Part shown: one piece after another, positions 1 to 64,000 of the stretch
Layout of the letters: each line of letters opens with the position of its first letter
How positions within the stretch are numbered: position 1 is the first letter of the stretch
Assembly (NCBI GenBank): GCA_977017575.1
Contig: CDRNVI010000030.1
Span: forward strand, 558,001-622,000
DNA: 64,000 nucleotides
Direction: 5' to 3'
Origin: Paramoeba atlantica
Taxonomy: Eukaryota > Protista > Discosea
Notes under the pieces: generated by a model
The model's database searches: none
The model's input: the letters and a program-made list of their open reading frames with translations, nothing else
Told to the model about the DNA's origin: nothing
Position numbers and translations under genes: made by a program

Positions 1-99
1 ATTGTGCTGGAGAAAAAAGGTGGAAATTGTGGATACTAACTTTTTTCTTACCAGAAAAAAAACTTGCAGTTGCCCTTTTTACGGGATTCAGGAGAATGC

Positions 100-490
100 C
101 AAAAATCCAAAAAATCCAAATCATTCCGGATTGCTCCGGATGGTCACTGGCAAGCCAGACCCTTCACAGACATATTTGGAAGTTCCGAGGCCGACGTCCT
201 CTACCAGTTTCCGCTTGCCCAAGGCGGCACCAACGTGCTGTTGCCAACACGCTGCTTCGACGAACTGCACGTCAACACAGCTTACCCAAGAGGTGTAAGC
301 CGGGTAAGGGAGATGGTTCCCTGTGGGGAGGGTCCGGGACGGTCCTCCGAGTACTGGGCCTAGTCGGTTATCAGCCCAGCCTCTTAGAGTGAGGCCGCCG
401 GGAATATTGCGATGAACGGGTTTGAACTCGCTGTCTGAGCACCATGTGCTTCAAACTTTGAATTCTTGCCACCCCGCCACCTCCGCCCTC
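100..490 (-). mobile_element. Pol III-type SINE, full length
   Basis: Minus strand has A-box TGGCGGGGTGG (variant) and B-box GAGTTCAAACC, a 3' TCCGGA-GCAA-TCCGGA hairpin and a GGATT/T-rich tail. TSD CAGGAGAATGC at 89-99 and 491-501. Confidence 0.88.
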
Positions 491-734
491 CAGGAGAATG
501 CATATACCTGGAAACTACGTAAAACGTTATATCACATGACACGTAACTCTGTGAGAGCTCTCGAATGCGCTATTATTTTCCAAAATTGGCCGAGTTGTAA
601 GAATTTTGACCCCCCCCCATAATTTCGCGCACCCCCTGTATTTACGTATCGTGCTGACGATGCTTGCAACCCATGTCGTGCGCGAGCGTTTCTATTCTCC
701 CCTTTTTTTGAACAGTCGCTCTGGAGTGGATATA

Positions 735-1330
735 GATACTCTTCTTCTAATATGGGGGGACATCGCGAACAACCTCACGACAGGGCAAATCAGTCGTAAC
801 CGTGGAGTGCGGCAAGGCACTGTCACAAAGTTCCTTCACATGGTAGGTAAAGCAGCGTTCCACCAAGAAAACACGGATTTTAACTTTTCCAAACTGCAAG
901 TGGATGAAACATTCATAGGAAAACGGAAATACAAACCGTGGAAAAAGGGTATAACCGTGGAAAAAGGGTCCGAAAAATAGGATGGTGGTTCGTCACGGTG
1001 ACAGAAATCGATGATCAGAAAATGGGCCGAACACACTGGAAACTCGTAAAGCGCCGTGATCAAGAAACCCCTCTGAACTTTATAACCCCTCATCTAACAA
1101 GCACTCGGTCCGTCGTGGTTACGGATGAATGGCGAGGGTATTGGAATCTTGGGGATTATTTCCGGCATTTCACTGTAAACCACAGCAAGGAGTTTGTCAC
1201 TATACCACTTGGGCCACCATACCAATCACGCGGAAACTGCGCATCGAACCATTAAACAATGGACGAAACAGCAACACTACAACTATGGGGCGACACCCAT
1301 GGACCTTCGGTGAAACGTGGCTCTCCAATG
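735..1330 (+). pseudogene. Merlin/IS1595(ISXO2)-like DDE transposase, frameshifted fragment
   Basis: Motifs across three frames: LQVDETFIGKRKY; VKRRDQET..VVVTDEWRGY..L..HFTVNHSKEFV; GHHTNHAE. These match the ISXO2/Merlin catalytic pattern. Confidence 0.8.
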
Positions 1331-1369
1331 CGTCAAATATGGCTACGGAAAAACAGTAGCGAAAGCCAG

Positions 1370-1600
1370 CTCGCCACCCTTCCACAACATGGCCAGCTGG
1401 CCACCCTTCCACAACATGGCCAGCTGGCCACCAAAAAAAAAAAAAAAAAATGGCCAGCTGGCCACCCTTCCACAAATTGGCCACTTCTAAAACATGGTCA
1501 CTTCCACAACATGGCCACTTCCAAAACATGGTCACTTCCACAACATGGCCAGCTGGCCACCCTTCCACAACATGGCCAGCTGGCCACTCTTCCACAACAC
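1370..1600. repeat. 27-bp minisatellite with 14-bp palindrome TGGCCAGCTGGCCA
   Basis: Unit CCTTCCACAACATGGCCAGCTGGCCAC in several imperfect copies, interrupted by poly(A) at ~1433-1450. Inverted copies at ~49740-49805. Confidence 0.9.
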
Positions 1601-1649
1601 TCTCCCACCCCCGTGGGACTCACTCAGTGGACTCACCCAACGTGAGTCA

Positions 1650-2046
1650 CTGCCCCACGTGGCAGTACACTTACTCTCTCACGTGCCACTGTATCTACAC
1701 TGCAGTCGCTGCCTCACGTGACACTTCTCTTACTCTCGCACGTGCCAATGCAGCTGCACTGCGATCACTGCCTCACGTGGCAGTACTCTCACTCTCTCAC
1801 GTGCCACTGTAGCTACACTGCAGTCACTGACTCTCTCACATTCCACTGTATCTACACTGCAGTCACTTCCCCACGTGGCAGTACTCTCACTCTCTCAGGC
1901 GCTACTGCAGCTACACTGCAGTCACTGCCTCACGTGGCAGTACTCTCACTCTCTCACGTGCTACTGCAGCTACACTGCAGTCACTGCCTCACGTGGCAGT
2001 ACTCTCACTCTCTCGCGTGCTAGTGCAGCTGCACTGCATCACTGCA
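1650..2046. repeat. ~59-68 bp CACTGC/CACGTG-rich minisatellite, left part
   Basis: Tandem GTCACTGCCTCACGTGGCAGTACTCTCACT... units; the array resumes at 6861 after the LINE-A1 insertion. Confidence 0.9.
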
Positions 2047-2208
2047 TAAGACCATCGTTTTTTGTAAGACCATCGTTTTTTGTAAGACCATCGTTTTTTA
2101 TAAGACCATCGTTTTTTGTAAGACCATCGTTTTTTGTAAGACCATCGTTTTTTGTAAGACCATCGTTTTTTGTAAGACCATCGTTTTTTGTAAGACCATC
2201 GTTTTTTG
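2047..2208 (+). repeat. 9 tandem copies of 18-mer TAAGACCATCGTTTTTTG at the LINE-A1 5' end
   Basis: Nine whole units, one with a G>A change, start immediately after the left TSD. Confidence 0.97.
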
Positions 2209-2226
2209 TAATCTAATTATAAAAAC

Positions 2227-5200
2227 ATGGCGGATGCTTCCGGCACGTGTAAGGGGACAGAGGTTTTTGAAACCCTTACACGGACCAAGCGTGGTCGGGG
2301 GGTCATCTTTCGTTCACCCGAGCGAGAGGGGCCTGCTAAACTCCGCCAGAGGGCGGTGCGGGCGCTCTGTAAGTTTGTCCGCGTTGGGGCTCATCTTCGC
2401 GTCGCGTGGAGACACGACAACTGTTGCGACACTTTGTTTGTTTGGGAGGACGAGGTCGTGTGTGAGGGGCCGGCTTATCTGAAAAGCGTAGGCTGGCATA
2501 CTCAGGGGGGATCCTCGGTAACTCGAGGTGAACCTTTGTCCGGTACATTTCGTGTTCGGTACGTGGCGAGGCCGCACACGACTCTCCCCTTCCCCCCCTT
2601 ACCGAATACAGGTGTCGTGCTCTGCGCGGTGCAGGTGAGTAACCCGGCAAAGGCGAAACGAAGGAGCTCCCGTCACCGCCCTCGGTCACACTGGGCGTCG
2701 CGTGGCACACACGCCCAACGAGATTCGGAGAACCTCAAAGGTTCCGATGTGAAGGAGAACACAACCGTTGCAACGCTTAACGTTACGACGTTAAAACTCG
2801 AGGGGGAAGATGAATTCTCTCTTCGAAGATGCACCCGTTTGAACGAGGTGCTTGCTTTCATGCAGGTAAGGGGGGTTGGTGTCATGTGCCTAAAGGAGGC
2901 CAGGTACAATTTCTCGAAGGAAGGACTTGAGGATGGAATCCTCTACAGGCAGGTTGAAAACCTAGGGGAGAGGTTTCACCTGTATTTGCAGTCGGCCGCC
3001 GCACGCGATTCATATAATGGCATGGCCATAGTGAGCCGGCATGCGTTTCGGAAGGTTTGGATGGTGAGCAACAGGGTGATGGGAGCTGTCTATCCCCTGT
3101 AGGAGGGGACCGGCACTTTGTTCAATGTCTATGCCCCAATACGGGACTCCTCAGAAGCCGTTCATGCGGCATTTCTGGGTGACTTGGACAAGGCGTGTCG
3201 TGAGGTCAAGGCTGAAAGGAAACGAAGACCTTTATTGGTCATGGGGGATTTCAATGCACCGATAACGCTCGTGACGAATCCGAGCATGGATCCCCCAGCG
3301 GTCTCTCAGCTGAAAGGCCTCTTGTGCTCCATTGGCTGTAAGTCAGCACACACCCTCTGCCCGAGCAAGAGGAAATGGACATGTGAGCTGCCGGGCAGGA
3401 GGGCGGAGACAAAGGACCGTCGCAACGTAGGAACAGAGAAGGTGGGGCAGAAGGGGGAAGAAGGAAAGGTGGAAATGGGAAGGAAAGGATCAGAGCCAGA
3501 GGGGACGGATAACAACGGTATGGTGAAGAGGGGAAGGGAAGGAGAGGAAAATGGGGACAAGGCCTGCGAGTACATGCACGTAAAAGGGGAGGTCGGCAAA
3601 AAGGGAGGTAGCAAAAGGCGTGGGGACAACAAGGTGCGGAGACAGCTTGACCACATCATGGTCAGTGAGCGCTTTGCCTGCAGCATTAGGAGGCACAAAG
3701 TACTCAAGGCGCCAGTGCCTACAGTACACTGCGTCGTTATGGCGGATGTGAAAATCAAGTGGCGCTCTAAAGGTACAGGTGGGCAAAGCAAGGTACCCTG
3801 GCCAAGACTTGGAGATGAAGAGAAGAAGGCATCCTTCCAGCAAGCAGTGTGGGAAATGGCGAAGAAAGAGGAAGAGATCACATGGGAATACTTATCGGAA
3901 AATATGGTACACACAGCGCAAAGACTCTCAAAAAAGGACCGAACCCCAAAAACGACCAACGCTCCTACAGGGACAGAAAACACACCACCGGGTACAGAAA
4001 CACCGCGCATCTCAGGGTTTCGCGACTTATTTCTTCAGAGTCGAAAACCGGACCACTTCAAGGAAGTGCTAAAAGAGCACGGAGAAGAAATTGAGGCGCA
4101 GATTGGGCAGGAATGCGCCGAAATTGAAGCAGGTCTGCGGCGAAACCGTTCTAATCCGTGGCGTACGCTACGTAGAATTTGCGGTTTGTACAGGGAGACT
4201 CTTTGCATCGAGACCTCGTCGACAAGGGAAACTCTTAACATTGTTAAAGATTTCTTTGCTCGTATGGGGTCCGATGATCGCGGAGATAAAGATATAAAAT
4301 TTGACAAAGTAGTCAGCCCGAAAGTACCAATCAACGATGAAAGTTTCACTGTAGAAGAGCTCGAGGGCGGCATCAGTAGACTAGCGCGCAACAAGGCACA
4401 TGGAATAGACCAAATTCCGGAGCAGGCACTCAGAATGATCACAGAACATGCTGAGCTGAGAAAATCCTTATTACATATTATAAACGAGGTTCATCGAACA
4501 GGGGTTTCGCCTGCGTCCTGGAAAATTGTCCTTCAGGTGCCTATTCCAAAAAAAGGCGACCTGACACAAATAGCGAATTGGCAGCCAATCTGTCTCGTGA
4601 ACAGTGCGGTTAAATTGATGAATGCAATGATCCTGAAAAGAATCAGACCATCCATCGAGCCGCTCCTTCGCGACAGTCAATTTGGTTTTCGGCCAGAAAG
4701 GTCCACGGCAGGGGCGCAAATCATTTTGAATGATGCAAGAGTTCGTGCGACCAGGGGCAAGAAAGGCATTGCAGTGGCATTCATGGACTTCGCAAAAGCA
4801 TTTCCCTCGGTATCGTTTCATGCCATCCGTGCTGCATTGAATGCCTTTCATGTCGGACCCGCGCTTACTAGGATGGTAATGTCCTTGTACTCGAATTTAA
4901 AAGGAATAGTCCGCACACCATACGGAAATACGGATTCTTTTCCCATTGAAACAGGAATTCTTCAAGGGGACGTGCTTGCTCCTTATCTCTTTGTGCTTGT
5001 GATCGATAGGATTCTCAACAAAGCACTCGATAACAAGCCGCTCGGGATTCTTCTAAGGAGCAGCGGGACGAAAAGCAGGGGAATTCAAGAATTTAGACTA
5101 AAAGACATCGACTACGCAGACGACATAGCACTTTTAGCTTCCACGAAACATGAAATATCGCAAATGATCGAAGCTACGGCAAATGAGGCAAAACCAGCTA

Positions 5201-6813
5201 ATCTGAGGATTGCCGTGGGGAAAACCAAGACTGCGTGGATGGCCTTTGGGAAAGTTCCGGGGGGGACGCGAGAACTTCGAGCAGGATCGCTTGGCAAGAT
5301 TCCTCTTGTGGATTCCTACCGGCATCTTGGTCATCTCCAAGATGCTACAGCATCATCCCCCATCAAGGACAGGCTAAGGATCACATGGGCAGCATTTCGT
5401 AAACTCAGTGGCATTTGGGCTTCTCCTCTGAGTGCTGCCACGAAAATACGCCTGTTTGACTGCTTGATCTACCCTATTTTAACGTTTGGTGCAGCCTGTC
5501 TTTCTCTTTCTAACAAAATGCTTCGAAAAACGGAGGTTGAGGTAAATATGATGAGGAGATTCGCTTGTAACTCAGCAAAGCTTGACGATTTCGGACACTG
5601 CTACCCATTAGAGTCCTTGTATTGTGGTACGCCTCGATTTTCGACCGTGCATCGTGTTGCCCGTGCGAAAATCGTTGGCCACATGCTCAGGCACTCCTCT
5701 ACGTTTCGCGAGCTCGTTCAATGGAATAGCACGGAAAAAACAAGAAATATTTCTCCTAGCGAAGCAAGTTTTAATGATCTAGGGGTCACTCTGGAGCAGG
5801 CGCTTGTTTACTCGCAGGATCGGATACACTGGCAAAAGCTATGCGATGAGCTCAGGCAGGAACTTGAACCACTTCCGATGTATGAGGTATTAAGGTCTCC
5901 AAGGTGGAAAACTAAACACACTCAAGCGGTCAAAAGCAAAAGCTCTTATGAGCTACAATTTGTGGAGGAAGGCTCGGATCCGTTCCACATGAGTGAGGGT
6001 GAGGTTCATATGTATATTGATGGCTCTGTTCGGCAGTTGCGGGGGTCCAAGGAACAAAGATCCGGTGCGGGAATAGTTCTGAGAATGAGTGGAACAGAAG
6101 ACAAATACTATTCCATAGCATTGGATGCTGGCTCAGCTGAGAGAGCTGAGGTTGAATCGCTGAGGGAAGCGCTGGAAAGGATACCTAATGAGGCTCAAAC
6201 AGTTGTCATACACACCGATTCGTTCTATGTATGGAATTTCTTCCATCATACTCGTCTACGACGGCGAATCATTGGGTATAACAATCTACCGAATGGGGGT
6301 ATCCTTGAGAAATTGGATCGGGAAATTCGAACGCTCCAATCGATGGATAAAAGGTGTTACGTGTGCAAAGTGAAATCCCACAACGGGAACATTTACAATG
6401 AGAAGGCAGACACCTTGGCGCTTGCAGGGTCGAGAAAAATAGTCCCAGCCTCAGAAATAAAGAGGAGAAAGACTGCGACAAGTGCCTCAGAAGCTCAAAG
6501 GGTTAGCTCAGCAACCGTCCAAACCATGAATCGTCCTCGGAAACACTGTGGCCAAATACCTAAGCCATTAGGGAAAAGACGGGATTACTTCAAGATTGCA
6601 GAAGGTGATCCTCTCTCCAAAAAGGGTACCTCGCCACCTGTAGGAGTGGATTCTCCTGAAAAGAAAGAGTGTTTGCCTGAGGAATGTGATGCCAAAAATA
6701 CAAAGTTGCATGAAAGACGTACCACGCCCGGTTCAGCGGACAAGGAGCATGAAAGGGCGAATTCACCTGAGAGAAAGACGTCGAAGCGACGACAAAAACG
6801 GATGTGTTCTTAA
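2227..6813 (+). pseudogene. LINE-A1 polyprotein (~1528 codons) with one premature stop at 3100-3102
   Basis: ORFs 2227-3102 and 3118-6813 are in frame; the TAG replaces GAG found in the other copies. Motifs: APE (GDFNA, LDHI), RT (QFGFR, DFAKAF, QGDVLAP, YADD), RNase H (DGS, AE, TDS, HNGN.YNEKAD). Confidence 0.93.
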
Positions 6814-6860
6814 CCGATGCAAATCGGTCTTATAGGATAGGATAGGATAGGATAGGATAG

Positions 6861-7690
6861 CATCACTGCATTCACTGCCTCTACTCTTGCTCTCGCACGT
6901 GCCAATGCAGCTGCACTGCATCACTGCATTCACTGCCTCACGTGGCGGTAATCTTACTCTCGCACGTGCCGCTGCAGCTACACTGCATCACTGCCCCACG
7001 TGGCAGTACTCTCACTCTCTCACGTGCTATTGCAGCTGCACTGCGTCACTGCATTCACTGCCTCTACTCTTACTCTCGTACGTGCCACTGCAGCTACACT
7101 GCATCACTGCCTCACGTGGAAGTACTCTCACTCTCTCACATGCCACTGCAGCTACACTGCATCACTGCAGTCACTGCCTCACATGGCAGTGCACTTACTC
7201 TGGCACGTGCCACTGCAGCTACACTGCATCACTGCAGTCACTGCCTCACATGGCAGTGCACTTACTCTCTCACCTGCCACTGCACCTACACTGCATCACT
7301 GCAGTCACTGCCTCACATGGCAGTGCACTTACTCTGGCACGTGCCACTGCAGCTACACTGCATCACTGCAGTCACTGCCTCACATGGCAGTGCACTTACT
7401 CTCTCACCTGCCACTGCACCTACACTGCATCACTGCAGTCACTGCCTCACATGGCAGTACACTTACTCTCTAACGTGCCACTGCAGCTACACTGCATCAC
7501 TGCAGTCACTGCCTCACACGGCAGTGCACTTACTCTGGCACGTGCCACTGCAGCTACACTGCATCACTGCAGTCACTGCCTCACATGGCAGTGCACTTAC
7601 TCTGGCACGTGCCACTGCAGCTGCACTGCATCACTGTGCAATCACTGCCTCACGTGGCACTGCTCTCACTCTCTCAAGGGCCACTGTAGC
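6861..7690. repeat. ~59-68 bp minisatellite, right part
   Basis: About 67-bp units ...CACTGCAGTCACTGCCTCACATGGCAGTGCACTTACTCT...; inverted counterpart at ~49150-49700. Confidence 0.9.
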
Positions 7691-7868
7691 TACACACTGT
7701 ACCACTCGGACCTGCACATTATTTTTCTCTCTATATAAATACAAAATGTAAACCGTGTTTTTGGTGGCCAGCTGGCCACTTTTTTCAAGAAAAAAATTTG
7801 GAAAAAAAAATCGTTCCGAATTTATTTTTTTCGCGATTTTGAGCATATAATTTTTTTTGTTCAAAAAT

Positions 7869-7944
7869 GTCGATGTCGGGAATCGAACCGCGGAGATCCA
7901 GCGTCAAAATGGAACCCCTTTACCAACTGGACTACTCAAAGGAC
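7869..7944 (-). pseudogene. tRNA-like sequence (degenerate, possibly Gln-TTG derived) inside a DNA element
   Basis: Minus strand: TAGTCCAGTTGG (A-box-like), GGTTCGATTCC (B-box), downstream TTTTT. Anticodon and acceptor stems are imperfect. Confidence 0.55.
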
Positions 7945-8190
7945 TCTCCTTAGTCAACCAGTTTGTCGTATCGCAGACCTTTGCAGACGCACTGTTTTTT
8001 ACCAAAAGTGTTCTACAATTTGGGAAATAAGGTTGTTTTAGATGATTTTTCGAGTATTAAAGAGTTCATCTAGTGAGGTACTGCTACGTTTTAAAATTTT
8101 GAAAAAACTCGATCTCTCGCTTCTTTGAGGGGCATTTTCAAGTTTTGGAATTAACCTTAGTAAGCGAGTTAGATACTCCGTATCTCCCTC

Positions 8191-10130
8191 AACACACCTT
8201 TTATAAAGAACACACTTTCTATAAATCCTTTATAAAAAGATGGCAAATGCTTCCGGCGCGGTAAAGGAGACAGAGGCCTTTGAAACCCTTTACCGAACCA
8301 AGCGTGTTTGGGGAGTCATCTTTCGTCCGCCAGTACGGGAGGGACTTGCGAAACTTCGCCAGAGGGCGGTGCGTGCGATTTGTAGGATTGCCAAGGTTGG
8401 GTGCCAAGTGCTTCGGGTTGTGTGGAGATATGTAACTTGTTCGAGACTTTATCTTTGGACGGGGAGAGTTGAAGAGGTGCACGTGCCATTGTTCAGGAAC
8501 GAATCGTGGTCAGGTGTGCTTCGCGTTCGGTACGAGGAGCGTACGAACACAACCCTTCCTTTCCCCCCTATCGTTCTACAGGTGTAGTTCTCTGTTCGGT
8601 TCAAGTCAGTAGCCCTGCTAAAGTGGTCCGAAAGATTGCGCGTCACCGTCCTAAACCTCGGGCATTGCGTGGCATGCATACCCAACGCGAATCGGTGAAC
8701 ATTCAATGTTCCGCTGTGAAGAAGAGTGCTACGGTTGGCACTCTAAACGTGACGATCTTAAAACTTGTGGGGGGTGATAAATTTTCTATTCTTCGATGTT
8801 CACGACTTTGATATAAATATAAATGATAGAAAAGGGGATGGATATTTTGTGCCTTCAGGAAACGAGGTTTAAATTTTCTGAGGACGGCCTCGAGGATGGC
8901 ACACTCTAGAAGCCTAGGGCACTGTTTTCACATTTATCTGCAGTATGCCACAGGTCAAGATTCTTACAACGGAATGGGCATCATTAGTTTACGGGCGCTT
9001 GCGAAGGTGTGGAAAATAAGTGGGAGGGTTATGGGGGCTGAATACCAGCTGGAAGAGTGAAAAGGAAGCTTGGTAAATGTCCATGCTCCTACGCGAGACT
9101 CCTCTGAAGCATTACATGCGGGGTTTCTTCGTGAGGTGGTTCGATCGTGTCAAGGCGGTGAAGCGAAGGCAAAACAGCGCCCTTTACTGGTTGTAGGGGA
9201 CTCTAATGCACCACTTACTTTAACTACGAATAAAATGGGTCCACCACGCGGCTATATCTCAATTAAAAGGGCTGATGAGTTCCACAGGGTGTAAATCTGC
9301 TCATTCACTCTGTCCCAGTCGGAGAAAATGGACGTGCGAGCTACCTTGCAGAGGAAAAGAAGGCTAAAAAGTTAGCAGATCAGTTGAAGGGAAAAACAAA
9401 ACAAGAAAGACGAATGTAGTTATAAACGGGGGCGCAACCTATAATAAGCCGCAAAAACTGCCCACTAATGGCAAGGAAAACCGCGTAAAGAGAGAATTGG
9501 ACAATATTTTAGTGAGTGACCGGTTCTCCTCCAGCGTTTGTGACCACAAGGTTCTTAAGGAACCTATTCCTATGACGCATTGTGTCGTCATGGCGAATGT
9601 AAATATTAAGTAGCGCACTGGGAATCGTAGGGGGGCAGGTCGGGTTACACGGGCTCAACTGAGAGACGAAAAGCGAAGGTTCAAACAAAAAGTTTGGGAG
9701 GCAACTGAGAAAGAATCAATGGTAACGTGGGAAAACCTCTCTGAAACGATGGTAGTACATGTAAATTATATATTTTCAAAGGTGAAAATAGATAAAGTAT
9801 CCGAGTCAGAAGAAGGATCGGTCGAGCGAACCAGTCGATGAAAAAAAACCGTCTATTGGTGTACCAATCCAATCCAATCCAAAAGACCGACATATGTCGG
9901 TTAGAATGTTAAATGTTTTCCCCCCGAACTTATACTCCCTCGCCTTCCAGTTCAGAGTTTTATAGTTCTATTGGTGTACGGGAACTTTTCCTACAAAGCC
10001 GTAAACCACATCACTTCCAGCAGATTGTTGAAACGCATGGTCGAGAAATAGAGGAAGAAATAGCCCTGGAGTGCAATGAAATTGAGGCTGGGCTGCGTTC
10101 TAACAGATCAAATGTCAAATACCAATACGC
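8191..10130 (+). pseudogene. Degenerate 5' half of related family LINE-A' (N-terminal domain + APE + linker)
   Basis: MANASGAVKETEAFETLYRTKR aligns to the LINE-A N-terminus. LQET, VVGDSNAP, LDNILVSDRF and ELFLQSRKPHHF are recognisable through stops and frameshifts. Confidence 0.88.
9865..9966 (-). mobile_element. 102-bp 5'-truncated retro-insertion (3' end of another LINE family)
   Basis: 13-bp TSD TCTATTGGTGTAC (9852-9864, 9967-9979). Minus strand ends ACCGACA-TA-TGTCGGT CTTTT (GGATT)n. Confidence 0.85.
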
Positions 10131-10144
10131 ACGTGCCTACCAAT

Positions 10145-10920
10145 ACGTCATGTGCCTACAGGAGGCCAGATACAATTTCTCGAAGGAAGGACATGAAGAT
10201 GGAATCCTATACAGGCATGTTGAAAACCTAGGGGAGAGGTTTCACCTGTATTTGCAGTCGGCCGCCGCACACGATTCATATAATGGCATGGCCATAGTGA
10301 GCCGGCATTCGTTTCGGAAGGTTTGGATGGTGAGCAACAGGGTGATGGGAGCTGAGTATCCCCTGGAGGAGGGGACCGGCACTTTGTTCAATGTCTATGC
10401 CCCCATACGGGACTCCTCAGAAGCTGTTCATGCGGCATTTCTGGGTGACTTGGACAAGGCGTGTCGTGAGGTCAAGGCTGAACGGAAACGCAGACCTTTA
10501 TTGGTCATGGGGGATTTCAATGCACCGATAACGCTCGTGACTAATCAGAACATGGATCCCCCAGAGGTCTCTCAGCTGAAAGGCCTCTTGTGCCCCATTG
10601 GCTGTAAGTCAGCACACACCCTCTGCCCGAGCAAGAGGAAATGGACATGTGAGTTGCCGGGCAGGAGGGCGGACACAAAGGACCGTTGCAACGTAGGAAC
10701 AGAGAAGGTGGGGCAGAAGGGGTAAGAAGGAAAGGTGGAACTGGGAAGGAAAGGATCAGAGCCAGAGGGGACGGATAACAACGGTATGGTGAAGAGGGGA
10801 AGGGAAGGAGAGGAAAATGGGGACAAGGCCTGCGAGTACAAACATGTAAAAGGAGAGGTCGGCAACAAGGGAGGTAGCAAAAGGCGTGGGGACAACAAGG
10901 TGCGGAGACAGCTTGACCAT
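10145..10920 (+). pseudogene. Internal LINE-A APE fragment
   Basis: CLQEARYNFSKEG...RRQLDH is near-identical to LINE-A. Stop at ~10723; truncated at both ends. Confidence 0.9.
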
Positions 10921-10934
10921 TAATTAATAATTAA

Positions 10935-11590
10935 TTCTCAGTTGAAAACAACCACCGCGTTTAACGAAGAGCCTAAAAAAGATAATGGAAAAAATGGCAC
11001 CCGCACACTGATAATGCATAATTCACACTGACAATGCATGAAGACAATATTCACACAAAGACTGTTTTCTCTGATAATTTGTGCTTTAATTATTGGGGTT
11101 CGCAAATTTGCTTCCCACTAACGTCAGACGTCTTTATCTTGAAGACGGGTAAACAGGGTCTTGCCTTCCGCCTTTTTTTTTTAATTCTTGAATTCCGCCT
11201 TTTAATTTTTGCTCTCAGAGCACTAAATCCGGCATTTGCGCGTGGGAAATCACTAGTAGGCATGAATGGAAGCCTACCGAACGTATTGGGTAGAGAATGC
11301 GACTCCAACCATACCATTCTTTCGACACAAAAATGCCCCTTTAGGTCCGAAAAATACTTTTTCACCTTTTTTAGTCAAAAATGGGTCATTTTGAGGGGCG
11401 CACCACGGTTGGAAGAAGGGATACCTTGCGAAAACAACTGCGGAGAAAGCTAGTGTAGGTCCCCGGCTACCCTTTCTGCGGTTTTTTTTAGAAAACTAAT
11501 TTTTTCGAAAAAAAATTGCTCGGCCATGACCCCCCCCCCCTGGACCCCCCCCTGGACCCCCCTCGTGGACCCCCGATTTTTTTTCAGTTT
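10935..11590. mobile_element. Internal fragment of the GAGGGAGATAC-ended DNA element family
   Basis: Similar to 59700-60000 (direct) and 60240-60365 (inverted). Confidence 0.6.
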
Positions 11591-11624
11591 TGGTCCACCG
11601 AGGGCGGTATAATCCATATATAAT

Positions 11625-11982
11625 CCATATTCCTCGCATGCTGGCAAATGAGGAACAAGCAAGTTTCAAACGATCTTTGATTGTAGATGATGTTTCATTG
11701 TCTTGAAGATGCCCTAGATGTCGATACGAGTCTACTCTAGGTGCCGTTTCCAGTTCTTTTGTCTGGAGATTTTTATTTGAGCCGGCAAGCTTACCGAAAG
11801 AGATAAGGTTTGTGTATGCGTTTTTTGTAACACCTACAGCTATCTTTAGGTTCGCCAAGGAAGCATCCTGTGACGTTTCGTCAATCATTTCCTGGAGACC
11901 TTCCTTTGTATCACTGAACAATGCAATGTCATCTGCAAGATCAATATCAGAAATTCGTTTTTCCTGTAGGTTCCGTTTTCTT
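11625..11982 (-). pseudogene. LINE-C RT fragment
   Basis: DIDLADDIALF..YRHLGHLQD; near-identical to 22960-23319 and 40900-41254. Confidence 0.88.
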
Positions 11983-12737
11983 TTCCAAAAAATCCAAGTC
12001 ATTACGGATTGCTCCGGATGGTCACTGGCAAGCCAGACCCTTCACAGACAGATTTGGAAGTTCCGAGGCCGACGTCCTCTACCAGTTTCCGCTTGTCCAA
12101 GGCGGCACCAACGTGCTGTTGCCAACACGATGCGTCGACGAACTGTACGTCAACACGGCTTACCCAAGAGGCATAAGCCGGGTAAGGGAGCTTGTTCTCT
12201 GAGGGGAATGTCCGGGACGGTCCTCCGAGTACTGGGCCTTGAAGCACATGGTGCTCAGGCGGCGATTTCAAACCCGCTCATCGCAATATTCCTGGCGGCC
12301 TCACTCTAAGAGGCTGGGCTGATAACCGACTAGGCCCAGTACTCGGAGGACCGTCCCGGACCCTCCCCTCAGGGAACCAGCTCCCTTACCCGGCTCACAC
12401 CTCTTGGGTAAGCCGTGTTGGCGTACAATTCGTCGACGCAGCGTGTTGGCAACAGCACGTTGGTGCCGCCTTGGGCAAGCGGAAACTGGTAGAGGACGTC
12501 GGTCTCGGAACTTCCAAATCTGTCTGTGAAGGGTCTGGCTTGCCAGTGACCATCCGGAGCAATCCGGAATGATTTGGATTTTTTTTTTGGAGTACTGGGC
12601 CTAGTCGGTTCTCTACCCAGCCTCTTAGAGTGAGGCCGCCGGGAATATTGCGATGAGCGGGTTTAAACGCTCCGTCTGAGCACCATGTGCTTCAAACCTT
12701 GAATTCTTGCCACTCCGCCACCTCCGCTTGGTGGCGC
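11983..12737 (-). mobile_element. SINE in LINE-C with a second, inverted SINE (12239-12589, +) nested inside
   Basis: Outer TSD TCCGTTTTCTT (11972-11982, 12738-12748); inner TSD GAGTACTGGGCC (12227-12238, 12590-12601). Confidence 0.9.
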
Positions 12738-12763
12738 TCCGTTTTCTTGTCCCGCTTGAACTC

Positions 12764-15700
12764 CATCGTTTTTTGTAATCTAATTATAAAAACATGGCGG
12801 ATGCTTCCGGCACGTGTAAGGGGACAGAGGTTTTTGAAACCCTTACACGGACCAAGCGTGGTCGGGGGGTCATCTTTCGTTCACCCGAGCGAGAGGGGCC
12901 TGCTAAACTCCTCCAGAGAGCGGTGCGGGCGCTCTGTAAGTTTGTCCGCGTTGGGGCTCATCTTCGCGTCGCGTGGAGACACGACAACTGTTGCGACACT
13001 TTGTTTGTTTGGGAGGGCGAGGTCGTGTGTGAGGGGCCGGCTTATCTGAAAAGCGTAGGCTGGCATACTCAGGGGGGATCCTCGGTAACTCGAGGTGAAC
13101 CTTTGTCCGGTACATTTCGTGTTCGGTACGTGGCGAGGCCGCACACGACTCTCCCCTTTCCCCCCTTACTGAATACAGGTGTCGTGCTCTGCGCGGTGCA
13201 GGTGATAACCCGGCAAAGGCGAAACGAAGGAGCTCCCGTCACCGCCCTCGGTCACACTGGGCGTCGCGTGGTACACACGCCCAACGAGATTCGGAGAACC
13301 TCAAAGGTTCCGCTGTGAAGGAGAACACAACCGTTGCAACGCTTAACGTTACGACGTTAAAACTCGAGGGGGAAGATGAATTCTCTCTTCGAAGATGCAC
13401 CCGTTTGAACGAGGTGCTTTCTTTCATGCAGGTAAGGGGGGTTGGTGTCATGTGCCTAAAGGAGGCCAGGTACAATTTCTCGAAGGAAGGACTTGAGGAT
13501 GGAATCCTCTACAGGCAGGTTGAAAACCTAGGGGAGAGGTTTCACCTGTATTTGCAGTCGGCCGCCGCACACGATTCATATAATGGCATGGCCATAGTGA
13601 GCCGGCATGCGTTTCGGAAGGTTTGGATGGTGAGCAACAGGGTGATGGGAGCTGAGTATCCCCTGGAGGAGGGGACCGGCACTTTGTTCAATGTCTATGC
13701 CCCAATACGGGACTCCTCAGAAGCCGTTCATGCGGCATTTCTGGGTGACTTGGACAAGGCGTGTCGTGAGGTCAAGGCTGAACGGAAACGAAGACCTTTA
13801 TTGGTCATGGGGGATTTCAATGCACCGATAACGCTCGTGACGAATCCGAGCATGGATCCCCCAGCGGTCTCTCAGCTGAAAGGCCTCTTGTGCCCCATTG
13901 GCTGTAAGTCAGCACACACCCTCTGCCCGAGCAAGAGGAAATGGACATGTGAGCTGCCGGGCAGGAGGGCGGAGACAAAGGACCGTCGCAACGTAGGAAC
14001 AGAGAAGGTGGGGCAGAAGGGGGAAGAAGGAAAGGTGGAAATGGGAAGGAAAGGATCAGAGCCAGAGGGGACGGATAACAACGGTATGGTGAAGAGGGGA
14101 AGGGAAGGAGAGGAAAATGGGGACAAGGCCTGCGAGTACATGCACGTAAAAGGGGAGGTCGGCAAAAAGGGAGGTAGCAAAAGGCGTGGGGACAACAAGG
14201 TGCGGAGACAGCTTGACCACATCATGGTCAGTGAGCGCTTTGCCTCCAGCATTAGGAGGCACAAAGTACTCAAGGCGCCAGTGCCTACAGTACACTGCGT
14301 CGTTATGGCGGATGTGAAAATCAAGTGGCGCTCTAAAGGTACAGGTGGGCAAAGCAAGGTACCCTGGCCAAGACTTGGAGATGAAGAGAAGAAGGCATCC
14401 TTCCAGCAAGCAGTGTGGGAAATGGCGAAGAAAGAGGAAGAGATCACATGGGAATACTTATCGGAAAATATGGTACACACAGCGCAAAGACTCTCAAAAA
14501 AGGACCGAACCCCAAAAACGACCAACGCTCCTACAGGGACAGAAAACACACCACCGGGTACAGAAACACCGCGCATCTCAGGGTTTCGCGACTTATTTCT
14601 TCAGAGTCGAAAACCGGACCACTTCAAGGAAGTGCTAAAAGAGCACGGAGAAGAAATTGAGGCGCAGATTGGGCAGGAATGCGCCGAAATTGAAGCAGGT
14701 CTGCGGCGAAACCGTTCTAATCCGTGGCGTACGCTACGTAGAATTTGCGGTTTGTACAGGGAGACTCTTTGCATCGAGACCTCGTCGACAAGGGAAACTC
14801 TTAACATTGTTAAAGATTTCTTTGCTCGTATGGGGTCCGATGATCGCGGAGATAAAGATATAAAATTTGACAAAGTAGTCAGCCCGAAAGTACCAATCAA
14901 CGATGAAAGTTTCACTGTAGAAGAGCTCGAGGGCGGCATCAGTAGACTAGCGCGCAACAAGGCACATGGAATAGACCAAATTCCGGAGCAGGCACTCAGA
15001 ATGATCACAGAACATGCTGAGCTGAGAAAATCCTTATTACATATTATAAACGAGGTTCATCGAACAGGGGTTTCGCCTGCGTCCTGGAAATTTGTCCTTC
15101 AGGTGCCTATTCCAAAAAAAGGCGACCTGACACAAATAGCGAATTGGCGGCCAATCTGTCTCGTGAACAGTGCGGTTAAATTGATGAATGCAATGATCCT
15201 GAAAAGAATCAGACCATCCATCGAGCCGCTCCTTCGCGACAGTCAATTTGGTTTTCGGCCAGAAAGGTCCACGGCAGGGGCGCAAATCATTTTGAATGAT
15301 GCAAGAGTTCGTGCGACCAGGGGCAAGAAAGGCATTGCAGTGGCATTCATGGACTTCGCAAAAGCATTTCCCTCGGTATCGTTTCATGCCATCCGTGCTG
15401 CATTGAATGCCTTTCATGTCGGACCCGCGCTTACTAGGATGGTAATGTCCTTGTACTCGAATTTAAAAGGAATAGTCCGCACACCATACGGAAATACGGA
15501 TTCTTTTCCCATTGAAACAGGAATTCTTCAAGGGGACGTGCTTGCTCCTTATCTCTTTGTGCTTGTAATCGATAGGATTCTCAACAAAGCACTCGATAAC
15601 AAGCCGCTCGGGATTCTTCTAAGGAGCAGCGGGACGAAAAGCAGGGGAATTCAAGAATTTAGACTAAAAGACATCGACTACGCAGACGACATAGCACTTT

Positions 15701-17128
15701 TAGCTTCCACGAAACATGAAATATCGCAAATGATCGAAGCTACGGCAAATGAGGCAAAACCAGCTAATCTGAGGATTGCCGTGGGGAAAACCAAGACTGC
15801 GTGGATGGCCTTTGGGAAAGTTCCGGGGGGGACGCGAGAACTTCGAGCAGGATCGCTTGGCAAGATTCCTCTTGTGGATTCCTACCGGCATCTTGGTCAT
15901 CTCCAAGATGCTACAGCATCATCCCCCATCAAGGACAGGCTAAGGATCACATGGGCAGCATTTCGTAAACTCAGTGGCATTTGGGCTTCTCCTCTGAGTG
16001 CTGCCACGAAAATACGCCTGTTTGACTGCTTGATCTACCCTATTTTAACGTTTGGTGCAGCCTGTCTTTCTCTTTCTAACAAAATGCTTCGAAAAACGGA
16101 GGTTGAGGTAAATATGATGAGGAGATTCGCTTGTAACTCAGCAAAGCTTGACGATTTCGGACACTGCTACCCATTAGAGTCCTTGTATTGTGGTACGCCT
16201 CGATTTTCGACCGTGCATCGTGTTGCCCGTGCAAAAATCGTTGGCCACATGCTCAGGCACTCCTCTACGTTTCGCGAGCTCGTTCAATGGAATAGCACGG
16301 AAAAAACAAGAAATATTTCTCCTAGCGAAGCAAGTTTTAATGATCTAGGGGTCACTCTGGAGCAGGCGCTTGTTTACTCGCAGGATCGGATACACTGGCA
16401 AAAGCTATGCGATGAGCTCAGGCAGAAACTTGAACCACTTGCGATGTATGAGGTATTAAGGTCTCCAAGGTGGAAAACTAAACACACTCAAGCGGTCAAA
16501 AGCAAAAGCTCTTATGAGCTACAATTTGTGGAGGAAGGCTCGGATCCGTTCCCCATGAGTGAGGGTGAGGTTCATATGTATATTGATGGCTCTGTTCGGC
16601 AGTTGCGGGGGTCCAAGGAACAAAGATCCGGTGCGGGAATAGTTCTGAGAATGAGTGGAACAGAAGACAAATACTATTCCATAGCATTGGATGCTGGCTC
16701 AGCTGAGAGAGCTGAGGTTGAATCGCTGAGGGAAGCGCTGGAAAGGATACCTAATGAGGCTCAAACAGTTGTCATACACACCGATTCGTTCTATGTATGG
16801 AATTTCTTCCATCATACTCGTCTACGACGGCGAATCATTGGGTATAACAATCTACCGAATGGGGGTATCCTTGAGAAATTGGATCGGGAAATTCGAACGC
16901 TCCAATCGATGGATAAAAGGTGTTACGTGTGCAAAGTGAAATCCCACAACGGGAACATTTACAATGAGAAGGCAGACACCTTGGCGCTTGCAGGGTCGAG
17001 AAAAATAGTCCCAGCCTCAGAAATAAAGAGGAAGAAATAAATAAAGAGGAGAAAGACTGCGACAAGTGCCTCAGAAGCTCAAAGGGTTAGCTCAGAAACC
17101 GTTCAAACCATGAATCGTCCTCGGAAAC
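12764..17128 (+). mobile_element. LINE-A2: frameshifted at ~13205, 3'-truncated duplicate of LINE-A3
   Basis: Same left flank (TTGAACTC in LINE-C) and same stop-creating duplication near the RNase H end as A3. ORFs 12794-13318 and 13315-17040. Confidence 0.93.
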
Positions 17129-17145
17129 AGAGGTTCCGTTTTCTT

Positions 17146-17915
17146 TTCCAAAAAATCCAAGTCATTCCGGATTGCTCCGGATGGTCACTGGCAAGCCAGA
17201 CCCTTCACAGACAGATTTGGAAGTTCCGAGGCCGACGTCCTCTACCAGTTTCCGCTTGACCAAGGCGGCACCAACGTGCTGTTGCCAACACGCTGCGTCG
17301 ACGAACTGTACGTCAACACGGCTTACCCAAGAGGTGTAAGCCGGGTAAGGGAGCTGGTTCCCTGAGGGGAGGGTCCGGGACGGTCCTCCGAGTACTGGGC
17401 CTAGTCGGTTATCAGCCCAGCCTCTTAGAGTGAGGCCGCCGGGGATATTGCGATGAGCGGGTTTGAACTCGCCGTCTGAGCACCATGTGCTTCAAACTTT
17501 GAGTTCTTGCCACTCCGCCACTCCTCCACTCTCCGCCACTCCTCCACTCTCCGCCACTCCTCCACTCTCCGCCCCTTGCCACTCCGCCCGTCGAGTTCAA
17601 ACCCGTTCATCGCAATATTCCCGGCGGCCTCACTCTAAGAGGCTGGGTTGATAACCGACTAGGCCCAGTACTCGGAGGACCGTCCCGGACCCTCCCCTCA
17701 GGGAACCAGATCCCTTACCCGGCTTACACCTCTTGGGTAAGCCGTGTTGACGTACAGTTCGTCGACGCAGCGTGTTGGCAACAGCACGTTGGTGCCGCCT
17801 TGGTCAAGCGGAAACTGGTAGAGGACGTCGGCCTCGGAACTTCCGAATCTGTCTGTGAAGGGTCTGGCTTGCCAGTGACCATCCGGAGCAATCCGGAATG
17901 ATTTGGATTGGATTT
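17146..17915. mobile_element. Head-to-head SINE pair (17146-17589 minus; 17590-17915 plus, 5'-truncated)
   Basis: Both match the SINE consensus. The minus copy has 3x18-nt repeats at its 5' end; the plus copy ends in the hairpin + GGATTGGATT. Confidence 0.88.
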
Positions 17916-18453
17916 TTTCGATTGGACTCCGCCCCCTCCGCCCCCTCCGCCCCACAAACTTTCCTTTTGCGAAAAAAGCGAGGTCGTAGTGATGAAGAAT
18001 TGAAACAAACTAACTTAGACCGTTTCATTGTTTATGATAAGAATTGTACGGAAATAACGGCTTCTTCTGATTCCCTTCAACTCACAGTCCTCGAGTCAGA
18101 TCCAATATATGAACTCTTTTGAACTTATGGGAGAGAAGTAACGAAATGTAAAAAAACGCTAACCACTACGTTTAATGGAGCGACTACAAACTTGTACTAA
18201 TATGCTGTCCCCCTCACCCTAAACGCACCCTGTCAGTCCCCCCCCCGTTTAAGCGCACATTGATCCACCAAGATCCACATGAAGACGAGCACCAAAGGTT
18301 GACATCGTGCCAAAAATCATCGCTCTGGATGGCACGAAATGGCACAGGATGGCAACGAATGGCACAGGATAACTGCATGGTTTCCATTGGGTAGAGAATG
18401 CGACTCCAACCATACCATTCTTTCGACATTGCCTTTGTGGTTTCCGTGGAATT

Positions 18454-19990
18454 AAGATTCTGCAGCGCATTCTTCCTTCCATTGATCTGATACTACGCGA
18501 CAGCCAATTTGGATTCCGCCCCGATCGTTCTGTTACAGAGGCGCAGATTCTTCTTAACGAGACGGAGATTAGGGCGTCCAGAGGTGAGTCCGGTGTTGCC
18601 CTTGCGTTTCTTGATTTTGTAAAAGCATTTCCGTCAGTTTCCTTTTAATCGTGGTGGATCGTATTCTGTATCGAGCTCTGGATGACAAACCGTTCGGCAT
18701 TCTTCTTCAGAGCAAAGGAATTCAGGAGTCGAGGCTCCGTGATACGCGGATGATATTGCTCTTCTTTCCACGACAAAAGGCGAACTTTCGCAGATGATAG
18801 AGGAGATATCTGAAGAGTCTAAGCAGGCAAATCTCAGAATTGCGGTACGACCGACTCCAAATCCAAATCCAAATCGCCGACTAAAACTGCTTGGATGGCA
18901 TTTGGCAAGATTCCTGGAACAACTCGTAATCTTAGAGCAGGGGTAAGATTCCTCTTGTCCATTCATATAGATATCTGGGAAATCTTCAAGATTCAGGTGT
19001 TTCTTCGCCATTGAAGGATCGTTTAAGACTAACCTGGGCGGCATTTCGCAAGCTGCGGGGTATTTGGGATTCACCTCTTAGCGTATCCACCAAATTCCGG
19101 CTGTTTGACTGCCTTGTTTACCCTATCATGACGTTTGGGGCGGCATCACTTTCAGTTTCCAACAAACTGCTTCGTCAAACAGAGGTTGATCTTAATATGA
19201 TGCGAAGATTCTGTTGCAATTGCGCGAAACTCGATGAGTTTGGACACTGTTATCCACTTGAATCGCTTTATCGCGGCACACCTCGGTTTTCTACCGTGCA
19301 TCAGGTTAGTCGTGCAAAAATTGTGGGCCACATTCTGAGGCATTCGACTGCCTTTCGAGACCTCATACAGTGGAAATCCAGGGAGCAAAGAAGCTCTTGT
19401 TTACTCTAAGGATCGTGATCACTGGAGAAAACTGTGTGAGAATTTAAAAGCCACACTGGAGAGAATAAGTTCCCCCAGATGGAAAAGTCGCCATACCCAA
19501 GCCTTACAACAAGACACGCTTTATGATCCACAATTCGTCGAAGAAGGCTCAGACCTCTTTCTCGTCAAAGATTCGGACTTTGCGCGTGACCAACGAAAAC
19601 AGAGCTGGTGCAGGACTTGTCGTGCGACGAAAATGGGTGAATGATCAAAATTTTTCCGAAGAGGAAGAAGACAACGAGCGCTAATACCTCTGAAACCATA
19701 AACTCGCTACAAACACGGAAGATTATTCGCCCAAGAACTAATGTTGCAAAAAATTCTTCTAAACGCAACGAAACACATACTGCAAGTGATCTTGTGCCTA
19801 AAAATGGCAGCTCCCGTTCTGTAGAGCCCAGAGAGGAATCGTCTGCTGAAATTTCCACTTCATCCCTGAGTAATCAAGATATCGGTAAAGAAAACAGTTG
19901 TCAGGGTTCAAGAGAATTTGACAAAGTTGGGAACATTAAGAAAAAGGAGTCCCCTAAGAGAATGAAGCCGTCACGAGTTTTGAAACAGTA
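18454..19990 (+). pseudogene. Degenerate RT/RNase H 3' half of a LINE-A-related family (LINE-B)
   Basis: RDSQFGFRPDRS, FLDFVKAFPSV, YADDIALLS, KDRLRLTWAAFRKL, CYPLESLY..PRFSTVH, with deletions and stops. Confidence 0.88.
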
Positions 19991-20557
19991 GTAAAGGGGG
20001 GGGGCGGATATATATTACGCTTGCAGATATATATTACTTTTAAAATATTACTTGAAATTACTTTTTCACCTTTTATATTCAAAAATGGGCCATTTTCGCG
20101 GGCATACCACGGCAGAGGCGTTCGGACTTCGCACCCCCAACTGCCTGTGAAGGGCCCTCCCTTGAAGGGGGGTGGCAACTTCCCAAAGGAGGTACAACCT
20201 CCTGAGGGAGCCAGCGGCAAGCCGGGGCTTCCCGGCACCCTTCATTCACTCAGAAACGCATTTGGCGCCCTGCGATCGTCACCTCCGTTTGTCAGGTAAG
20301 AAAATGTTGATTTCACGTGGATCAAAGCATCGAAACTGCTCTAGAGCACCCAAAGTAGTAAGCGCCCAAAGTAGTAAGCGAGTATTCCCGGTGTCGTCAG
20401 GGGCGTTCAATCGCCCACAAGAACGTCTCGCCACGCTGCCTTATTGCACTGTCGACCGAAATGTTGGCCTTCTGGGTGATCTACCCATGGGAAATGTTTC
20501 GATAGAGTGAATTATTAGTATGCCATGTTCCTAAAGAAATATGGTGGAACAAGTTAA

Positions 20558-20745
20558 CCCAGGATAAAGTGGACGAGGGAGATACTAAAGTCACATTTTG
20601 CAAACTACCACAAAACTGGAACGGCATCCCCCGGTTTGTTAAGCATTCTGATGTGACCCAAGAATTTAACGTGAGATACTGTTCCAGTTTTGTGGTAGTT
20701 TGCCAAATGTGCCTTCAGTATCTCCCTCGTCCACTTTATCCTGGG
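20558..20745. mobile_element. 188-bp foldback/MITE-like element with arms CCCAGGATAAAGTGGACGAGGGAGATACT
   Basis: Perfect ~29-bp inverted termini plus internal imperfect symmetry. Copies at 26325-26512 and 51110-51297. Confidence 0.8.
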
Positions 20746-21297
20746 TTGCACAGCCATCGAAACATGCTCCCTAGGACCTCTTACAGATTCCCACGCGAGG
20801 AAGTCGTCGTCGCCGCGGCAAAAAGACAGAAGGCTGTCTTTTTGCCTTGCGCCTCCTCCTTCCTCTAAGGCCTTGCGTGTTACGCACTTCCAGGTAAATT
20901 TTGGACTTTGTAGGTGCATTACCATGGCAGACTGAAGAAATATCGAATGAAATCAAAGCGCATACAGGTGTATCAGGCCCCAAACTCTCAAAAAACGGTC
21001 TAGGAGTTGATTTGGGAAAAATATATTTTTTGACTTTCACCCATAATTTTTCAGTTTTTCAAAATTTCAAAAATTGCTATGATCACCCTGGTGGGGAGGG
21101 GGGGGGGGCAGGGGGTACCCATCGGAATTGTTGAAAAACTAGTGATCTTGTCACTCAATTCGATTCATACGTCTTTGTAAACATTTCTTTCGAAAACTCA
21201 CCTGAAACGATACCGGGCACGAAATCGGGCCACAAATCGGGCCACAAATCGGGCACGGCGAATTAATCCACGGCAGCAAGGGAGTAGTATCTCCCTC
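20558..21297 (-). mobile_element. Short Helentron/Helitron2-like non-autonomous element
   Basis: Minus-strand left end TT|GAGGGAG-ATACTA-CTCCCTT (hairpin) at 21297; right end GTATCTCCCTC-N14-GGG|TT at 20558. Confidence 0.5.
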
Positions 21298-21552
21298 AAT
21301 AAACTTATTCCTTCACAAAAAAGGATAAAGAGGCTTGATCCCTATAAAATTACTTGCCACGAGGTAATGCCCCCAGCGACAGCGGCTCTACGCCCTATCG
21401 AAGGGCCCTCCCGTCGGGCCCTTCAAAAATAAAGGACACAGAAGCTTGAGGGCGGTAGGGGCAAATATTTGACGAAAATCTGTTTTTTTTGAACTTGTTC
21501 ACAATCAATTTTCAAACGTTTTTAGGTCATTTTCGTATTCATACGGCCATTT

Positions 21553-24428
21553 CCAATCCAATCCAAATCCAATCCAGAATACCGACAAAGTCGGCTAAAA
21601 CACTTAGCACTTTCACACTAAACATTTCCATCTCTATCATCAGCACTAGAGCTCATCAACACTAGAGCACACAAACCGCATAAAGTAATGGAATATAAAA
21701 CTTCCTCAAGGCATATTCTAGCACACGTACGGAGATACACAACAAGCACTCACACTTACTTTGGTGTCCACCTTCCACCGCCAGTTCTCGTAACTTTCTG
21801 GCGAATAACAACTTTTTCCTCTGCCTCACGTTTAGACGCGGATGAGGCTTTCACTGCACGCTGACTTTTTGCGTTTCGTTTTGCAAACTGCTGAGCAGTG
21901 GTTTGCGAATTTGAGGACTTTCTTCTCTTTACGTCAGGTTCGCTTACTTTCTTTCTAGATGCAGACAATGCGAGCTAGTCTGCTGCCTCGTTCCAAGGAT
22001 TTCCCGAGTGAGATTTAACTTTCACATATTTGTACCCCTTGACCCTTCAACGCGCGTAATTTATGGTCCATTTGATCCATCAAGTCTCCATTTGCAATTC
22101 CGTTGTAGCCTACAACGCGAAAACGTGATCTTAAACTGTGAAAATATTGTCAAACGTAACAAGAATCAGTATGAAAAACGCAAGAAAGTGATACTTCTGG
22201 AAATTTCGAAATAGCCTCACGAAATGCTAATAATTCGGCCCTCTCACTTGTTCCCACCTCCAACGGAATAGAATAGTAATCAGGGTCACCCCTGATTTTC
22301 AAGAAAACAACACCAGCACCGCTACGCACCGTTTGTGTTCCGCGCAAAACTCTCACTGAACCACCCGGAATGTATCAACATCCGAAATGTATAGATTTAA
22401 GCTTGGGGAATGGCACACTAGATTCTTCAATAAATTGTAGCTCTTTATAAATCTTGTTCTTGATAGCTGTGGCTTTCAATGCTTTCCATTTTCTTGTAGT
22501 AGCACGCTCGTAGTCAACCGCTGGCTCAAGTGAAAGTTTTAGCTTTTCGGTGAGACGAAACCGATGCCATAAACCAATGCCTCTTCTAAAGTTATACCCA
22601 AGTCTGAAATACATGCTTCGCTTGGAGAAGGACGTCTCGAATTAGATTTATTTCTCCATTGCACCAGGTCTCGATAGTTCGGAGAATGTCTCAGCATGTG
22701 TCCGGCAAGTTTGGCTCTCTGAACTTTGTGAATAGTGGAAAATCGTGATGTATTTACTTAGAGAGAGTCTGTAGGATAACAAAAACCATACTCGCCCAAT
22801 TTGTTGCACTGAGATGCAATTCTTCTCATCGTATTAATTTCGTCATCAATCGAACGCAACATTTTTTGAGAAATGTGCAATGCGCCTGAACCGAAGTTCA
22901 GAATAGGGTATATAAGCACGTCGTATAGTCTGAGTTTAATATGAGAGCTTAAAGATGAAATCCATATTCCTCGCATGCTGGCAAATGAGGAACAAGCAAG
23001 TTTCAAACGATCTTTGATTGTAGATGATGTTTCATTGTCTTGAAGATGCCCTAGATGTCGATACGAATCTACTCTAGGTGCCGTTTCCAGTTCTTTTGTC
23101 TGGAGATTCTTATTTGAGCCGGCAACCTTACCGAAAGAGATAAGGTTTGTGTATGCGTTTTTTGTAACACCTACAGCCATCTTTAGGTTCGCCAAGGAAG
23201 CATCCTGTGACGTTTCGTCAATCATTTCCTGGAGACCTTCCTTTGTATCACTGAACAATGCAATGTCATCTGCAAGATCAATATCAGAAATTCGTTTTTC
23301 CTGTAGGTTCCGTTTTCTTTTCCAAAAAATCCAAGTCATTCCGGATTGCTCCGGATGGTCACTGGCAAGCCAGACCCTTCACAGACAGATTTGGAAGTTC
23401 CGAGGCCGACGTCCTCTACCAGTTTCCGCTTGTCCAAGGCGGCACCAACGTGCTGTTGCCAACACGATGCGTCGACGAACTGTACGTCAACACGGCTTAC
23501 CCAAGAGGTGTAAGCCGGGTAAGGGAGCTTGTTCCCTGAGGGGAATGTCCGGGACGGTCCTCCGAGTACTGGGCCTAGTCGGTTCTCCACCCAGCCTCTT
23601 AGAGTGAGGCCGCCGGGAATATTGCGATGAGCGGGTTTAAACTCGCCGTCTGAGCACCATGTGCTTCAAACCTTGAATTCTTGCCACTCCGCCACCTCCT
23701 CTTGGTGGCGCTCCGTTTTCTTGTCCCGCTTGAACTCAAAAGTAATCCGCGATTTTCCAGGTCCAGCGACTTATTAAGAATGCGATCCATAACCATCACG
23801 AAAAGGTAAGGGGCCAACAAATCCCCCTGAAGTATTCCTGTAGTTATCGGAGAAGAATCTGTGATACCAAAGGGTGTGCGGACTACTCCTTTCAGATTTG
23901 AGTAAAATGACATGATCATTTCGGATAGACGAACTCCCGCGTGATATGCTTTCAGACTCGCTTTTATCGCAGCGAAAGATACAGATGGGAATGCTTTTGC
24001 GAAATCAATGAACGCTACACAAACACCTTTATTCGGAAATGCCTTGGACTTTATTTCATTCATGATTGTTTGCGCACCAGCGGTAGATCTATTTTGACGA
24101 AAACCGTATTGATTGTCTCGAAGAAGTGGTTCAACGCTGGGGCGGATGCGAGTAAGAATCATAAAATTAATCAGCTTGACTATACTGTTTACAAGGCAAA
24201 TAGGGTGCCAGTTTGAAAGCTGCGATAAATCCCCTTTCTTTGGAATAGGTATTTGAAGAATGACTTTCCATGATGCTTCGGTAACGCCTGTTTCATGCAC
24301 TTCATTGATTAGCTCCAGCAAAAAATCTCTAAAATCCTGATGTGTCGAAATTGCTTGTAAGGCCTCCATGTGAATACCGTCTCCCTCTGGGGCTCTATTC
24401 TTCCCGAAGTGCGAAAGCGAATAAAAGA
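21553..24428 (-). pseudogene. LINE-C 3' half (RT + RNase H + 3' UTR), degenerate, SINE-interrupted
   Basis: NQYGFRQNRST, IDFAKAFPSV, QGDLLAPYLF, LADDIALF, SERAELLAFREA..HTDS. 3' hairpin GCCGAC-TTT-GTCGGT (21581-21595) + (GGATT)n. Confidence 0.9.
23320..23711 (-). mobile_element. SINE in the LINE-C RT domain
   Basis: TSD TCCGTTTTCTT (23309-23319, 23712-23722). 5' extra bases GCGCCACC are complementary to the SINE head. Confidence 0.92.
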
Positions 24429-24798
24429 GCGAAATGCCGCCCAGGTTAGTCTTAAACGATCCTTCAATGGCGAAGAAACACCTGAATCTTGAAGATTTCC
24501 CAGAGGAGGCTTGAGACACATCCTACACGATGAAACGGGGTGGACGCCCGTCCTGGTAGCTACGGTTGGGTAGCCGTGCTCGGGCCGCAAGGCGTCGAGT
24601 GCCGTCTGGGAAGGGGGTAGAAAGACAATGAAGGTCGGTGACCTGAGACTCTACCCTAACGGTTGGCGCTGCAGAGCCCTCCGTGTCTTCTTCTTCTTCT
24701 TCTTCTTCTTCTTCTATAGATATCTGGGAAATCTTCAAGATTCAGGTGTTTCTTCGCCATTGAAGGATCGTTTAAGACTAACCTGGGCGGCATTTCGC
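24429..24798. repeat. 76-bp inverted repeat of LINE-B sequence around a 218-bp spacer ending in (TTC)n
   Basis: 24429-24504 is the reverse complement of 24723-24798. The whole structure recurs at ~47270-47635. Confidence 0.88.
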
Positions 24799-27700
24799 AA
24801 GCTGCGGGGTATTTGGGATTCACCTCTTAGCGTATCCACCAAATTGCGGCTGTTTGGCTGCCTTGTTTACCCTATCATGACGTTTGGGGCGGCATCACTT
24901 TCAGTTTCCAACAAACTGCTTCGTCAAACAGAGGTTGATCTTAATATGATGCGAAGGTTCTGTTGCAATTGCGCGAAACTCGATGAGTTTGGACACTGTT
25001 ATACACTTGAATCGCTTTATCGCGGCACACCTCGGTTTTCTACCGTGCATCAGGTTAGTCGTGCAAAAATTGTGGGCCACATTCTGAGGCATTCGACTGC
25101 CTTTCGAGACCTCATACAGTGGAAATCCAGGGAGCAAAGAAGCTCTTGTTTACTCTAAGGATCGCGATCACTGGAGAAAACTGTGTGAGAATTTAAAAGC
25201 CACACTGGAGCCTCCTCCGGACTACGAGAGAATAAGTTCCCCCAGATGGAAAAGTCGCCATACCCAAGCCTTACAACAAGACACGCTTTATGATCCACAA
25301 TTCGTCGAAGAAGGCTCAGACCTCTTTCTCGTCAAAGATTCGGACTTTGCGCGTGACCAACGAAAACAGAGCTGGTGCAGGACTTGTCGTGCGACGAAAA
25401 TGGGTGAATAATCAAAATTTTTCCGAAGAGGAAGAAGACAACGAGCGCTAATACCTCTGAAACCATAAACTCGCTACAAACACGGAAGATTATTCGCCCA
25501 AGAACTAATGTTGCAAAAAATTCTTCTAAACGCAACGAAACACATACTGCAAGTGATCTTGTGCCTAAAAATGGCAGCTCCCGTTCTGTAGAGCCCAGAG
25601 AGGAATCGTCTGCTGAAATTTCCACTTCATCCCTGAGTAATCAAGATATCGGTAAAGAAAACAGTTGTCAGGGTTCAAGAGAATTTGACAAAGTTGGGAA
25701 CATTAAGAAAAAGGAGTCCCCTAAGAGAATGAAGCCGTCACGAGTTTTGAAACAGTAGTAAAGGGGGGGGGCGGATATATATTACGCTTGCAGATATATA
25801 TTACTTTTAAAATATTACTTGAAATTACTTTTTCACCTTTTATATTCAAAAATGGGCCATTTTCGCGGGCATACCACGGCAGAGGCGTTCGGACTTCGCA
25901 CCCCCAACTGCCTGTGAAGGGCCCTCCCTTGAAGGAGGGTGGCAACTTCCCAAAGGAGGTACAACCTCCTGAGGGAGCCAGCGGCAAGCCGGGGCTTCCC
26001 GGCACCCTTCATTCACTCAGAAACACATTTGGCGCCCTGCGATCGTCACCTCCGTTTGTCAGGTAAGAAAATGTTGATTTCACGTGGATCAAAGCATCGA
26101 AACTGCTCTAGAGCACCCAAAGTAGTAAGCGCCCAAAGTAGTAAGCGAGTATTCCCGGTGTCGTCAGGGGCGTTCAATCGCCCACAAGAACGTCTCGCCA
26201 CGCTGCCTTATTGCACTGTCGACCGAAATGTTGGCCTTCTGGGTGATCTACCCATGGGAAATGTTTCGATAGAGTGAATTATTAGTATGCCATGTTCCTA
26301 AAGAAATATGGTGGAACAAGTTAACCCAGGATAAAGTGGACGAGGGAGATACTAAAGGCACATTTTGCAAACTACCACAAAACTGGAACGGTATCCCCCG
26401 GTTTGTTAAGCATTCTGATGTGACCCAAGAATTTAACGTGAGATACTGTTCCAGTTTTGTGGTAGTTTGCCAAATGTGCCTTCAGTATCTCCCTCGTCCA
26501 CTTTATCCTGGGTTGCACAGCCATCGAAACATGCTCCCTAGGACCTCTTACAGATTCCCACGCGAGGAAGTCGTCGTCGCCGCGGCAAAAAGACAGAAGG
26601 CTGTCTTTTTGCCTTGCGCCTCCTCCTTCCTCTAAGGCCTTGCGTGTTACGCACTTCCAGGTAAATTTTGGACTTTGTAGGTGCATTACCATGGCAGACT
26701 GAAGAAATATCGAATGAAATCAAAGCGCATACAGGTGTATCAGGCCCCAAACTCTCAAAAAACGGTCTAGGAGTTGATTTGGGAAAAATATATTTTTTGA
26801 CTTTCACCCATAATTTTTCAGTTTTTCAAAATTTCAAAAATTGCTATGATCACCCTGGTGGGGAGGGGGGGGGGGCAGGGGGTACCCATCGGAATTGTTG
26901 AAAAACTAGTGATCTTGTCACTCAATTCGATTCATACGTCTTTGTAAACATTTCTTTCGAAAACTCACCTGAAACGATACCGGGCACGAAATCGGGCCAC
27001 AAATCGGGCCACAAATCGGGCACGGCGAATTAATCCACGGCAGCAAGGGAGTAGTATCTCCCTCAATAAACTTATTCCTTCACAAAAAAGGATAAAGAGG
27101 CTTGATCCCTATAAAATTACTTGCCACGAGGTAATGCCCCCAGCGACAGCGGCTCTACGCCCTATCGAAGGGCCCTCCCGTCGGGCCCTTCAAAAATAAA
27201 GGACACAGAAGCTTGAGGGCGGTAGGGGCAAATATTTGACGAAAATCTGTTTTTTTTGAACTTGTTCACAATCAATTTTCAAACGTTTTTAGGTCATTTT
27301 CGTATTCATACGGCCATTTCCAATCCAATCCAAATCCAATCCAGAATACCGACAAAGTCGGCTAAAACACTTAGCACTTTCACACTAAACATTTCCATCT
27401 CTATCATCAGCACTAGAGCTCATCAACACTAGAGCACACAAACCGCATAAAGTAATGGAATATAAAACTTCCTCAAGGCATATTCTAGCACACGTACGGA
27501 GATACACAACAAGCACTCACACTTACTTTGGTGTCCACCTTCCACCGCCAGTTCTCGTAACTTTCTGGCGAATAACAACTTTTTCCTCTGCCTCACGTTT
27601 AGACGCGGATGAGGCTTTCACTGCACGCTGACTTTTTGCGTTTCGTTTTGCAAACTGCTGAGCAGTGGTTTGCGAATTTGAGGACTTTCTTCTCTTTACG

Positions 27701-28344
27701 TCAGGTTCGCTTACTTTCTTTCTAGATGCAGACAATGCGAGCTAGTCTGCTGCCTCGTTCCAAGGATTTCCCGAGTGAGATTTAACTTTCACATATTTGT
27801 ACCCCTTGACCCTTCAACGCGCGTAATTTATGGTCCATTTGATCCATCAAGTCTCCATTTGCAATTCCGTTGTAGCCTACAACGCGAAAACGTGATCTTA
27901 AACTGTGAAAATATTGTCAAACGTAACAAGAATCAGTATGAAAAACGCAAGAAAGTGATACTTCTGGAAATTTCGAAATAGCCTCACGAAATGCTAATAA
28001 TTCGGCCCTCTCACTTGTTCCCACCTCCAACGGAATAGAATAGTAATCAGGGTCACCCCTGATTTTCAAGAAAACAACACCAGCACCGCTACGCACCGTT
28101 AGTGTTCCGCGCAAAACTCTCACTGAACCACCCGGAATGTATCAACATCCGAAATGTATAGATTTAAGCTTGGGGAATGGCACACTAGATTCTTCAATAA
28201 ATTGTAGCTCTTTATAAATCTTGTTCTTGATAGCTGTGGCTTTCAATGCTTTCCATTTTTTTGTAGTAGCACGCTCGTAGTCAACCGCTGGCTCAAGTGA
28301 AAGTTTTAGCTTTTCGGTGAGACGAAACCGATGCCATAAACCAA
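24718..28344. repeat. Segmental unit copy 2, left part (LINE-B fragment, foldback, LINE-C 3' end)
   Basis: Near-identical to 18962-22577 at offset ~5767, with small indels. Confidence 0.9.
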
Positions 28345-31300
28345 TGCCTCTTCTAAAGTTATACCCAAGTCTGAAATACATGCTTCGCTTGGAGAAGGAC
28401 GTCTCGAATTAGATTTATTTCTCCATTGCACCAGGTCTCGATAGTTCGGAGAATGTCTCAGCATGTGTCCGGCAAGTTTGGCTCTCTGAACTTTGTGAAT
28501 AGTGGAAAATCGTGATGTATTTACTTAGAGAGAGTCTGTAGGATAAGTTTTTAAGACCATCGTTTTTTGTAAGACCATCGTTTTTTGTAAGACCATCGTT
28601 TTTTGTAAGACCATCGTTTTTTGTAAGACCATCGTTTTTTGTAAGACCATCGTTTTTTGTAAGACCATCGTTTTTTGTAAGACCATCGTTTTTTGTAAGA
28701 CCATCGTTTTTTGTAAGACCATCGTTTTTTGTAAGACCATCGTTTTTTGTAAGACCATCGTTTTTTGTAAGACCATCGTTTTTTGTAAGACCATAGTTTT
28801 TTGTAAGACCATCGTTTTTGCTGCCTCTTCTAAAGTTATACCCAAGTCTGAAATACATGCTTCGCTTGGAGAAGGACGTCTCGAATTAGATTTATTTCTC
28901 CATTGCACCAGGTCTCGATAGTTCGGAGAATGTCTCAGCATGTGTCCGGCAAGTTTGGCTCTCTGAACTTTGTGAATAGTGGAAAATCGTGATGTATTTA
29001 CTTAGAGAGAGTCTGTAGGATAAGTTTTTAAGACCATCGTTTTTTGTAAGACCATCGTTTTTTGTAAGACCATCGCTTTTTGTAAGACCATCGTTTTTTG
29101 TAAGACCATCGTTTTTTGTAAGACCATTGTTTTTTGTAAGACCATCGTTTTTTGTAAGACCATCGTTTTTTGTAAGACCATCGTTTTTTGTAAGACCATC
29201 GTTTTTTGTAAGACCATCGTTTTTTGTAAGACCATCGTTTTTTGTAAGACCATCGTTTTTTGTAAGACCATCGTTTTTTGTAAGACCATCGTTCTTTGTA
29301 AGACCATCGTTTTTTGTAAGACCATCGTTTTTTGTAAGACCATCGTTTTTTGTAAGACCATCGTTTTTTGTAAGACCATCGTTTTTTGTAAGACCATCGT
29401 TTTTTGTAAGACCATCGTTTTTTGTAAGACCATCGTTTTTTGTAAGACCATCGTTTTTTGTAAGACCATCGTTTTTTGTAAGACCATCGTTTTTTGTAAG
29501 ACCATCGTTTTTTGTAAGACCATCGTTTTTTGTAAGACCATCGTTTTTTGTAAGACCATCGTTTTTTGTAAGACCATCGTTTTTGCTGCCTCTTCTAAAG
29601 TTATACCCAAGTCTGAAATACATGCTTCGCTTGGAGAAGGACGTCTCGAATTAGATTTATTTCTCCATTGCACCAGGTCTCGATAGTTCGGAGAATGTCT
29701 CAGCATGTGTCCGGCAAGTTTGGCTCTCTGAACTTTGTGAATAGCGGAAAATCGTGATGTATTTACTTAGAGAGAGTCTGTAGGATAAGTTTTTAAGACC
29801 ATCGTTTTTTGTAAGACCATCGTTTTTTGTAAGACCATCGTTTTTTGTAAGACCATCGTTTTTTGTAAGACCATCGTTTTTTGTAAGACCATCGTTTTTT
29901 GTAAGACCATCGTGTTTGCTGCCTCTTCTAAAGTTATACCCAAGTCTGAAATACATGCTTCGCTTGGAGAAGGACGTCTCGAATTAGATTTATTTCTCCA
30001 TTGCACCAGGTCTCGATAGTTCGGAGAATGTCTCAGCATGTGTCCGGCAAGTTTGGCTCTCTGAACTTTGTGAATAGTGGAAAATCGTGATGTATTTACT
30101 TAGAGAGAGTCTGTAGGATAAGTTTTTAAGACCATCGTTTTTTGTAAGACCATCGTTTTTTGTAAGACCATCGTTTTTTGTAAGACCATCGTTTTTTGTA
30201 AGACCATCGTTTTTTGTAAGACCATCGTTTTTTGTAAGACCATCGTTTTTTGTAAGACCATCGTTTTTTGTAAGACCATTGTTTTTTGTAAGACCATCGT
30301 TTTTTGTAAGACCATCGTTTTTTGTAAGACCATCGTTTTTTGTAAGACCATTGTTTTTTGTAAGACCATCGTTTTTTGTAAGACCATCGTTTTTTGTAAG
30401 ACCATCGTTTTTTGTAAGACCATCGTTTTTTGTAAGACCATCGTTTTTTGTAAGACCATCGTTTTTTGTAAGACCATCGTTTTTTGTAAGACCATCGTTT
30501 TTTGTAAGACCATCGTTTTTTGTAAGACCATCGTTTTTTGTAAGACCATCGTTTTTTGTAAGACCATCGTTTTTTGTAAGACCATCGTTTTTTGTAAGAC
30601 CATCGTTTTTTGTAAGACCATCGTTTTTTGTAAGACCATCGTTTTTTGTAAGACCATCGTTTTTTGTAAGACCATCGTTTTTTGTAAGACCATCGTTTTT
30701 TGTAAGACCATCGTTTTTTGTAAGACCATCGTTTTTGCTGCCTCTTCTAAAGTTATACCCAAGTCTGAAATACATGCTTCGCTTGGAGAAGGACGTCTCG
30801 AATTAGATTTATTTCTCCATTGCACCAGGTCTCGATAGTTCGGAGAATGTCTCAGCATGTGTCCGGCAAGTTTGGCTCTCTGAACTTTGTGAATAGCGGA
30901 AAATCGTGATGTATTTACTTAGAGAGAGTCTGTAGGATAAGTTTTTAAGACCATCGTTTTTTGTAAGACCATCGTTTTTTGTAAGACCATCGTTTTTTGT
31001 AAGACCATCGTTTTTTGTAAGACCATCGTTTTTTGTAAGACCATCGTTTTTTGTAAGACCATCGTTTTTTGTAAGACCATCGTTTTTGCTGCCTCTTCTA
31101 AAGTTATACCCAAGTCTGAAATACATGCTTCGCTTGGAGAAGGACGTCTCGAATTAGATTTATTTCTCCATTGCACCAGGTCTCGATAGTTCGGAGAATG
31201 TCTCAGCATGTGTCCGGCAAGTTTGGCTCTCTGAACTTTGTGAATAGTGGAAAATCGTGATGTATTTACTTAGAGAGAGTCTGTAGGATAAGTTTTTAAG

Positions 31301-34300
31301 ACCATCGTTTTTTGTAAGACCATCGTTTTTTGTAAGACCATCGTTTTTTGTAAGACCATCGTTTTTTGTAAGACCATCGTTTTTTGTAAGACCATCGTTT
31401 TTTGTAAGACCATCGTTTTTTGTAAGACCATCGTTTTTTGTAAGACCATCGTTTTTTGTAAGACCATCGTTTTTTGTAAGACCATCGTTTTTTGTAAGAC
31501 CATCGTTTTTTGTAAGACCATCGTTTTTTGTAAGACCATCGTTTTTTGTAAGACCATCGTTTTTTGTAAGACCATCGTTTTTTGTAAGACCATCGTTTTT
31601 TGTAAGACCATCGTTTTTTGTAAGACCATCGTTTTTTGTAAGACCATCGTTTTTTGTAAGACCATCGTTTTTTGTAAGACCATCGTTTTTTGTAAGACCA
31701 TCGTTTTTTGTAAGACCATCGTTTTTTGTAAGACCATCGTTTTTGCTGCCTCTTCTAAAGTTATACCCAAGTCTGAAATACATGCTTCGCTTGGAGAAGG
31801 ACGTCTCGAATTAGATTTATTTCTCCATTGCACCAGGTCTCGATAGTTCGGAGAATGTCTCAGCATGTGTCCGGCAAGTTTGGCTCTCTGAACTTTGTGA
31901 ATAGCGGAAAATCGTGATGTATTTACTTAGAGAGAGTCTGTAGGATAAGTTTTTAAGACCATCGTTTTTTGTAAGACCATCGTTTTTTGTAAGACCATCG
32001 TTTTTTGTAAGACCATCGTTTTTTGTAAGACCATCGTTTTTTGTAAGACCATCGTTTTTTGTAAGACCATCGTTTTTTGTAAGACCATCGTTTTTTGTAA
32101 GACCATCGTTTTTGCTGCCTCTTCTAAAGTTATACCCAAGTCTGAAATACATGCTTCGCTTGGAGAAGGACGTCTCGAATTAGATTTATTTCTCCATTGC
32201 ACCAGGTCTCGATAGTTCGGAGAATGTCTCAGCATGTGTCCGGCAAGTTTGGCTCTCTGAACTTTGTGAATAGTGGAAAATCGTGATGTATTTACTTAGA
32301 GAGAGTCTGTAGGATAAGTTTTTAAGACCATCGTTTTTTGTAAGACCATCGTTTTTTGTAAGACCATCGTTTTTTGTAAGACCATCGTTTTTTGTAAGAC
32401 CATCGTTTTTTGTAAGACCATCGTTTTTTGTAAGACCATCGTTTTTTGTAAGACCATCGTTTTTTGTAAGACCATCGTTTTTTGTAAGACCATCGTTTTT
32501 TGTAAGACCATCGTTTTTTGTAAGACCATCGTTTTTTGTAAGACCATCGTTTTTTGTAAGACCATCGTTTTTTGTAAGACCATCGTTTTTTGTAAGACCA
32601 TCGTTTTTTGTAAGACCATCGTTTTTTGTAAGACCATCGTTTTTTGTAAGACCATCGTTTTTTGTAAGACCATCGTTTTTTGTAAGACCATCGTTTTTTG
32701 TAAGACCATCGTTTTTTGTAAGACCATCGTTTTTTGTAAGACCATCGTTTTTTGTAAGACCATCGTTTTTTGTAAGACCATCGTTTTTTGTAAGACCATC
32801 GTTTTTTGTAAGACCATCGTTTTTGCTGCCTCTTCTAAAGTTATACCCAAGTCTGAAATACATGCTTCGCTTGGAGAAGGACGTCTCGAATTAGATTTAT
32901 TTCTCCATTGCACCAGGTCTCGATAGTTCGGAGAATGTCTCAGCATGTGTCCGGCAAGTTTGGCTCTCTGAACTTTGTGAATAGCGGAAAATCGTGATGT
33001 ATTTACTTAGAGAGAGTCTGTAGGATAAGTTTTTAAGACCATCGTTTTTTGTAAGACCATCGTTTTTTGTAAGACCATCGTTTTTTGTAAGACCATCGTT
33101 TTTTGTAAGACCATCGTTTTTTGTAAGACCATCGTTTTTTGTAAGACCATTGTTTTTTGTAAGACCATCGTTTTTTGTAAGACCATCGTTTTTTGTAAGA
33201 CCATCGTTTTTTGTAAGACCATCGTTTTTTGTAAGACCATCGTTTTTTGTAAGACCATCGTTTTTTGTAAGACCATCGTTTTTTGTAAGACCATCGTTTT
33301 TTGTAAGACCATCGTTTTTTGTAAGACCATCGTTTTTTGTAAGACCATCGTTTTTTGTAAGACCATCGTTTTTTGTAAGACCATCGTTTTTTGTAAGACC
33401 ATCGTTTTTTGTAAGACCATCGTTTTTTGTAAGACCATCGTTTTTTGTAAGACCATCGTTTTTTGTAAGACCATCGTTTTTTGTAAGACCATCGTTTTTT
33501 GTAAGACCATCGTTTTTTGTAAGACCATCGTTTTTTGTAAGACCATCGTTTTTTGTAAGACCATCGTTTTTTGTAAGACCATCGTTTTTTGTAAGACCAT
33601 CGTTTTTTGTAAGACCATCGTTTTTTGTAAGACCATCGTTTTTTGTAAGACCATCGTTTTTTGTAAGACCATCGTTTTTTGTAAGACCATCGTTTTTTGT
33701 AAGACCATCGTTTTTTGTAAGACCATCGTTTTTTGTAAGACCATCGTTTTTTGTAAGACCATCGTTTTTTGTAAGACCATCGTTTTTTGTAAGACCATCG
33801 TTTTTTGTAAGACCATCGTTTTTTGTAAGACCATCGTTTCTTGTAAGACCATCGTTTTTTGTAAGACCATCGTTTTTTGTAAGACCATCGTTTTTTGTAA
33901 GACCATCGTTTTTGCTGCCTCTTCTAAAGTTATACCCAAGTCTGAAATACATGCTTCGCTTGGAGAAGGACGTCTCGAATTAGATTTATTTCTCCATTGC
34001 ACCAGGTCTCGATAGTTCGGAGAATGTCTCAGCATGTGTCCGGCAAGTTTGGCTCTCTGAACTTTGTGAATAGCGGAAAATCGTGATGTATTTACTTAGA
34101 GAGAGTCTGTAGGATAAGTTTTTAAGACCATCGTTTTTTGTAAGACCATCGTTTTTTGTAAGACCATCGTTTTTTGTAAGACCATCGTTTTTTGTAAGAC
34201 CATCGTTTTTTGTAAGACCATCGTTTTTTGTAAGACCATCGTTTTTTGTAAGACCATCGTTTTTTGTAAGACCATCGTTTTTTGTAAGACCATCGTTTTT

Positions 34301-37300
34301 GCTGCCTCTTCTAAAGTTATACCCAAGTCTGAAATACATGCTTCGCTTGGAGAAGGACGTCTCGAATTAGATTTATTTCTCCATTGCACCAGGTCTCGAT
34401 AGTTCGGAGAATGTCTCAGCATGTGTCCGGCAAGTTTGGCTCTCTGAACTTTGTGAATAGTGGAAAATCGTGATGTATTTACTTAGAGAGAGTCTGTAGG
34501 ATAAGTTTTTAAGACCATCGTTTTTTGTAAGACCATCGTTTTTTGTAAGACCATCGTTTTTTGTAAGACCATCGTTTTTTGTAAGACCATCGTTTTTTGT
34601 AAGACCATCGTTTTTTGTAAGACCATCGTTTCTTGTAAGACCATCGTTTTTTGTAAGACCATCGTTTTTTGTAAGACCATCGTTTTTTGTAAGACCATCG
34701 TTTTTTGTAAGACCATCGTTTTTTGTAAGACCATCGTTTTTTGTAAGACCATCGTTTTTTGTAAGACCATCGTTTTTTGTAAGACCATCGTTTTTTGTAA
34801 GACCATCGTTTTTTGTAAGACCATCGTTTTTTGTAAGACCATCGTTTTTTGTAAGACCATCGTTTTTTGTAAGACCATCGTTTTTTGTAAGACCATCGTT
34901 TTTTGTAAGACCATCGTTTTTTGTAAGACCATCGTTTTTTGTAAGACCATCGTTTTTTGTAAGACCATCGTTTTTTGTAAGACCATCGTTTTTTGTAAGA
35001 CCATCGTTTTTTGTAAGACCATCGTTTTTTGTAAGACCATCGTTTTTTGTAAGACCATCGTTTTTTGTAAGACCATCGTTTTTTGTAAGACCATCGTTTT
35101 TTGTAAGACCATCGTTTTTTGTAAGACCATCGTTTTTTGTAAGACCATCGTTTTTTGTAAGACCATCGTTTTTTGTAAGACCATCGTTTTTGCTGCCTCT
35201 TCTAAAGTTATACCCAAGTCTGAAATACATGCTTCGCTTGGAGAAGGACGTCTCGAATTAGATTTATTTCTCCATTGCACCAGGTCTCGATAGTTCGGAG
35301 AATGTCTCAGCATGTGTCCGGCAAGTTTGGCTCTCTGAACTTTGTGAATAGCGGAAAATCGTGATGTATTTACTTAGAGAGAGTCTGTAGGATAAGTTTT
35401 TAAGACCATCGTTTTTTGTAAGACCATCGTTTTTTGTAAGACCATCGTTTTTTGTAAGACCATCGTTTTTTGTAAGACCATCGTTTTTTGTAAGACCATC
35501 GTTTTTTGTAAGACCATCGTTTTTTGTAAGACCATCGTTTTTTGTAAGACCATTGTTTTTTGTAAGACGATCGTTTTTTGTAAGACCATCGTTTTTTGTA
35601 AGACCATCGTTTTTTGTAAGACCATCGTTTTTTGTAAGACCATCGTTTTTTGTAAGACCATCGTTTTTTGTAAGACCATCGTTTTTTGTAAGACCATCGT
35701 TTTTTGTAAGACCATCGTTTTTTGTAAGACCATCGTTTTTTGTAAGACCATCGTTTTTTGTAAGACCATCGTTTTTTGTAAGACCATCGTTTTTTGTAAG
35801 ACCATCGTTTTTTGTAAGACCATCGTTTTTTGTAAGACCATCGTTTTTTGTAAGACCATCGTTTTTTGTAAGACCATCGTTTTTTGTAAGACCATCGTTT
35901 TTTGTAAGACCATCGTTTTTTGTAAGACCATCGTTTTTGCTGCCTCTTCTAAAGTTATACCCAAGTCTGAAATACATGCTTCGCTTGGAGAAGGACGTCT
36001 CGAATTAGATTTATTTCTCCATTGCACCAGGTCTCGATAGTTCGGAGAATGTCTCAGCATGTGTCCGGCAAGTTTGGCTCTCTGAACTTTGTGAATAGTG
36101 GAAAATCGTGATGTATTTACTTAGAGAGAGTCTGTAGGATAAGTTTTTAAGACCATCGTTTTTTGTAAGACCATCGTTTTTTGTAAGACCATCGTTTTTT
36201 GTAAGACCATCGTTTTTTGTAAGACCATCGTTTTTTGTAAGACCATCGTTTTTTGTAAGACCATCGTTTTTTGTAAGACCATCGTTTTTTGTAAGACCAT
36301 CGTTTTTTGTAAGACCATCGTTTTTTGTAAGACCATCGTTTTTTGTAAGACCATCGTTTTTTGTAAGACCATCGTTTTTTGTAAGACCATCGTTTTTTGT
36401 AAGACCATCGTTTTTTGTAAGACCATCGTTTTTTGTAAGACCATCGTTTTTGCTGCCTCTTCTAAAGTTATCCCCAAGTCTGAAATACATGCTTCGCTTG
36501 GAGAAGGACGTCTCGAATTAGATTTATTTCTCCATTGCACCAGGTCTCGATAGTTCGGAGAATGTCTCAGCATGTGTCCGGCAAGTTTGGCTCTCTGAAC
36601 TTTGTGAATAGCGGAAAATCGTGATGTATTTACTTAGAGAGAGTCTGTAGGATAAGTTTTTAAGACCATCGTTTTTTGTAAGACCATCGTTTTTTGTAAG
36701 ACCATCGTTTTTTGTAAGACCATCGTTTTTTGTAAGACCATCGTTTTTTGTAAGACCATCGTTTTTTGTAAGACCATCGTTTTTTGTAAGACCATCGTTT
36801 TTTGTAAGACCATCGTTTTTTGTAAGACCATCGTTTTTGCTGCCTCTTCTAAAGTTATACCCAAGTCTGAAATACATGCTTCGCTTGGAGAAGGACGTCT
36901 CGAATTAGATTTATTTCTCCATTGCACCAGGTCTCGATAGTTCGGAGAATGTCTCAGCATGTGTCCGGCAAGTTTGGCTCTCTGAACTTTGTGAATAGTG
37001 GAAAATCGTGATGTATTTACTTAGAGAGAGTCTGTAGGATAAGTTTTTAAGACCATCGTTTTTTGTAAGACCATCGTTTTTTGTAAGACCATCGTTTTTT
37101 GTAAGACCATCGTTTTTTGTAAGACCATCGTTTTTTGTAAGACCATCGTTTTTTGTAAGACCATCGTTTTTTGTAAGACCATCGTTTTTTGTAAGACCAT
37201 CGTTTTTTGTAAGACCATCGTTTTTTGTAAGACCGTCGTTTTTTGTAAGACCATCGTTTTTTGTAAGACCATCGTTTTTTGTAAGACCATCGTTTTTTGT

Positions 37301-40300
37301 AAGACCATCGTTTTTTGTAAGACCATCGTTTTTTGCAAGACCATCGTTTTTTGTAAGACCATCGTTTTTTGTAAGACCATCGTTTTTTGTAAGACCATCG
37401 TTTTTTGTAAGACCATCGTTTTTTGTAAGACCATCGTTTTTGCTGCCTCTTCTAAAGTTATACCCAAGTCTGAAATACATGCTTCGCTTGGAGAAGGACG
37501 TCTCGAATTAGATTTATTTCTCCATTGCACCAGGTCTCGATAGTTCGGAGAATGTCTCAGCATGTGTCCGGCAAGTTTGGTTCTCTGAACTTTGTGAATA
37601 GCGGAAAATCGTGATGTATTTACTTAGAGAGAGTCTGTAGGATAAGTTTTTAAGACCATCGTTTTTTGTAAGACCATCGTTTTTTGTAAGACCATCGTTT
37701 TTTGTAAGACCATCGTTTTTTGTAAGACCATCGTTTTTTGTAAGACCATCGTTTTTTGTAAGACCATCGTTTTTTGTAAGACCATCGTTTTTTGTAAGAC
37801 CATCGTTTTTTGTAAGACCATCGTTTTTTGTAAGACCATCGTTTTTTGTAAGACCATCGTTTTTTGTAAGACCATCGTTTTTTGCAAGACCATCGTTTTT
37901 TGTAAGACCATCGTTTTTTGTAAGACCATCGTTTTTTGTAAGACCATCGTTTTTTGTAAGACCATCGTTTTTTGTAAGACCATCGTTTTTTGTAAGACCA
38001 TCGTTTTTTGTAAGACCATCGTTTTTTGTAAGACCATCGTTTTTTGTAAGACCATCGTTTTTTGTAAGACCATCGTTTTTTGTAAGACCATCGTTTTTGC
38101 TGCCTCTTCTAAAGTTATACCCAAGTCTGAAATACATGCTTCGCTTGGAGAAGGACGTCTCGAATTAGATTTATTTCTCCATTGCACCAGGTCTCGATAG
38201 TTCGGAGAATGTCTCAGCATGTGTCCGGCAAGTTTGGCTCTCTGAACTTTGTGAATAGTGGAAAATCGTGATGTATTTACTTAGAGAGAGTCTGTAGGAT
38301 AAGTTTTTAAGACCATCGTTTTTTGTAAGACCATCGTTTTTTGTAAGACCATCGTTTTTTGTAAGACCATCGTTTTTTGTAAGACCATCGTTTTTTGTAA
38401 GACCATCGTTTTTTGTAAGACCATCGTTTTTTGTAAGACCATCGTTTTTTGTAAGACCATCGTTTTTTGTAAGACCATCGTTTTTTGTAAGACCATCGTT
38501 TTTTGTAAGACCATCGTTTTTTGTAAGACCATCGTTTTTTGTAAGACCATCGTTTTTTGTAAGACCATCGTTTTTGCTGCCTCTTCTAAAGTTATACCCA
38601 AGTCTGAAATACATGCTTCGCTTGGAGAAGGACGTCTCGAATTAGATTTATTTCTCCATTGCACCAGCTCTCGATAGTTCGGAGAATGTCTCAGCATGTG
38701 TCCGGCAAGTTTGGCTCTCTGAACTTTGTGAATAGTGGAAAATCGTGATGTATTTACTTAGAGAGAGTCTGTAGGATAAGTTTTTAAGACCATCGTTTTT
38801 TGTAAGACCATCGTTTTTTGTAAGACCATCGTTTTTTGTAAGACCATCGTTTTTTGTAAGACCATCGTTTTTTGTAAGACCATCGTTTTTTGTAAGACCA
38901 TCGTTTTTTGTAAGACCATCGTTTTTTGTAAGACCATCGTTTTTTGTAAGACCATCGTTTTTTGTAAGACCATCGTTTTTTGTAAGACCATCGTTTTTTG
39001 TAAGACCATCGTTTTTTGTAAGACCATCGTTTTTTGTAAGACCATCGTTTTTTGCAAGACCATCGTTTTTTGTAAGACCATCGTTTTTTGTAAGACCATC
39101 GTTTTTTGTAAGACCATCGTTTTTTGTAAGACCATCGTTTTTTGTAAGACCATCGTTTTTGCTGCCTCTTCTAAAGTTATACCCAAGTCTGAAATACATG
39201 CTTCGCTTGGAGAAGGACGTCTCGAATTAGATTTATTTCTCCATTGCACCAGGTCTCGATAGTTCGGAGAATGTCTCAGCATGTGTCCGGCAAGTTTGGT
39301 TCTCTGAACTTTGTGAATAGCGGAAAATCGTGATGTATTTACTTAGAGAGAGTCTGTAGGATAAGTTTTTAAGACCATCGTTTTTTGTAAGACCATCGTT
39401 TTTTGTAAGACCATCGTTTTTTGTAAGACCATCGTTTTTTGTAAGACCATCGTTTTTTGTAAGACCATCGTTTTTTGTAAGACCATCGTTTTTTGTAAGA
39501 CCATCGTTTTTTGTAAGACCATCGTTTTTTGTAAGACCATCGTTTTTTGTAAGACCATCGTTTTTTGTAAGACCATCGTTTTTTGTAAGACCATCGTTTT
39601 TTGTAAGACCATCGTTTTTTGTAAGACCATCGTTTTTTGTAAGACCATCGTTTTTTGTAAGACCATCGTTTTTTGTAAGACCATCGTTTTTTGCAAGACC
39701 ATCGTTTTTTGTAAGACTATCGTTTTTTGTAAGACCATCGTTTTTTGTAAGACCATCGTTTTTTGTAAGACCATCGTTTTTTGTAAGACCATCGTTTTTT
39801 GTAAGACCATCGTTTTTTGTAAGACCATCGTTTTTTGTAAGACCATCGTTTTTTGTAAGACCATCGTTTTTTGTAAGACCATCGTTTTTTGTAAGACCAT
39901 CGTTTTTTGTAAGACCATCGTTTTTGCTGCCTCTTCTAAAGTTATACCCAAGTCTGAAATACATGCTTCGCTTGGAGAAGGACGTCTCGAATTAGATTTA
40001 TTTCCCCATTGCACCAGGTCTCGATAGTTCGGAGAATGTCTCAGCATGTGTCCGGCAAGTTTGGCTCTCTGAACTTTGTGAATAGTGGAAAATCGTGATG
40101 TATTTACTTAGAGAGAGTCTGTAGGATAAGTTTTTAAGACCATCGTTTTTTGTAAGACCATCGTTTTTTGTAAGACCATCGTTTTTTGTAAGACCATCGT
40201 TTTTTGTAAGACCATCGTTTTTTGTAAGACCATCGTTTTTTGTAAGACCATCGTTTTTTGTAAGACCATCGTTTTTTGTAAGACCATCGTTTTTTGTAAG

Positions 40301-40714
40301 ACCATCGTTTTTTGTAAGACCATCGTTTTTTGTAAGACCATCGTTTTTTGTAAGACCATCGTTTTTTGTAAGACCATCGTTTTTTGTAAGACCATCGTTT
40401 TTTGTAAGACCATCGTTTTTTGTAAGACCATCGTTTTTTGTAAGACCATCGTTTTTTGTAAGACCATCGTTTTTTGTAAGACCATCGTTTTTTGTAAGAC
40501 CATCGTTTTTGCTGCCTCTTCTAAAGTTATACCCAAGTCTGAAATACATGCTTCGCTTGGAGAAGGACGTCTCGAATTAGATTTATTTCTCCATTGCACC
40601 AGCTCTCGATAGTTCGGAGAATGTCTCAGCATGTGTCCGGCAAGTTTGGCTCTCTGAACTTTGTGAATAGTGGAAAATCGTGATGTATTTACTTAGAGAG
40701 AGTCTGTAGGATAA
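28345..40714. repeat. 12.4-kb higher-order array: 21x 202-bp LINE-C segment alternating with 20 blocks of (TAAGACCATCGTTTTTTG)n
   Basis: Every period = 207+18n with n = 15,31,7,34,8,25,9,28,49,10,38,30,17,10,22,25,15,21,31,21 (sum 446). LINE-C continues collinearly on both sides. Confidence 0.97.
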
Positions 40715-41254
40715 CAAAAACCATACTCGTCCAATTTGTTGCACTGAGATGCAATTCTTCTCATCGTATTAATTTCGTCATCAATCGAACACAACATTTT
40801 TTGAGAAATGTGCAATGCGCCTGAACCGAAGTTCAGAATAGGGTATATAAGCACGTCGTATAGTCTGAGTTTAATATGAGAGCTTAAAGATGAAATCCAT
40901 ATTCCTCGCATGCTGGCAAATGAGGTACAAGCAAGTTTCAAACGATCTTTGTTTGTAGATGATGTTTCATTGTCTTGAAGATGCCCTAGATGTCGATACG
41001 AATCTACTCTAGGTGCCGTTTCCAGTTCTTTTGTCTGGAGATTCTTATTTGAGCCGGCAACCTTACCGAAAGAGATAAGGTTTGTGTATGCGTTTTTTGT
41101 AACACCTACAGCTATCTTTAGGTTCGCCAAGGAAGCATCCTGTGACGTTTCGTCAATCATTTCCTGGAGACCTTCCTTTGTATCACTGAACAATGCAATG
41201 TCATCTGCAAGATCAATATCAGAAATTCGTTTTTCCTGTAGGTTCCGTTTTCTT
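40715..41254 (-). pseudogene. LINE-C RT segment continuing upstream of the array
   Basis: ORF 40693-41274 is nearly identical to 22758-23339. Confidence 0.9.
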
Positions 41255-41870
41255 TTCCAAAAAATCCAAGTCATTCCGGATTGCTCCGGATGGTCACTGG
41301 CAAGCCAGACCCTTCACAGACAGATTTGGAAGTTCCGAGGCCGACGTCCTCTACCAGTTTCCGCTTGTCCAAGGCGGCACCAACGTGCTGTTGCCAACAC
41401 GATGCGTCGACGAACGCAATATTCCTGGCGGCCTCACTCTAAGAGGCTGGGTGGAGAACCGACTAGGCCCAGTACTCGGAGGACCGTCCCAGACCCTCCC
41501 CTCAGGGAACCAGCTCCCTTACCCGGCTCACACCTCTTGGGTAAGCCGTGTTGGCGTACAATTCGTCGACGCAGCGTGTTGGCAACAGCACGTTGGTGCC
41601 GCCTTGGGCAAGCGGAAACTGGTAGAGGACGTCGGTCTCGGAACTTCCAAATCTGTCTGTGAAGGGTCTGGCTTGCCAGTGACCATCCGGAGCAATCCGG
41701 AATGATTTGGATTTTTTTTTTGGAGTACTGGGCCTAGTCGGTTCTCTACCCAGCCTCTTAGAGTGAGGCCGCCGGGAATATTGCGATGAGCGGGTTTAAA
41801 CGCTCCGTCTGAGCACCATGTGCTTCAAACCTTGAATTCTTGCCACTCCGCCACCTCCGCTTGGTGGCGC
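41255..41870. mobile_element. SINE-in-SINE inverted composite with a ~139-bp central deletion
   Basis: Same outer TSD and structure as 11983-12737; novel junction at 41415/41416. Confidence 0.88.
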
Positions 41871-41896
41871 TCCGTTTTCTTGTCCCGCTTGAACTC

Positions 41897-44800
41897 CATC
41901 GTTTTTTGTAATCTAATTATAAAAACATGGCGGATGCTTCCGGCACGTGTAAGGGGACAGAGGTTTTTGAAACCCTTACACGGACCAAGCGTGGTCGGGG
42001 GGTCATCTTTCGTTCACCCGAGCGAGAGGGGCCTGCTAAACTCCTCCAGAGAGCGGTGCGGGCGCTCTGTAAGTTTGTCCGCGTTGGGGCTCATCTTCGC
42101 GTCGCGTGGAGACACGACAACTGCTGCGACACTTTGTTTGTTTGGGAGGGCGAGGTCGTGTGTGAGGGGCCGGCTTATCTGAAAAGCGTAGGCTGGCATA
42201 CTCAGGGGGGATCCTCGGTAACTCGAGGTGAACCTTTGTCCGGTACATTTCGTGTTCGGTACGTGGCGAGGCCGCACACGACTCTCCCCTTTCCCCCCTT
42301 ACTGAATACAGGTGTCGTGCTCTGCGCGGTGCAGGTGAGTAACCCGGCAAAGGCGAAACGAAGGAGCTCCCGTCACCGCCCTCGGTCACACTGGGCGTCG
42401 CGTGGTACACACGCCCAACGAGATTCGGAGAACCTCAAAGGTTCCGCTGTGAAGGAGAACACCACCGTTGCAACGCTTAACGTTACGACGTTAAAACTCG
42501 AGGGGGAAGATGAATTCTCTCTTCGAAGATACACCCGTTTGAACGAGGTGCTTGCTTTCATGCAGGTAAGGGGGGTTGTTGTCATGTGCCTTCAGGAGAC
42601 CAGGTACAATTTCTCGAAGGAAGGACATGAGGATGGAATCCTCTACAGGCAGGTTGAAAACCTAGGGGAGAGGTTTCACCTGTATTTGCAGTCGGCCGCC
42701 GCACGCGATTCATATAATGGCGTGGCCATAGTGAGCCGGCATGCGTTTCGGAAGGTTTGGATGGTGAGCAACAGGGTGATGGGAGCTGTCTATCCCCTGG
42801 AGGAGGGGACCGGCACTTTGTTCAATGTCTATGCCCCAATACGGGACTCCTCAGAAGCCGTTCATGCGGCATTTCTGGGTGACTTGGACAAGGCGTGTCG
42901 TGAGGTCAAGGCTGAACGGAAACGAAGACCTTTATTGGTCATGGGGGATTTCAATGCACCGATAACGCTCGTGACGAATCCGAGCATGGATCCCCCAGCG
43001 GTCTCTCAGCTGAAAGGCCTCTTGTGCCCCATTGGCTGTAAGTCAGCACACACCCTCTGCCCGAGCAAGAGGAAATGGACATGTGAGCTGCCGGGCAGGA
43101 GGGCGGAGACAAAGGACCGTCGCAACGTAGGAACAGAGAAGGTGGGGCAGAAGGGGGAAGAAGGAAAGGTGGAAATGGGAAGGAAAGGATCAGAGCCAGA
43201 GGGGACGGATAACAACGGTATGGTGAAGAGGGGAAGGGAAGGAGAGGAAAATGGGGACAAGGCCTGCGAGTACATGCACGTAAAAGGGGAGGTCGGCAAA
43301 AAGGGAGGTAGCAAAAGGCGTGGGGACAACAAGGTGCGGAGACAGCTTGACCACATCATGGTCAGTGAGCGCTTTGCCTCCAGCATTAGGAGGCACAAAG
43401 TACTCAAGGCGCCAGTGCCTACAGTACACTGCGTCGTTATGGCGGATGTGAAAATCAAGTGGCGCTCTAAAGGTACAGGTGGGCAAAGCAAGGTACCCTG
43501 GCCAAGACTTGGAGATGAAGAGAAGAAGGCATCCTTCCAGCAAGCAGTGTGGGAAATGGCGAAGAAAGAGGAAGAGATCACATGGGAATACTTATCGGAA
43601 AATATGGTACACACAGCGCAAAGACTCTCAAAAAAGGACCGAACCCCAAAAACGACCAACGCTCCTACAGGGACAGAAAACACACCACCGGGTACAGAAA
43701 CACCGCGCATCTCAGGGTTTCGCGACTTATTTCTTCAGAGTCGAAAACCGGACCACTTCAAGGAAGTGCTAAAAGAGCACGGAGAAGAAATTGAGGCGCA
43801 GATTGGGCAGGAATGCGCCGAAATTGAAGCAGGTCTGCGGCGAAACCGTTCTAATCCGTGGCGTACGCTACGTAGAATTTGCGGTTTGTACAGGGAGACT
43901 CTTTGCATCGAGACCTCGTCGACAAGGGAAACTCTTAACATTGTTAAAGATTTCTTTGCTCGTATGGGGTCCGATGATCGCGGAGATAAAGATATAAAAT
44001 TTGACAAAGTAGTCAGCCCGAAAGTACCAATCAACGATGAAAGTTTCACTGTAGAAGAGCTCGAGGGCGGCATCAGTAGACTAGCGCGCAACAAGGCACA
44101 TGGAATAGACCAAATTCCGGAGCAGGCACTCAGAATGATCACAGAACATGCTGAGCTGAGAAAATCCTTATTACATATTATAAACGAGGTTCATCGAACA
44201 GGGGTTTCGCCTGCGTCCTGGAAAATTGTCCTTCAGGTGCCTATTCCAAAAAAAGGCGACCTGACACAAATAGCGAATTGGCGGCCAATCTGTCTCGTGA
44301 ACAGTGCGGTTAAATTGATGAATGCAATGATCCTGAAAAGAATCAGACCATCCATCGAGCCGCTCCTTCGCGACAGTCAATTTGGTTTTCGGCCAGAAAG
44401 GTCCACGGCAGGGGCGCAAATCATTTTGAATGATGCAAGAGTTCGTGCGACCAGGGGCAAGAAAGGCATTGCAGTGGCATTCATGGACTTCGCAAAAGCA
44501 TTTCCCTCGGTATCGTTTCATGCCATCCGTGCTGCATTGAATGCCTTTCATGTCGGACCCGCGCTTACTAGGATGGTAATGTCCTTGTACTCGAATTTAA
44601 AAGGAATAGTCCGCACACCATACGGAAATACGGATTCTTTTCCCATTGAAACAGGAATTCTTCAAGGGGACGTGCTTGCTCCTTATCTCTTTGTGCTTGT
44701 AATCGATAGGATTCTCAACAAAGCACTCGATAACAAGCCGCTCGGGATTCTTCTAAGGAGCAGCGGGACGAAAAGCAGGGGAATTCAAGAATTTAGACTA

Positions 44801-46571
44801 AAAGACATCGACTACGCAGACGACATAGCACTTTTAGCTTCCACGAAACATGAAATATCGCAAATGATCGAAGCTACGGCAAATGAGGCAAAACCAGCTA
44901 ATCTGAGGATTGCCGTGGGGAAAACCAAGACTGCGTGGATGGCCTTTGGGAAAGTTCCGGGGGGGACGCGAGAACTTCGAGAAGGATCGCTTGGCAAGAT
45001 TCCTCTTGTGGATTCCTACCGGCATCTTGGTCATCTCCAAGATGCTACAGCATCATCCCCCATCAAGGACAGGCTAAGGCTCACATGGGCAGCATTTCGT
45101 AAACTCAGTGGCATTTGGGCTTCTCCTCTGAGTGCTGCCACGAAAATACGCCTGTTTGACTGCTTGATCTACCCTATTTTAACGTTTGGTGCAGCCTGTC
45201 TTTCTCTTTCTAACAAAATGCTTCGAAAAACGGAGGTTGAGGTAAATATGATGAGGAGATTCGCTTGTAACTCAGCAAAGCTTGACGATTTCGGACACTG
45301 CTACCCATTAGAGTCCTTGTATTGTGGTACGCCTCGATTTTCGACCGTGCATCGTGTTGCCCGTGCGAAAATCGTTGGCCACATGCTCAGGCACTCCTCT
45401 ACGTTTCGCGAGCTCGTTCAATGGAATAGCACGGAAAAAACAAGAAATATTTCTCCTAGCGAAGCAAGTTTTAATGATCTAGGGGTCACTCTGGAGCAGG
45501 CGCTTGTTTACTCGCAGGATCGGATACACTGGCAAAAGCTATGCGATGAGCTCAGGCAGGAACTTGAACCACTTCCGATGTATGAGGTATTAAGGTCTCC
45601 AAGGTGGAAAACTAAACACACTCAAGCGGTCAAAAGCAAAAGCTCTTATGAGCTACAATTTGTGGAGGAAGGCTCGGATCCGTTCCCCATGAGTGAGGGT
45701 GAGGTTCATATGTATATTGATGGCTCTGTTCGGCAGTTGCGGGGGTCCAAGGAACAAAGATCCGGTGCGGGAATAGTTCTGAGAATGAGTGGAACAGAAG
45801 ACAAATACTATTCCATAGCATTGGATGCTGGCTCAGCTGAGAGAGCTGAGGTTGAATCGCTGAGGGAAGCGCTGGAAAGGATACCTAATGAGGCTCAAAC
45901 AGTTGTCATACACACCGATTCGTTCTATGTATGGAATTTCTTCCATCATACTCGTCTACGACGGCGAATCATTGGGTATAACAATCTACCGAATGGGGGT
46001 ATCCTTGAGAAATTGGATCGGGAAATTCGAACGCTCCAATCGATGGATAAAAGGTGTTACGTGTGCAAAGTGAAATCCCACAACGGGAACATTTACAATG
46101 AGAAGGCAGACACCTTGGCGCTTGCAGGGTCGAGAAAAATAGTCCCAGCCTCAGAAATAAAGAGGAAGAAATAAATAAAGAGGAGAAAGACTGCGACAAG
46201 TGCCTCAGAAGCTCAAAGGGTTAGCTCAGAAACCGTTCAAACCATGAATCGTCCTCGGAAACACTGTGGCCAAATACCTAAGCCATTAGGGAAAAGACGG
46301 GATTACTTCAAGATTGCAGAAGGTGATCCTCTCTCCAAAAAGGGTACCTCGCCACCTGTAGAGACTGGAGTGGATTCTCCTGAAAAGAAAGAGTGTTTGC
46401 CTGAGGAATGTGATGCCAAAAATACAAAGTTGCATGAAAGACGTACCACGCCCGGTTCAGCGGACAAGGAGCATGAAAGGGCGAATTCACATGAGAGAAA
46501 GACGTCGAAGCGACGACAAAAACGGATGTGTTCTTAACCGATGCAAATCGGTCTTATAGGATAGGATAGGA
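41897..46571 (+). mobile_element. LINE-A3, near full length, inserted antisense into LINE-C
   Basis: 8-bp TSD TTGAACTC (41889-41896, 46572-46579). 5' end is a partial 18-mer (CATCGTTTTTTG); 3' hairpin + (GGATA)n. Confidence 0.95.
41927..46174 (+). CDS. 1415-aa retrotransposon polyprotein: N-terminal domain, APE endonuclease, reverse transcriptase, RNase H
   Basis: Uninterrupted ORF with LQET, GDFNA, LDHI, YADD and DGS/AE/TDS/NEKAD motifs. A short duplication creates a stop that removes the ~110-aa basic tail seen in A1. Confidence 0.93.
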   Translation: MADASGTCKGTEVFETLTRTKRGRGVIFRSPEREGPAKLLQRAVRALCKFVRVGAHLRVAWRHDNCCDTLFVWEGEVVCEGPAYLKSVGWHTQGGSSVTRGEPLSGTFRVRYVARPHTTLPFPPLLNTGVVLCAVQVSNPAKAKRRSSRHRPRSHWASRGTHAQRDSENLKGSAVKENTTVATLNVTTLKLEGEDEFSLRRYTRLNEVLAFMQVRGVVVMCLQETRYNFSKEGHEDGILYRQVENLGERFHLYLQSAAARDSYNGVAIVSRHAFRKVWMVSNRVMGAVYPLEEGTGTLFNVYAPIRDSSEAVHAAFLGDLDKACREVKAERKRRPLLVMGDFNAPITLVTNPSMDPPAVSQLKGLLCPIGCKSAHTLCPSKRKWTCELPGRRAETKDRRNVGTEKVGQKGEEGKVEMGRKGSEPEGTDNNGMVKRGREGEENGDKACEYMHVKGEVGKKGGSKRRGDNKVRRQLDHIMVSERFASSIRRHKVLKAPVPTVHCVVMADVKIKWRSKGTGGQSKVPWPRLGDEEKKASFQQAVWEMAKKEEEITWEYLSENMVHTAQRLSKKDRTPKTTNAPTGTENTPPGTETPRISGFRDLFLQSRKPDHFKEVLKEHGEEIEAQIGQECAEIEAGLRRNRSNPWRTLRRICGLYRETLCIETSSTRETLNIVKDFFARMGSDDRGDKDIKFDKVVSPKVPINDESFTVEELEGGISRLARNKAHGIDQIPEQALRMITEHAELRKSLLHIINEVHRTGVSPASWKIVLQVPIPKKGDLTQIANWRPICLVNSAVKLMNAMILKRIRPSIEPLLRDSQFGFRPERSTAGAQIILNDARVRATRGKKGIAVAFMDFAKAFPSVSFHAIRAALNAFHVGPALTRMVMSLYSNLKGIVRTPYGNTDSFPIETGILQGDVLAPYLFVLVIDRILNKALDNKPLGILLRSSGTKSRGIQEFRLKDIDYADDIALLASTKHEISQMIEATANEAKPANLRIAVGKTKTAWMAFGKVPGGTRELREGSLGKIPLVDSYRHLGHLQDATASSPIKDRLRLTWAAFRKLSGIWASPLSAATKIRLFDCLIYPILTFGAACLSLSNKMLRKTEVEVNMMRRFACNSAKLDDFGHCYPLESLYCGTPRFSTVHRVARAKIVGHMLRHSSTFRELVQWNSTEKTRNISPSEASFNDLGVTLEQALVYSQDRIHWQKLCDELRQELEPLPMYEVLRSPRWKTKHTQAVKSKSSYELQFVEEGSDPFPMSEGEVHMYIDGSVRQLRGSKEQRSGAGIVLRMSGTEDKYYSIALDAGSAERAEVESLREALERIPNEAQTVVIHTDSFYVWNFFHHTRLRRRIIGYNNLPNGGILEKLDREIRTLQSMDKRCYVCKVKSHNGNIYNEKADTLALAGSRKIVPASEIKRKK

Positions 46572-47269
46572 TTGAACTCAAAAGTAATCCGCGATTTTCC
46601 AGGTCCAGCGACTTATTAAGAATGCGATCCATAACCATCACGAAAAGGTAAGGGGCCAACAAATCCCCCTGAAGTATTCCTGTAGTTATCGGAGAAGAAT
46701 CTGTGATACCAAAGGGTGTGCGGACTACTCCTTTCAGATTTGAGTAAAATGACATGATCATTTCGGATAGACGACCTCCCGCGTGATATGCTTTCAGACT
46801 CGCTTTTATCGCAGCGAAAGATACAGATGGGAATGCTTTTGCGAAATCAATGAACGCTACACAAACACCTTTATTCGGAAATGCCTTGGACTTTATTTCA
46901 TTCATGATTGTTTGCGCACCAGCGGTAGATCTATTTTGACGAAAACCGTATTGATTGTCTCGAAGAAGTGGTTCAACGCTGGGGCGGATGCGAGTAAGAA
47001 TCATAAAATTAATCAGCTTGACTATACTGTTTACAAGGCAAATAGGGCGCCAGTTTGAAAGCTGCGATAAATCCCCTTTCTTTGGAATAGGTATTTGAAG
47101 AATGACTTTCCATGATGCTTCGGTAACGCCTGTTTCATGCACTTCATTGATTAGCTCCAGCAAAAAATCTCTAAAATCCTGATGTGTCGAAATTGCTTGT
47201 AAGGCCTCCATGTGAATACCGTCTCCCTCTGGGGCTCTATTCTTCCCGAAGTGCGAAAGCGAATAAAAG
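46572..47269 (-). pseudogene. LINE-C RT N-terminal half
   Basis: ORF 46534-47361 is nearly identical to 23599-24519. Confidence 0.88.
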
Positions 47270-48653
47270 AGCGAAATGCCGCCCAGGTTAGTCTTAAACG
47301 ATCCTTCAATGGCGAAGAAACACCTGAATCTTGAAGATTTCCCAGAGGAGGCTTGAGACACATCCTACACGATGAAACGGGGTGGACGCCCGTCCTGGTA
47401 GCTACGGTTGGGTAGCCGTGCTCGGGCCGCAAGGCGTCGAGTGCCGTCTGGGAAGGGGGTAGAAAGACAATGAAGGTCGGTGACCTGAGACTCTACCCTA
47501 ACGGTTGGCGCTGCAGAGCCATCCGTGTCTTCTTCTTCTTTTTCTTCTTCTATAGATATCTGGGAAATCTTCAAGATTCAGGTGTTTCTTCGCCATTGAA
47601 GGATCGTTTAAGACTAACCTGGGCGGCATTTCGCAAGCTGCGGGGTATTTGGGATTCACCTCTTAGCGTATCCACCAAATTGCGGCTGTTTGGCTGCCTT
47701 GTTTACCCTATCATGACGTTTGGGGCGGCATCACTTTCAGTTTCCAACAAACTGCTTCGTCAAACAGAGGTTGATCTTAATATGATGCGAAGGTTCTGTT
47801 GCAATTGCGCGAAACTCGATGAGTTTGGACACTGTTATACACTTGAATCGCTTTATCGCGGCACACCTCGGTTTTCTACCGTGCATCAGGTTAGTCGTGC
47901 AAAAATTGTGGGCCACATTCTGAGGCATTCGACTGCCTTTCGAGACCTCATACAGTGGAAATCCAGGGAGCAAAGAAGCTCTTGTTTACTCTAAGGATCG
48001 CGATCACTGGAGAAAACTGTGTGAGAATTTAAAAGCCACACTGGAGCCTCCTCCGGACTACGAGAGAATAAGTTCCCCCAGATGGAAAAGTCGCCATACC
48101 CAAGCCTTACAACAAGACACGCTTTATGATCCACAATTCGTCGAAGAAGGCTCAGACCTCTTTCTCGTCAAAGATTCGGACTTTGCGCGTGACCAACGAA
48201 AACAGAGCTGGTGCAGGACTTGTCGTGCGACGAAAATGGGTGAATGATCAAAATTTTTCCGAAGAGGAAGAAGACAACGAGCGCTAATACCTCTGAAACC
48301 ATAAACTCGCTACAAACACGGAAGATTATTCGCCCAAGAACTAATGTTGCAAAAAATTCTTCTAAACGCAACGAAACACATACTGCAAGTGATCTTGTGC
48401 CTAAAAATGGCAGCTCCCGTTCTGTAGAGCCCAGAGAGGAATCGTCTGCTGAAATTTCCACTTCATCCCTGAGTAATCAAGATATCGGTAAAGAAAACAG
48501 TTGTCAGGGTTCAAGAGAATTTGACAAAGTTGGGAACATTAAGAAAAAGGAGTCCCCTAAGAGAATGAAGCCGTCACGAGTTTTGAAACAGTAGTAAAGG
48601 GGGGGGGGCGGATATATATTACGCTTGCAGATATATATTACTTTTAAAATATT

Positions 48654-50599
48654 GAGGGAGATACGGAGTATCTAACTCGCTTACTAAGGTTAATTCCAAA
48701 ACTTGAAAATGCCCCTCAAAGAAGCGAGAGATCGAGTTTTTTCAAAATTTTAAAACGTAGCAGTAGCTCATTAGATGAACTCTTTAATACTCGAAAAATC
48801 ATCTACAACGACCTCATTTCCCAAATTGTAGAACACTTTTGGTAAAAAAAGTGCGTCTGCAAAGGTCTGCGATACGACAAACTGGTTGACTAAGGAGAGT
48901 CCTTTGAGTACTCCAGTTGGTAAAGGGGTTCCATTTTGACGCTGGATGTCCGCGGTTCGATTCCCGGCATCGACATTTTTGAACAAAAAAAATTATATGC
49001 TCAAAATCGCGAAAAAAACAAATTCGGAACGATTTTTTTTTTCAGATTTTTTTTTCTTGAAAAAAGTGGCCAGCTAGCCACTAAAAACACGGTTTGCATT
49101 TTGTATATATATAGAGAGAAAAATAATGTGCAGGTCCGAGTGGTACAGTGTGTAGCTACAGTGGACCTTGAGAGAGTGAGAGCAGTGCCACGTGAGGCAG
49201 TGATTGCACAGTGATGCAGTGCAGCTGCAGTGGCACGTGCCAGAGTAAGTGCACTGCTATGTGAGGCAGTGACTGCAGTGATGCAGCGCAGCTTCAGCGG
49301 CACGTGCGAGAGTAAGATTACTGCCACGTGAGGCAGTGAATGCAGTGTAGATACAGTGGAATGTGAGAGAGTCAGTGACTGCAGTGTAGCTACAGTGGCA
49401 CGTGAGAGAGTAAGATTACTGCCACGTGAGGCAGTGACTGCAGTGATGCAGTGCAGCTGCAGTAGCACGTGAGAGAGTAAGTGTACTGCCACGTGAGGCA
49501 GTGATTGCAGTGTAGATACAGTGGAAGAGTGACAGGCAGTGCCACGTGAGGCAGTGACTGCAGTGATGCAGTGCAGCTGCAGTAGCACGTGAGAGAGTGA
49601 GAGTACTGCCACGTAAGGTAGTGACTGCATCGGCACTGTACCTACAGTGGCACGTGAGAGAGTCAGAGCACTGCCACGTGGGGCAGTGACTCACGTTGAG
49701 TGAGTCCACTGAGTGAGTCCCACGGGGGTGGGAGAGTGTTGTGGAAGAGTGGCCAGCTGGCCATGTTGTGGAAGGGTGGCCAGCTGGCCATGTTGTGGAA
49801 GGGTGACCACAGTCTGAACTGTCTCGTACGGAACTTGCTCAGATCGTCAGCCGGGAATCGGTAGAAGCGGTATGGGCAAAAGAGCGAAGAACAAGAAATG
49901 CAGTGGAACAAGAAATGTACAGTGGAAAATAGAAAAGAAATTAGAGTAAATTGATACGAAAAACACATTCATTTTGAATACCTTCTTCGTGAGAAGAGGG
50001 TCCTCAGACAATTATCTCTCGCCTTGACGTGGCGTCTGAGCTTAATGCCTGTTGGCTAAACAAGCAGAGATACATAAAGAACTGTCAACGAACGAAATGT
50101 TCCGTATGCACGACCTGGTGTAAGTGTTGGGGGAACCTCGGTTCCGTCTCACTGAGCCAGTGAACGTGCCCATAGGTGCACTTTTGCATTATTAAAGTAC
50201 AACATAAAGGGCTCAATGCTTAACATAAACAAGACGTAAGTAGAATCGAACATAGACCTCCCAGAGGCAAAATGTTAGCCGGGCGGGCCCTTCAAAAAAA
50301 AGATTTCAGAAGCTTGTTTCCTTCAAGATTACTTGTCACGAGGTAAAGCACCACCCGCGCCAGCGGGTCTGCACCGCCTCGAAAGGCCCGCCGTATAACC
50401 CAGATTGAAAGGGGCGAGGGAGATACGAAGCAACAGGCGTGGCAGATTCCCACTGAAAAGAAATGGTATCTCCCCGCACGAGAAAAGCCTTTGCGCTTTC
50501 TAGCTCGGAGACAAACTTCGTGCGGGAGATACCATTTCTTTTCAGTTGGAATCTGCCACGCCGGTTGCTTCGTATCTCCCTCGCCCCTTTCAATCTGGG
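48654..50599 (+). mobile_element. Helentron/Helitron2-like non-autonomous element with an empty site in paralogous copies
   Basis: Empty site AAATATTACTTG (20045, 25810) versus filled AAATATT[GAGGGAGATAC...GTATCTCCCTCGCCCCTTTCAATCTGGG]TTACTTG. Asymmetric ends, 5' hairpin, internal minisatellites, 3' ~200-bp foldback (50400-50599). Confidence 0.65.
48899..48974 (+). pseudogene. tRNA-like sequence, second copy
   Basis: GTCCTTTGAGTACTCCAGTTGG...GGTTCGATTCCCGGCATCGAC followed by TTTTT. Confidence 0.55.
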
Positions 50600-52295
50600 T
50601 TACTTGAAATTACTTTTTCACCTTTTATATTCAAAAATGGGCCATTTTCGCGGGCATACCACGACAGAGGCGTTCGGACTTTGCACCCCCAACTGCCTGT
50701 GAAGGGCCCTCCCTTGAAGGAGGGTGGCAACTTCCCAAAGGAGGTACAACCTCCTGAGGGAGCCAGCGGCAAGCCGGGGCTTCCCGGCACCCTTCATTCA
50801 CTCAGAAACACATTTGGCGCCCTGCGATCGTCACCTCCGTTTGTCAGGTAAGAAAATGTTGATTTCACGTGGATCAAAGCATCGAAACTGCTCTAGAGCA
50901 CCCAAAGTAGTAAGCGCCCAAAGTAGTAAGCGAGTATTCCCGGTGTCGTCAGGGGCGTTCAATCGCCCACAAGAACGTCTCGCCACGCTGCCTTATTGCA
51001 CTGTCGACCGAAATGTTGGCCTTCTGGGTGATCTACCCATGGGAAATGTTTCGATAGAGTGAATTATTAGTATGCCATGTTCCTAAAGAAATATGGTGGA
51101 ACAAGTTAACCCAGGATAAAGTGGACGAGGGAGATACTAAAGGCACATTTTGCAAACTACCACAAAACTGGAACGGTATCCCCCGGTTTGTTAAGCATTC
51201 TGATGTGACCCAAGAATTTAACGTGAGATACTGTTCCAGTTTTGTGGTAGTTTGCCAAATGTGCCTTCAGTATCTCCCTCGTCCACTTTATCCTGGGTTG
51301 CACAGCCATCGAAACATGCTCCCTAGGACCTCTTACAGATTCCCACGCGAGGAAGTCGTCGTCGCCGCGGCAAAAAGACAGAAGGCTGTCTTTTTGCCTT
51401 GCGCCTCCTCCTTCCTCTAAGGCCTTGCGTGTTACGCACTTCCAGGTAAATTTTGGACTTTGTAGGTGCATTACCATGGCAGACTGAAGAAATATCGAAT
51501 GAAATCAAAGCGCATACAGGTGTATCAGGCCCCAAACTCTCAAAAAACGGTCTAGGAGTTGATTTGGGAAAAATATATTTTTGACTTTCACCCATAATTT
51601 TTCAGTTTTTCAAAATTTCAAAAATTGCTATGATCACCCTGGTGGGGAGGGGGGGGGGCAGGGGGTACCCATCGGAATTGTTGAAAAACTAGTGATCTTG
51701 TCACTCAATTCGATTCATACGTCTTTGTAAACATTTCTTTCGAAAACTCACCTGAAACGATACCGGGCACGAAATCGGGCCACAAATCGGGCCACAAATC
51801 GGGCACGGCGAATTAATCCACGGCAGCAAGGGAGTAGTATCTCCCTCAATAAACTTATTCCTTCACAAAAAAGGATAAAGAGGCTTGATCCCTATAAAAT
51901 TACTTGCCACGAGGTAATGCCCCCAGCGACAGCGGCTCTACGCCCTATCGAAGGGCCCTCCCGTCGGGCCTTCAAAAATAAAGGACACAGAAGCTTGAGG
52001 GCGGTAGGGGCAAATATTTGACGAAAATCTGTTTTTTTGAACTTGTTCACAATCAATTTTCAAACGTTTTTAGGTCATTTTCGTATTCATACGGCCATTT
52101 CCAATCCAATCCAAATCCAATCCAGAATACCGACAAAGTCGGCTAAAACACTTAGCACTTTCACACTAAACATTTCCATCTCTATCATCAGCACCAGAGC
52201 TCATCAACACTAGATCGGGCCACAAATCGGGCCACAAATCGGGCACGGCGAATTAATCAACGGCAGCAAGGGAGTAGTATCTCCCTCAATAAACG

Positions 52296-53631
52296 TATGC
52301 GCTCAGAGACGCTGGAAATGGCGGAACTTACCGCGAGTCCTTCACTATGCCTGGTAAAGAGCATTTTTCTGCAAAGAAAAATAAGCTCCAAGATGTACGT
52401 AAGCACTTTATGAATTTCACAGGGTACGATCGGGGAGACCCAACATTTCTTTTAATGAAGTACATCTTCCCTTTATACCAATTTCAGATGGCAAGTTTAC
52501 TGCTGAGGAGCTCTTTTATTCGCTTTCGCACTTCGGGAAGAATAGAGCCCCAGAGGGAGACGTGTGGGAGGTGGCGGAGTGGCAAGAATTCAAAGTTTGA
52601 AGCACATGGTGCTCAGACGGCGAGTTCAAACCCACTCATCGCAACATTCCTGGCGGCCTCACTCTAAGAGGCTGGGCTGATAACCGACTAGGCCCAGTAC
52701 TCGGAGGACCGTCCCGGACACTCCCCTCAGGGAACCAGCTCCCTTACCCGGCTTACACCTCTTGGGTGAGCCGTGTTGACGTACAGTTCGTCGACGCAGC
52801 GTGTTGGCAACAGCACGTTGGTGCCGCCTTGGACAAGCGGAAACTGGTAGAGGACGTCGGCCTCGGAACTTCCAAATCTGTCTGTGAAGGGTCTGGCTTG
52901 CAGTGACCATCCGGAGCAATCCGGAATGATTTGGATTTTTTTTTTTAGGGAGACGGTATTCACATGGAGGCCTTACAAGCAATTTCGACACATCAGGATT
53001 TTAGAGATTTTTTCCTGGAGCTAATCAATGAAGTGCATGAAACAGGCGTTACCGAAGCATCATGGAAAGTCATTCTTCAAATATCTATTCCAAAGAAAGG
53101 GGATTTATCGCAGCTTTCAAACTGGCGCCCTATTTGCCTTGTAAACAGTATAGTCAAGCTGATTAATTTTATGATTCTTACTCGCATCCGCCCCAGCGTT
53201 GAACCACTTCTTCGAGACAATCAATACGGTTTTCGTCAAAATAGATCTAACCGCTGGTGCGCAAACAATCATGAATGAAATAAAGTCCAAGGCATTTCCG
53301 AATAAAAGTGTTTGTGTAGCGTTCATTGATTTCGCAAAAGCATTCCCATCTGTATCTTTCGCTGCGATAAAAGCGAGTCTGAAAGCATATCACGCGGGAG
53401 TTCGTCTATCCGAAATGATCATGTCATTTTACTCAAATCTGAAAGGAGTAGTCCGCACACCCTTTGGTATCACAGATTCTTCTCCGATAACTACAGGAAT
53501 ACTTCAGGGGGATTTGTTGGCCCCTTACCTTTTCGTGATGGTTATGGATCGCATTCTTAATAAGTCGCTGGACCTGGAAAATCGCGGATTACTTTTGAGT
53601 TCAAGCGGGACAAGAAAACGGAGCGCCACCA
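52296..53631 (+). pseudogene. LINE-C linker + RT N-half (plus strand), SINE-interrupted
   Basis: RAPEG|DGIHMEALQ...QGDLLAPYLF...SSSGTRKR; frameshift at ~53249. Confidence 0.88.
52563..52946 (+). mobile_element. SINE
   Basis: TSD AGGGAGACG (52554-52562, 52947-52955); A/B boxes, hairpin, tail. Confidence 0.92.
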
Positions 53632-53998
53632 AGCGGAGGTGGCGAGTGGCAAGAATTCAAGGTTTGAAGCACATGGTGCTCAGACGGCGAGTTTAAACCC
53701 GCTCATCGCAATATTCCCGGCGGCCTCACTCTAAGAGGCTGGGTAGAGAACCGACTAGGCCCAGTACTCGGAGGACCGTCCCGGACATTCCCCTCAGGGA
53801 ACCAGCTCCCTTACCCGGCTTACACCTCTTGGGTAAGCCGTGTTGACGTACAGTTCGTCGACGCATCGTGTTGGCAACAGCACGTTGGTGCCGCCTTGGA
53901 CAAGCGGAAACTGGTAGAGGACGTCGGCCTCGGAACTTCCAAATCTGTCTGTGAAGGGTCTGGCTTGCCAGTGACCATCCGGAGCAATCCGGAATGAC
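53632..53998 (+). mobile_element. SINE at the shared LINE-C site, tail lost at a rearrangement junction
   Basis: Left flank AAGAAAACGGA as at 23712; ends at GAATGACT and joins the transposase fragment. Confidence 0.88.
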
Positions 53999-55366
53999 TC
54001 GTTCCGGTGTAAAAGGAGAATATTTACCTCCACACTCATGACGTAAATACACCTCCAGATTATGAATTATCAAACAATATGCAAAGCTATAGTACAAAAG
54101 AGAATCTGAAAATATAGTCCAATTTTTGAATACTAACCACCTGCCTATGCAAGAGCGGCTGAAAATATGCTCGACATGAGCGCGAAAATGAGATAAGGAC
54201 TCATTGTACGCAAGTTTTACATCTGCTTCGCGAACGTAATCAGAAATAGGCTTGTTCGCCTGCAAAGAAGGCCATATATGCGTTTTGTCGTGTGGAGCTA
54301 TGATTCTTTGACATTCGTAAAATCCTCCATCTGCCAAAGCTCTAATTCCGCGAGAAGAAAGAAAACGAAGTACATCACAATCCTGAATGAAAGAATCAGA
54401 TGAAGCTCCACAATACAGGCCATCCCCGAAAAAACAAACGCACCGTGTCAACGTGCACCCTATCATAGCTTTGAGTACGTGGTCCCCGTACTTTGGGTTA
54501 TAACACCCAGGTCTTGCATCCACATAAATGGGAACAGTCTCTATCAACACCTTTACATCCGGCGGCCAGAAACCAAAGGTTGCATTGTTCGGATGGTTTA
54601 ACATCTCGTTTGGGCGGAGGTGGAGGAGTGGGCGGAGGTGGCGGAGTGGGCGGAGGTGGCGGAGTGGGCGGAGGTGGCGGAGTGGGAGGAGGTGGCGGAG
54701 TGGGAGGAGGTGGCGGAGTGGCAAGAATTCAAGGGCGGAGGCGGCGAAGTGGCAAGAATTCAAAGTTTAAAGCACATGGTGCTCACACGGCGAGTTCAAA
54801 CCCGCTCATCGCAATATTCCCGGCGGCCTCACTCTAAGAGGCTGGGCCGATAACCGACTAGGCCCAGTACTCGGAGGACCGTCCCGGACACTCCCCTCAG
54901 GGAACCAGCTCCCTTACCCGGCTCACACCTCTTGGGTAAGCCGTGTTGACGTACAGTTCGTCGACGCATCGTGTTGGCAAACAGCACATTGGTGCCGCCT
55001 TGGGCAAGCGGAAACTGGTAGAGGACGTCGAACTCGGAACTTCCAAATCTGTCTGTGAAGGGTCTGGCTTGCCAGTGACCATCCGGAGAAATCCGGAATG
55101 ATTTGGATTTTGGATTTGGAACATCTCGTCGATGGGATTCAGAAGCCATTTCTCACTCAGCTTTGTGTAAAGTTCATAAAAAAATTGGGAATTTTATCCT
55201 GACAGGATCGAATCGACCAACCCCTTTTTGACATAAACTTGGCGGCAGAAGAACATCTAGCACCGTTATAGAGCCACGTAAACGAGGCGTCTACTACATC
55301 GCGATCGAAACCGCATTCATGAATTAAATGGTGAAACGAAGCAAGTGCGAGCCCACAGTCAGTCAA
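53999..55366 (-). pseudogene. Harbinger/ISL2EU-type (DDE_Tnp_4-like) transposase, SINE-split and truncated
   Basis: YNPKYGDHVLKAMIGC..YCGASSD..LADGGF..YNESLSHFRAHVEHIF..RWLVF. The N-terminal part (55157-55366) lies beyond the SINE. Confidence 0.75.
54610..55119 (+). mobile_element. SINE with six 18-nt 5' repeats and a 31-nt head duplication
   Basis: TSD AACATCTCGT (54600-54609, 55120-55129) encloses 6x GGG(C/A)GGAGGTGGCGGAGT (54612-54719). Confidence 0.93.
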
Positions 55367-56071
55367 CCCCCCAAGGCTAGATAGACTCAGTTTAAAACGC
55401 GCTTATAAACGCAGAAGCCATTCATACTCAGTATAATCAATTTACAAACACCAATGCAATAGCTTCATGTTACATTCTATATTTTGTTTTCTAAAGATCT
55501 ACTTAGGAGGATGAAGATTCTTAAAACTAGACTCGCCGTGCCATCCTTTGCCATCCACAGAGAGGGTAAACTTTCACAGTGCCCAATACGTTCGGTAGGC
55601 TTCCATTCATGCCTACGAGTGATTTCAAAAGCGCAAATGTCGGATTGAGTGCTTGTCAGGTAAGAAAATGTTGATTTCATGTGGATCAAAACATCGAAAC
55701 TGCTCTAGAGCGCCCAAAAGAGGGAGAAAGAGGGAGAAAGTATCGCCATTGGGAATCGACCGAACCCTCTGAAATGTAGAGTAATCAGACCCCCTGGCGA
55801 ATGTAGAGTAATCAGACCCCCTGGCGGTTGTTGTTTTCAACTTAGAAGTCACTCATGCTGTGCATTTCGCTTTGAAAACTACCGCCGCGGTTAACGAAGA
55901 TCCTAAAAAAGCAAAATCTCCAGAAGATCATGAATAATCTACTTTTTGGGGGAAAAAGCTCGATTTTTCGGCAAAAATTGCGAAATTTTACACCGAATTT
56001 GGGCCGTTCTGGATGCCTTCCCAGTAGCAGCAGGAGTCGAATCTGTCGCAAAAAACCCTGATAACGCATAT

Positions 56072-56457
56072 GAAATCCAAACATCCAAATCATTCCGGAT
56101 TGCTCCGGATGGTCACTGGCAAGCCAGACCCTTCACAGACAGATTTGGAAGTTCCGAGACCGACGTCCTCTACCAGTTTCCGCTTGCCCAAGGCGGCACC
56201 AACGTGCTGTTGCCAACACGCTGCGTCGACGAATTGTACGTCAACACGGCTTACCCAAGAGGTGTGAGCCTGGTAAGGGAGCTGGTTCCCTGAGGGAGGG
56301 TCCGGGACGGTCCTCCGAGTACTGGGCCTAGTCGGTTTATCAGCCCAGCCTCTTAGAGTGAGGCCGCCGGGAATAATGCGATGAGCGGGTTTGAACTCGC
56401 CGTCTGAGCACCATGTGCTTCAAACTTTGAGTTCTTGCCACTCCGCCACCTACCCCT
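56072..56457 (-). mobile_element. SINE
   Basis: TSD ATAACGCATAT (56061-56071, 56458-56468). Confidence 0.92.
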
Positions 56458-57209
56458 ATAACGCATATAGAGGGAGATACTGCTCCGTCGCTACCGTATA
56501 TTAATGTTTTGTCAGAAATTTCCTGGGAGGGTGGGGTCCCTCCTCACACCTTGCCATAAAATCACTTTTAACCCACCCTCGCTCCCATATATTAATTCGT
56601 CGCCAAAGATTTTGTTCACCTTTTCCCGAAATTTGGCCCGGACCTGGCCCGGACCTGTTCACTTTTGTTTGCCGATTATTTTTAGCAAAAACAAATATAG
56701 GTATGTATAACCCAGGCTAAAGTGGACGAGGGAGATACCAAAGGCGCTTTGGAAAACGATCACAAAACTGGAACCGTATCCCCCGTTTGTAGAGAAAAAG
56801 GTTTGTAGAAAACTGGAACTGTATCTCACGTTAAAGACCCTTTTGCCACATCAGAATGCTCTGCAAACCGGGAGATATTCGTGGCCTTCGGCCGCTCGTG
56901 CGCACTTTGAAAACACTCATGCAAAAAAATGACTTTTCTTATCGTCAAAAAATACCTATTTTAACTTTTGTTTCGATCAAAAAAATATTTTTGGGTCGCC
57001 CCACAAATTTTTTTGAAAATTGGGCCGGACACATCCTGCAAGCACAACGCAGAGTTACCACTTGTTGTGTCGGTAAAAAATGTTCTTCAAGGCGTGTGGT
57101 ATCACTTCCCCTAACTCAAGTTTGAAAATCAAATATACACCCCCGCCAAAAAGTATTGTAATTTATTAGTATCGACCACGAATATTTGGTCGATACTAAT
57201 AAATACAAT

Positions 57210-57597
57210 CAAAAAAAAAAAAAAAATAAATCAAATCATTCCGGATTGCTCCGGATGGTCACTGGCAAGCCAGACCCTTCACAGACAGATTTGGAAGTTC
57301 CGAGGCCGACGTCCTCTACCAGTTTCCGCTTGTCCAAGGCGGCACCAACGTGCTGTTGCCAACACGCTGCGTCGACGAACTGTACGTCAACACGGCTTAC
57401 CCAAGAGGTGTAAGCCGGGTAAGGGAGCTGGTTCCCTGAGGGGAGTGTCCGGGACGGTCCTCCGAGTACTGGGCCTAGTCGGTTATCAGCCCAGCCTCTT
57501 AGAGTGAGGCCGCCGGGGATATTGCGATGAGCGGGTTTGAACTCGCCGTCTGAGCACCATGTGCTTCAAACTTTGAATTCTTGCCACTCCGCCACCC
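57210..57597 (-). mobile_element. SINE inserted in the pogo subterminal repeat
   Basis: TSD CTAATAAATACAAT (57196-57209, 57598-57611). Confidence 0.92.
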
Positions 57598-57792
57598 CTA
57601 ATAAATACAATACTTTTTGTCGATTTTCACGAGTTGCTACTGGCTTCCAAAAAGTTGGACTTTATCATATAGTATCCTTGTAAACGTATAGTGAAGCACA
57701 AAAACAGGTCGAATGGAAATTAGCACCATGGAAATAGCACAAATTAGCACAATGAAAATAGCACCATGGAATTGGTAATTTAATTATTTTGA

Positions 57793-59463
57793 CTACTCAA
57801 CGCTGAAGTAGTGCGAGAGAGGAACCATATTCCGAGCCTGTTCAAATCTTGCCTTAGCCTTCCGCGACATTCCAAGTGTCTCTTTACGGCGGGCTTCTGA
57901 TTTTTCGATGGCTTCCCTGCGTGCCTCAATTTCCTGCGCAGAAAGCTTCCGCGGCCTTCCGCGTTTCTTTTCGACTGAGGTTCCTTCATTGAGTTTTGGG
58001 GAATTGTTTTCTTCTTCGCTTTCAGATACGGTAGCAACAATTTCGCTTGCATCAGAGGACTCTAGCAGAGATTTGAAGGAACCCAATCGCGTAGTGCGAG
58101 TACAAATTTCTCCAAAGAGGACACGAGGAATTTCCGTCACATCCCAAGATGCAGTTACTTGACGCGCACGGAGTTCATTCATTGCCTGGATAATAAAAAG
58201 TACCTTGTTTTCACGACAAACACGCTTCGACACGGCGGTCGCCTTTTTGACAGCAGTATCAATAGAATTACGGGCGAACAGACGAGACACATAGTCATTG
58301 TACAGAGCCTTTGCTCTTTGCTTTAGTCCGGAAATGACAAATTGGTCTGCAGGTTGGTAAACGTGCGTCATTTTTGGAGGGATAAAGAGAACACCACAAT
58401 TTTTTTCAGTGAGCCATTCCGTTGTTTTTGAGTGCTGGGAAGCTTCATCAATGATTAAAAGAGCCTTGGCATTGTATTGATTAGACGACTATCGGTCATC
58501 CTGCAAAATACTTATGAATTTGTCCATAATTTCTTTCCACGTTTCCCGGCTTTGAAAGTGCGTCTCCTTACGAGAACTTTGGAGCACTCGAGGGTCGTCT
58601 CCTACGTTAACAAATTTCTTTTGAGTGCCCTTGTGGATGAATTGCATGAGCTTTACATCACCGGAAGCATTAGTAAGAACAGTGCAAGTGAACCCCTCAC
58701 GATCAGAACGTACCGCAACAGTTCGGTTTTCTCCTTTTTGAATTCTTTCCCAAGTCCATTTCTGAGAAAAAAAAATATTCTGAGAACTACCGTTGTCCGA
58801 AAGAGAGAGACAGACAAAAAATTCATCAGCATTGTATGTAAACGGTTTAGAAACTTGCCCTTTGTACTTTTCTAGGTCAGAAAAAAAACCAACCGATGAG
58901 TCCACTACCTGCTTTGGGGTGGACGTTCGATCAGTAGTAGCATGAAGAATACGTATTCCATTCTGCTGCATCCATTCCTTAGCCCACGAGACAGAAAATT
59001 TCAGCCTTCCACCGTCGATTGTAGTAGAGCCTGGGGTGCTCTTTTCTTTGATGCCACGCGCGGCGTCCGCCACTAAAGATGCACGTACGGCAGTTCCAGT
59101 TTCTCGAAGCTTTAGAAAAGCACTGAGTAAAAGTTCATTTTCAGATGGAGAAAGCATAGGGACACGACCTCGATTTCCAACTTTATTTAATGAATCCAAG
59201 CCTTTGTAGAAACTTATTGTTGAGGCAGAAACGTTGCGCTTGAATTTTTTCTCGAACGTAACCTTCACGTTGTCGCGGTTGAAGTTTCCACGGGTCTGCA
59301 CGAACAACCATTCGCGGTGATCATCACTCAGCTGCCATCGAGATGAAGTTGCGTCTTGGATAAGCTCTGAAACGACGCTCTCCACGATCAAGTGGCCGCG
59401 TATATCAGAACCCATTTTGTAAATTTCTGGAAAGTTCGAGAAAAAAACTAAAATTCTGGTCAA
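57793..59463 (-). pseudogene. pogo/CENP-B-like transposase (HTH + DDE_1-like, DD33D) with one in-frame stop
   Basis: GRVPML..E..L..F..R; FSVSWAKEW; YNADE; TNASG; after TAG at 58489-58491 the frame continues LLIIDEASQH..QPAD (33 residues between D2 and D3). Confidence 0.88.
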
Positions 59464-59648
59464 AACTCAAAAAAATGGTCGATACTAATAAATACAGTAC
59501 TTTTTGTGTCGGCCATTTTTGTGGACAATACTTTTTGGCGGGGGTGTATTTGTTTTCGCTAAAAAGGAATCGGCAAAAAAACGGGCCACGTCCGGGCCAA
59601 ATTTGGGGAAAAAGTGAACAAACTCTTTGGCGACCAATTAATAATTAA

Positions 59649-59741
59649 GGTCTTCGTTAAACGCGGTGGTTGTTTTCAACTTAGAAGTCACTCATGCTGC
59701 GCGCTTGGCGTTGAAAACTACCACCGCGTTTAACGAAGAGC
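59649..59741. mobile_element. 93-bp TTAA-flanked MITE candidate
   Basis: 32-bp inverted termini (30/32 match) with TTAA on both sides. Copy at 62803-62895; degenerate versions at ~10940 and ~55830. Confidence 0.55.
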
Positions 59742-60643
59742 TTAAAAAAGAAAATTTGGTCTGGAAAGCTGAAGAAAACAGAATGATTATAGCCAAAAAT
59801 AGACCATTTTGGGGTAAAAATGGGGCCATTTTTGCGTATTTTTGCACTCAGAGCACTAAATCTGACATTTACTGGCGGGAAATCACTCGCAGGAAAGAAT
59901 GAAAGCCTACCAAACGTATTGGGCAGAGAATACGACTCCAACCATACCATTTTTTCGACCCAAAAAGGCCCCTTGGAGTCCGAAAAAAATAGGCCATTTT
60001 GGCAGGCATACCACGGCTCGAAGAATTGATAGCCTGCGAAAACAACTGCGCAGCAAGCTACTATAGGTCCCAAACTATAAAAATTGCGGTGGTTGTAAAA
60101 CTACCGCTCTACCCTCGATTATTGAACAAAAAGTGAACGAAAACAGTGCAAATATAAAGAGGAACACAGTAATATAATAGAAGAAAAAAATATAAAAGGG
60201 GGCTCCGGTGGTCCAAAACTGAAAAAAAGAAAATTGAAAAAAATGGGGGGTCCATGGGGGGGTCTGTGGGGGGTCATGGTGTCCGGGGGGGGTCATGGTC
60301 GAGCAAATTTTTTCTAAAAAAATTAGTTTTCGAAAAAAAACCGCAGAAAGGGTAGCCGGGGTCTTGGCGCGCATTTTCCACCACACTACCCGGGGGTGAC
60401 CTCCCTGCGTATCCGCAGGACGGGTCCGCCAAGTTCGGATTTTTTCGGAAAAAAAAATTTGAAAAAATTTCACCTTGGCGAAAAAAATGGCAAAAACAAT
60501 ATTTTTCCAAAATCGTTTCCCCTATTCTATTTTGACAGTTTGGGAACTCATTCGGTTTCGGTATTTTCTAGGTACCTCCTGCATTACAACTCGCAAGCTT
60601 CTCAACGGATACCTGAAAATGAACAATTTTATACCCCAAAAGA

Positions 60644-60680
60644 ATCCGGAGCAATCCGGAATGATTTGGATTTTTTTTTC
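60644..60680 (+). mobile_element. Extreme 5'-truncated SINE (3' hairpin + tail only)
   Basis: ATCCGGAGCAATCCGGAATGATTTGGATTTTTTTTT with no upstream SINE body; no clear TSD. Confidence 0.7.
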
Positions 60681-61569
60681 CACCTTCCTCTACGGCCTTG
60701 CGTGTCACACACTTCCAGGTAAAGTTTGGCCTTTGTAGGTGTATTACCGGAACAGGGTGGAGAAATATCAAATGAAACCAAAGCGTATACACGTATATCA
60801 GGCCCCGGACTCTCAAAAAACGGTCTAGGAGTTGATTTGGGAAAATTATTTTTTTTGACTTTCACCTATAATTTTTCAGTTCATTTTTTCAAAATTTCAA
60901 AAATTGCTATGATCACCCTGGTGGGGAGGTGGTGGCAGGGGGTACCCATCGGAATTGTTGAAAAACTAGTTATTTTGTCATTCAATTCGATTCATACGTC
61001 TGCCTTTTTTCCTTGCGCCTCCTCCTTCCTCTGCGGCCTTGCGTGTCACACACTTCCAGGTAAATTTTGGACTTTGTAGGTGTATTATCGGCGCAGAGGA
61101 GGAATATCGGATGAAATCAAAGAGTATACAGGTATATAAGGCTCCAAACTCTCAAAAAACGGTCTAGGAGTTGATTTGGGAAAAGTATATTTTTTCACTT
61201 TCACCCATAAACTTTTAGTTTTTTTTTGCAAAATTTCAAAAATTGCTATGATCACCCTGGTGGGGAGGGGGGGGGGCAGGGGGTACCCATCGAAATAGTT
61301 GAAAAACTTATAATCTTGTCACTCAATTCGATTCATACATCTTTGTAAACATTTTTTTTGAAAACTCACCTGAAACGATATCGGGCCACAAATCGGGGAC
61401 GACGAATTAACCTACCTATGGTAGCGAGTGGGTAGTATCTCCCTCAATAGTTTAATATCATACATGTATATTTGTTGCGTATTGGATTGGATTGGATGGA
61501 TGGCACGAAATACTTTTATTTGAACTTTTACTTTACATGAGCCACTTTGGCCTGCATACTAAACACTTC

Positions 61570-62437
61570 TCATTCAATGATTTCAACGAGGTTCGGTTCT
61601 CGAGACCGCTTTACCTGAACAACAAAATTTGCCTTGATCGAAGCTACTCCGAGTTCCACAAGTTTTTCAAAGGTCTCTTCTGCATTCAGATCATCGACGT
61701 CGTAGTCAATGGAGCTCAGCTTTCCGAGAGAGCGTTTGCGGATGCTTGCACGCGGGTTGGCAAGATGAACCTTCTCTGTCAAGACCTTATAGAGTCTGTC
61801 GCGCTCGTCCTTGCGTTGATCAATACTTGAACGCGTGTAAGAGGCCCACATGTTCCGCAGAAGTATACCAGTGGGGCGTACGTCTTTGGGATGTAATGCC
61901 ACCTTGGAGTATTGAGTTGAAAGAAGACGTGCGGAGCGCATAAATTTGTGCGCTCCGCATAAATTTATGCGCTCCGCATAAATTTTTCGTACTTGTCGTT
62001 TCGAGAGCAGGCATTTATTTGAACAAGAATTTGCACAATGTCTTTGGCGACAAGACGCCTCCCTAGGAAAGTGTGCTTAACGTACAAGAAACATACGTGT
62101 TGCGCTGTGGCTTGGTCCATCCCACAGGAAACAAGCTTTTCTTTCTGTCATCGTGACAATTGTTCGAGGTCTTTCGACGAGGAGCAGCGAGGACATATTT
62201 TGGCCAGAATCGGCACGTTTGCGTAATCGCAGTTGGCACATTGCTCTACTTCCACACTTGATTCAGTGTTCCTCTGAATCGGTGTTTCGCAATACAAGCA
62301 CCGTCGTGGAGAACATAGCGTGAACGGTGTAACCTTTTCACATTGAACGCAGAACAGAGCAGGGATAACGTCACCTCCAGCCCGAACGCTTTCAGCCATG
62401 TCAATGTTTTTGAAGAAATGAAACCTACTACCATCAT
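61570..62437 (-). pseudogene. Disrupted ORF with multiple CxxC zinc-ribbon motifs, function unknown
   Basis: CVQC, CLYC, CANC and CPRC in 62148-62399. A plausible frame continues EKLVSCGMDQ..EKFMRSA into 61570-61941; broken by frameshifts and 19-bp inserts. Confidence 0.45.
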
Positions 62438-62619
62438 TTTTAAAACTCAGTTTAAAACGCGCTTATAAACGCAGAAGCCATTCATACTCAGTAGAATCAA
62501 TTTACAAACACCAATGCAATAGATTCATGTTACATTCCATATTTTGTTTTCTAAAGATCTACTTAGGAGGATGAAGATTCCTAATTATTATATTATATAA
62601 TATAATATAATTGCACAGT

Positions 62620-63883
62620 GTCCAATACGTTCGGTAGGCTTCCATTCATGCCTACGAGTGATTTCCTAAGCGCAAATGTCGGATTGAGTGCTCTGACAGC
62701 TAAAATACGCAAAAATGGCCCCATTTTTACCCCAAAATGGGCAATTTTTGGCTATAATCTTTTCGTTTACTTCAGCTTTTCAAGCCAAATTTTCTTTTTT
62801 AAGCTCTTCGTTAAACGCGGTGGTAGTTTTCAACGCCAAGCGCGCAGCATGAGTGACTTCTAAGTTGAAAACAACCACCGCGTTTAACGAAGACCTTAAT
62901 TATTAATTGGTCGCCAAAGAGTTTGTTCACTTTTTCCCCAAATTTGGCCCGGACGTGGCCCGTTTTTTTGCCGATTCCTTTTTAGCGAAAACAAATGTAT
63001 TTGATTTTCAAACTTGAGTTAGGGGAAGTGATACCACACGCCTTGAAGAACATTTTTTACCGACACAACAAGTGGTAACTCTGCGTTGTGCTTGCAGGAT
63101 GTGTCCGGCCCAATTTTCAAAAAAATTTGTGGGGCGACCCAAAAATATTTTTTTGATCGAAACAAAAGTTAAAATAGGTATTTTTTGACGATAAGAAAAG
63201 TCATTTTTTTGCATGAGTGTTTTCAAAGTGCGCACGAGCGGCCGAAGGCCACGAATATCTCCCGGTTTGCAGAGCATTCTGATGTGGCAAAAGGGTCTTT
63301 AACGTGAGATACAGTTCCAGTTTTCTACAAACCTTTTTCTCTACAAACCGGGGGATGCGGTTCCAGTTTTGTGATCGTTTTCCAAAGCGCCTTTGGTATC
63401 TCCCTCGTCCACTTTAGCCTGGGTTATACATACCTATATTTGTTTTTGCTAAAAATAATCGGCAAACAAAAGTGAACAGGTCCGGGCCAGGTCCGGGCCA
63501 AATTTCGGGAAAAGGTGAACAAAATCTTTGGCGACGAATTAATATATGGGAGCGAGGGTGGGTTAAAAGTGATTTTATGGCAAGGTGTGAGGAGGGACCC
63601 CACCCTCCCAGGAAATTTCTGACAAAACATTAATATACGGTAGCGAGGGAGTAGTATCTCCCTCTATATGCGTTATAGGGGTAGGTGGCGGAGTGGCAAG
63701 AACTCAAAGTTTGAAGCTCATGGTGCTCAGACGGCGAGTTCAAACCCGCTCATCGCATTATTCCCGGCGGCCTCACTCTAAGAGGCTGGGCTGATAACCG
63801 ACTAGGCCCAGTACTCGGAGGACCGTCTCGGACCCTCCCCTCAGGGAACCAGCTCCCTTACCCGGCTCACACCTCTTGGGTAA
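62620..63883. repeat. Right arm of a ~1.25-kb inverted duplication (left arm 56250-57135 + 59549-~59940)
   Basis: Identical ORF-track entries on opposite strands (56504/63424, 56856/63008). The arm includes the SINE head and lacks the pogo insert. Confidence 0.9.
63680..63883 (+). mobile_element. 3'-truncated SINE, part of the inverted duplication
   Basis: Head and flank are the inverse of 56250-56468. Confidence 0.85.
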
Positions 63884-64000
63884 ACGGATTTTCGTTATGC
63901 GCTCTAACTTTTACGCAGTAGAAGCGCTTTGTCCCTCTTAGCGAAATATATGTTTCTTGCAATTTCTGAAGTATAGCGCCTCCCTCAAACGATTTAAATC

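Follow-up and report, generated by a model that had tools for sequence, protein, structure and literature searches.

Tandem arrays of a short 5'-terminal unit in an APE-RT-RNase H LINE family and in a 12-kb composite satellite

Why does a LINE begin with a tandem run of its own first nucleotides, and is such a run added anew, in a telomerase-like manner, when the element inserts, as a preliminary description of this DNA had proposed, or is it inherited with the element? The question is raised by LINE-A1, which lies in the 64,000-nt stretch of DNA analysed here (the window). The 5' array of LINE-A1 consists of nine in-register copies of TAAGACCATCGTTTTTTG on the plus strand (2047-2208), with a single mismatch in copy 3. 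TRF reported 9.2 copies at 98%, and none of 100 shuffles matched this run. The array is located inside 10-bp target-site duplications (TSDs) of CATCACTGCA, the left one at 2037-2046 and the right one at 6861-6870, so that the earlier claim of an element opening with nine 18-mer copies within its TSD was borne out. The whole element (2047-6860, plus strand) comprises the array, an 18-nt innermost leader, the ORF and a 3' UTR with a hairpin, followed by an (ATAGG)n tail at 6832-6860. The ATG of the 4.6-kb ORF stands directly after the leader behind the array, and the gene (2227-6813, plus strand), which encodes APE, RT and RNase H, is broken by one in-frame stop. The 18-mer unit equals the first 17 nt of the element itself plus a G, in agreement, for LINE-A, with the proposal that the repeated unit is the element's own 5' terminus. 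The target of LINE-A1 is a 59/67-bp satellite, which is uninterrupted at 6908-6940. Because the array lies between the target duplications and the satellite is intact at that position, the repeats belong to the inserted DNA. Note that this satellite (1645-2045 and 6886-7695) is rich in CACGTG and CACTGCAT, and that it is also present as an inverted block at 48.6-49.7 kb (48652-49689). At the other end of the element, GGTCTTA in the LINE-A 3' end (6810-6860, with the hairpin CCGATGCAAATCGG, TCTT and the tail) is the reverse complement of TAAGACC, the core of the 5' unit (2047-2064). GGTCTT also precedes the tail in one relative (the L009/L010 3' ends), and no covariation was seen.

LINE-A1 was compared with other copies of the family in a sample of about 230 kb in all, which comprised the window and fetched parts of ten related contigs. 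Seven independent LINE-A insertions carry about 0.6 to 18 units (0.6, 0.6, 3, 5, 9, 16 and 18), array lengths being assembly-dependent. The 18-mer run joins the leader at the same base in the six insertions besides LINE-A1, which are at unrelated sites. Five of the seven begin inside ACCATCG, the seven bases after TAAG (at ACCATCG, CCATCG, CATCG, ATCG or CG). Specifically, the insertion with 18 units and a part-unit (L002) begins with ACCATCG, that with about 16 units (L003) with CATCG, that with three units (L006) with ATCG, and one with 0.6 unit (L004) with (AT)CG. LINE-A3 (41897-46572, plus strand), whose gene has one in-frame stop, carries 0.67 unit and begins with CATCGTTTTTTG (CATCG). 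The two remaining insertions are LINE-A1, with nine units beginning TAAGACC, and L008, with five units beginning TTTG TAAGACC. As for the TSDs, ATTGGGTGAC flanks L003 and AGATTATAT flanks L004, and none was evident for L002 and L006. The TSD of LINE-A3 is TGAACTC (41890-41896 and 46573-46579), and the corresponding empty site is found at about 23701-23730 in a paralogous unit. Another copy in the window, LINE-A2 (12764-17129, plus strand), has a 12-nt part-unit at its start, one frameshift and one in-frame stop, and its 3' end is cut off by a SINE; its 5' flank duplicates that of LINE-A3, of which LINE-A2 is a segmental copy. In older copies the arrays are short and have mutated to about the same degree as the bodies. 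About 500 unit-to-unit junctions were perfect, with no added bases, and no cap-derived extra G was seen before the outermost unit in the copies with readable ends.

Arrays of this kind are also carried by diverged relatives. In the L012 lineage, whose protein is 77% identical to that of LINE-A, 87 copies of the 18-mer ACCACTTTTTGTTTTAAG stand immediately 5' of the ATG, and about two units of 17 nt were found in the L009/L010 lineage (~35% identical at the N-terminus). The 5' leader of LINE-A' in the window (8191-8239, plus strand; 50% identical to LINE-A) consists of one unit with AAG at its end, an innermost copy with AAT in that position and a short A/T leader, after which the ATG follows. 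Two imperfect 18-nt units had been described at the start of LINE-A', and these were recovered as 1.9 copies at 88% (8191-8225), a match that is weak alone; the repeats are homologous to the LINE-A unit and its innermost copy. In one further relative just the innermost copy is present. Units end AAG and innermost copies AAT in four lineages, and the rest of the unit is identical to the lineage's own innermost copy in three of the four, and at 15 of 17 positions in LINE-A'. LINE-D (RT 53% identical, with a trace of RNase H) starts with 3.3 copies of an unrelated 20-21-mer that has no T tract. The LINE array periods are 17, 18, 18, 18 and 20-21 nt, a small and partly non-independent sample. Given that homologous arrays occur in lineages only 35-77% identical, the array is an inherited family trait and is not made fresh at each insertion. 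The comparison of lineages indicates that the LINE-A-family array is old, inherited and continually homogenised, and that the unit and the innermost copy evolve together.

The largest accumulation of the 18-mer, which the preliminary description had overlooked, is found in a composite satellite (28345-40714, plus strand), in which a 202-bp spacer, present in 21 copies, alternates with 20 runs of 6-49 18-mer units. The LINE-A 18-mer occurs 454 times in the window, and 445 of these occurrences lie at 28552-40512. The spacer is a piece of the neighbouring repeated unit B, and a single uninterrupted spacer is present in the paralogous unit B1 (22578-22779, minus strand). Its minus strand encodes LINE-B residues that match amino acids 1126-1192 of LINE-A. 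All 20 left junctions read GGATAA-GTTTT-TAAGACC, and all 20 right junctions have CGTTTTTGC directly followed by TGCCTC, with the shortened T run and the extra base included, one of them carrying a point change. Two spacer variants (T or C in one column) alternate along the satellite, and in its first half the runs after one variant are long and those after the other short. Furthermore, a duplicated block of three units is marked by two further spacer variants and one unit variant, and the run lengths within it have since changed from 22 to 21, from 25 to 31 and from 15 to 21. Twenty separate RT events were rejected as the origin of the array because the junctions share their oddities and the markers show block duplication. 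The shared junctions and the markers trace the 12-kb array to a single spacer-array-spacer seed, which was enlarged by unequal exchange or replication slippage, and the altered run lengths indicate that the length of long 18-mer runs in the chromosome shifts rapidly. As for the seed itself, replication may have switched template into a LINE-A array and then returned; alternatively, LINE-A may have inserted with a long duplication and a complex junction at its 5' end, and its body may later have been lost between the spacers. An exact look-up of the unit B1 ORF for other copies of the spacer locus found none on record. LINE-A3, with its 0.67 unit, sits 1.4 kb downstream of the 12-kb array on the same strand (40513-46572), and both LINE-A3 and the array are missing from unit B1 (18949-24700). 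The commonest unit variant in 28552-40512 is a change from CATCG to CATTG (CpG to TpG), which recurs as singletons in several runs.

The LINE-A ORF encodes one protein of about 1530 amino acids with Pfam matches to Exo_endo_phos, RVT_1 and RNase_H; a zinc finger was not found by Pfam on the ORF, which is weak evidence. The RNase H domain aligns to cellular RNase HI and keeps the DGS, RAE, TDS and H..N..AD motifs, so the domain looks catalytically complete. At least a trace of RNase H was detected in every member of the family examined. LINE-A copies that are 96-99% identical were found in the ENA long-read assembly ERZ24900291, and three of them have an intact ORF of 1529-1530 amino acids. An exact scan of JGI metagenome contigs for two 18-mer units gave no match, nor did a protein search with an ORF read through the 18-mer array, a type of repeat that such searches filter out, and a protein search with the LINE-A ORF returned none of the named ingi or L1Tc proteins. 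Concerning the host, the DSS-1 gene that lies beside one LINE-A copy has its best match in Perkinsela (48%), followed by Bodo and the trypanosomatids. On this ranking of matches the host falls among the kinetoplastids, probably within the Prokinetoplastina.

Two SINE copies had been described as carrying 18-nt 5' repeats of their own, and both were recovered. A plus-strand SINE (54610-55119) has a head of 6.2 copies of TGGGCGGAGGTGGCGGAG (54611-54721) and a 31-nt duplication (54702-54763), and is enclosed by the TSD AACATCTCGT (54600-54609 and 55120-55129). A minus-strand SINE (about 17147-17589) has a head of 3.4 copies of an 18-mer (17513-17573), which differs from TGGGCGGAGGTGGCGGAG in its first 8 nt, with an outer 15-nt re-copy of its own start; its duplication is unreadable because two SINEs abut head to head. 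The SINE repeat unit is the SINE's own first 18 nt. The reiterations in the SINEs measure 9, 15, 18, 18 and 31 nt in this small sample, and not 18 nt alone. SINE copies with clear duplications have heads of differing length and extra bases (GA, TGT or T). The head contains TGGCGGAGTGG, which we take to fit the A-box pattern; ARAGORN found no tRNA, and a search of the window with Rfam at the gathering threshold found no ribozyme, tRNA or SINE family. The SINE ends in a hairpin followed by (GATTTG)n or T runs. This resembles the end of LINE-B, a family member that is 64% identical in RT and carries RNase H-like sequence, where a hairpin is followed by (TGGATT)n; the LINE-A tail is (ATAGG)n. LINE-A was rejected as the SINE's partner on this tail type, and the SINE is probably not its passenger. 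The proposal that the LINE-A protein adds repeats to a SINE that it mobilises was not upheld for the same reason, the tail matching LINE-B-type relatives. Some minor features of the SINEs were also observed. In some copies CGCCACC stands just 5' of the head sequence GGTGGCG, forming a short palindrome (23701-23760 and 12700-12763). Two neighbouring SINE copies in L003 (14960-14990 and 15440-15470) have a common upstream stretch of 29 nt, with 1.7 and 2.7 head units, respectively. The last 31 nt of the SINE (the hairpin TCCGGAGCAATCCGGA, ATGATTTGGATTT and a T run) also terminate a different sequence at 60644-60680.

The 5' junction of one LINE-A insertion, L003, is irregular. The target segment CATTGGGTGACA is present three times upstream of the element and once more after the tail. 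The upstream segments are interleaved with CATCGTTTTTTG and CATCGTTT, which are 8-12 nt of the LINE 5' end, and with extra bases, a one-base insertion and small errors. The switches occur at CA and CGTT microhomologies, and the target-plus-end periods are 21-30 nt. This arrangement fits a polymerase that alternated between the target overhang and the RNA 5' end.

How, then, is the 18-mer run to be explained? One could suppose that it is a host satellite lying next to LINE-A1 or captured by it, and not a part of the element, since the 12-kb array of the same 18-mer holds no LINE-A body. However, the run falls within the duplication of LINE-A1, six further insertions, each at an unrelated site, have it attached to the leader at the very same base, and diverged relatives carry diverged versions in the same place; these observations contradict an independent satellite, which we regard as scarcely credible. 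We consider it slightly likelier than even that the run is the 5' monomer array of an APE-RT-RNase H LINE family in a kinetoplastid related to Perkinsela, the units of which would hold a start site and a leader or promoter. The array lies inside the target-site duplications and is therefore carried in the RNA and copied into new insertions. Each unit would hold a start site, and the units downstream of it may act as an internal promoter or leader, like Pr77 or the monomers of mouse L1. The unit number of a new insertion would then reflect the position of the transcript start in the progenitor, and could later be reshaped at the DNA level. We prefer such a monomer array because the array is inherited and homogenised, the start phase is fixed, the unit junctions are clean and copy number is unstable at the DNA level; as far as sequence data can tell, an inherited, unstable, promoter-like array is favoured over new telomerase-like copying. 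Several points stand against this explanation. LINE-A1 and L008 begin at TAAG and not at ACC. An array that loses units at transcription needs a route of growth, and growth at the DNA level was seen in the satellite, not in an active element. In addition, periods of 17-21 nt in unrelated units (the LINE-A lineage, LINE-D and the SINE) hint at a length ruler that a promoter does not predict, and some irregularity of copying at the RNA 5' end during insertion is suggested by the 5' junction of L003 and by the heterogeneity of SINE heads within duplications. A variant in which trans-splicing takes the place of the promoter appears unlikely. Here, each unit, with a T-rich tract and then AG, would be an acceptor, and the array a battery of acceptors through which the ORF is expressed from polycistronic transcripts. 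The host is a kinetoplastid, the unit reads CGTTTTTTGTAAG followed by ACC with the T tract and AAG kept in four lineages, and the 5' ends of the copies lie 0-5 nt past the AG of a unit, all as expected of acceptors. On the other hand, no insertion has a common leader 5' of the array, although one would be expected in copies of trans-spliced RNA, the flanks being unrelated and the duplications directly abutting the units, and the 20-21-mer of LINE-D lacks a T tract.

The remaining explanations place the origin of the repeats in reverse transcription. At the RNA 5' end, the enzyme may slip back or switch template and re-copy the terminal stretch, with no fixed ruler; the switch could be to the same RNA, to another RNA or to the target overhang, so that insertions can gain units, chromosomal changes being secondary. 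We regard such reiteration as less likely than not but as a plausible contribution, and it deserves more weight than the other alternatives to the monomer array. It would account for the pieces of target and LINE 5' end interleaved in L003, for SINE heads that vary in length and carry extra bases inside their own duplications, for SINEs in which 15, 18 or 31 nt of the start have been copied again, and for a unit that, in four lineages, consists of the terminal 17 nt and a G. Set against it are the clean unit junctions (about 500), the inheritance of arrays across diverged lineages, the lack of an extra G 5' of the outermost unit in copies with readable ends, the short arrays of older copies that are mutated about like their bodies, and the growth of the satellite by block duplication. 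Repeat addition at insertion, as originally proposed, is thus upheld in so far as the L003 junction resembles repeated template switching, but not for the long arrays, whose junctions are perfect and without jump scars and whose copy number changes at the DNA level. Similarly, short arrays of 17-21 nt are indeed found repeatedly, in several relatives with RNase H as well as in a SINE, as a general 5' reiteration would have it, but the LINE arrays are inherited. The preliminary description had gone further and supposed an RNase H cut some 18 nt behind the polymerase, with the resulting 18-nt 5' RNA remnant re-copied by end-to-end jumps, so that any mobilised RNA gains repeats. An 18-nt spacing is known for retroviral enzymes and not for LINE RNase H. 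The periods cluster at 17-21 nt in mutually unrelated units (17-18 nt in the LINE-A lineage, 20-21 nt in LINE-D and 18 nt in two SINE units), the catalytic motifs of RNase H are kept, and every family member examined has at least a trace of the domain. However, the arrays of the LINE-A lineage share ancestry and so amount to a single event, other lengths also occur (9, 15 and 31 nt among the SINE re-copies, and 21-30 nt for the target-plus-end periods), and the SINE tail matches LINE-B-type ends and not the (ATAGG)n of LINE-A. Such a ruler also predicts equal units and some scars, whereas variants in blocks and clean junctions were seen. We therefore consider this ruler improbable, even more so than trans-splicing. 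A broader proposal, which we advance as speculation and rate about as low as the trans-splicing variant, is that RNase H-bearing LINEs and the SINE of their relatives re-copy the last 17-21 nt of their RNA template, with a length set by the enzyme (e.g., the distance from polymerase to RNase H), and that copying to and fro with the target overhang could seed satellites such as the 12-kb array.

Returning to the monomer array as the preferred explanation, we compared the LINE-A family with known systems. The 5' UTRs of mouse and rat L1 contain monomer arrays of ~200-bp units, in which copy number is variable and the outermost unit is usually partial; the monomers evolve in concert and get replaced between lineages. 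Likewise, the LINE-A units are tandem at the extreme 5' end, inside the TSD and upstream of the ORF, their copy number varies by insertion, and the outermost unit is partial with a preferred phase. Unlike the ~200-bp monomers of L1, the units here are 17-21 nt long and are present in up to 87 copies, the LINE-A unit copies the first 17 nt of the element itself, transcription in the kinetoplastid host is polycistronic, and the promoter role is putative. R2-type RTs perform end-to-end template jumping and leave variable 5' junctions. The L003 junction, with its reiterated pieces of target and 5' end and its extra bases, is similar to such jumps, but LINE-A differs from R2 in having an APE endonuclease and in not being site-specific, only one such junction was seen, and the long arrays are free of scars. 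Retroviral RNase H cuts 13-19 nt from an RNA 5' end, which is comparable to the length scale of 17-21 nt found here together with an RNase H domain; the LINE-A domain, in contrast, resembles cellular RNase HI, and a coupling to the polymerase at that distance is hypothetical. The 12-kb array resembles higher-order-repeat satellites formed by unequal exchange in its identical junctions, alternating two-variant period, block duplications and drifting run lengths. It is unlike them in having a chimeric unit, which combines a run of LINE 5' monomers with an antisense segment of 202 bp from the coding region of a related LINE. In the trypanosomatid L1Tc/ingi clade, the 5'-terminal Pr77 is an internal promoter with a downstream element, is common to LINEs and their non-autonomous partners, and contains the ribozyme L1TcRz (PMC3383444, PMC4748587, PMC4035085). 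Like ingi and L1Tc, LINE-A resides in a kinetoplastid and has APE, RT and RNase H in one protein in the same domain order. It differs from ingi and L1Tc (PMC3383444, PMC4748587) in that the 77-nt hallmark is absent and a leader of ~30 nt and a tandem array are present. In the first 600 nt of LINE-A (2150-2750), Rfam at E values up to 10 gave no match to an HDV-like or any other ribozyme, nor to a tRNA or SINE family. Moreover, the SINE here is a candidate tRNA-like element, unlike the non-autonomous partners of ingi/L1Tc, which are deletion derivatives. Searches of a limited literature turned up no account of short 5' arrays in LINEs of kinetoplastids.

The LINE family described here, probably from the little-known Prokinetoplastina, has a 5' minisatellite (17-21-nt units, up to 87 of them) where trypanosomatid LINEs have Pr77. 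It offers a concrete example of a retrotransposon 5' monomer seeding a large satellite, and indicates that chromosomal processes can alter the copy number at LINE 5' ends very rapidly. Should periods prove to cluster at 17-21 nt throughout the genome, in units unrelated to one another, this would suggest that the insertion machinery contains a length ruler, a novelty for non-LTR elements.

Finally, we describe the surroundings of these elements. Tandem segmental repeats fill the region, with a period of 5.75 kb in the window and of 10.7 kb and 3.4 kb in related contigs. The segmental repeats (18949-28546, 40513-41415 and 46572-48653 in the window, and those in L001 and L008) consist of nested LINE and SINE pieces. 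The related contigs bear the suffix 'c' and are apparently circular assemblies. In L012, a 19-mer repeated 5.9 times (1080-1192) adjoins an antisense SINE fragment. In addition, short arrays of (CCCCCCCCTGGA)n or (GGGGGGTCCAG)n are present at many loci (11533-11574 and 60243-60279 in the window, and L001, L002, L006 and L012), where they apparently lie within another repeated element.

Follow-up and report, generated by a model that had tools for sequence, protein, structure and literature searches.

A young higher-order satellite in a Paramoeba atlantica assembly built from the 5' leader repeat of one LINE and a 202-bp piece of another

Introduction

The 5' ends of mouse L1 elements carry tandem promoter monomers of about 200 nt. 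In dinoflagellates, relic spliced leaders are found stacked at the 5' ends of retroposed genes, the spliced leader being the same for all genes of an organism. Mammalian L1 elements also produce 3'-truncated, endonuclease-independent insertions at DNA breaks, usually without target duplications. The satellites derived from transposons, as described by McGurk and Barbash (2018, PMC5932611), start from a tandem structure of elements and expand by unequal exchange, with an expansion of roughly 16 copies in the case of hobo. The centromeres of Trypanosoma brucei are reported to be AT-rich arrays of ~147-bp repeats (PMC3292466).

Here we describe an array from an assembly of Paramoeba atlantica (Discosea) and compare it with these systems. 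A preliminary description, made from the DNA letters alone, had drawn attention to it. The window is a stretch of 64,000 nucleotides (assembly GCA_977017575.1, contig CDRNVI010000030.1, positions 558,001 to 622,000 of the forward strand), and all coordinates below refer to it. The genome is probably that of a kinetoplastid, and its G+C content agrees with a Perkinsela-like organism.

Results

The array lies in a transposon-rich region, spans 12.4 kb (28345..40714, plus strand), and has a G+C content of 36%, against ~47% in its surroundings. It consists of 21 copies of a 202-bp piece of one LINE (LINE-C) alternating with 20 blocks of an 18-mer that belongs to another (LINE-A). The 18-mer unit is TAAGACCATCGTTTTTTG. 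A register-locked parse of the window identified 20 blocks of 7-49 units each, 446 units in total, between positions 28552 and 40512, the count being that of one assembly. From left to right, blocks 1-10 have 15, 31, 7, 34, 8, 25, 9, 28, 49, and 10 units, and blocks 11-20 have 38, 30, 17, 10, 22, 25, 15, 21, 31, and 21 units. Most of the array's 18-mers are exact (409 of 446); with the 8 found in the element LINE-A1 they make up the 417 exact copies in the window, and a scan of the whole window for the minus strand returned 0. A block of n units is composed of n-1 complete 18-mers, followed by TAAGACCATCGTTTTTG and then by a C. For instance, block 1 (28552..28821, plus strand) has 14 complete units, a 17-nt last unit with five T, and the C, and the other 19 blocks end in the same manner.

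The 202-bp pieces, from the first (28345..28546, minus strand), which is joined on its left to LINE-C, to the last (40513..40714, minus strand), vary at only five positions. Each of pieces 1-20 is directly followed by GTTTT (28547..28551, plus strand, for the first), which is the same in 20 of the 20 units, as is the C on the right. This "linker" can equally be read as filler or as a partial 18-mer unit. Piece 21 is directly followed by CAAAAACC, the normal continuation of LINE-C. In other words, the array is one unit repeated head-to-tail 20 times at high identity, with a variable period of 333-1089 bp and a sub-period of 18 bp. The numbers of blocks and units and the invariant linkers agree exactly with the preliminary description, and the spacers, which it had called identical, are near-identical. 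Five of the six frames of the 18-mer unit are open, so that the array gives spurious ORFs of 200-350 residues, a matter of concern for genome annotation. The translated 18-mer array was also used as a protein query for other arrays called as genes and gave no match, for which low-complexity filtering is probably responsible.

The 202-bp piece encodes, on the minus strand, a stretch of LINE-C ORF2 that matches LINE-A residues 1126-1192, between the reverse transcriptase (RT) and RNase H domains (tblastn). A single LINE-C copy (copy 2) is split by the array, with one half on each side. The half on its left (24700..28344, minus strand), which is the 3' side of this minus-strand element, is 99.1% identical to copy 1, and the half on its right (40715..41415, minus strand), the 5' side, matches LINE-A residues from ~949. 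The uninterrupted copy 1 has the 202 bp once (22578..22779, minus strand) and gives an empty-site reference: its 202 bp are identical to the consensus of the 21 array pieces, and the flanks are the same on both sides. The array is thus internal, and the window runs 23 kb beyond it, at odds with a telomeric position. A tblastn search with the LINE-A polyprotein over 28345-40714 recovered only the LINE-C piece in each spacer, which bears out the earlier observation that the array has no LINE-A body.

The 18-mer is the 5' leader repeat of LINE-A at five independent insertions, where it is present in 0.7-19 units: 9 in A1, 0.7 in A3, and 18.7, ~16, and 3.6 at loci L004, L005, and L009, respectively. 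The full-length LINE-A1 (2047..6859, plus strand) has nine 18-mers, an 18-nt unique leader beginning with TAAT, ORF1, ORF2 (RT, RNase H), and an (ATAGG)n tail, within a 10-bp target duplication (2037-2046 and 6860-6869). LINE-A3 (41897..46571, plus strand) starts with the last 13 nt of one unit and has a fused ORF of 1415 aa (APE, RT, RNase H), with TGAACT as target duplication; it lies 1.2 kb to the right of the array and is unconnected to it. Since the 5' end and upstream flank of LINE-A2 (12763..17129, plus strand) are the same as those of A3, it belongs to a segmental duplication of 4.85 kb and does not count as an independent insertion. The target duplications of LINE-A measure 10 (A1), 6-7 (A3), and 10 bp (L005), and (ATAGG)n tails are present at A1, A3, L004, L005, L006, and L009. 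At L005, extra copies of the target are interleaved with short 18-mer pieces ahead of the 5' junction of LINE-A, and one such short piece, upstream of the element and without a body, also ends in ...TTTTTTG.

LINE-A is not alone in having such a leader. A sister LINE, 77% identical, has a related 18-mer of its own in 87 copies, and four LINE families have four different leader units. The 5' ends of several LINE families in this genome are made up of family-specific units of 18-19 nt with a shared grammar. We found no description of 18-mer arrays like these in the literature searched. The LINE-A ORF2 retrieved only generic APE-RT-RNase H LINE clusters in a Protein Atlas search, an Rfam scan of the window gave no family at the gathering score, and the 2A peptide (NPGP) typical of L1Tc is absent from the window.

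Independent data on the array come from a second public assembly, which reproduces the last five blocks over 3.2 kb with the same variants and ends inside the array; exact look-ups of three array-spanning ORFs gave no record of the left half in this assembly. Four public runs have contigs with the left junction, and run X3 has the inner one; these are Logan contigs, which use words of 31 letters and give no phasing across 202 bp. Depth in the public runs is 70 to 2000 times higher for 18-mer words than for the 202-bp piece, whereas a ratio of ~20 would be expected if all 18-mers were in the array. Most copies of the 18-mer are therefore outside the array.

The variants of the 202-bp pieces and of the 18-mers record how the array grew. 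In a zone with a periodicity of two units (29587..33028, plus strand), pieces 3-9 alternate between a derived C and an ancestral T at position 159, T being taken as ancestral because it is the base of the empty site. In the first three pairs, short blocks (7, 8, and 9 units) come after the C pieces and long ones (34, 25, and 28 units) after the T pieces. In a second zone, with a periodicity of three units (36841..40714, plus strand), private variants are common to pieces three units apart: T138 and C159 to pieces 16 and 19, and C91 to pieces 18 and 21. The variant unit CAAGACC... occurs at matching offsets in blocks 15 and 18 and in blocks 16 and 19, and the unit variants b and c cluster and likewise recur at matching offsets. 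The shared variants mark duplicated segments of two and three units, and therefore growth by unequal exchange from a single founder. Amplification thus took place at the DNA level from one founder unit, and the invariant junctions, the variants shared two and three units apart, and the alternation of long and short blocks uphold the proposal of a single founding event followed by recombination. Out-of-register exchange, whether between sister chromatids or between homologues, then used both the 202-bp direct repeats and the tracts of 18-mers as substrates. It duplicated segments of two and three units until 20 blocks were reached, while block length drifted between 7 and 49 units.

The founder unit reads [202-bp LINE-C piece]-GTTTT-[LINE-A 18-mer array]-C-[same 202-bp piece]. 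It is an array-only insert, antisense in LINE-C ORF2, flanked by a direct target duplication of 202 bp. This length is 20 times that usual for LINE-A and agrees with the earlier remark that the duplication is outsized. On the 3' side there is neither an (ATAGG)n tail nor a LINE-A body: every block ends in ...TTTTTG and C, followed by the 202-bp piece. The top strand was broken at GGATAA/CAAAAAC, which resembles the sites of A3 (TGAACT/CAAAAG) and L005 (GTGAC/ACAAAAC). CAAAA has a frequency of ~0.003 per position, and the preference for it comes from 2 of the 3 genuine insertions whose target duplication could be read.

Past the 5-nt filler, the first base of the array proper is at unit position 0, and all of the seven independent 5' ends fall at unit positions 0-7 of 18. 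In an arc test, the chance that seven points lie within some arc of 8/18 of the circle is ~0.05, so the clustering of 5'-end phase is only marginal. The preliminary description had stressed that every block shares the register of the LINE-A 5' array. The left end of the founder is indeed in the phase of LINE-A 5' ends, but the 20 blocks come from one founder and their common register is therefore one observation and not twenty. No second independent body-less array was found among the loci reached. A boundary in run X2 (...CATCGT followed by AGCCTGG...) had the appearance of an arbitrary phase; a matching left boundary has a (TCT)n tail, and the array picks up there at the unit position that follows. 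The simpler reading is an 18-mer array into which another element was inserted, and for this reason the boundary was not counted against the phase.

Discussion

The array is very probably a real higher-order satellite derived from transposable elements, of a known kind, and the most fitting view of it is as a side product of a LINE family with 5' ends made of expandable 18-mers. We favour, with a probability of roughly 0.55, the reading that it is a young LINE-derived higher-order repeat whose founder was made by the LINE-A machinery acting on a template with 5' repeats only, and which then grew by unequal exchange. The array-only template was probably inserted by this machinery together with the 202-bp target duplication. 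The second strand would have been broken ahead of CAAAA, a site of LINE-A type, at a distance of 202 bp from the first break, whereas 6-10 bp is usual. The preliminary description had raised the possibility that free 18-nt RNA was reverse-transcribed at a nick; the evidence says only that the template would have started near the normal 5' end of the LINE-A RNA and stopped at a unit boundary. A more specific version is that the body-less blocks arose by reverse transcription of an RNA made solely of leader repeats, a candidate being the 5' fragment released by trans-splicing of a LINE-A precursor at ...TTTTTTG. TG is reported to serve as acceptor at 26% of the sites in Perkinsela (PMC5601477), and the body-less piece of L005 that ends in the same letters would be another trace of the process. 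We consider this version doubtful; if it were true, the 18-mer module would be retro-mobile in its own right and able to seed new satellites.

The main rival to insertion by the LINE-A machinery keeps the same amplification and places the founder at the DNA level, which we find possible if distinctly less probable. A break or a stalled fork in LINE-C would have led to a template switch into an 18-mer array, such as one heading a LINE-A, with a return to LINE-C 202 bp upstream, by microhomology-mediated break-induced replication or polymerase-theta-type repair, the product being a tandem duplication whose joint holds a templated insert. Both junctions do resemble repair joints, the left one with a 5-nt filler that is itself 18-mer-like, and the right one with a 1-nt filler, a TGC/TGC stutter, and a last unit one T short. 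Moreover, 18-mer arrays are abundant as donors, a LINE tail is missing, and the duplication is far longer than the LINE-A range. However, such repair predicts neither an insert running from unit position 0 to a unit boundary nor a target break before CAAAA as in genuine LINE-A insertions, albeit on small numbers in each case. It is improbable that a full-length LINE-A was inserted with a 202-bp target duplication and lost its body later. The direct repeats do recombine in the array, and the extra target copies and short 18-mer pieces before the 5' junction of L005 would fit a multi-unit first insertion from which recombination between 202-bp repeats removed the unit with the body, as in the formation of solo LTRs. 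That first insertion is nevertheless unobserved, a simple deletion would have had to be precise and to span exactly from the last unit to the final base of the tail, and traces of leader, ORF, or tail are present at 0 of the 20 right junctions.

Two further explanations concern the array as a whole, and we hold both to be very unlikely. One takes it for a functional chromosomal element: a centromere of the T. brucei type, a telomere-like repeat, or an element related to trans-splicing. The array is AT-richer than its surroundings and sits within a nest of LINEs, and each unit has a T-run followed by TAAG, which resembles a splice acceptor. But it is non-terminal, just 12.4 kb long, and very young, and the 18-mer is nonspecific, with units that are family-specific LINE leader repeats. 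Nothing supports a centromeric or telomeric function, and there is no evidence of a cellular one. The suggestion of a nascent centromeric or telomere-like satellite thus finds no support, given the LINE-C sequence on both sides, the ordinary LINE-A copies headed by the same 18-mer, and the depth of its words in the public runs. The other explanation is an assembly artefact, in which a simpler locus was over-expanded or mis-joined. The break of the second assembly within the array and the inability of short-word contigs to resolve the structure speak for it; against it, the five blocks of this assembly and their variants agree with ours, the inner junction occurs in an independent run, and the unequal block lengths and nested private variants are beyond what any collapse or expansion error would give.

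The locus is a satellite caught at birth whose history is still readable, from the empty site and the founder junctions to the duplicated segments of two or three units and the drifting length of the inner minisatellite. To the known ways in which transposons give rise to satellites it adds a type of seed, a LINE fragment made of repeats only and enclosed by a long target duplication. If the array-only founder was RNA-derived, the leader module would be able to move without its element. The locus also points to a more interesting system behind it, that of LINE families with family-specific, expandable 5' units of 18-19 nt.

These units are comparable to the monomers of mouse L1: both are variable tandem units upstream of ORF1, family-specific, with a copy number that differs between insertions. 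The units of this genome, known here from sequence alone, are however 18-19 nt long, against ~200 nt, and reach 87 copies. Like the relic leader stacks of dinoflagellates, LINE-A has short tandem units at the 5' end of a retro-copied sequence. We rejected the 18-mer as a relic of a spliced leader, since the units differ between LINE families and leader patterns are absent. This holds, in the window and loci L001-L003, for the published leader of Perkinsela (primer in PMC5601477) and for three other leader patterns; no kinetoplastid, diplonemid, euglenid, or dinoflagellate pattern is present there. The founder of the array resembles the endonuclease-independent insertions of L1 in having no LINE 3' end or tail and in its atypical junctions, but differs from them by its 202-bp duplication and by one break at a LINE-A-type site.

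The centromeric arrays of T. brucei (PMC3292466) are likewise AT-richer tandem arrays among retroelements, a nonspecific feature, and the present genome is kinetoplastid-like. Their period is ~147 bp, in contrast to 333-1089 bp here, and they extend over tens of kb, compared with 12 kb for an array whose 18-mer also occurs elsewhere as the head of a LINE. The array is of a kind with the satellites derived from transposable elements (PMC5932611): in both cases, direct repeats related to transposition were expanded by unequal exchange, the unit is built from transposable elements, and our 20 units are similar in number to the ~16 copies of the hobo expansion. The seed, in contrast, is a body-less 5' repeat module between the copies of a 202-bp target duplication, where those satellites start from two whole adjacent elements. 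Unlike in the cases treated there, the unit of the array combines pieces of two LINEs that run in opposite directions and has a variable inner minisatellite, which results in two nested levels of repetition.

Anatomy of the composite array

A register-locked parse of the window identified 20 plus-strand blocks of TAAGACCATCGTTTTTTG that alternate with 21 copies of a 202-bp piece, the first at 28345-28546 and the last at 40513-40714. The blocks contain, in order, 15, 31, 7, 34, 8, 25, 9, 28, 49, 10, 38, 30, 17, 10, 22, 25, 15, 21, 31, and 21 units (446 in total), and the counts and coordinates of the preliminary description are thus correct. The terminal unit of each block has 17 nt (five T rather than six) and is followed by C. 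Identical spacers, the 202-bp piece plus GTTTT, separate the blocks, and the total variation among the 21 pieces amounts to five positions. Tandem Repeats Finder reports a single 18-bp array at 28548-40510, with a 477-bp period at its left end, and the G+C content of the region falls from about 47% to 36%. The 18-mer has five open frames out of six, and about 20 spurious ORFs of 200-350 residues consequently arise on the minus strand of the array (28892-40047); gene callers annotate such ORFs in the second assembly.

A self-comparison of the window revealed a second copy of the element surrounding the array, at 18949-23576. There, the 202 bp are present once (22578-22779), flanked as in the array by ...CATAAACCAA on one side and CAAAAACC... 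on the other. They match the consensus of the 21 pieces with no difference, so this copy serves as the empty site. When searched by tblastn with the LINE-A polyprotein, the element around the array was found to be a minus-strand LINE related to LINE-A (LINE-C), in which the 202 bp encode the equivalent of LINE-A residues 1126-1192, between the RT and RNase H, with about 58% identity. The same search found no LINE-A body inside the array.

Independent support for the array

Contig ctg3283l of the second assembly is 99.91% identical to 37450-51266 of the window. It reproduces the last five blocks (25, 15, 21, 31, and 21 units) with their variants, differs by two single bases in T runs, and terminates inside the array. 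We also compared the 7-unit block and its two spacers with the Logan contigs of four public sequencing runs (X1 to X4) labelled with the same species. All four contain the join of the 202-bp piece to the 18-mer via GTTTT. The inner join, where the 18-mer leads via C into the 202-bp piece, can arise only from a tandem arrangement and was present in X3. We rate the array as well resolved and probably real. Since Logan contigs are built from 31-letter words, which neither phase across 202 bp nor count blocks, the figure of 20 blocks comes from one assembly.

The word depth of the 18-mer is about 70 to 2000 times that of the 202-bp piece, far over the roughly 20-fold excess expected if all copies were in the array, so most unit copies lie outside it. 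In X1 and X3, this ratio (window 29790-29920) exceeds that of X2 and X4 about tenfold, and the contigs there measure about 60 nt and have Illumina adaptor immediately beside the 18-mers. The excess may reflect either enrichment or transcription. In one X2 contig (at window 29587-29823), the 202-bp piece, GTTTT, and 18-mers follow upstream sequence, ...GATCTGTAGCATAAACCAA, other than that of the window, reflecting a difference between strains, a separate LINE-C subfamily, or an artefact of short-word paths.

Growth from a single founder

Position 159 of the piece is T in the empty site and a derived C in ten pieces. The two strictly alternate along pieces 2-9, and in the first three pairs the short blocks (7, 8, and 9 units) are preceded by a C piece and the long ones (34, 25, and 28) by a T piece. 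Further along, pieces 16 and 19 share T138 and C159, pieces 18 and 21 share C91, and in the block pairs 15/18 and 16/19 the unit variant CAAGACC... lies at corresponding distances from the block ends. These shared variants are traces of two-unit and three-unit segment duplications, i.e., of unequal exchange with the 202-bp repeats setting the register, so that the invariant junctions and common register are inherited from one founder. Block length changes independently of these duplications. The shared variants support the earlier proposal of one founder and recombinational growth. The common register of 20 blocks counts as one observation and not as twenty.

Leader repeats of LINE-A and related families

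The 18-mer is the 5' module of LINE-A. LINE-A1 (2047-6859) consists of 9 units, an 18-nt unique leader starting with TAAT, ORF1, ORF2 (RT and RNase H), and an (ATAGG)n tail, with a 10-bp target duplication within an unrelated 59/67-bp satellite. This satellite, rich in CACGTG and CTGCAG motifs, is one array that the LINE-A1 insertion split into 1365-2045 and 6860-7695; an inverted array of it lies 42 kb away, at 49173-49691, within another LINE-C copy. The 5' end of LINE-A3 is 13 nt of the last unit alone, with target duplication TGAACT, and LINE-A2 is its segmental duplicate. The duplicated segments (12282-17129 and 41415-46263; 4.85 kb, 99.5% identity) include 480 bp of upstream flank containing a long inverted repeat.

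Further LINE-A copies were taken from a public metagenome assembly, evidently of the same organism (ENA ERZ24900291). Locus L004 has 18.7 units starting at ACCATCG and L009 has 3.6 starting at ATCG, both with no visible target duplication, and L005 has about 16 starting at (GAC)CATCG, with the 10-bp duplication ATTGGGTGAC. Just upstream of the full-length LINE-A of L005, two short 18-mer pieces of 12 and 8 nt without a LINE body (9620-9694) lie in adjacent units of a minisatellite at the target, which has a 33-bp period. Of these pieces, the first terminates in ...TTTTTTG, as does every block of the 12.4-kb array.

A sister LINE (77% ORF2 identity; locus L002, 7432-8999) has a related 18-mer of its own, TAAGACCACTTTTTGTTT, in 87 copies immediately before ORF1. 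This array lies within another LINE's endonuclease ORF and begins at ACC, just past the TAAG position. Two more LINE families have 19-mers. The four families share a 5' grammar (window 2047-2226; L002 3080-3200 and 7432-8999; L003 5686-5740): repeats of TAAG and 14-15 family-specific nt lead into TAAT or TAAC, with which the repeat frame runs on into unique sequence. In each unit a T-rich run precedes AG, resembling a splice acceptor. We rejected the idea that the units are relic spliced leaders, because they are family-specific. Other 18-bp tandem arrays, with GC-rich units of the CTCCGCCAC type, end short elements at 54611-54721 and 17513-17573. The leader repeats of 18-19 nt in the four LINE families are more unusual biology than the array itself.

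The founding event

On each side, the outermost piece continues into LINE-C without a break, and no array follows the last one. The founder was therefore necessarily of the form [202]-array-[202], formally an insert within a 202-bp target duplication. The array proper begins at unit position 0, and the seven readable independent 5' ends (A1, A3, L004, L005, L009, the L002 sister element, and one X2 junction) fall at unit positions 0-7 of 18. Seven random points would fall within some such arc with a probability of about 0.05, and this phase is only suggestive of a link to the LINE-A machinery. The top-strand break precedes CAAAAAC, much as it precedes CAAAAG in A3 and ACAAAAC in L005. CAAAA occurs in the window at about 0.003 per position, and the break site would tie the founder to the same machinery.

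The right end of the insert is a unit boundary. The founder is unlike an ordinary insertion in having neither an (ATAGG)n tail nor a body, and in its duplication, which is 20 times too long. Weighing these anomalies against the 5' phase and the break site, we favour an aberrant insertion, by LINE-A machinery, of a template that held only the array. Its chief rival is a repair-type template switch into another array and back, and a smaller share goes to a normal LINE-A insertion that subsequently lost its body. For the favoured aberrant insertion, the template might, speculatively, be a 5' fragment left by trans-splicing at the ...TTTTTTG boundary. The Perkinsela genome study (PMC5601477) reports a spliced leader on LINE mRNA and roughly equal use of TG and AG as acceptors.

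Host and comparison with known systems

The G+C content of the window and its APE-RT-RNase H LINEs match the published description of Perkinsela (47.1% G+C, ingi/L1Tc-like elements; PMC5601477). However, the published Perkinsela leader sequence and a 2A motif are both absent from the window. The genome is probably that of a Perkinsela-like kinetoplastid endosymbiont. It contains another transposon-derived tandem array, at locus L008 (6420-12649), where a 2334-bp unit with LINE reverse-transcriptase fragments is repeated exactly in tandem, in at least three copies that run to the contig end.

In composition and neighbourhood, the array is like the Trypanosoma brucei centromeric arrays (PMC3292466). 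The centromeric or telomere-like role raised in the preliminary description finds no support: this is a young, small array in an internal position, and ordinary LINE heads share its repeat. The closest known process is the origin of new satellites when tandem transposon structures undergo unequal exchange (PMC5932611). What differs in this case is that a repeat-only LINE fragment within a long target duplication forms the seed, and that the unit combines two LINEs in opposite orientations and holds a nested inner repeat of variable length.
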